Shown: positions 1 through 64,000, counted from the first letter of the stretch. The stretch: DNA of 64,000 nt from Macrostomum lignano (GCA_002269645.1 NIVC01002145.1:1-64000); one strand, 5' to 3'. Notes: a model not told the origin generated them from the sequence alone. A program made the numbers and translations.

Positions 1-227
1 TTTTAAAGTACTTTTTGTATAGAAAAAATCTCAAGAAAAAGTGGCGATCTTTCTAATTAGCTTGTCTCAATGCTCAATAAATCCAGTTAGATACTATTGC
101 ACAATTTTTTATAGTTGATGACGAAGCATTCACTTATGTTAAGAAAGGCATGGCTACTCTAGCTTTGTTTTAAAACTTAACTCGATAGAACTTTTAATCC
201 ATAAATATTTCGATCGATCCGCCTCAG

Positions 228-3200
228 ATGGGCCTACGCAAACGCGCACCTGTCTGGCCTGCACACCGGCTATTTAGCAGAGCATTCGCATTTAAAGACT
301 CAAATGGCCGCTATGCTGCTTACGCTGTTATTGACATAGCCATGATATCGCATCTGATCAAGTTTGTGGTAAGTTCTGCTTCGGATTGTAAATATAATCT
401 GCATATAAAGTTAATTTTATAATCCAGCGGCATTGACATAAATTTTCTCCTTTGATTGACAGGTGGGCAATCGCCTAGCAGCTGAGACTAACGGCCGCTA
501 CTCAGAGGCCAACGTGATGCTGTCGGCAACTCACACTCACGCTGGGCCAGGCGGCTATAATCAGGACCTGTTTCTGGTGCTTAACACTCCTGGCTTTGAG
601 CGCAAACACTTTGATTATATCGTTGATGGTATTGTGCAGGTTAGTTAGTTATTCTTGAATCTTGAATCTGCTAATTTCATTTGAAATTTCTTTAAAGTTC
701 GGCTTTATTTTTTTAATTGATCAGCTCCTTCCTTTGCCGTCATTTACCACCCCACCTCACGCCACGCCTTCATTCGCTGATTGGTTGTTTTATCCTTATC
801 TTTTATTTCCTATCCCCCCAGTGCACGCGCCAACCACCTCACGCCACTCTCGGCTCTCCCTGTTTTTTGATTGGCTAACAAGTAAGTCTCTCCTGTTCTC
901 TCTCCCTCCCACATCATTTCTCTTGTTCCCTTAATTCTGATTGGCTGTCAGTTGCATCTGCGTCTTTTCTCTCCTGTCAGCAAACATATGGCAGCCTTGG
1001 CGTCTCTTATTCTTCTTCTTGATTCCAGCTGGATTTGACTCGAGATATCAACCAAGCACTAGTCGTTACGTTCACACATTTGGATTGATTTATTTTCCAC
1101 GGATACGAGATACATATCCTGTTTAACACGCATGGTTTTTTTGGCGTATAGCGTGACTTGGCTTCTAAATCTAATTTACTTTTTCTCCCCCTCATTTCCT
1201 GTGCGCGTGTGCGAACTCGCGTGTAAAGGCGCAGAGCTTTTTTCTTGCCAAGCGTAAAAATAGGGCCTTCAGTAGCAGGTGAACTTACTGTATGCAGCAA
1301 ATCACACTTCAGTATAGCCACCTGGGACTGGCAGGAAAAGGATCTGTGTTTTTTTTCACAGTGCATGCAGTTGTAGTAGTCAGTCAGTTTATCCTGTCTT
1401 AATATTCCAATTCACCTGCACAGAGCATATTAACTGCCGATCAGAGAATGGCTCCGGCCAAGGTGTTCACAAATTCCGGGCAGCTGTACAATGCCAGCAT
1501 CAATCGGCATCCACATCAGTACCTGCTCAATTCAAAGGCCGAGAGAGCGCAGTGAGTTTAGACTGGCACTTGCCTGTTAATTTGGACTATCGATCTTCGT
1601 ACAAATACAGGCTCATCCGACCACTACCCAAACTTCTGTCTCCTTCAGCCAATCAAAATGCAGGCCCACCCGACCATTACCCCAGCAAGTGCCCCATCCA
1701 GCCAATCAAAATGCAAGCCCAAGCCCATCGACCATTACCCTAAATCCTGCCTCTTGGCCAATCAAAATGCAGGCCCATCCGACCACTACCTCACCCCTGC
1801 CCCCTTCAACCAACCAAAATGCAGGCCCATCCGACCATTACCCCAACCCCTGCCCCCTCCAGCCAATAAAAATGCAGGCCCATCCGACCATTACTCCAAC
1901 CCCTGCCCCCTCCAGCCAATAAAAATGCAGGCCCATCCGACCATTACCCCAACCCCTGCCCCTCCAGCCAATAAAAATGCAGGCCCATCCGACCATTACT
2001 CCAACCCCTGCCCCCTCCAGCCAATAAAAATGCAGGCCCATCCGACCATTACTCCAACCCCTGCCCCCTCCAGCCAATAAAAATGCAGGCCCATCCGACC
2101 ATTACCCCAACCCCTGCCCCCTCCAGCCAATCAAAATGCAGGCCCATTCCACCATTGCACCAACCCCTGTCCCGTCCAACCGATCCAAATGCAGGCAATT
2201 CATTGCTCTATTAATCCGCCCATCCGCAGATACGCCGACAACATTGATCGGGAGATGTTCCTGCTTAGATTTGATAACGCCGAGACTGGTCGGCCGATTG
2301 GTTCCGTGGCCTGGTTCCCTGTGCACGGCACCTCGTTAAACATGAGCAATCGCTACGTGAGCGGCGATAACAAAGGCGTTGCCAGTCTGTTAATGGAGAG
2401 CCACTTTGGCGACGGCTACGTGGCCGCGTTTCGCAGGCCCATTCGGGCGACGTGACGCCGAACACGAGGGGCGCCTTCAACGCTAAGAATGGGAGCAAGT
2501 GTGACTCGCCTATTGTGTCGTGCGTGCCCTGCGGCCTCTGGGTGGGCTAGATAATTCCAGATAAATTAATCATCTAATTAATTAATCAGCTAATGAATGA
2601 CCGAGACTAGCTAATGAATGACCGAGACTAGCTAATGAATGACCGAGACTAGCTAATGAATGACTGAGACTAGCTAATGAATGACCGAGACTAGCTAATG
2701 AATGACTGAGACTAGCTAATGAATGACTGAGACTAGCTAATGAATGACTGAGGCTAGCTAATGAATGACTGAGACTAGCTAATGAATGACTGAGACTAGA
2801 TAATGAATGACCGAGACTAGCTAATGAATGACTGAGACTAGATAATGAATGACTGAGGCTAGCTAATGAATGACTGAGACTAGCTAATGAATGACTGAGA
2901 CTAGCTAATGAATGACCGAGACTAGCTAATGAATGACTGAGACTAGCTAATGAATGACTGAGACTAGCTAATGAATGACCGAGACTAGCTAATGAATGAC
3001 CGAGACTAGCTAATGAATGACTGAGACTAGCTAATGAATGACTGAGACTAGCTAATGAATGACCGAGACTAGCTAATGAATGACCGAGACTAGCTATATA
3101 ATGACGAGACTAGCTAATGAATGACTGAGACTAGCTAATAATGACGAGACTAGCTAATGAATGACTGAGACTAGCTAATGAATGACCAGTACCTTTGAGC

Positions 3201-6200
3201 TAATGAATGAACAAGTCCTAATGATTGTAAATAAAACTTGACTGCAACAATCTTTTTTACAAAATCGCTTCAGAAGACGTTCGATTGCCGATCGAAGGGC
3301 CCGGGCAAGGACCAATTTGACAGCCTGATGATTATCGGCCGAAAGCAGTTCGAAATGGCCCTTGTAAGTGCCAGTTGTGCACCATTACTGTATTTAATCA
3401 GTCTCTTAGTTACTTACACGTACCTACGCCCACTCACTTCGCCTACGCTCGCTAATGTCTGCAATTGTCAAAGATTTTTTAGCCCAACAGTTATAGGGTG
3501 TAGCAATTAAAGAATGAACACGGTTACACGGCTCAAGAAAGTCATATCGAGCTCTGAAAAGAAAAAATATTGCAAGACCAAAATGTTTACAGAATGTTGC
3601 CAGTTATAGAATTTGAAGCATTTTGGCCTCTCTTATCTTCGGCCCTTAAATGTCCGAGTCGTAGAAAAAGCAGTGAGACGCTTGTTACTTAAGATTTCCC
3701 CCCCTCCCTAGAGATTTGCCCGCCCCCTTGAGATTTGCCCCCGCCCGAGATTTGTCCCCCTTGAGATTTGCTCCCTATGAGATTTGTCCTCTTCCCTAGA
3801 GATTTGCCTACTCGAGATTTGCCCCCCCCTTTGAGATTTGACCCCCCCCCCGAACTTTGCCCCCTTGAGTTTGCCCCCAATGAGATTTGCCCCTTGAGTT
3901 TTCCCCCCATTGAGATTTGCCCTCTCCACTTGAGATCACATTGAAATGCGCCTTCTCCCCTTGAGATTTGTCCTCTCCCCTTGAGATTTGCCCTCTCCAC
4001 TTGAGATTTGTCTTCTCCCCTTGAGATTTGTCCTCTCCCCTTGAGATTTGTCCTCTCCCCTTGAGATTTGCCCTCTCCACTTGAGATTCGTCCTCTCCCC
4101 TTGAGATTTGTCCTCTTCCCCTGAGATTGCCTTCTCTTGAGACTCTCCTACTAAGATCCCCCAGGCAGCTTTCAGAATCCCCCATATCTATCGCCATCCA
4201 GCCTTAGTTAGCTAGTCTTTTTGCGGATATTCTCGGGTTTGTTTGAAGCAATTTTCTTAGGGGATTTCTCCTGATCCTCATGGCCCAGAGCATAAGTGAG
4301 TGAGAAGTGGTTGGAGACTGACATCTCCTATAGCCTAGGTTGGAGTTATCGGATGGGGGAACATGATATATCCATTCTAGTTATCTTATATTACTTACAG
4401 ACCTATCTCATTTTGCTTGCTCATATATGCCGCTATATTTTGCCCTGGCTGTGCTATTTATAGAAACATGTTTGCAGCCGGGTGTGGCCACATGGGACTG
4501 CTATGTGATGCATGATTCTATTCAGTTTGAAAGCCTCCTAATTATGTTTTGATAATTATTTAGCAAAACAAAATAATGGCGCAGTTAACGAATGAGAGAC
4601 AGGAAGCTGTTGCTAGGGGCGCATAGCAGGAACGCTAGATATGGTTGCTAGGACCCTCTAGCAGAGGTATAACCAGGGTTACTAGTAGAAGCACCAGGGG
4701 TTGCTAGGGAAGGGACGCTATTAAAGATAAACCTGTAGTTGCTAGGGGCCAATTTCACTTGTTACGAGAGTATTATAAGCAATATGAACCCTCCCAATGC
4801 TATTTTCATTCCGTCCAGAAACTCCACCAGTCGGCAGCTGTTAGCGACCTGGTCGGCCGCGATCCCCAGCTAGCAACAGTTTACGACGTTCGCGATGTCA
4901 CCTCGGAGGCTTTCCCGACGCCGTGGACAGGCGAGGCTAACAATAGGGATCAGAACTCGCCGCCGCTGCTGCGCGTCTGCCCAGCTGCGTTCGGATACGG
5001 TTTCTGCGGCGGCACCGTTGACGGCTATGGCCTGTTTGACTATTTCACTATGGGCCGGCGCCAGTCTAGCGTATTGATTAACCTCATCAGGGATATCATG
5101 GGTCCCGTGACACCGGCTGATCAGGCCTGTCACGGCACTAAACAGATCTGCATGAATGCGGGTCGGGTGCGTTTGTAGGGCCTTTGTTGCCTTTGTCGCG
5201 CCTTTCCTGCCCTTTTCTGCACCCCATCCCCCGCCTTCTCCTCTCTGCACCCCCAGCCCACGCCTTTTCCTACCCTTCTCTGCACACTCACCCCACATAC
5301 TGCCATTCTCTGCACTCCCACCCCGTGCCTTTTCCTATCCTTCTCTGCACACTCACCCCACTTCTTATCCTGACCTGCCCTTCTCTGCACACCCACCCCA
5401 CGCTTTTTCCTGCCCTTCTCTACACCCAACCCCACGCCATTTTCCTGCCCTTCTCTGCACCCCACCCCACGCCTTTTCCTACCCTTCTCTGCACACCCAT
5501 CCCACGCCTTTTCCTGCCCTTCTCTGCACCCCCACCCCACGCCTTTTCCTACCCTTCTCTGCACACCCATCCCACGCCTTTTCCTGCTCTTCTCTGCACC
5601 CCCACCCCACGCCTTTTCCTGCCCCTTCTGACTTCTCTGCACCCAGCCAACTTAGCCTTCTTATAACTCCACTCTCGCATTCGAGGACGAACTTCATTCA
5701 TAGCTCAAAGCTAAGAATGTGTTTTAATAAAAATTTCAGATAATGTGGTCGGATATTCCATTTATGTCGAACACTGTGCCAACGCAAATCATGCGAATTG
5801 GACAGTTGTTTATAACGGCACTGCCGGCAGAGATGACCACCATGTCGGGAAGGAGGCTAGTTGAGCATTTGAAACGGGTGAGTTAATAAATTATATCGAT
5901 TAAAATATTGGTATTTGGCATGGTAGATCCTATTCACGTTTTGTAATCTAATATTACGAGTATCTCATTGGTGTTTTTTGTTGCAGACTTCAGGATTTCC
6001 AAAGAACGGAAAAGTCCAATTAAACGGCTTGTCCAATGGGTACTTCTTCTATGTTACCACCGAGCATGAGTACAATGTGAGCAATACAGTTATGATGAAG
6101 CTATCGGAGATTAAGTTACGTTCGTATTATTGTGGACTGAGGATCTCAGGGATTAGGGATCGCGATCATGGGATTAGAGATCAGGGATATGAGATTAGAA

Positions 6201-9200
6201 ATCGGGGATCATGGGATTAGAGATCGGGGATCATCGGATTAGAGATCGGGGATCATGGGATTAGAGATCGGGGATCATGGGATTAGAGATCGGGGATCAT
6301 GGGATTAGAGATCTGGGATCATGGGATTAGGGATTAGGTTTTAAGCTCGGAATATTATAGACTGGGGATCCTAGAATTAGGGATCGGGATCCCAGGATTA
6401 GGAATCGGGATCCTAGGATTAGGGATCGGGATCCCAGGATTAGGGATCGGGATCCTAGGATTAGGGATCGGGATCCCAGGATTAGGGATCGGGATCCTAG
6501 GATTAGGGATCGGGATCCCAGGATTAGGGATCGGGAGCCTAGGATTAGGGATCGGGATCCTAGGATTAGGGATCGGAATCCTAGGATTAAGGATCGGGAT
6601 CTCAGGATTAGGGATTGGGATTCGGGATCCTAGGATTAGAGATCGGGAGCCTAGGATTAAGGATCGAGACCTAAGGATTAGGATTACTGTCTAGACTTAG
6701 CACTCTTCGTGCCGCCTCGTAGGGCACATACTACGAAGCAGGCGCCACTCTGTACGGGCCCAACACGCTCGCCTACTACGCCTGGCACCTGGCCCGCCTC
6801 ATGTCGCACCTGCTGGGGACCGGCAGTCAGCCGCCACTCCAGCTGCAGGCCAGCGACGCCAATTTAGACAAGTCGCAGCGCCTGGAGCAGATCGCCGGCC
6901 AGCCCAATACTGGCTACGATTTTGCCGGCCTGACTGCCAATTTTGGTGATCCGCTTAATGCCACTAGGCGGGCCTATGCTCCGGTGAGTACGCTTCGCTG
7001 GTTTACCTTTCACTCCGCCTGTCTGTCACACTTATGGTTAGTTCACTCTCACTCCGCCTGTCAGACTCGTGGTTAGTTCACTCTCACACCGCCTGTCACA
7101 CTTATGGTTAGTTCACTCTCACACCGCCTGTCACACTTATGGTTAGTTCACTCTCACTCCGCCTGTCACACTTATGGTTAGTTCACTCTCACTCCGCCTG
7201 TCACACTTATGGTTAGTTCACTCTCACTCCGCCTGTCTGTCAAACTTATGGTTAGTTCACTCTCACTCTGCCTGTCAGACTCATGGTTAGTTCACTCTCA
7301 CTCTGCCTGTCAGATTCATGGTTAGTTCACTCGCATGTCTTTCACACTCATGGTTAGTTCACTCTCACTCTGCCTGTCAGATTCATGGTTAGTTCACTCT
7401 CACTCTGCCTGTCAGACTCATGGTTAGTTCACTCTCACTCTGCCTGTCACACTTATGGTTAGTTCCCTCTCACTCCGCCTGTCAGATTCATGGTTAGTTC
7501 ACTCTCACTCCGCCTGTCTTTCACGCTCATGGTTAGTTCACTCTCACTCCGCCTGTCTTTCACACTCATGGTTAGTTCACTCTCACTCCGCCTGTCTTTC
7601 ACACTCATGGTTAGTTCACTCTCACTCTGCCTGTCAGACACATGGTTAGTTCACTCTCACTCTGCCTGTCACACTCATGGTTAGTTTATTCTCACACCGC
7701 CTGTCTGTCATACTTATGGTTAGTTCACTCTCACTCCGCCTGTCACACTTATGGTTAGTTCATTCTCACACCGCCTGTCACACTTATGGTTAGTTCCCTC
7801 TCACTCCGCCTGTCAGATTCATGGTTAGTTCACTCTCACTCCGCCTGTCTTTCACGCTCATGGTTAGTTCACTCTCACTCCGCCTGTCTTTCACACTCAT
7901 GGTTAGTTCACTCTCACTCCGCCTGTCTTTCACACTCATGGTTAGTTCACTCTCACTCTGCCTGTCACACTTATGGTTAGTTCACTCTCACTCCGCCTGT
8001 CTTTCACACTTATGGTTAGTTCACTCTCACTCTGCCTGTCAGACTCATGGTTAGTTCACTCTCACTCCGCCTGTCTTTCACACTCATGGTTAGTTCACTC
8101 TCACTCCGCCTGTCTTTCACACTCATGGTTAGTTCACTCTCACTCCGCCTGTCTTTCACACTCATGGTTAGTTCACTCTCACTCTGCCTGTCTTTCACAC
8201 TCATGGTTAGTTCACTCTCACTCCGCCTGTCTTTCACACTCATGGTTAGTTCACTCTCACTCCGCCTGTCTTTCACACTCATGGTTAGTTCACTCTCACT
8301 CCGCCTGTCTTTCACACTCATCGTTAGTTCACTCTCACTCTGCCTGTCACACTTATGGTTAGTCCACTCTCACACCGCCTGTCTTTCACACTTATGGTTA
8401 GTTCCCTCTCACTCCGCCTGTCTGTCACACTGTCTATCACTCCCCCCTCCTGTCGCACTTAGGGTGAGTCGGTGCAGCTGAGCTTCATCTCGTGCAATCC
8501 GCGCAACTCTCTGGCTTTGCGCGGCCATTCATTTGTGCTGGTGGAGCGGTACAGCGAGCGGCTGCACCGTTGGATAGTTGCCAGCACAGACTCGGGCCTG
8601 TATACCAGGTTAGTTAGCGCTTTCTATTTACTGTTTAAAATCTTAATAGCTATAAACCTAAATAGACAATCGCTCCTCATCTAAATAGACAATCGGCCCT
8701 CACCTAAATAGACAATCGCTCCTCACCTAAATAGACAATCGCTCCTCACCTAAATAGAGAATCGCCCCTCACCTAAATAGACAATAGCCCCTCACCTAAG
8801 TAGACAATCGGCCCTCACCTAAATAGACAATCGGCCCTCATCTAAATAGACAATCGGCCCTCATCTAAATAGACAATCGGCCCTCATCTAAATAGACAAT
8901 CACCCTCACGTAAACAGAGAATCGGCCCTCACCTAAACAGAGAATCACCCTCATCTTAAAAAGAGAATCGCCCTCACGTAAACAGAGAATCAGCCCTCAC
9001 CTAAACAGAGAATCACCCTCATCCTAAAAAGAGAATCGCCCTCACGTAAACAGAGAATCGGCCCTCACCTAAATAGACAATCGGCCCTCACCTAAATAGA
9101 CAATCGGCCCTCACCTAAATAGACAATCGGCCCTCACCTAAATAGACAATCGCCCCTCATTTAAATAGAAAATCGGCCCTCACCTAAATAGACAATCGCC

Positions 9201-10195
9201 CTCACGTAAACAGAGAATCAGCCCTCACCTAAACAGAGAATCACCCTCATCCTAAAAAGAGAATCGCCCTCACGTAAACAGAGAATCGGCCCTCATCTAA
9301 ATAGACAATCGCCCCTCACCTAAAAAGAGAATCGCCCTCACCCACCAAGCCAATCGCCCAAACACCGCCACTTCCAACTCGCAGATTCCGCTGGTATCCG
9401 CAAGCTTTCTTTCAAAGCGTTGCCAGGGTAACTTGGACCATTCCGGCCGGCCAGCAACCGGGCGACTATCGGATCCGGCACCAAGGCCACTGCCGGCCAC
9501 TCATGTCCGGAATGCTGGCCGCCGATGTCCGGCCATTCAGTGGAGTGTCCGGCCGCTTTCGCGTGCTTCCAGACGGACTTTGGCAGCCTGGTAGGTTAAA
9601 AATATTGGGCTTGAGTGACCGGGCTTGTGTGTTGTCACCACTACCACCATCTGCTCAGTGTGCTGCCACCATCTGCTCAGTGTGTTGCCACCGTCTGCTC
9701 AGTGTGCTGCCACCGTCTGCTCAGTGTGCTGCCATCGTCTGCTCAGTGTGCTGCCACCATCTGCTCAGTGTGCTGCCATCGTCTGCTCAGTGTGCTGCCA
9801 CCGTCTGCTCAGTGTGCTGCCACCGTCTGCTCAGTGTGCTGTCTGAGCAATGCAAGATACAAAACCTGTCTACCTGGCGGGGGGGGGGTTCGTGATAAAG
9901 CAAATCAAATTTCACTTCCATTGGACGAAATCTGCTTAAATTAAACTGGCGTTCTACAATTTCGAAATTCAAGGCAGTTTCTGTTTCTCAATTCGTTTCA
10001 GGCAAATCCTTGATGGAGGAGCCTGGCTGGGCTCAGCGGGACTCAAATCTTCAGCTCAGCTTGAGCGTCAGTCCAGCAGCAGCAATGACCGCAGATGCAG
10101 CTTCAGCTCTCCGCTTCTGGCCGAGTCTGCTGCTGACAGGAACGAATTTCTGCTCCTGCATGCTGTTAAACTATTGCTTCAGCATTGGCTTATAG
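228..10195 (+). CDS. ASAH2: Neutral/alkaline non-lysosomal ceramidase (ASAH2/CDase family), 5' end outside window; carries indels
   Basis: Exons by GT-AG and phase: 228-368, 463-639, 1424-1551, 2230-2541, 3274-3363, 4819-5166, 5740-5877, 5987-6076, 6723-6983, 8463-8608, 9385-9590, 10002-10195. Family motifs: RLFSRAF, SATHTHAGPGG, INRHP, PVHGTS, SGDNKG, GDVTPN, CPAAFGYGFCGGTVDG, PAEMTTMSGRRL, GLSNGY..YVTT..EY, YEAGATLYGPNTL, CNPRN, WTIP..QQPGDYRIRH.G. One uncompensated -1 shift at 2431/2432 and a compensated +1/-1 pair at about 234/267. Confidence 0.93.
1610..2200. repeat. 52-53-bp minisatellite, ceramidase intron
   Basis: Unit about CCAGCCAATAAAAATGCAGGCCCATCCGACCATTACTCCAACCCCTGCCCCCT. Confidence 0.9.
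2588..3200. repeat. 21-bp minisatellite
   Basis: GCTAATGAATGAC(C/T)GAGACTA. Confidence 0.95.
3690..4135. repeat. About 20-bp minisatellite
   Basis: CCCCTTGAGATTTGTCCTCT and variants. Confidence 0.9.
5190..5645. repeat. About 34-bp C-rich minisatellite
   Basis: CCTTCTCTGCACCCCACCCCACGCCTTTTCCTAC and variants. Confidence 0.9.
6140..6680. repeat. 21-22-bp GATC/TTAGGG-containing minisatellite
   Basis: GGGATCATGGGATTAGAGATCG, then GGGATCCTAGGATTAGGGATC. Confidence 0.9.
7005..8430. repeat. 36-40-bp minisatellite
   Basis: ATGGTTAGTTCACTCTCACTCCGCCTGTC(TTT)CACACTC. Confidence 0.95.
8655..9340. repeat. 23-bp minisatellite
   Basis: ACCTAAATAGACAATCGGCCCTC. Confidence 0.95.
9630..9845. repeat. 22-bp minisatellite
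   Basis: CTGCTCAGTGTGCTGCCACCGT. Confidence 0.9.
10002..10195 (+). CDS. Candidate extra terminal exon of the ceramidase (Ser/Ala spacer plus hydrophobic tail)
   Basis: Phase-1 donor G|GTAGGT at 9590/9591 joins the TTTCAG acceptor ending 10001 in frame: GKSLMEEPGWAQRDSNLQLSLSVSPAAAMTADAASALRFWPSLLLTGTNFCSCMLLNYCFSIGL*. Confidence 0.6.
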
Positions 10196-10494
10196 TTAAT
10201 AACTGAAATGTATTACTCGTAGTAAACTAGCACTTTATCCAGAGTTGCCATGCAGAGTCTGGCTGTGAATCCCGTCTCGTTCTTGAATTTTTATAACAGA
10301 GATTTTTCTAGCTCATAAATATCTTCATACCGCAAAGTATCTGCACTTTTCTAAACCGTCTTTGTCACTGCCGTGCCGTGTGCGCGCGACCCCTGTGAAA
10401 GGTTGGAAGCTTTCCTTTTATTCTAGCACTAAATTCGCAATATCTCGAGTTCGTTTTTCTTAGAAATGAGCTGGATTAGTATGCTCTCGAGAGA

Positions 10495-11572
10495 CTAAAT
10501 ACTCGCCCCTCACCTAAACTGACTCGCCTCTCACCTAAATACTCGCCCCTCACCTAAATAGAGACTCGGCTCTCACCTAAATACTCTCCCCTCACCTAAA
10601 TAGAGACTCGCCTCTCACCTAAATAGAGACTGGCCCCTCACCTAAATTGACTCGCCTCTCACCTCAAAACTCGCCCCTCACTTAAATAGAGACTCGCCCC
10701 TCACCTAAATTGACTCGCCTCTCACCTCAAAACTCGCCCCTCACCTAAATAGAGACTCGCCCCTCACCTAAATAGAGACTCGGCTCTCACCTAAATAGAG
10801 ACTCGCCTCTCACCTAAATAAAGACTGGCCCCTCACTTAAATTGACTCGCCTCTCACCTCAATACTCGCCCCACACCTAAATACTCGCCTCTCACCTAAA
10901 TAAAGACTGGCCCCTCACCTAAATTGACTCGCCCCTCACCTAAATACTCGCCCCACACCTAAATACTCGCCTCTCACCTAAATACTCGCCCCACACCTAA
11001 ATACTCGCCTCTCACCTAAATACTCGCCCCTCACCTAAATACTCGCCTCTCACCTAAATACTCGCCCCTCACCTAAATACTCGCCCCTCACCTAAATAGA
11101 GACTCGCCTCTCACCTAAATAGAGACTCGCCCCTCACCTAAATAGAGACTCGCCCCTCACCTAAATACTCGCCCCTCACCTAAATAGAGACTCGCCCCTC
11201 ACCTAAATACTCGCCCCTCACCTAAATAGAGACTCGCCCCTCACCTAAATAGAGACTCGGCCCTCACCTAAATACTCGCCCCTCACCTAAATACTCGCCT
11301 CTCACCTAAATAGAGACTCGCCTCTCACCTAAATAGAGACTCGTCCCTCACCTAAATAGAGACTCACCCCTCACCTAAATAGAGACTCACCCCTCACCTA
11401 AATAGAGACTCGCCCCTCACCTAAATACTCGCCCCTCACCTAAATAGAGACTCGCCCCTCACCTAAATACTCGCCCCTCACCTAAATAGAGACTCGCCCC
11501 TCACCTAAATACTCGCCCCTCACCTAAATAGAGACTCGGCCCTCACCTAAATACTCGCCCCTCACCTAAATC
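10495..11572. repeat. 19/23-bp minisatellite related to 8655-9340
   Basis: ACCTAAAT(AGAG)ACTCGCCCCTC. Confidence 0.95.
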
Positions 11573-13649
11573 GTTTTTTAAGAAAATCGAGTTGTAGCGA
11601 CCTTCTACTACAATTTTCCGTGATTTCTTGTTTAGCAAAAGTTTTTGCTTCAAGTGCAGGCAAAGGCCGGCAAGCATGCAAGCAAAGAAATAGACGCTAT
11701 ATTGACAAGTTGGAGGTGAAAGTGAAACTTTGAAATAATGACAAATTTTCACGATCTGGGAGTTATAATTGCTAAATTAGTCTAATTAGCTCTAACTCAG
11801 GTATTAACTCGATATTAGATGAATATTTGCATAATTAATTAGTTGCTTTGCTGAGCTTCCGTCTTTACTTAATAATTAAACTGCGATCTGACCCTTTGTC
11901 TGTTTAGTGATTAATTCGTGTTCAATTATTATTAATCTGGCTGTATGATTTTTGTTGGCAGCCATTTGCTTGCTATTAATCTTGTTAGTGCTTTCAACAA
12001 CCTGTTTTTTTCTACGTTTCTCCCCTTTAATCCGGTCCCCGTGAAGAAATCATCCATTTCGGCTCTTTGTTTAATCAGGTGAGAAAACTGCCATGCAATC
12101 TGCATTATTTATTACCAGCTGATTGAATTAATTTTATTCCTATTCGATACAGTTTGTATTATTATGTATTTAATCAGTCAGGACTTTCTACTTGCAGTAG
12201 CCTGAAATCTTAATCGGATTAATATTTGACTCATAATTGGCCTATTGATTGCAATTCAAAACGCAAATATTGTTGACGCAAATATTTGCTGATCGAAGTA
12301 ATTAATCATTTCTTAAATCATTGATTATAAAGACGTGTAATTCTTTTCTACACACTGTAACACTTGTCTATGATAAATAATGAATCCTGTTTATCAATTA
12401 ACCGTTATTTTCTTCGTTACTCTTGTTTACGGCTGCTTTTACAAATTACAGTTCTACCGCTACTAAGCTTCGTCTGTATTTGCGTTCCACAGAACAGGAG
12501 TTCAATAAAATAGTCCTAACATGATCTTATAACTTTCAATTTCTCTATCGATGTTTTGTTAGTTTCCAAAGTGTCACGTGACACTTATAGTAGCTAGTTT
12601 GAAATGGACGATTAAATGCATACATTTTAGTGCATTTACAGTATGAAACCATTTTTATATATTTAGCGCCGCATTAGTAAGCTGTACTAATCGCGTGTCT
12701 TTGACTCCTAACGTGTTTGATGGGTGCTTTGATTGTTATATATTTAATTATTACTGTTATATGACCTACTAATTTCTCTGTTCACAGTTATTAAAAGTGC
12801 ATTCGGTTGATGCTAATTTACAGTTTAGTGTCCAGCTACATAATTTACACACGGTTTCCGTTTTGTTAAAATAATTTTCCTAAAAGGGGCTTACTGACAC
12901 TAGCATGTACCGTACACATGCGATGTACATGTATACATTTGTACAGTGTACCTAGTATTTTTATATGTACAAACACGGCTAGTTATAAACTCGATAGCAT
13001 ATATGATTAAGTTGATAAAAATGAAGTAAATCTTTTTATATCTATGTCTATGTCTATTGCATTTGTCATGCTACATTGAGTTAGAAAACGAACATACCGT
13101 AAGTTGAAATCATGTGCAATAATAAAGATGTACTAGTACATGCAGTTAGGTCATAGATAACAGGAAAATTTCTGACTGTGAAACTCCGACTGAGAGACAA
13201 TGAAACCTAAAACCTAAAACTGGACATCTAACACGGCACTCCAAGACAATTTTCGAGAGAAGCGAGAGCTATCCATGGAGGAAAGAATATATAATTCTTC
13301 CCTCCATGGAGCTATCCCTTGATCAACCAAAAAGTCTCTCAATTATTGCTTTTGGGCAGTGTCTAAATTTTTAAGATGAATACTGTATTACATGCTATTG
13401 GTTATTGCATTTAATATAATATTTTAATTCCAGTAGGCACTCAATGAAAATTACAGCAAAAGGCCACAAGCGTAAAAACGCACCACATAGTTTCAGTATT
13501 ATAGTTTTATTTTAATTTTTTTCAAAAACATAGCAACATGTTATTTTTACACTTGTTCTGATAGTAATAGCCAATAAACTAAACTTATTTTCTGAGCAAC
13601 GTTGTAACTTGTTTTACTTTAATGCAAGAATTCGTAATTTATGAATTGA

Positions 13650-13668
13650 CCAATAAGAATCTACCATG
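13650..13668 (+). promoter_or_regulatory. ERSE-like element upstream of PDIA6
   Basis: CCAAT-N9-CCATG vs consensus CCAAT-N9-CCACG, 127 bp before the ATG. Confidence 0.4.
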
Positions 13669-13794
13669 TGTAATTATCGTCACGTATCGTATAAGTTCGC
13701 GTTTAAATTTTCGAGTCACATCTCTGTTTTTCTATACCGAGTCTCAAAAATTAATTCCCTTTTCCTGAATTCACGAACCGTGTGCTACTGTGTT

Positions 13795-16700
13795 ATGAAG
13801 GCTGCCTTTGCATTTCTTTGTGGTAAGTGAGGGTTCACTTTTTTAAGTTAAAGTAAAGCTAAAACCGAAATTGAGTGGCTTAGCATCCGTGGACAAAATG
13901 TATTGATTGTTTGCTAGCCCTCTCGCCTAGTTTAGTACTTAGTAATAGTATGCAGAAGGCAGATAAAACTTGCCAATCAAAAGATCTGGAGCATGGTAAA
14001 TATGGCACATCCTGAAATACCAATTTTAGCTTTCTTATCTGAGCTGTCTTTACAAACTATTATTGATGAGCAAGCTGGAACAGTTTTAAAAGATGAATGG
14101 TCGCCCCCCTCCCCTATCAGGTCTTCAAATTTATCAGAATTAGAACATTAATCCTAATTGTATATGCTGATCAACTTGTCATTGTTTACCATTTAGTAAT
14201 GCCCTTTTAATAAAAGTGTTTGCTAGTTTTTTTTTACTTATTGTTATTATTCTACTTACAAAAAAGTCATGATTAGGGCCTACTATGTTAGTCGGTTTGT
14301 AATTTTGAATAAATCATGAATAATTAATTGTTAGATCATGACAACATAAAAAGGCTTAACTTTAAGATCTTAGTTTCTTCAAAACACTAGTACTATAATA
14401 ATAATAATAATAAAACCAATTATGAATAAATATAGGCCAAATGAATAGATAGATTCCAGTTATTTTCGTGAAAAGTCATTTTGGTAATAGATATTCCTGG
14501 GAACAATAGTCTAGACAAATAGTCATTTTGGTAACAAATTCTTTCTATGAAAGACACATTTCATTAGAAAAAAAATGAAAGATATGGTGAGTATATTTAT
14601 TTAGTGTATGGAGGCACTTCATAACATCATAGGCCTACAATTTATATTTTGTACATATTTGAAAAATTCCATCAAAAGATTAATATATTTAAGAAAAAAT
14701 CTAACTCAACTGATTATATTGCTTGTTTTTATGTATATTATTTTGATTTTTCCTAGAATATTTATAAACTATAAACATAGAAGACCTTTATCATAATATG
14801 TTGACCACAAAAATATAAGCATATATAAATGGAAGTGCTTAGGCCTATCCCCATGGTCCCATGCTGATAATTCCAATTTTATCCACATGGATCTATGTCG
14901 ATAATTTCCAACTTATCCCCATGGCAGCTTATTGGAATAAAAAACCTTAAAATGAATCTGTTCAAAAATTGTCTTTGTTTTCACTGTTTTACAATGTAAA
15001 AAAATATGTTTCACAATCTAATTAAACTATATGCATTGAATACTAAATAGTATTGAGTACTTTGTTTAAACTTTTTGTCATTAAAAGGGTTAATTTTAAA
15101 TATTTGCTTAGCTACTGGCTTTACTTATAACAACCAAATGACCCAAAGATCAAGGCAAATGAGACTTGCAAAATTTAACTTTCAATATATAATAATAATG
15201 ATAATATTACTAATAATAATGACAATCTTGATTTAATATCAGTACACAAAACTAAATACAAACAACTGCACAATCTTAGCTGTGGGGATAAGCTGAAAAT
15301 TATTGACACAGCCTATAGACTTGAATGATGGCAGCTATTTCAATAACTTCAATAAGCTGCCGTGGGGATAAGTTGAAAATTATTGACATGGATCTGTGTG
15401 GATAAAATTGGAATTATTGGCATGGGACCGTGAGGATAAGCACTTCCTATATAAATATTTACTACCTTTGGATAATGTACAAATTCAAAATATCACAACT
15501 TTTAAATAGTAAATAAACAAAATTAAATAAAACAATGCTTTACCCTTTTAAAAACAACTGAAATTTTAGGTTACATATGGTTTAGGATTGGCAAGATAAT
15601 TTTCTGCTTAAAACCAAAATGACTAGCACCAAAAAGGTCTTTTTTCTTGTCACCAAAATGACTAATAAGAAGTAGCTCTTTGGAATTATATTTTTCAATT
15701 TTTATGAAACCCAAAATTTGTAGTTGCTTGCATTTAATATGAAATAAATAATTTACAAGTAAATATTAATTACTTAAACATTTAGTTAAAATGAAACTTA
15801 AACAAATTGTTCCTTAAATAAGTTTTCTTTTATTATATTTACCAAATTCTTGACTTCTCAAGAATAATTTGATTAAACCAACCATCCCACAAACCCACCA
15901 GGTCTGGCTCTCGCCAGCTCCACTTTGGCTCTCTATGACTCATCTGATGATGTTATTGAGCTCACTACAGCCAACTTCAACTCTAAAGTGCTGAACAGTG
16001 ACGAGCTCTGGCTAGTTGAATTCTATGCACCCTGGTGCGGCCATTGTCAGAGCCTGGCACCAGCCTGGAAGCAGGCTGCCCGCGCGCTCAAAGGTGTAGT
16101 CAAAGTTGGCGCCATCAATATGGACGAGCACCAGTCTGTTGGCCAGCCCTATGGTATCCGCGGCTTCCCCACTATCAAGGTGTTCGGCAGCGACAAACAA
16201 TCGCCTAGCGACTACAATGGCGCCAGATCGGCCGATTCTATTGTTGACACGGCGCTTAGCCACCTACAGGCTATGGTTCGACAGCGACTTAGCGGTAAAT
16301 ATTCCGTTACTCCTTGCATTCTAATCGGGAGTGGGGGGGGGGGCATTTTTGTTAGTGCTTCATAGCTAGTAACACCGTGACTGTCACTGAGGCCTTATCC
16401 TCCCACAGGTGGCGGATCCTCTCGCGGCGGCAGCGGCGGAGGCGGCAGCGGCAGCGGCGCCGACGTTATTGAACTGACCGACGCCAATTTTGAAAGCACA
16501 GTAATGGGCAGCAAAGATCTGTGGCTAGTTGAATTCTTTGCGCCCTGGTGCGGCCATTGCAAACAGCTGAAGCCGCACTGGGACCGGGCAGCTAGCGAGC
16601 TGTCTGGGAAGGTGAGGTTTTGGAATACAAGAAATTATTGATTTATTTGGCCAAATCAAGCTGGTTCAAATCCCTAGCCTTGTATAATTGTATACTGTAT

Positions 16701-19700
16701 TATATCATATTACTAACAGTAGCATTGATTTAATTTTTCATTTGTAACACTTAGCTAGGAGGGAGACATTCCAGAGTTACCAAAAAATTTTTAGTGCAAA
16801 GGGTCGGCAAACTCCTGCCCTCGGGTCCTTTGAAACTTCACAATAGCAATCTGGCTCGCTTAAGATTTGTGTCTTCTCTCTCCCCCTCTCTGTCCTCTCT
16901 TCCCTCTTCTCGTCTCTTCCCTCTTCTCTGTTCTCTCCCCCCTCTTCTCTGTTATCTCTCCCCCCTCTTCTCTGTTATCTCTCCCCCCTCTCTGTCCTCT
17001 CTTCCCTCTTCTCGTCTCTCCCCTCTTCTCTCTTATCTCTCCCCTCTTTGTTCTCTCTGCCCTCTTCTCTGTTCTCACTCCCCTCTTCTCTCTTATCTCT
17101 CCCCTCTTCTCTGCTCTCTTCTCTCTTATCTCTCCCCTCTTCTCTGCTCTCTCCCCTCTTCTCTCTTATCTCTCCCCTCTTGTCTGTTCTCTCTTCTCTC
17201 TTATCTCTCCCCTCTTCTCTGTTCTCTCTTCCCTCTTCTCTGTTCTCTCTCCCCTCTTCTCTCTTATCTCTCCCCTCTTCTCTGTTCTCTCTCCTCTCTT
17301 CTCTCTTATCTCTCCCCTCTTCTCTGTTCTCTCTCCTCTCTTCTCTCTTATCTCTCCCCTCTTCTCTGTTCTCTCTCCTCTCTTCTCTCTTATCTCTCCC
17401 CTCTTCTCTGTTCTCTCTTCTCTCTTATCTCTCCCCTCTTCTCTGTTCTCTTTTCTCTCTTATCTCTCCCCTCTTCTCTGTTCTCTGTTCTCTCTTATCT
17501 CTCCCCTCTTCTCTGTTCTCTCTCCCCTCTTCTCTCTTATCTCTCCCCTCTTCTCTCTTATCTCTCCCCTCTTGTCTGTTCTCTCTTCCCTCTTCTCTGT
17601 TCTCTCTCCTCTCTTCTCTCTTATCTCTCCCCTCTTCTCTGTTCTCTGTTCTCTCTCCTCTCTTATCTCTCCCCTCTTGTCTGTTCTCTCTTCCCTCTTC
17701 TCTGTTCTCTCCCCTCTTCTCTCTTATCTCTCCCCTCTTCTCTGTTCTCTCTCCCCTCTTCTCTCTTATCTCTCCCCTCTTCTCTCTTATCTCTCCCCTC
17801 TTGTCTGTTCTCTCTTCCCTCTTCTCTGTTCTCTCTCCTCTCTTCTCTCTTATCTCTCCCCTCTTCTCTGTTCTCTGTTCTCTCTCCTCTCTTATCTCTC
17901 CCCTCTTGTCTGTTCTCTCTTCCCTCTTCTCTGTTCTCTCCCCTCTTCTCTCTTATCTCTCCCCTCTTCTCTGTTCTCTGTTCTCTCTCCTCTCTTATCT
18001 CTCCCCTCTTGTCTGTTCTCTCTTCCCTCTTCTCTGTTCTCTCCCCTCTTCTCTCTTATCTCTCCCCTCTTCTCTGTTCTCTCTCCTCTGTTCTCTCTTA
18101 TCTCTCCCCTCTTCTCTGTTCTCTCTCCTCTGTTCTCTCTTATCTCTCCCCTCTTCTCTGTTTTCTCTCCTCTGTTCTCTCTTATCTCTCCCCTCTTCTC
18201 TGTTTTCTCCCCCCTCTTCTCTGTTCTCTCTGCCCTCTTTTTTATTCTCATCTGGCCTGCAGCCACAAGCTGTATTCTTTTTCTGGCAGTTGAGGTAAAA
18301 GTTTGCCGACTCCTTGTGTGGCCAAACTCAGTTTACTAATGAGTGCGCCCCTTATTCACCTGTACAGGTGAAACTCGGCGCCCTGGACGCCACTGTGCAC
18401 ACATCGATGGCCGCCCGCTACGGTATCCAAGGCTATCCGACTATTAAAATGTTCCCGGCCGGCCGAAAAACTGGCGAAGCCGTCGAATACGACGGCGGCC
18501 GCACCTCGGACGATATTGTCCGGTGGGCTCTGGACAAACTGGCCGGTAAGTAATGCATCAAATTTAATCCAAGTTTGTACTAATTCACATGTACTTTTAA
18601 TAATAGGATAGGCCACTCAGGGATATTGGCACTCAGATGGCAAGGCTTGGGGGAATTGCTAAGATAGCAAGGCTTAGGGGGGATTGCTGAGATGTCAAGG
18701 CTTACGGGGGGATTGCTGAGATGGCAAGGCTTACGGGGGGATTGCTGAGATGTCAAGGTTTACGGGGAGAATTGCTGAGATGGCAAGGCTGAGGTCAGAA
18801 GCTACATGTAGTCTATTCAATTTTTTTTATTAAATTCTCTGTTGGCTCCCCAACAGGGGGCGCTGATTGCTAGTTTCTAGCTATGTTTAGTATCTGTCTG
18901 TACACTAATTAGATGACGACGCATCAAAAGCATTTTTTCTTAGAAGCAGGGAGCTGTGCGCATCCTCGCGCACTTTAAGCGACGTTGTCGCACAACCGGC
19001 GAGAGGCATTACTGCCCATTCCACCGGCCCCTCCTGAGCAAGGATACGTACGCAATCACAGGAGTGTAATCAATCACAGGAGTGTACAGCGGCCCTAACT
19101 TAATTTATCGTTAGGCATGTACACTTCACTGTGACTTGGGGGTTGGCCATCAAGGGCGTTAATTGCACGAGCAGAGCCAAGCCGAGATTCCAATTCAGCC
19201 CCAAATTAATGTGACTGCACTTGGAATCGAGCCTGGGCCGCTATCACATCTACTGGGCTACGGTCCCCTTCATCAAAAGCATGGCTAATCCTGCCTTTAA
19301 CTACTCGTCTGAAGCTAATCCATATTAATTCAATCGGTCTCCGCAGACTCCATCGCTCCGCCAGAAATTGTTGAAATAACTGACCAGACTGTGCTGCAGG
19401 ACCACTGCCTTGACAAGCAGCTGTGCGTTGTATCCGTGCTGCCTCAGCTGCTCGATTGCCAGTCCGACTGTCGCAACGGCTACCTGAAGATACTGAAAGA
19501 GATTGGCGAGAAGTACAAGAAATTAATGTGGGGCTGGGTCTGGTTCCAAGGCGGCGATATGCAGACGCAGGTAAAATACGGGCGATTGACGAACTACCCA
19601 CTTTCCACTTTTCATTTCTGTTGTTTCTTCTAATTTAAAATTTTCTGTTCTAATTTTTTCTTTTTTTTCGCATCCAGCTGGAGGAGGCTTTCGGTATCGG

Positions 19701-21453
19701 CGGTTTCGGCTACCCAGCCATGGCTGTTGTGAACGCCAAGAAGATGAAGTTCTCCCTGCTGAAAGGCCCATTCACCTTTGACGGTATTAACGAGTTCGTG
19801 CGCAGCCTGTCGCTCGGCCGCGGCTCCACCGAGCCGGTGCGCGGCGCCAGCATCCCGGAGGCTAAGAAGCGAGACCCGTGGGACGGCAAGGACGCCAAGG
19901 TGAGCGCTCATTTTTGGCTAGCTAGCTTCAGGGTTCTTCAGGAGCCTCTGCAAACCCTGCTAGCTCTCCCAATTCTTCAGGACCCACTGCAAACACCCAA
20001 TAGCCCCCGATTTTTTCAGGACCAACTGCGAACACCCCGATAGCCCCCGATTTTTCAGGACCCATTGCGAACACCCCGATAGCCCCCGATTTTTCAGGAC
20101 CCATTGCGAACACCCCGATAGCCCCCGATTTTTCAGGACCCACTGCGAACACCCCGATAGCCCCCGATTTTTCAGGACCCATTGCGAACACCCCGATAGC
20201 TCCCTATTTATCAGGACCCATTGCGAACACCCCGCTAGCCCCAGATTCTTCAGGACCCGCTGTGAACACCCCGATAGCTCCCTATTTATCAGGACCCATT
20301 GCGAGCACCCCGCTAGCCCCCGATTTTTCAGGACCCATTGCGAACACCCCGCTAGCCCCCGATTCTTCAGGACCCGCTGTGAACACCCCGATAGCCCCAG
20401 ATTTTCAGGACCCATTGCGAACACCCCGATAGCCCCCGATTTTCAGGACCCGCTGTGAACACCCCGATAGCCCCCGATTTTCAGGACCCATTGCGAACAC
20501 CCCGATAGCCCCCGATTTTCAGGACCCGCTGTGAACACCCCGATAGCCCCCGATTTTTCAGGACCCGCTGTGAACACCCCGATAGCCCCCGATTTTCAGG
20601 ACCCGCTGTGAACACCCCGATAGCCCCCGATTTTCAGGACCCGCTGTGAACACCCCGATAGCCCCCGATTTTTCAGGACCCACTGCGAACACCCCGATAG
20701 CCCCCGATTTTCAGGACCCGCTGTGAACACCCCGATAGCCCCCGATTTTCAGGACCCGCTGTGAACACCCCGATAGCCCCCGATTTTCAGGACCCGCTGT
20801 GAACACCCCGATAGCCCCCGATTTTCAGGACCCGCTGTGAACACCCCGATAGCCCCAGATTTTTCAGGACCCACTGCGAACACCCCGATAGCCCCCGATT
20901 TTCAGGACCGGCTGTGAACACCCCGATAGCCCCCGATTTTCAGGACCCGCTGTGAACACCCCGATAGCCCCCGATTTTTCAGGACCCACTGCGAACACCC
21001 CGATAGCCCCCGATTTTCAGGACCCGCTGTGAACACCCCGATAGCCCCCGATTTTCAGGACCCGCTGTGAACACCCCGATAGCCCCCGATTTTTCAGGAC
21101 CCACTGCGAACACCCCGATAGCTCCCTATTTATCAGGACCCATTGCGAACACCCCGCTAGCCCCCGATTCTTCAGGACCCGCTGCGAACACCCCGCTAGC
21201 TCTCCCGATTTTTCAGAACTCGCTGAAAACCCCTGCTAGGTCCTAATTCTTCAGGTGCCGCTGCAAACACCCCTAGCTCCCCTGACTCTTCAGCAAACCC
21301 CAACAACTTGTTAGTAACAAGAACCAATAATCGATAGCTCAATAATTATTGCTTCTCTCTGGGGTTCAGCTTCCCACAGTTGAGGATGACGGCATTGACG
21401 TGTCAGACATTGTGCTGGACACCATCGGCAAAGACAAGAAGCAGGAGCTTTGA
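13795..21453 (+). CDS. PDIA6: Protein disulfide-isomerase A6 (P5), a-a'-b domain order
   Basis: Exons 13795-13822, 15902-16294, 16409-16611, 18368-18545, 19347-19570, 19678-19899, 21370-21453. Signal peptide [19 protein letters not shown]; two WCGHC active sites; Gly-rich linker; b domain ([26 protein letters not shown]); acidic tail ending KQEL*. Confidence 0.96.
14831..15447. mobile_element. Non-autonomous Mutator-like (MULE) MITE in PDIA6 intron 1
   Basis: Imperfect terminal inverted repeats of about 105 bp starting GGAAGTGCTT (14831 to about 14940 vs about 15345-15447); exact 9-bp flanking direct repeat TATATAAAT at 14822-14830 and 15448-15456; no internal ORF. A 9-bp TSD with long G-initiated TIRs is the established MULE signature. 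Confidence 0.8.
16870..18240. repeat. Polypyrimidine (TC-rich) compound satellite, PDIA6 intron 3
   Basis: Built from CCCCTCTTCTCT, TTATCTCT and GTTCTCT blocks. Confidence 0.95.
18635..18790. repeat. Short ~33-bp tandem repeat
   Basis: GATGGCAAGGCTTACGGGGGGATTGCTGA and variants, about 5 copies. Confidence 0.8.
19925..21260. repeat. 38-39-bp minisatellite, PDIA6 intron 6
   Basis: GAACACCCCGATAGCCCCCGATTTTCAGGACCCGCTGT. Confidence 0.95.
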
Positions 21454-21481
21454 GCCAATAGTGCGTTTTGAGAAATATCCT

Positions 21482-21487
21482 ATTAAA
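21482..21487 (+). terminator. Poly(A) signal ATTAAA after the PDIA6 KQEL exon
   Basis: About 30 nt after the TGA at 21453; AATAAA at 22084 and 22462 could serve the KTEL exon. Confidence 0.4.
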
Positions 21488-21778
21488 GCATATTATTCTT
21501 TTTACTTTTGGATACTCGTAAAGAAGTGAAGAAGTTAAACCTCAGTTCTGGGTTGCATGCAATTTGCAGCGATTGCAGGTCACTAACGGTATTATCTGGC
21601 CAAATAGTATAATTTTTATTTCATCGATTTTTTTCTCTATTATCTCAACTTTACCGAGCTTCTGGTTAAGGATTATTTTTATCATACGCAAATGATGCCG
21701 CTATCAGTAGGGTAATCGGGTTCTATGCAACAAATACTCGTAAGTTACTTGTTTTATCCGGCCACTTTTCTTCTCCAG

Positions 21779-21841
21779 ATAACGCAGGACGACGAGATTG
21801 ACCTGTCAGAGCTGGGCATGGAGAGCAAGACTGAGCTATAG
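21779..21841 (+). CDS. PDIA6: Alternative terminal exon of PDIA6 (ITQDDEIDLSELGMESKTEL*)
   Basis: Polypyrimidine tract plus CAG ending 21778; phase 0 matches the donor after 19899; acidic tail with KTEL, similar to exon 21370-21453. Confidence 0.7.
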   Translation: MTQDDEIDLSELGMESKTEL

Positions 21842-22822
21842 AGAGCACCTGCCCGTCTATATAATACTCAACTGTACTCATTAATTCGACCACAATACTG
21901 ATGGATAATTAACTATTAACCATACTGCAATGAATGTTCTTCTAAAGAAAGACTACCCTTGAAAACCTATTGTCATTGTTGAGTAATCTTATGCGTATAT
22001 TGTACTAATATTTAACTATTGTTTAAATCGTGTTAACCCGTGAACAATGTGAGGAACAGACCGCATTTGGTGCCAAAATTTCTAATAAAAACAAAAATAG
22101 AAAATTAGACTTGGCAGTCTCGTTTCCAGTTTTTTAGCATCCATATTCGGTATTGTTTTGTGTTGCTATGGCATCCGGGTTCAAACTATTCGTTTTTGCC
22201 GCTCCCCCAATGAATTCTGTATGCTGCTGCTAAATTGCGCAAACTATACTACTGTTAGTAAATATCCAAGTGTGACAGCATTCTCTTTTCTTGCGTTATT
22301 TTCCTCACGCTTACGTCTCATTGGATTTGTAGTTTATCACATTTGTTCGGGTGGCTGTTGTTTGATAAAAATTAAAGTTATTTTCTTTTTGTCGAAAGTC
22401 TTTTCTCCTTTCTGTTGAAAATGTGTTCTTTTTGTTGCCTTTTTGTTGCCTGCGTTGTTTTAATAAAATACTGTTTTCGCTCTCTGTTTGTCTGTCTGTT
22501 TAATTATTTCAGCAATGCCCCCCTGAACTGCCAGCTTTGTCAATTGTCTGCTTGCTAGTATACTGTAAACCACCCGGTATAGAAAATCTAAATATTTAAA
22601 AATATATCCACTTAAGAAACTTGCGAAAAGAAAATCCTACCATTTGCCATTGAGTTTGTCTCTGTTACTCTCAGCAGCAGAACTGCACTAATTGGTTTTA
22701 TTGTGTAGTTTATTTATTTTTAATAGCCCTTTGCTACTAGAAGTTTTAATCTGCTAGCAACGCTCGACGGGTCATGCGGCTCTTAACAATCTTTTTTACT
22801 CATCTGCTCTGATTACCGCTGA

Positions 22823-23240
22823 CTACTACTACTGCTACTACTACTACTGCTGGTACTACTGCTACTACTGCTGCTACTACTACTACTGCTGGTACTACTG
22901 CTACTACTGCTGCTACTACTACTACTGCTGGTACTACTGCTACTACTGCTGGTACTACTGCTACTACTGCTGGTACTACTGCTACTACTGCTGCTACTAC
23001 TACTACTACTAATAATAATAAAATGCTACTACTACTACTGCTGCTGCTGCTACTACTACTACTACTGCTACTACTACTACTAATAATAATGCTACTACTA
23101 CTACTGCTACTACTGCTGCTACTGCTACTACTGCTGCTGCTACTACTACTACTAATAATAATGCTACTACTACTACTGCTACTACTGCTGCTACTGCTAC
23201 TAATGCTGCAGCTACTACTACTACTACTATACTACTACTT
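22823..23240. repeat. (CTA/CTG)n compound microsatellite
   Basis: Seen directly; source of the poly-Leu ORF. Confidence 0.95.
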
Positions 23241-23559
23241 ATGCGTTATAAACCCTATTTACTTCGGTCCAAACATTAGACGTAAGCAGCTTTGATCATG
23301 GTGTGCATGTATCTATGTAGATACGCTCGCACATTTGTTAGATTAAATCGATCGACTCCCCACCAGCTGACTTTCTCATTGTTGTCAGGCATACGCAGAG
23401 GGCGTTAATCGCGCAACAGAACTCCAGGCCAGCTGACTCTGTTTGACCCCTGCCAAGATATTGATCGCTTTGAATGCTATGAAATTCAAGCGAGTTCGTG
23501 AAGAATGTATTCAGCTTTAGAATGAAACTGTGATTATCAAAATCAACAATGACAAAAGG

Positions 23560-23960
23560 CGCAACCCCAGAAAAGTAGCGCATTGGCGGGTTCGACCCCA
23601 TGGCCCTACCTAAATGGGCTTTAGGAGGTGAGTAGCAGATCGACATCCTGTGGGGGCAGCAGCGCCCTGTCCGGATCACGTGACCCACCAGTTGAAGTCT
23701 ACGCCGGGTCCGCACAGAGCAGCAGTTCCGGGTGTCTCTCCAGATGCCGCTTCTGATAGTCGTACAATCTGTTGTGAAAAAAGGTATAGTATTGGATGAA
23801 ACTGAATACGTAGAAATTTGGGGTTAGGAAGGCAGTCGTCCGCTTTCTTGTAAAGCAAAGCGAGCAGAGGCTGCACTGGCTTGGCTCTGCATCAAATCCA
23901 TGGAGACTCTGCATGACCGGCCCAGTATAGCGAAGCAATACCCAGTTGGATCCCACATAC
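23560..23960 (-). mobile_element. Decayed RTE-like LINE 3' ORF fragment
   Basis: Minus-strand RTRRRLQLVGHVIR resembles the RR.L...GH..R motif downstream of the RT domain in RTE-clade LINEs; the surrounding sequence is frameshifted. Confidence 0.45.
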
Positions 23961-24851
23961 ATGTAGGATTACATTTAGTCAAAATGATGTATTCACTTAA
24001 TATTTTATCTGATCCCATTGCCGCGACAAATCAGCCTAATGCCTTGTATTCTCTTTAATCCCCTTGCCAAAGCCCGCGCCAGCCGCGTCTCCCCAGTGGG
24101 AGAGTTGAGAAATCCGATAGCGAGCTTGGATTGGCCGCTGCCCCACGGGGAGGAGGGTATCAAGCCGGCCGGTCTACGATAGGGTCCGCAGTCTCCACCC
24201 TTCTGGGGATGCTGGGGAGAGGGAGAGATGAGGGGCTGAAAGACTCCAAAGCCGCTTGGTCACTCTGGGGGCTTCAGCCGCTGGGGAGATGTGGCAAAGG
24301 GGAGGATGGGACGAAAGAGAAATGGAAAGCCGTGGGAAGAGAGAGACCTCTCTCAGGGGTGCCCCGCGTATCAGGCGGCGCTGGGCCCCAGCCTCCCCCC
24401 CCCCATGGTCTCCATCTGATGCCCCTCGCCACCTATACAAGGCTGCGACTCCCACGAGAAATTCAATCAAATCCCGCTGCCCAGATATCCCCTCTCATCC
24501 TCTCTCTCCAACTGCTCTTTTTGCCTCTTTGCCGCCACCCACCGGTGGAGTCTCGGGGTCTCAAATCCGCGTCTGCTCGGCCAGGCCGAATTCCCAGCAT
24601 CCCAAAGCTCCAGAAAGCCCCCCGCACCTGGAGCTCGCGGGCCGGCAGCCCGGGCACTACAGACCCTTAACCCCCTAGAGGAATTGATTTCCATAGCGAC
24701 TCGGCCTGAGCTGCTCTGCTGGTTCCTGCAGCCACAGCCATCTGCGCCCCCCCCCCCCCACCTCACAGCCATCAAAAAGCCATAGGCCTGCGTTATTATT
24801 AGGCCTACAACTTACTCTGTGAGCGTTAATATATAAACAGAGAGATCTCAT

Positions 24852-39914
<15,063 letters not shown>

Positions 39915-41669
39915 AGCTGAGACTCCTGCCTAGCAACTAAATCAGCTGCATCAGAGCTCAGACAATTTTGATCGCATCATCCACCTTATTTACAAGAATT
40001 TGGGCATCAATCCCTTGATCTGCTACTGTCTGAACAGTGCGTTTTCTGTGACCAGTTTTCATGCCTCGAACATGCGCTCTATGCATTACTGACAATTTAT
40101 TGTACAAACAGTAGGCGAGTATGCTAATTGCCAGAATAATTTAGTTTGTAGTGTCTTGAATTTTTTCAAACTAATCAGCTGATTCAAAACTGTGCACCAA
40201 TGACTGACAAGATAAATTTTAAGCATGCGCGACATTAAAAAAAGCAGTAAAACAAAACGAAACATTTTTTAAACTCAAGAATTTAAAATGAACTCTGCTG
40301 GGAGCTGTTTCTTAGTTTATAATTTAGTTAAATAGAGATTTATTAATAATTTGTTTGTTTAATGTGATTCGCATCAACACAAGTATAGCAGTGTACAGGT
40401 AAATTGATGATTAACTATAGGGGGGCATCAGCGCTAGAAAGAACACACTGTTTGCACTCTGTGCCTGGGTTAATTGACAAGCTGTTGACGGCTAAGGCGA
40501 ACTTGATGATTTTTGAACGAACGGAGCGAGCAAAGAGTTTTCCAAAAATATTATCTGAGTACTGAATGATGCAGACAGAAGAGATTTATTACGCATGGAA
40601 ATGCTTTGACAGCACCGCCAATGCTAGTTGAACAGGTATTGGTTCATTGGGGGGACAAACAAGCAGTTATGAGCAAAGAGGCAATCAAGAAAGTTCAACT
40701 AGCAGGGGCGGTCACTAAATTTCCACTATCTCTCTGTCTTGTTTGACTGCGCGAGTTGACAAAATGAAAGTTATCTAACAGCGATATTTAACAATGAGTT
40801 GCTAATGACAATGAAGGCCCTATAGGAATTACAATTTTCGATGCTCGAAGACATGTTAATCTGTGGATTGCAACGAAAAGTACGCTGGAAGGTTAATAAG
40901 CTAGAAATTCTATCAAATATCAAATATACATTCTAAACAGTTTCGAAAGCTACGCGTGAAGCAGAACTAGCTAAAATTGTAAAAGCGATAAACAGCAGCA
41001 TATGTACAATAGTGGCCGGCACCACCAGCCGAGTCTGTCAGCGCCATGGCTTGGTGCCTGCAGATAAACAAGGAAGGAACGGTGTTTTTTCTGTCAAATA
41101 TTTAATAAAAATTGCAATACTATTTACCAGCGGAGAGTGTAAACTCACCTCAGCTCCTCCACCTTCCCGAATGGCGGAGGGGACCCTCCAGCTCTCGGGC
41201 GGCTCCCGACTGCTCAAAAGCGCTGCTCACCCGGCCTAGCATTTTATAGCCTCTCGGAGCGCAGACTGCATTCCAGGTGGTTGGGGAGTGGGGACCCACC
41301 CCCGCTGTCCTCAGTCCCTTAGACCCCTGTAGCCAGTGGCAACGATGACCCCCCCCCCCCCTGGGTGCCTTCGAACCCCTCTTGGCAGATAAAAGAGAGA
41401 CAAAATAGAAATTCGACACAATAGAAGGCAGAGGCTGAAATTTAGTTAGAGAACAGAAGAAACAATCCGACAAAAGAAATGAGCAACAATTTCAATGCCG
41501 AGCTGCTGCACCCTCCCACTCAGGCTGACAGGAGGGGGCCTGCAGAGGCTGCCAGCTCAAGTTATGAGCCGCGGCAACAGTAAGGGCTGGACAGTACCTT
41601 GTTAACAAGGCGCCTGGTTTACCTGAGCTTCTGCTTGCGGTTGCTTTGGGCTGCTGTGGTTGCTTTGCA

Positions 41670-42277
<608 letters not shown>

Positions 42278-43204
42278 AGCTGTTTAGCCTTGCTTTGAGT
42301 TTCTCAACCCCAGCCCCCCCCCCACCCAAATACTAGAGTTGGCAGCGGACAGAAGCACCGCTAAAAGCAGGTGAAACGCTGCGGCCCAACTTTGTTGCGA
42401 ATAACAATGGGCTTGTGGATGCAGTTGGTATGAACTGGGGAGGGGGGCAGGTGCCCAGCCCACTTTGGCTACTCCAGCAGGGCTTCCATTGTGCCGCCAC
42501 CGCAGCGCGAGACTTTGAGTTCGGGCAGTGCAGCACTATTTGAGCGTAAAATATTATTATACTTAAATCTTCACCCTATATGCTGCTACTCAAGTGAGCA
42601 ACTCAGACTGCAGGTTTGAGCAAAGGGTGGGTGGGGGTCGCACCTGAGGCAATCTACCCAGAGCCATCGAAGCTTGTCTGTCCCTCCGCTTTGAGTCGCA
42701 ATAGTTGGTTAAGTGAGAGACTGAGATGAAGCTTTGGATGCAGAATGACTGTCAAAACAATATGCGGAGCAAGTTCTGCATAGCCAAACGAGCTACCTAC
42801 TTATTTCAATGTACTTATTTAGCGCGGTCAAAGCAATTTTCAGTGGATGGAAAGAAATTTACATTACCCAACAATGTTACACATATGGACAGCAACAAAA
42901 ACAATGTACAATATCAAGTTTTTCTGTCAAAGACACGAATATTTTTGACATGGCGAACATGGTTAACTTGCTTACATTTTACATAGAGAAATATCGAAAT
43001 TTTTAATCTCGAGCTCTGGACTTTGATATACGATACCACTGTTGCCTTCAGTTAGATAAAGCTGAAAGTAAAGTTGTTTCTTGTCCATATGTGCGAAATT
43101 GTTGGGTTAAAATTTCAGGTTTGGCAAGTTCATTCCATCAAAAAGTTCGAAGAAAATTATCGTTACGTTTGGGACATCTACGGATTACAATTACTAGGCA
43201 CTTC

Positions 43205-44200
43205 AGTGCATCTACTGGCACCTCAATGCATCTACTGGCACCTCAATGCATCTACTGGCACCTCAATGCATCTACTGGCACCTCAATGCATCTACTGGCA
43301 CCTCAATGCATCTACTGGCACCTCAATGCATCTACTGGCACCTCAATGCATCTACTGGCACCTCAATGCATCTACTGGCACCTCAATGCATCTACTGGCA
43401 CCTCAATGCATCTACTGGCACCTCAATGCATCTACTGGCACCTCAATGCATCTACTGGCACCTCAATGCATCTAATGGCACCTCAATGCATCTACTGACA
43501 CCTCAATGCATCTACTGACACCTCAATCCATCTAATGGCACCTCAATGCATCTACTGACACCTCAATCCATCTAATGGCACCTCAATGCATCTACTGGCA
43601 CCTCAATGCATCTACTGGCACCTCAATGCATCTACTGGCACCTCAATGCATCTACTGGCACCTCAATGCATCTACTGGCACCTCAATGCATCTAATGGCA
43701 CCTCAATGCATCTACTGACACCTCAATGCATCTACTGACACCTCAATCCATCTAATGGCACCTCAATGCATCTACTGACACCTCAATCCATCTAATGGCA
43801 CCTCAATGCATCTACTGGCACCTCAATGCATCTACTGGCACCTCAATGCATCTACTGGCACCTCAATGCATCTACTGGCACCTCAATGCATCTACTGGCA
43901 CCTCAATACATCTACTGACACTTCAATACATCTACTGACACTTCAATACATCTACTGACACTTCAATACATCTACTGACACTTCAATACATCTACTGGCA
44001 CCTCAATGCATCTACTGGCACCTCAATGCATCTGACTGGCTCTTCAGTGCATCTACTGACACTTCAATGCCTCTACTGACACTTCAATGCATCTACTGAC
44101 ACCTCAATGCATCTACTGACACCTCAATCCATCTAATGGCACCTCAATGCATCTACTGGCAACTCAATACATCTACTGACACTTCAATACATCTACTGGC
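43205..44200. repeat. 20-bp minisatellite
   Basis: CATCTACTGGCACCTCAATG. Confidence 0.97.
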
Positions 44201-45179
44201 AGCTCAATTTATAAATCTACTGATGCTTTTATTTCAATTCTGTTAGACTACATACTACTTGGTTAAGTAGTGACACAATATTCTAATACCGGAAAGAGTG
44301 AATGCAATTTGTCAGGCATTTTCAGTATCTCCGATGCAGCTGAGGGCCGAAATCTCAGGTAACTATATATAAGCTTATCCCCAATATGCAGCGCAGATCG
44401 CACCTATATGGAAACGAGCTCCCAAACCTCTCAATGCTTCCCAGGAAGTTGAATTATTCACACCTGACTAATTGCTGACTATATAGTCATATCAGTGCAT
44501 ATAGTTTATAGTTGTACAATATTTATTAATCGGACAGTATTAGGTTTCTGTATACAGTATATTATATATACTACTATTCTAAGCTGCAGTTTGTTAAATA
44601 AACAAGTAGTATGTGTGTGTAGAGGAGGGCAAGGGTGTTAGGCTGGGAAGGTCAAGATTTTCTGCTTTCCTTGCATTCTTTGCACTGGCATTGCAAGTGT
44701 GTGTACACAGCAGTTACTAGAATAGACTTGGCTACTTACTGGCTGGAGGAGGGAGCCCTGGCCCGGATTTGGAAATTCTTACGATAATACGGCAGTCATC
44801 CCCTCCCCTGTGCTAACTGCTAGTTAGTCCCTAGCTACTCGAATCGGCTGCTTTGGAACTTCCTTTGCGTCTGGTTCAGATCGACTGAGGGGGGGGGGGT
44901 AGTGCGAGATATTCTGACCAAAGTTGGCGAACATTGGAGCAGAAAGATGCACAGAGCCAGTCTGCAAAGTCCAACTACTACTGTGTGGTGCGAAGTGTGC
45001 GCTCAATAAAAAGAAGCGGGTATAGCGGGATGCCCGGATGCGAGATAAGAAGGAAGTGAGAATAAGGTGCGATAGTCCTTATGAGTCCTGATAGAGTCCT
45101 TTAGGAGTCCATTGAGAGTCCCGAGAGAGCTCCAGGTGTCACATGAGTGCCAAGGCGCGATTCTGGAACTTCTGCTGTA

Positions 45180-45345
45180 GAGTCGGGCTGTAGTAGGGTC
45201 GGGCTGTAGTAGGGTCGGGCTGTAGTAGGGTCGGGCTGTAGTAGGGTCGGGCTGTAGTAGGGTCGGGCTGTAGTAGGGTCGGGCTGTAGTAGGTTCGGGC
45301 TGTAGTAGGGTCGGGCTGTAGTAGGGTCGGGCTGAAGTAGGTCGG
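45180..45345. repeat. 16-bp minisatellite
   Basis: AGGGTCGGGCTGTAGT. Confidence 0.9.
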
Positions 45346-45774
45346 GCTGCAGTTGGAAGGCCTGTGGCTATAATCGCACTATTTCATATATCATGTCCCC
45401 TTCATCCTGTCCCCCAAGACAGCCCGTTGCAAGCTACAACGGAAGTCAATTTTGCTTAACAAGCAAAGAAGAAGCAAGCGTCTTCTTTCATCTGCTACTG
45501 AAGTAGATGGATATCAGACTGTTGTTTGTGATTACTTTTCCGACAATAGAAAAGTTCGAACCAAAATTCATGCATGTAGTGTAATTGCCGAAACTTTTTG
45601 TCCTGGAGAGGACGTCGTCAATGTTTAGTTTAAATTTAAACGAAAGAGTGAACGGACAACATATTTATACATGTATTGTACACTTGGTTTGAAAAGATAA
45701 GAAACAATTAGTGAAATTATCCATGCTAATTGTAGTTTTTGGTCAGTTTTTGGCAATCAAGGTAGGAGTTCCAA

Positions 45775-46195
45775 AATCTCAGAATCTCCCCCATCTCAGA
45801 ATCTCCCCCATCTCAGAATCTCCCCTATCTCAGAATCTCCCCCATCTCAGAATCTCCCCCATCTCAGACTCTCCCCCATTTCAGAATCTCCCCCATCTCA
45901 GAATCTCCCCAATCTCATAATCTCCCCCATCTCATAATCTCCCCCATCTCAGAATCTCCCTATCTCAGACTCTCCCCCATTTCAGAATCTCCCCCATCTC
46001 AGAATCTCCCCAATCTCATAATCTCCCCCATCTCATAATCTCCCCCATCTCAGAATCTCCCCCATCTCATAATCTCCCCCATCTCAGAATCTCCCCCATC
46101 TCAGAATCTCCCCCATCTCGGAGTCTCCCCCCATCTCAGAATCTCCCCAATCTCAGAATCTCCACAATCTCAGAATCTCACCCCATCTCATAATG
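45775..46195. repeat. 17-18-bp minisatellite
   Basis: CTCAGAATCTCCCCCAT. Confidence 0.9.
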
Positions 46196-46904
46196 TCCCC
46201 TTTCCGTGCCTCGCCAGCAGTGCACAGACATGGAGCCCAGTGCTTGCCCGACGCCAGCGCTCCTTGACTGCGAGCACTGTCCACTCGGCCACCGCGCCAG
46301 CCCACCAAGGGTGATTAGATTCCTTTCCTCATCCATCCTTCTTCCTCAACAGCGCACCCTAAACTGTTCCACTCCCCGGCAGCAAAGTGGCGGCAAACAC
46401 AATTACTTCGCATCAGCCCCACCTCCCAAAACTCGCCCTGAGCAGCGAGAAGTTCTCCGTCAGTCTCCCTGCTGCCTCCGTTTGTCTTTTTCTGTACAAC
46501 CAATTTATTCTGCCAGTGCAGCCGCTGCTCACAAGGGCTGCTCTAGAAAAAAAACCGACTGGAGTGAGCAAGGTAATCAATAAGGGAACTCTGTCTCGTC
46601 CTTCTAAACCGCTGGATCGGCCTTGGATCCACTTGATCAGCCATTTTGGTGGTCTACGATTATTCTGTTCCTGACAGGCGGCAGGCTGATGCGTGAGATA
46701 GACATGGTGCGAGGCTGAGGATGGAGGCGGGGTAGGAGACCAAGATCTCTGAGTCTGATTTCGGAACCTCAACCCAAATTATGAGCTTATCGAACTAATG
46801 AGACTTAAAAACCTCATTACTTAACTTAAAATGAGACTTAATGAGACTTTAATTGCCTTAATCATAATTAATATTTTGGAATCTCAATCGTGAGACTTCG
46901 CAAC

Positions 46905-47130
46905 CTCAACTATGCGACTTCGGAACCTCAACTATAAGACTTCGCAACCTCAACTATAAGACTTCGCAACCTCAACTATAAGACTTCGCAACCTCAACTA
47001 TAAGACTTCGCAACCTCAACTATAAGACTTCGCAACCTCAACTATGAGACATCGCAACCTCAACTATGAGACTTCGCAACCTCAACTATGAGACTTCGCA
47101 ACCTCAACTATGAGACTTCGCAACCTCAAT
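46905..47130. repeat. 22-bp minisatellite
   Basis: AACCTCAACTATAAGACTTCGC. Confidence 0.9.
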
Positions 47131-47749
47131 ATATGCACGGCCATCAAGTTTCAACAGTAAAAATTCTGGCATCAGACTTTTATGCTTGAATTCCTATTTT
47201 GATCACTGCGGCGTTGCGGCGTTTCATTAGCGCTGAGAAACAGTTTGCCAAATCTCGTATGTTCCGCTTCAAGCGGGGCCTCAGGGAAGAAGCAGACGGC
47301 TGCCCCACCCACTCCAACAGCCACCCCATCGTAACGTGGAACCGCATTCTAAGAAAATCCCGCTAAATACCGCTGCAAACGCAGAAAGGAAAAGAAAAAG
47401 AAAGAAACGAAAGAATTGGCAACATGAGAGAGAAAAAGATAACCGTCAAGCTTTGGCCGTCAAAATGCTTTCAACTGCAGCTTCCCTCATCAACCGCCCC
47501 CGGAGGTGCGCCGAAGGCGTGCGTTGAGTTTCGCTTGGTGATTCTAATTACGGATTAATGCACAATATTCATGCAATAAAAATGTGGAAATTCTTTTTCT
47601 TAGCTTCAAACCCCCAGGCGAAGCAGTACCGGCGATTTTCCACCTGGGGCCCGCAAATTGAGGCGATTTTAAGAGAGAAATTATACTTCTACGTACTAAC
47701 AGGGACCACTGTTGGTCACCTGGACTGGAAGCCAGAAGAGCGAAGTGGT

Positions 47750-48785
47750 CCTAACCCTAAACCTAACCCTAAACCTAACGCTAAACCTAAACCTAAATCT
47801 TAACCTTAACCTAAACCTAACCCTAACCCAACCCTAACCCTAACCCAACCCTAACCCTAACCCTAACCCTAAACCTAAACTAAACCTAAAACTAAACCTA
47901 GCCCTAAACCTAACCCTAAACCTAAACCAAAATCTAAACTAAACCTAAAACTAAACCTAACCCTAAACTAAACCTAAACTAAACCTAAACCTAACCCTAA
48001 CCCTAAACCTAAACCTAAACCTAACTCTAAACATAACCCTAAACATAACAATAAACCTAAACCAAAACTTCACCCTAAACCAAAACCTAACCCTAAACCT
48101 AAACCAAAATCTAAACTAAACCTAAAACTGAACCTAACCCTAACCTAAACCTAAACTAAACCTAAACCTAACCCTAACCCTAACCCTAAACCTAACCCTA
48201 ACCCAAAGCCTAAACCAAAACCTAAACCTAAACCTTACCCTAAACCTAACCCTAAACCTAACCCTAAACCTAACCCTAAACCTAAACCTAAATCTAAACT
48301 AAACCTAAAACTGAACCTAACCCTAACCTAAACCTAACCCTAACCCAACCCTAACCCTAATCCTAACCCTAAATCTAAACTAAACCTAAAACTAAACCTA
48401 ACCCTAACCTAAACCTAAACTAAACCTAACCCTAACCCTAACCCTAAATCTAAACTAAACCTAAAACTAAACCTAACCCTAACCTAAACCTAAACTAAAC
48501 CTAAACCTAACCCTAACCCTAAACCTAAATCTAAACCTAACTCTAAACATAACAATAAACCTAAACCAAAACTTCACCCTAAACCAAAACCTAACCCTAA
48601 ACCTAAACCTAAATCTAAACTAAACCTAAAACTAAACCTAACCCTAACCTAAACCTAAACTAAACCTAAACCTAACCCTAACCCTAACCCTAAACCTAAC
48701 CCTAACCCAAAGCCTAAACCAAAACCTAAACCTAAACCTTACCCTAAACCTAACCCTAAACATAAACCGAAAACTAAATCTAACT
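47750..48785. repeat. Degenerate telomere-like array (CCCTAA/CCTAAA)n
   Basis: Mixed CCTAAC, CCCTAA and CCTAAA hexamers. Confidence 0.9.
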
Positions 48786-49324
48786 CAAATCACGCGCAAT
48801 TCAGTTTCTATAATCAGTTCCCGACTTGATTCCATTTTGTGTCATTTGGCATCTTAAAAAGTTTGATCTCCAGTCCAAGTGGTTGTCAGGGGGATCCCTG
48901 ATCTCTAAGCTAGCGCACACCCTAACACACCAACTGTCTGACACCGAAGGCTGCCGTTCATCATCCGGTCCCAGACTCCCGTCCAGCCTCCACCTTTCCC
49001 ACCCCATCCCTGTTCCCTACTGGCCTGCCCGCAGGGGGCCTCATTAAAGTAGAGATGGAAAAAATGGCGCGGACGAGACTGGAAGAAATTAATTTATTCT
49101 GCATGCCATTTTTCATACTTTTATCCTCTATATCCTGGTCTATCTTAGTCTCGTCTATTGAATAACCTGTTTCTGGTTGTTGTCTCTCGCGCAATAAAAT
49201 TCATACAGATTGTCTTTGACTGTGCATGTGACTCGGCTGTGCGCTGCAACACTCCCAAGAGGTCATCCCGCAGCTCCTGGTCTGATTGGCTGTCAGAAAG
49301 ACAGAAAGACACCCTTGTCAAAGA

Positions 49325-49870
49325 AACAGAAACATGATACAGAAACAGGATACAGAACCAGAACCAGAAACAGTATGCAAAAACAGAAACAGAAACAGAA
49401 ACAGTATGCAAAAACAGAAACAGAAACAGAAACAGTATGCCAAAACAGAAACAGAAACAGAAACAGGATGCAGAAACCGGATGATACAGAAACAGGATGA
49501 TACAGGATGATACAGGATGAAACAGGATGATACAGAAACAGGATGATACAGAAACAGGATGATGCAGAAACAGGATGATACAGAAACAGGATGATACAGA
49601 AACAGGATGATACAGAAACAGGATGATACAGAAACAGGATGATACAGAAACAGGATGATACAGAAACAGGATGATACAGAAACAGGATGATGCAGAAACA
49701 GGATGATACAGAAACAGGATGATACAGAAACAGGATGATACAGAAACAGGATGATGCAGAAACAGGATGATACAGAAACAGGATGATACAGAAACAGGAT
49801 GATACAGAAACAGGATGATACAGAAACAATATGATACAGAAACAGGATGATGCAGAAACAGGATGATACA
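49325..49870. repeat. (CAGAAA)n plus 16-bp GATACAGAAACAGGAT minisatellite
   Basis: Seen directly. Confidence 0.9.
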
Positions 49871-50324
49871 GAGTTTCTACAAGACCGGAATGAACAGCAC
49901 AGCAGTCATCAAGTGGAAAGCAGATGATATTCATTTTAGCCAAGGGCTGACGAGAGCAACATCCCAGATGATAAGCCACTCGGATAGGCTTTTATTCTCT
50001 TGGAACGAATTGCACGGGGCGAATGGGGCAAATTTGGCGAGCCGGCGAGGATCGGGGGGCTGATGGGGGGGGGGGTAGAAAAATCCCCATCAAGGAGGCA
50101 GTGTATATAAGGCATTATTCCCGCTGAAAGCCGGCTATTTGTCAGGCTTGCCCAGAGATTTCCTGGATCGATTTTTGGGAAAACACGCGCATTCTGACAG
50201 GCCCTACGCCTTCCATTGTAACTGGGGGTAAGCGGCCGCTGATTTTGATCGAGTCTGACTGCCGACTTGCACCGGCTGTTTGTTGCACTGACTCGGGCAT
50301 TGAAACTTTGCCCGTCTTCTTTAG

Positions 50325-51915
50325 AATCCCGAGCTTAGATCCCGATCTTGAATCCCGAGCTTAGATCCCGATCTTGAATTCCAAGCCTAGATCCCGATCT
50401 GGAACCCCGAGCTTAGATCCCGATCTTGAACCCCGAGCTTAGATCCCGATCTTGAACCCCGAGCTTAGATCCCGATCTTGAATCCCGAGCTTAGATCCCG
50501 ATCTTGAATCCCGAGCTTAGATCCCGATCTTGAATTCCGAGCTTAGATCCCGATCTTGACCCCGAGTTTAGATCCCGATCTTGAATCATGAGCTTAGATC
50601 CCGATCTTGAATCCCGAGCTTAGATCCCGATCTTGAATCCCGAGCTTAGATCCCGATCTTGAATACTTAGCTTAGATCCCGATCTTGAATACTTAGCTTA
50701 GATCCCGATCTTGAATACTTAGCTTAGATCCCGATCTTGAATCCCGAGCTTAGATCCCGATCTTGAATCCCGAGCTTAGATCCCGATCTTGAATACTTAG
50801 CTTAGATCCCGATCTTGTATACTTAGCTTAGATCCCGATCTTGAATTCCTAGCTTAGATCCCGATCTTGAATTCCTAGCTTAGATCCCGATTTTGAATAC
50901 TTAGCTTAGATCCCGATCTTGAATCCCGAGCTTAGATCCCGATCTTGAGCCCCGAGCTTAGATCCCGATCTTGAGCCCCGAGCTTAGATCCCGATCTTGA
51001 ATCCCGAGCTTAGATCCCGATCTTGAATCCCAAGCTTAGATCCCGATCTTGAATCCCGAGCTCAGATCCCGATCTTGAATCCCGAGCTTAGATCCCGATC
51101 TTGAATCCCGAGCTTAGATCCCGATCTTGAGCCCCGAGCTTAGATCCCGATCTTGAATCCCGAGCTCAGATCCCGATCTTGAATCCCGAGCTTAGATCCC
51201 GATCTTGAGCCCCGAGCTTAGATCCCGATCTTGAATCCCGAGCTTAGATCCCGATCTTGAATTCCGAGCTTAGATCCCGATCTTGACCCCGAGTTTAGAT
51301 CCCGATCTTGAATCATGAGCTTAGATCCCGATCTTGAATCCCGAGCTTAGATCCCGATCTTGAATCCCGAGCTTAGATCCCGATCTTGAATACTTAGCTT
51401 AGATCCCGATCTTGAATACTTAGCTTAGATCCCGATCTTGAATACTTAGCTTAGATCCCGATCTTGAATCCCGAGCTTAGATCCCGATCTTGAATCCCGA
51501 GCTTAGATCCCGATCTTGAATACTTAGCTTAGATCCCGATCTTGAATACTTAGCTTAGATCCCGATCTTGAATTCCTAGCTTAGATCCCGATCTTGAATC
51601 CCGAGCTCAGATCCCGATCTTGAATCCCGAGCTTAGATCCCGATCTTGAATACTTAGCTTAGATCCCGATCTTGAATACTTAGCTTAGATCCCGATCTTG
51701 AATACTTAGCTTAGATCCCGATCTTGAATTCCTAGCTTAGATCCCGATCTTGAATCCCGAGCTTAGATCCCGATATTGAACCCCCAGCTTAGATCCCGAT
51801 CTTGAATACTTAGCTTAGATCCCGATCTTGAATCCCGAGCTTAGATCCCGATCTTGAATCCCGAGCTTAGATCCCGATCTTGAATCCCGAGCTTAGATCC
51901 CGATCTTGAATCCCT
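50325..51915. repeat. 26-bp minisatellite (about 61 copies)
   Basis: CTTAGATCCCGATCTTGAATCCCGAG with TACTTAG variants. Confidence 0.97.
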
Positions 51916-52397
51916 AGTTCAGGTCCTGGTCCTGATCCCAATTTCGAACCCAACCCCTGTTCTTGATCCTGATCCCAACCCTATGGAGAATTAATTCTTT
52001 TGCAAGAATGCGACAGTGAAGAACTGCAAAGGCTGAAAGGCAGTCTTCGCGACAATATAAAGTGCCTTCTGTGTTAACTGGGGTAGGACTAAGAACACTG
52101 TTTCCATCGGACTTGGATATTCATGTTCGATAGAAAATGAAAGTGCATGGAATTTACAAGTTAACGAGATTACCAATTATTCATAGCTGGGACCAAATCT
52201 GCAATGTGCGATAATGAATTTTCTTAAGTAAACAGGACTTCTTCATCAGCTGCTCGCTCACCTCGATGCCTTCTCTTCTAGATTATTAATTCTCCGCGCT
52301 TTCATTTTCTTCAACCTTTACTGAAAGTAGTGTGTTTGTAATGATAGTTTCCTCCACCGACTTACATCCTTACCCTGCGCGCAGCCTGCCAGTTACC

Positions 52398-55300
52398 ATG
52401 GTAACAAGCGACAGCGCCGCGAAAAACGACGCCGACAACAGTCGAAAGGCGGACGCGGAAGCAAAGCGGCGCGCCCGTGGCGCCGAGGCCGCCACAGCAA
52501 TGGCGATGACGTCGGTGACCCCCGCGGAGACGTCGGCGACCCCGGCGGCTAAGTCGCATCGAGACACCGCTACTTCCAGTCGTCGGAGTAGACGGGGCGA
52601 GTCCAAGCACCGACGCAAGGATCAGAGAAATCAGCAGCAACATCATCATCAGCAGCAGCAGCACAGCTTCCTAGCTGCAGCGGTGGCGGCCACCGCCGCG
52701 GCCACAGTCGGGCTGCACTTGCTAGAAACGAAAGCGCCGATCGCGCACGACGATGAAGAAGACGAGGAGGCTGCGGCAGCGGCGGCAGCGGCTACGGGCT
52801 CAGACGCCGCCGCCCTGCTGGTTGCCGCTGCTGCAGGCGGCGGCGGTCCGACGCAAAACGGCGTCTCTGATGGGTGTAGAAGCGGCGTGAATACTCTGGC
52901 GAATCCGAGTGCAGCTGAAGGTGACAGAACTCACTTTTGCGTAGCTATGGGAGGCTCACCATTGTTACTCCATAGACTGGATTCCAGCGACTGTGCCAGC
53001 TCATCCCCAGTCTCTCTCCCTGTCCCCATTCTCTCCCCCAGCCCTCACGGAGCCGACCATAGACTATGGATTCCAGCGACTGTGCCAGCTCATCCCCAGT
53101 CTCTCTCCCTGTCCCCATTCTCTCCCCCAGCCCTCACGGAGCCGACCATAGACTATGGATTCCAGCGACTGTGCCAGCTCATCCCCAGTCTCTCTCCCTG
53201 TCCCCATTCTCTCCCCCAGCCCTCACGGAGCCGACCATAGACTATGGATTCCAGCGACTGTGCCAGCTCATCCCCAGTCTCTCTCCCTGTCCCCATTCTC
53301 TCCCCCAGCCCTCACGGAGCCGACCATAGACTATGGATTCCAGCGACTGTGCCAGCTCATCCCCAGTCTCTCTCCCTGTCCCCATTCTCTCCCCCAGCCC
53401 TCACGGAGCCGACCATAGACTATGGATTCCAGCGACTGTGCCAGCTCATCCCCAGTCTCTCTCCCTGTCCCCATTCTCTCCCCCAGCCCTCACGGAGCCG
53501 ACCATAGACTATGGATTCCAGCGACTGTGCCAGCTCATCCCCAGTCTCTCTCCCTGTCCCCATTCTCTCCCCCAGCCCTCACGGAGCCGACCATAGACTA
53601 TGGATTCCAGCGACTGTGCCAGCTCATCCCCAGTCTCTCTCCCTGTCCCCATTCTCTCCCCCAGCCCTCACGGAGCCGACCATAGACTATGGATTCCAGC
53701 GACTGTGCCAGCTCATCCCCAGTCTCTCTCCCTGTCCCCATTCTCTCCCCCAGCCCTCACGGAGCCGACCATAGACTATGGATTCCAGCGACTGTGCCAG
53801 CTCATCCCCAGTCTCTCTCCCTGTCCCCATTCTCTCCCCCAGCCCTCACGGAGCCGACCATAGACTATGGATTCCAGCGACTGTGCCAGCTCATCCCCAG
53901 TCTCTCTCCCTGTCCCCATTCTCTCCCCCAGCCCTCACGGAGCCGACCATAGACTATGGATTCCAGCGACTGTGCCAGCTCATCCCCAGTCTCTCTCCCT
54001 GTCCCCATTCTCTCCCCCAGCCCTCACGGAGCCGACCATAGACTATGGATTCCAGCGACTGTGCCAGCTCATCCCCAGTCTCTCTCCCTGTCCCCATTCT
54101 CTCCCCCAGCCCTCACGGAGCCGACCATAGACTATGGATTCCAGCGACTGTGCCAGCTCATCCCCAGTCTCTCTCCCTGTCCCCATTCTCTCCCCCAGCC
54201 CTCACGGAGCCGACCATAGACTATGGATTCCAGCGACTGTGCCAGCTCATCCCCAGTCTCTCTCCCTGTCCCCATTCTCTCCCCCAGCCCTCACGGAGCC
54301 GACCATAGACAATAGATTTATACATAGAAGTAGCTGAATTCTTAAGCTACTTTAAGTAGCTCAAAAGCAACTTTGAAAATGTGCCCCAACTTTTATTTTA
54401 GTTTTAATTGGCTCTCTGAAGTATATGCGCAGAACAGAACTATCTGCGGGTACAAAAGTGAACACTAGAGTCACCGTGACACTTAGGTTTGATTGGCACA
54501 GCTGATCGCTCAATGGAGACCCTCAAGTTTTCATCAGCAAATGTCGTCGGTTTGTAGCAATTAAAAATTTTAACCGTTTATTTGGCCGCCAAAGGTGGTA
54601 AAGAGGAATTAATAAACAAATATGATAAACTATAAACTAAAATGGATTTTTTTCATCTTCAAACTGCGTTTGTGCATGACGCCAATGGAATAAGCTGATT
54701 TTCAACTACGCTATTCCAAACGGATCTAGAATCTGCTTTAGGGATGGCAGTTTCCACTCCAGAGATATTCTACTAGTTATAGATCTCCATGGACAGCATT
54801 TGATGATAGGTAATGTTAAATCATGGATATATCTTCAGACCCAAGCCCTAGAACTCCAGGCTCCGACCTACCTACACCGCTGCTGCCACTCTGCTTGGGC
54901 TCACAGCACTGTTTCTGGATGCGGAGAGCAGAAATGCGGAAGTTTTGCCCCCTACTAACAATTTTAACTGCTTTGCCTGTCTTGTCTGCTTCAGTGCTTC
55001 AGTAAAGCAGATTCGCCAAAAGTTGTTAACTTTTGCGGCATCCCATCCGACAGTCCATCCCGGGGTCGCGCTAAGATATTATCCCCTTAGCTGGGCCAAG
55101 AAGACCGAAAAACTAGAATTTGGAGTGGCAACTCTTCTTTCCAGGCCAGTTCTTTGACACTAAATGAAACTGGTATCCCTTTATCCCAAGGGATCGGGAT
55201 CGGGATCGGGATCGGGATCGGGATCGGGATCGGGATCGGGATCGGGATCGGGATCGGGATCGGGATCGGGATCGGGATCGGGATCGGGATCGGGATCGGG

Positions 55301-58300
55301 ATCGGGATCGGGATCGGGATCGGGATCGGGATCGGGATCGGGATCGGGATCAGGATCGGGATCGGGATCGGGATCGGGATCGGGATCGGGATCGAGACCG
55401 GGATTCGACAGAAGATCTGGGAGAAAAGTTTCTACTCCAAATTCTGGTTCTGGGTGTCCTTGGCTGGGGCCGTCCCTCAAGTAGACCACACGGGTTGCCC
55501 GCCAATAAACCAGCGATCATGCAGTCCCGCTTCGCTTCATATATTAGCCATCCCCGTTATCCTCTACATGAATGCACTTTTCCTTTGTCTCTGCACACCG
55601 ACCGTGCAGAGCCAGTCGGGGCCGCGTTGAAGGGCATCGAGGACGACAACCTGACAGGCGGCCTGCTCACCGAACGCGAGTGCCAGGCTCTGGTCCTGAG
55701 AAATCTGCATTACCGGCCTCGCCCATTCAGCGCCTTCACAACCTACAGCGACGCGATGCAGAGCGAAGACGACATCGAGGAGCTGCGAGCGACGGCCGGC
55801 CAGCGAACGTCCAACTACGACAATTTGCCTGCATCAGCCGCTGCTGCAGCCGCTGCTGCTGCGGGTTCGCCGCCGGAACTGCCGGTGCGAACGAGGCGTC
55901 AGGATGCGCAGACGAAGCTGCTGCTGGCGCCACTGGCCGCCGGCGGCGGGGTGACGTCTGTGGCTGCGGCGGAGACTGAAGATGACAGTGAGAGTCAGAT
56001 TGACAGGGAGTTGAAGGGAGGGATGAAGGATGTGAAGATAAATCGAGATTCAAGAAGAGATTCGTAAATGGATTCGTGAATGGATTCGTGAATGGATTCG
56101 TGAATGGATTCGTGAATGGATTCGTGAATGGATTCGTGAATGGATTCGTGAATGGATTCGTGAATGGATTCGTGAATGGATTCGTGAATGGATTCGTGAA
56201 TGGATTCGTGAATGGATTCGTGAATGGATTCGTGAATGGATTCGTGAATGGATTCGTGAATGGATTCGTGAATGGATTCGTGAATGGATTCGTGAATGGA
56301 TTCGTGAATGGATTCGTGAATGGATTCGTGAATGGATTCGTGAATGGATTCGTGAATGGATTCGTGAATGGATTCGTAAATGGATTCGTGAATGGATTCG
56401 TGAATGGATTCGTGAATGGATTCGTGAATGGATTCGTGAATGGATTCGTGAATGGATTCGTGAATGGATTCGTGAATGGATTCGTGAATGGATTCGTGAA
56501 TGGATTCGGAAAAAGGAAAGAAAAAGATGTGACCCTTCAGTCCAGCTTAAACCCTGCCGCCGCTCGCAGAGGCGGCAGACACCGATGGCAAGAAGGCCGC
56601 CGCCGACCAGGCGACAGACTCGCCCGAGAAGCAGAAAAATCAGCAGCAGCAGCAGCAGAACGACGGCAAGCCGCCCACTCGGCCGAAGGTGTCGAAGTGG
56701 AAGCGACGAAGGCGTCGCTGCGTCTCCTGCCTGAAGACCTCCGTGGCCTTCCTGTTCTCGCACATCGGCCTGTGCCTGCTGGTGATTGGCTACACCCTGT
56801 CAGGGGCTTACCTGTTCGTCTACCTGGAGCACGATCGGTCGGTCATGGACAATCGGATGTACACGGAGAGCGTGGCTCAGACGAGAATTCATATGAGGTT
56901 TGAGACTGGGACTGGGAAGGAAGCTGCTGAGAGCTTGCCCTAAGAAAATATTGATAATCTGAGCCACTAGATTATTTAAGAATAGATCTAAAAATTGAGA
57001 CAAGAGAGACTGGATCTATAGACTAGAATAGGAAGACTATGCGAGACTAGATCTGGGAAACTCGATATACGAGACTAGATCAGAAAGACTAGATCTAAAG
57101 ACTAAGAGCTGAGAGTCTAAATCTGAGAGAATAGATCTTAGACTAAATAAGGGAGACTAAATCTGTGAGACTTGATAATAAAGACTAAATCTACGAGACT
57201 TGATATGAAAGACTAGATCTGAGAGACTACATCTGAGAGACTAGATCTGAGAGGCTAGATTTGAGAGACTAGATCTGAGAGACTAGATCTGAGAGACTAG
57301 ATCTGAGAGACTAGATCTAAAAGACTAGATCTAAGAGACTAGATCTGAGAGACTAGATCTGAGAGACTAGATCTGAGAGACTAGATCTGAGAGACTAGAT
57401 CTGAGAGACTAGATCTGAGAGACTAGATCTAAAAGACTAGATCTAAAAGACTAGAACTCAGACTCTACACAATCAAACCTGTCTATCGATAGAAGCTTAC
57501 AAAAATCAAGAACTTCGAAAGTTGAACACGCACTCTATTCAGGCCTTCCATACCATCAGTTGCAAGATCCCTGCTTCTCAGGAATGTATTCTTTCCTCCT
57601 AGCCAGCCATGCGGGGTGAACCTCAGATTAATAATTAACTGAGTTACCCCAGCAGCTGTTGCGGCAGAGAACGGGGATGGAGTAGAGGTGCCGGAAAAAC
57701 AAACTAAAATTAGATTCGCACTCAAGCAGATTTTCCACAAACAAAGGAAGAGAGGAGAGTCTCAGTGAACATGAATAATTCACTGATGCGGCGCTTAGTA
57801 TTGCACTTGAGCTCTTGCACTTGAGCTCGTAGGATCAGCAGTGGGAGGTCTTGGTAATGCGCGCTCAAGACCTCATTGCTAATTCACTGTAATTGCAGTG
57901 CACTAACTGAACTCGACCAATTAGAGAAATTCTTGCTTTTAATTGAGGTAGGAAATCATGTTAATGTTTTTCTGGGCCAAATTTATGGATGTTACTCATC
58001 TAGCTTGTAGATTACTCATCTATAGCTTGTAGATTACTCATATATAGCTTGTAGATTACTCATCTATAGCTCGTAGATTACTCATACTCGTATATAGCTT
58101 GTATATTACTTATCTAGTCTGTAGATTACTCATCTAGTTTGTAGATTACTCATATAGTCTGTAGATTACTCATCTAGCTTGTAGATTACTCATCTAGCTT
58201 GTAAATTACTCATCTAGCTTGTAGATTACTCATCTAGCTTGTAGATTACTCATCTAGCTTGTAGATTACTCATCTAGCTTGTAGATTACTCATCTAGCTT

Positions 58301-61300
58301 GTAGATTACTCATCTAGCTTGTAGATTACTCATCTAGCTTGTAGATTACTCATCTAGCTACAACTGCTAAACCCCACAGCGGCAACATGACCCAACCAGT
58401 CGTCGAGATGATCCAGGAGCTCAAGTCGGACTTTGAGCAGTTGTTTCACGTTCTAGAAGACATGGCAGACGAGTCCTACAAGAAGCTGCTCAACATCAGC
58501 CAGATGCTGAGTTCGAGTCGGCTCCGACTGGCCGACGCCGTGCGCGAAGTTGGCGACGCAAATTCGCAGCTGTTGCACCAGCTTCAGGGGGACTTCACCC
58601 AGCATGAGGACAGCATCGAGACGCAGGTGGGGGTCCTCGGCAGCCTCCTGTCCAACATCAGCTGTCCGCCGTGCCCGTTTGGGCATCCGGGTGGCAACCG
58701 GTCTGGCAGCACCGGTCGCAGCATGCAGGACTACACTAACATGGTGCACAGGATCCGACAGCAGCTGGACAAGTAAGCCGGTCCGCGAAAACTGACCCTA
58801 ACCTAAATCCTATCCGTAACCTTATCCTAAACTCTAACCGAAACCCTAACCTTAATCCTAACCTAAACCCTAACTTACACCTAACCTAAACCCTATAACC
58901 TAAACCCTAACCTAAACCCTAACCTTAACCATAACTTTAGCCCTTAGCCCTAACCTAAATCGTAGACAGAAGCGGATAAGCATCGTAAAAGCAATAAAAT
59001 CGATTAAAAAATCGATAGAAAAAATCTATATTAACAGATCAATATTAAAATATCGATCATGAAAAATTTATTATTAATAGAAAATTACTATATATGTATG
59101 TAACAGACAACTGAAAATCCGAAAATGCTTCATCTTCAGCAATCAAATTTTCTATAAAAAATTCAGATCTCAGCTCGGCATCCGCAAGGAGCTTCGGCAG
59201 GCTGTCAACTCGGCCAAGGCTCGCATCCGAGAGGAGGTGTTCCAGCTGTTCAATCATTCAACCGCCTACCGGCGCCAGGTGCTGCAGGTGCAGGCCTCTT
59301 TAGAATTGATGCAGGCCAGCCTCTACAATTTCACCAGCGTTGCCCACCTCGAGTTGGAGAACAATCGAGTTCTGCTAGAGAAAATCAAAGGCGGTAAAGA
59401 TTATTCCACTGTTGGCACCAATACTATGATGGCCAGGTACAATTATTCGGCCACTTTGCGTACCTGGGCGCTGAAACTGGAGGAGTCTGTTTACAGCTAC
59501 GCCATGCGGGGCTGGAGTCGGCCAGACGAGGACAAGCCGGGGGTCAATCAGACTATCTGGACTTTTCCTGGCGCTCTGCTGTACGCCATCACCATAGTGA
59601 CTACCATTGGTGAGCGGCGCTTGTGACTATTGCTGATGTACTGATTTTCCACTTGTATCCATACATGCTTCTGACTCTGTGATCTCATCTCTCCACACTC
59701 CTGACACTGCGATCTAGTCTCTCTACTTATCTCGCTCTGCGATCTAGTCTCTCCACTCTTCTGACTCTGTGTTCTAGTCTCTCTACTCATCTCGCTCTGT
59801 GATCTAGTCTCTCTACTCATCTCGCTCTGCGATCTAGTCTCTCCACTCTTCTTACTCCGTGATCTAATCTCTCAACTATTCTGACTCGGTGATCTAGTCT
59901 CTCCACTCTTCTGGCTCCGTGATTTAGTCTTTCCACTCTCCTGACTCTGTGATCTAGTCTTTCCACTCTCCTGGCTCCGTGATCTAGTCTCTCCACTCTC
60001 CTGGCTCCGTGATCTAGTCTCTCCTCTTCTTATTTCCCCCTCTCTCTTCTAGTCCTGCTTTGCGAATTGGCGGTGGGAAGTTTATAATAAGAGCGCATAG
60101 TGTACTTTTGCTGTGAGACGATGTCGTTCATCCTGGGAGTTCTGGCTGTCCCCCCTCCGAAGTTGTGCATCCAATTCGCAGGACGTCTAACTTGGCTAAT
60201 CGGTTTTCTGTGTTAATCAGAGCGATCATTAAATTTTTATGGGTTGCCAGGGCACTGATGTCTCAACTGATCTTTCTGGCATATCTATGCGTCTGTGAGT
60301 TTATGTATCCATGCAATCCATGCATCTATACTTCTAGGTATATGCATCTATCTAGGGGTGAGCGTCGGACTCACGACTGAAAGGTCGGGGGTTCGATTCT
60401 CGAGCCACCTCGGAACAATTTGTGTCCTTGAGCAAGACATTAGCTGGGGTAATTGAGGGTGTGTGTGGCGACCCCCCCCCTCCCCAGTCCTTGGAGTGAA
60501 CAGGCGTACGCAGCCTTCAGATGCGTTGCGCATCTATACATCTATATCAATCTATATATCCATGCATCTATAAATCTATGCATCTATATTATTGCCTAGG
60601 AAGTGTCATCACGAGCTGAAATGCGTGTAGAATACGAGCCCATACCCTATATCATGACCCTGCACACGGCAGAGTGGACTTCAATTACAATCTGCAATAA
60701 TTGCCTGCAAGCAATTGGGGAAATCCCATTTTTGAATTCGCATCGGTTAACCAGCTGAGTAAGCCCCAAAAAAATTGGTCCCAGTGTAATCTGTATGCTT
60801 TCAATTAAAGATTTCTGAAGCGAAACTGCAGATGATTGTGCACAGACTTAGCCAAGCAAATGGTATCGATCAGTGCAGTTACCTCGCTCAGTTGCCTGCA
60901 GTGCGCAGCCAGATTGGTCAGCCATGCCTTCACACTGATGACCTCTTCGGGAGGCGGATCACCGTTCTTTTATGATCATCATTTTTCTCTTTCTCTGTGT
61001 CTGTCTCTTCCATATCTCCTCTGGTTTGAAAGTCTTCCCAATTGCGAGATTAAACTGTCGAGGGCTATTGAACCTAAAAATCATAAAAATGCATGGCACA
61101 ACTCGACTCCTTGGTTTCATGAATCGATTTTATCATCTGTTACACATACGCTCGTACTGTTACACAGTCAGCTAAGAATGACAAAATAGATTCATAAAAC
61201 CAATGAGCTGAGCCATGCAATTTTAATGGTTTTCAGGCACAGGGCATGTACAAATGTACGTAGAATAAATCATTAAGCTTTATGAATATCAATAGAGCTA

Positions 61301-63503
61301 TAACAAAGGCACAACATATCAAAAGATGAACATTGGGTCTGCCTCCTGCTGAAAAAAGATTTTCTTGGAAAAATTTTTTTTCCAAGAAACGAGATTTCCC
61401 GTCCTTGTACTTGAGCAGTCTTTGCTGAGAATTTTATTTCTAAGAAATTCACTACAATGCCCCCCTCCGTTTTTCTACTATTGGATTTTGGACTGCTGTT
61501 ATCGTTCAGTCCTGGCCTCAGTCGTAGATTTTCAAGCTAAATTGGCCAATTCCAAGAAAACAGGTCCGACAGTCGAGACGGATTCGATCTTAATTAAGAG
61601 GAAAGCCAACATTCTGGCTAGCTGTGCAACTGTCGGTAAAACCCAAGTTGCGCGGGGCCGCATCCCAGCGGGATTGGGGGGGGCATGGACAAACCAGAGC
61701 TGTGCGTTCTGCAGTTTGCCGTTGTCCTTCAAATCTCGTCCCGATGCAAAACCAGCATGCAGTACCCGTGTTCTGCGCTAGTTTTGGCCTCTCATGGTTC
61801 GCTCACGGTTGAATGGTCAGAGAGAGAAGGGGCCACGAATTTCAAACTGTTTCTAAGAAAAGGAAACAGGTCGAGTTGGTTATTGGAGGATTCAAGGGCA
61901 CTCAGTTCAATGACACTGAGGGAGCGGAGAGGTAGATTCAAGGACACTGAGGGAAGGGAGAGGCAGATTCAAGGACACTGAGGGAGCGGAGAGGTAGATT
62001 CAAGGACACTGAGGGAGCGGAGAGGCAGATTCAAGGACACTGAGGGAGCGGAGAGGCAGATTCAAGGACACTGAGGGAGCGGAGAGGCGGATTCAAGGAC
62101 ACTGAGGGAGCGGAGAGGTAGATTCAAGGACACTGAGGGAGCGGAGAGGCAGATTCAAGGACACTGAGGGAGCGGAGAGGCAGATTCAAGGACACTGAGG
62201 GAGCGGAGAGGTAGATTCAAGGACACTGAGGGAGCGGAGAGGCAGATTCAAGGACACTGAGGGAGCGGAGAGGCGGATTCAAGGACACTGAGGGAGCGGA
62301 GAGGTAGATTCAAGGACACTGAGGGAGCGGAGAGGCAGATTCAAGGACACTGAGGGAGCGGAGAGGCGGATTCAAGGACACTGAGGGAGCGGAGAGGTAG
62401 ATTCAAGGACACTGAGGGAGCGGAGAGGCAGATTCAAGGACACTGAAGGAACAGAATGGCAGATTTCTTACTATTTACGGACTACTTACGGACGCATTCA
62501 AACACAAAGGGCTATTGCTACTACAAGTAGTGCAAATTTTAATTAATAGTATAAAATTGGTCCCAAACTGGCTGCCATCGCAGGCTACGGCCACGTGGCG
62601 CCCAAAACGGTTGCCGGCCGGCTGTGCACCATCTTCTACGCCATGGTGGGCATCCCGCTGATGCTGCTATGCCTGCACAACCTCGGCTCCTTCCTGGCTG
62701 ACGTGTTTCGCCTCTGCTACCAGCACTGCTGCCTCCGTCTGTGGCGCAGACGTCGGATGCGCCGGCTGGCCCGCCATCACGAGGCCATCAGCAGTCGCAG
62801 TCGGCGGGGCCGGGTGCGCGCCTTTGACCAGCTGTCGGAGATCATGCCCATCTCCAGCCGCTACCGGTCCCGACGGAGCAACCGTAGCGGCGCTACAGTC
62901 CGGCGCGGCGGCGGCGGCGGCAGCGGACGGAGCGGTCTATCGACGGCTACGACGGCCGGCGGGCGACACGGGGCGGCGGAGGCGACGCTGGGCGGCAACG
63001 GTGGATCGCCGCCAGCGATGATGTCGCGTCGACGAATCTTCCAGCTGGCCGACCCGAGCACCGGGCAGACGCTGGACCTGTGCGTGCTACCGCCGGCGTC
63101 GGTGGGAACCGCCGGGCGGGCCGCCAGCTCCTACGCCGCCTCGACGCCAGTCAGCAGCGTCGAGGATCTCGGCGAAGTAATCCGCGTGCCGGTCTGGCTG
63201 ACCCTGACGGTGTTCTGCATCTACATCCTGACCGGGGCGGTGCTGTTCTACTCCTGGGAGCAGTGGGGCTTCATGGACTCCGTCTATTTCGTGTTCATCA
63301 CCCTGACAACCATCGGGCTGGGCGACTTCGTGCCCGGCATGCAAGAGTCGTCCTGGACTGACGAGGCCAAGCCAATCACCTGCGGCCTGTACCTGCTGTT
63401 CGGCCTGGCCATGATCGCCATGTGCTTCCAGCTGATGCAGGAGGAGGCCAAGGACAAGGTGAAATCGTTCGGCAGAAAGATCGGACTGCTGGACGATGGC
63501 TGA
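52398..63503 (+). CDS. Two-pore-domain potassium channel (K2P/TWK family) with very long M1-P1 loop
   Basis: Exons 52398-52920 and 55610-55987 (assigned by phase compatibility only), 56570-56897, 58380-58772, 59167-59609, 62584-63503. M1 [25 protein letters not shown]; P1 [18 protein letters not shown]|YGHVAPKT; M2 [18 protein letters not shown]; M3 [21 protein letters not shown]; P2 [17 protein letters not shown]; M4 [19 protein letters not shown]. An acceptor ending 52384 suggests a further upstream exon, possibly UTR. Confidence 0.92.
52970..54310 (+). repeat. 89-bp COE-exon-derived array (about 15 apparently identical copies) in K2P intron 1
   Basis: Unit = TCTCTCTCCCTGTCCCCATTCTCTCCCCCAG|CCCTCACGGAGCCGACCATAGACTATGGATTCCAGCGACTGTGCCAGCTCATCCCCAG; identical 87-aa ORFs recur every 89 bp in the ORF track. 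Confidence 0.98.
55190..55395. repeat. (GGGATC)n
   Basis: About 34 units. Confidence 0.97.
56060..56508. repeat. (GTGAATGGATTC)n 12-bp repeat
   Basis: About 37 units. Confidence 0.97.
57000..57460. repeat. 14-bp minisatellite
   Basis: GAGACTAGATCTGA. Confidence 0.9.
58000..58360. repeat. 20-bp minisatellite
   Basis: GTAGATTACTCATCTAGCTT. Confidence 0.92.
58790..58960. repeat. Degenerate telomere-like tract in K2P intron 4
   Basis: CCTAAC/CCCTAA hexamers. Confidence 0.8.
59670..60025. repeat. 30-bp minisatellite
   Basis: GATCTAGTCTCTCCACTCTTCTGACTCTGT and variants. Confidence 0.9.
60355..60530 (+). mobile_element. tRNA-derived SINE fragment in K2P intron 5
   Basis: tRNA-like head with B box GGTTCGATTC (60390-60399), then GTGTCCTTGAGCAAGACA (60422-60439), which resembles the conserved central domain of V/Meta-type SINEs; no acceptor stem. 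Confidence 0.6.
61900..62450. repeat. 31-bp minisatellite (about 17 copies)
   Basis: ATTCAAGGACACTGAGGGAGCGGAGAGG(C/T)AG. Confidence 0.95.
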
Positions 63504-63924
63504 AGGCTGGCTGGTCCCAGCAACCAGCTGGAGAAGAAGGATGCTGCACTCAAAAATTGTTCGATTTTTTTGCCGGTTTTTGCTGCAAAATTCGAAATGT
63601 TTCTTTTGTGGTTTGTAGCAATACTTTGATCGCCTGTTGCTAAAACCATTTTTTAAACTCGATTTTTTTGTAATATTTTGTTGACCACAGCTGGACAAAA
63701 CTCAGTCAATTTAGCCCTAATAATGAAAACCTACATCTCGCTAATGCATTGTTATAGTTATTTAAGGTAGATTAAGTTTCTTGAAAATCCGGGCCCAAAA
63801 CAAGTACAATTATAAGACATTCAATTGGGGGGGGGAGCGGAATGTAGATACGAAAAGGGTGGGGTGGAGTGCGCGACTGAGGAAAGAGGCGAGATTGAAG
63901 AGCCAATCAGAAAGCAGCGAAGGA

Positions 63925-64000
63925 GAGAGATAAGAATAACAAGACTGAACTGGACAGAGTGAGAGAGATAAAGAATAACAAGACTGAACTGGACAGAGGG
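63925..64000. repeat. Start of a ~37-bp tandem repeat at the window edge
   Basis: GAGAGATAAGAATAACAAGACTGAACTGGACAGAG, two copies. Confidence 0.6.

Follow-up and report, generated by a model that had tools for sequence, protein, structure and literature searches.

An intron/exon-boundary minisatellite of a COE gene and its derivative in the intron of a neighbouring K+ channel gene in the flatworm Macrostomum lignano

A minisatellite of Macrostomum lignano formed across an intron/exon boundary of a COE gene and was then copied into an intron of the two-pore-domain K+ channel (K2P) gene that lies downstream. Both arrays lie within the window, as we call the whole 64,000-nt stretch of DNA analysed here (contig NIVC01002145.1, assembly Mlig_3_7). 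The source, direction and order of this tandem-repeat jump are unambiguous, COE first and the K2P intron second, which makes it a rare case. We consider it probable that the repeat, a minisatellite, is neutral or does slight harm at most, and that its traceable history reflects ordinary repeat turnover. The features on which the argument draws are these:

38205 to 38331, + strand: COE exon for the last part of the TIG domain (...APGRFVYT), with a phase 1 donor (GT at 38332), from translation and Pfam
38479 to 38849, + strand: array A, the 'mirage' array and source of the repeat, with four decoy units of 89, 89, 88 and 90 nt
38850 to 39113, + strand: authentic COE helix-loop-helix (HLH) exon, from the first 52-56 nt of which the repeat unit takes its exon part
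52385 to 52920, + strand: K2P exon 2 (annotated), with the ATG at 52398 and a phase 1 donor (GCT GAA G/gt)
52921 to 55609, + strand: K2P intron 2, 2689 nt, which hosts array B
52970 to 54310, + strand: array B, 15 units of 89 bp, head to tail
54303 to 54318, + strand: right junction of array B, CCATAGACAATAGATT against CCATAGACTATGGATT in the unit, matching at 14 of 16 positions
55610 to 55987, + strand: next K2P exon with its authentic acceptor, pyrimidine tract 12/20

Array B makes up 49.9% of its host intron. A sequence-only reading had counted about 15 apparently identical 89-bp units at this place; the number is exactly 15, but only 14 units are identical. Cut in register, the array gives units at 52970-54302, of which units 2-15 agree at 100% and unit 1 is 2 bp short, with GACTGG where the others have GACTATGG. 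Tandem Repeats Finder reports the same array at 52970-54318 (period 89, 15.2 copies, 99% matches), and the exact copy number depends on the assembly. The motif CCATAGAC starts the array at 52970 and recurs at its far end, where the flank follows; there, at the right junction, the match represents either an incomplete last unit or microhomology of the insertion. As the same reading had it, the array begins about 50 bp past the K2P donor (49 bp measured from 52920/52921) and its first decoy acceptor falls at 53042; the full set of 15 lies at 53042+89n, ending at 54288. The reading was also right that array B sits about 14 kb downstream of array A in the same orientation, since both are on the + strand ~14.1 kb apart. 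Its term 'satellite' seems too strong going by the 64-kb window, which holds two arrays only, of 0.37 and 1.34 kb. Searching the window for a 40-mer from the unit gives 18 occurrences, all of them within arrays A and B, where shuffled sequence would be expected to give 0.00.

The host gene encodes a channel with two Ion_trans_2 domains (Pfam), and its closest database relatives are M. lignano BOX15_Mlig031602g1, g2 and g3 in GenBank. The locus retrieved for the last of these (L002) is identical in sequence to the window at offset 40132. Seven exons in the window (50133-50227, 52385-52920, 55610-55987, 56570-56897, 58380-58773, 59168-59609 and 62584-63503) give, once spliced, the protein PAA60491.1 annotated on the same contig, residue for residue; two of these boundaries may move by one base with the translation unchanged. 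What had been taken for the first K2P exon is the annotated exon 2.

Array A fills 72% of the 518-nt COE intron. Tandem Repeats Finder places it at 38479-38901 (period 89, 4.8 copies, 97% matches), with acceptor-like CAG/ sites at 38494, 38583, 38672 and 38760. A fifth unit, beginning at 38834, continues directly as the authentic exon 38850-39113. This exon aligns with all of the Pfam COE1_HLH profile (positions 1-44 of 44, 103.6 bits); joined to the exons before it, it yields complete TIG and COE1_HLH domains, and the COE exons are 80-86% identical to COE/EBF transcription factors. Use of decoys 2 and 4 would leave the COE frame open (+89 and +30 amino acids, with helix 1 duplicated), and decoys 1 and 3 reach stop codons. 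The two in-frame decoys are no evidence of selection, as each decoy has a one-in-three chance of being in frame.

No annotated M. lignano COE protein with an HLH domain was found in GenBank, and no COE transcript model was found. The sole COE entry for the species, A0A1I8IWB3, is an older prediction that lacks the HLH exon. Arrays at exon boundaries mislead gene predictors: COE is absent from the GenBank annotation and mis-spliced in the older prediction.

Each 89-bp unit has three parts. The final 15 nt of the COE intron, CATTCTCTCCCCCAG, come first, followed by the start of the HLH exon (matched over 52 nt with a single mismatch, or over 56 nt once a gap of 1 nt is accepted) and by a 19-nt pyrimidine-rich linker, CAGTCTCTCTCCCTGTCCC. 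Units of both arrays therefore share the boundary CATTCTCTCCCCCAG / CCCTCACGG...GCTCATCC plus linker. The single mismatch, C for A, changes K to Q, and the peptide of one unit alone still matches positions 1-25 of Pfam COE1_HLH at 34.5 bits (gathering score 27). The unit had been described as COE intron end plus exon start, which holds, with 58 nt of exon match, which does not; the remaining 19 nt are linker and not present-day COE intron. The window outside the arrays offers no template for this linker; it does not continue the HLH exon, nor is it present upstream of unit 1. With no identifiable template for it, array A is not a plain duplication of present-day contiguous sequence; the linker would be either filler, inserted when the first duplication junction formed, or a piece of the ancestral intron that has disappeared since.

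Two lines of evidence fix the direction of movement. Array A is the birthplace, because the exon part of the unit is conserved COE coding sequence and the array is continuous with the functional exon. Array B derives from it, because the exon-to-linker-to-intron junction it carries is peculiar to the amplified form. The proposal that an exon fragment was amplified at COE and then moved is borne out by this junction, as is the suggestion that the array B unit combines variants of different source copies: CTGTGC traces to copies 4-5 of array A, CCAGCTC to copies 1-3 and CATCCCCAG to copy 2. Variants found in both arrays (CTATGCC/CTGTGCC and CCGCAG/CCCCAG) may point either to the transfer of more than one unit or to continuing exchange of sequence between A and B. 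A blastn comparison of the array A flanks with the array B flanks returned chance-level matches only (<=16 nt). With unrelated flanks and no extra copy in the window, only repeat units moved, and a larger segmental transfer or a transposon is rejected on the same grounds.

Two further K2P copies, L001 and L003, are assembled on contig NIVC01001401.1. In both, this intron contains the array, which has 7 units in L001 and 4 in L003 against 15 in the window. The left junction (...gttact/CCATAGACT--GGATT, the 2-bp deletion of unit 1 included) is common to the three loci, and so is the right junction (CCATAGAC(a/t)ata(g/t)atttatacataga). Unique flanks of the window locus are 93-98% identical to those of L001 and L003 (about 2-3% substitutions, plus indels), and those of L001 and L003 are about 98.6% identical to each other. 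Identical junctions with different copy numbers imply one old insertion that predates the divergence of the loci, and these three diverged copies calibrate the repeat turnover that came later. After the single insertion, the arrays expanded and contracted separately at each locus. Units in L001 and L003 are heterogeneous (CTATGCC, CCGTGCC, CCGCAG, TGCCCCC, CAGCTCTCACGG and small pyrimidine-tract deletions), and the window copy has undergone a recent homogenising expansion from one variant. The DV1 genome is duplicated, and its redundancy has been described (PMC5730564); the three loci may be homeologues or haplotypes in it.

These comparisons give a history in four steps. At COE, an 89-bp segment (15 nt of intron, 52-56 nt of exon and the linker) was tandemly duplicated upstream of the real exon, the product being an intron/exon-boundary minisatellite of the 'mirage' type. 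From array A, one or a few units then reached the K2P intron 14 kb downstream, where they would have been copied into a break and joined through the flank microhomology CCATAGAC(N)AT(N)GATT; the direction of this step follows from the arrays, and its route was probably either synthesis-dependent or template-switching repair templated by array A, or re-integration of a circular multimer. The insertion was a single event that preceded the divergence of the three assembled copies, after which they came to hold 15, 7 and 4 units. Finally, the spliceosome would largely ignore the copied acceptors, 15 in the window, because the decoys lack a downstream donor or exon context, so that K2P mRNA is normal and occasional use of a decoy would lead to a premature stop and degradation of the transcript.

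The junctions bear on how the second step took place. In the window the insert is 15x89-2+8 nt long and in L001 it is 7x89-2+8 nt, the 8 nt being the far-end CCATAGAC: a whole number of units, joined at a short match that is exact over 8 nt or holds at 14 of 16 positions (in L003, the right flank matches the unit over 11 consecutive bases). An insert so bounded leaves both routes named by the sequence-only reading, re-integration of a circle and ectopic conversion, viable on present sequence. We favour local templated repair, to which the proximity in cis and the shared orientation point. The sub-alternative is that extrachromosomal circles of 89-bp multimers, possibly made by rolling circle, re-integrated at the CCATAGAC microhomology in place of direct copying. 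A single crossover with a circle would leave whole units, exact in number and permuted in phase, between two occurrences of the same 8-16-nt motif, as seen here; circles and satellite spread are both known to arise from tandem repeats (PMC7403614). Microhomology-primed copying, however, predicts these junctions equally well, and the common strand and 14-kb distance in cis favour a local template; we hold the circle route to be possible, though the less probable of the two. The flanking 'microhomology' could itself be a decayed terminal partial unit.

The presence of 15 acceptors in a K2P intron raises the question of splicing. All copies of the unit, and the authentic COE acceptor at 38850, have 18 pyrimidines in the 20 nt before CAG (linker included), with a branch-site-like CTCAT 38 nt upstream of the unit acceptor. 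Locally the decoys are stronger than any authentic K2P acceptor, for which the count is 10-13/20. The K2P and COE donors are both phase 1, as had been noted, and the predicted in-frame chimera was reproduced exactly: computed junctions from donor 52920 to any of decoys 1-14 stay in frame and stop after 36 codons, and decoy 15 gives a different peptide.

Annotated transcripts nevertheless pass over the array. GenBank models of all three K2P copies, which were built from RNA-seq and transcriptome assemblies (PMC5730564), join ...NPSAAE/EPVGAAL... across 15, 7 or 4 units. The translated array is absent from predicted proteins in a collection of 5.8 billion sequences (a word-indexed search that returned weak COE helix-1 matches only), and an exhaustive search with a profile across 1.84 billion representatives gave four matches, each of them weak and restricted to COE helix 1. 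Read from the sequence, the GT sites of the unit are GTGCCA, GTCTCT and GTCCCC only, none of them GTRAGT-like. The unit has an acceptor without a donor and so cannot define an internal exon, there being no GTRAG-type donor. The AATAAA/ATTAAA motifs nearest to array B, which resemble poly(A) signals, lie 250-300 nt past its end.

A functional gene trap, a poison-exon array or a useful chimeric peptide, as the sequence-only reading had proposed, is not supported by these data: PAA60491.1 splices 52920 to 55610, the unit lacks a donor and no predicted protein matches. Because the decoys have the stronger local sequence and are transcribed before the real acceptor, their complete silence is not guaranteed, and low-level decoy use with degradation of the resulting transcripts may occur.

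A stronger version of this idea makes array B a working cluster of decoy or poison acceptors, with substantial K2P pre-mRNA spliced from 52920 to the decoys and a lowering of channel expression that scales with copy number. Such a cluster would draw on the in-frame junction with its stop after 36 codons, on decoy tracts of 18/20 that lie upstream of an authentic acceptor of 12/20, and on the retention of the array in 3 of 3 locus copies, an observation that is compatible with neutrality without proving it. Yet the array is left out of the transcriptome-derived mRNAs annotated for all three copies, the unit lacks a donor, and copy number has drifted between 4, 7 and 15 as substitutions and small pyrimidine-tract deletions accumulated. 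Analogous pseudo-sites in mirages and in human F7 are silent, and the window is saturated with unrelated minisatellites; we therefore think it very unlikely that array B works in this way.

A long shot, to which we give slightly less credence again, is that boundary minisatellites in general would act as mobile splice-acceptor cassettes: in foreign introns they would serve as decoys or poison sites tunable through copy number, and would occasionally graft a sub-exon peptide such as COE helix 1 onto a foreign protein. If true, repeats would by this route drive gene trapping and exon-fragment shuffling independently of transposons.

Minisatellites abound around the two arrays. The window contains 31 such arrays, about 35% of its sequence, and 15% of the M. 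lignano genome is simple or tandem repeat (PMC5730564). Two other pairs of related arrays occur in the window, each at two separate nearby sites. An Rfam scan of the window gave no match.

An artefact of assembling highly repetitive long reads, affecting the array, its position or its size, is scarcely credible: the 14 perfectly identical units could partly reflect consensus polishing and the other contig has a suspicious head-to-head duplication of the locus, but three separately assembled loci agree exactly in their junctions and differ in copy number and in unit variants, and misassembly is ruled out by these common junctions. Equally negligible is the reading of the 89-mer as transposable-element cargo or as a genome-wide satellite family that includes COE-like sequence, for although CCATAGAC at both ends can be read as an 8-bp target-site duplication, it belongs to the unit itself (in array A too), terminal inverted repeats are lacking, the A and B flanks are unrelated, the window has no other copies, and the exon part is true COE coding sequence, conserved and continuous with a real exon.

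In aggregate, the value of the locus is that of a clean tracer of tandem-repeat mobility and not of a new biological system. It also amounts to a natural splice-decoy experiment on the way flatworm spliceosomes distinguish authentic acceptors from perfect decoys, in which 15 exact, strong 3' splice sites occupy an intron that is spliced correctly according to the annotation and four more precede the COE acceptor.

Known systems share parts of this picture. Poison exons and gene-trap cassettes consist of an acceptor followed by a premature stop. Each M. lignano unit resembles them in offering a strong acceptor (CTCAT, 18/20 pyrimidines, CAG) and an in-frame stop for the phase-1 K2P donor. Unlike them, it has no donor and no dedicated poly(A) signal, is found in no transcript model and varies in copy number.

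Euchromatic satellites of Drosophila offer a parallel for the move itself. In Drosophila simulans and D. mauritiana, repeats of the Rsp-like kind spread into 1.688 clusters, for which microhomology-mediated repair, interlocus conversion or circular DNA has been proposed (PMC7403614). Common to both cases are arrival at a new locus, short junction microhomology, the absence of transposon features and subsequent local expansion by unequal exchange. The Drosophila repeats reached many loci and used a pre-existing satellite as a landing pad, whereas the M. lignano repeat made one 14-kb jump into a unique intron; the M. lignano unit, unlike theirs, has a known genic origin, which fixes the direction of movement.

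Multiplication of a splice site by a minisatellite is known from the VNTR in intron 7 of human F7, where the first of its 37-bp units spans the exon 7 donor and the pseudo-donors, though functional in principle, are normally silent, so that the VNTR is a natural model and has served studies of splice-site choice (PMC1557585). There, as here, an authentic splice site has been turned into identical pseudo-sites. In F7 the copied site is a 5' splice site and the copies lie downstream of the real one; in M. lignano it is a 3' splice site, multiplied upstream of the real one in array A and in a foreign intron in array B.

The closest counterparts are the mirages of amphioxus (Adh3, troponin C, the globins BflGb6 and BflGb9, and PGBD5), which have units of 10-160 bp, duplicated AG/GT signals, unstable length and no aberrant mRNAs (PMC3087553, PMC3902484). 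Arrays A and B both consist of head-to-tail units that span an intron/exon boundary with its splice signal. In array A, as in amphioxus, units join the 3' end of an intron to the 5' part of an exon and the last unit runs into the authentic exon; the 89-bp length falls inside the amphioxus range, copy number varies (15, 7 and 4 for array B), and splice signals are duplicated. Going by the K2P models, which skip array B, regular splicing may be undisturbed in M. lignano as well. The differences lie in the flatworm host, in the 19-nt linker, which corresponds to no present-day contiguous sequence, and in the copying of the unit into another gene's intron, where array B is detached from any exon. 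Given this foreign intron and its unrelated flanks, array B is a derivative and not a strict mirage, and the export of a mirage unit to the intron of another gene is not described in PMC3087553, PMC3902484 or PMC1557585. The M. lignano arrays extend the amphioxus phenomenon to Platyhelminthes and are apparently the first boundary minisatellites of this kind to be noted in a flatworm.

The 89-bp unit common to the boundary minisatellite of the COE intron (array A) and the array in the K2P channel intron (array B) carries a pyrimidine-rich linker:

38549-38567 and every unit of arrays A and B: 19-nt linker CAGTCTCTCTCCCTGTCCC

This linker differs from the continuation of the COE exon, and no template for it was found elsewhere in the window. 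At the authentic COE acceptor, the linker brings the pyrimidine tract up to 18/20.

We also considered how the host gene is annotated:

~25100-39910: COE gene

A COE HLH domain was found in no M. lignano GenBank protein. The sole COE entry for the species, UniProt A0A1I8IWB3, comes from an older assembly and runs from ...RFVYT directly to the last exon (39816-), omitting the HLH exon. Annotation of the gene may have been derailed by array A, or by annotators removing transcripts that overlap repeats.

The two other K2P copies lie head-to-head on a single contig and diverge by ~1.4%:

NIVC01001401.1 93729-124940, reversed: K2P copy (L003)
NIVC01001401.1 142939-175510: K2P copy (L001)

Their starts are separated by roughly 38 kb, and the centre of symmetry should fall inside the COE gene. 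This arrangement reflects a genuine inverted duplication or else a chimeric haplotype join in the assembly. At all three K2P loci (L001-L003), the minus strand downstream of K2P carries a ceramide-kinase-like gene (DAGK_cat, CERK_C). In the window itself, the upstream neighbours (460-9600, 15877-20040) look like a neutral ceramidase and a protein disulfide isomerase A6-like gene, the latter carrying two WCGHC thioredoxin motifs; minisatellites fill the introns of both.

Interstitial telomere-like arrays are also present, and their lengths differ from those of the syntenic arrays in L001:

47750-48783: CCTAAA, ~175 copies
58795-58955: ACCCTAACCTAA

Two further pairs of related minisatellites occupy separate nearby sites:

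8656-9342 and 10495-11571: same strand
57043-57455 and 59668-60024: opposite strands, one array in each of two K2P introns

In this window, repeat families thus seem commonly to disperse locally. Almost every intron or intergenic stretch holds a minisatellite array, and 31 such arrays (period at least 12) cover ~35% of positions 1-64000. This density is extreme; simple and tandem repeats together make up 15% of the M. lignano genome (PMC5730564).
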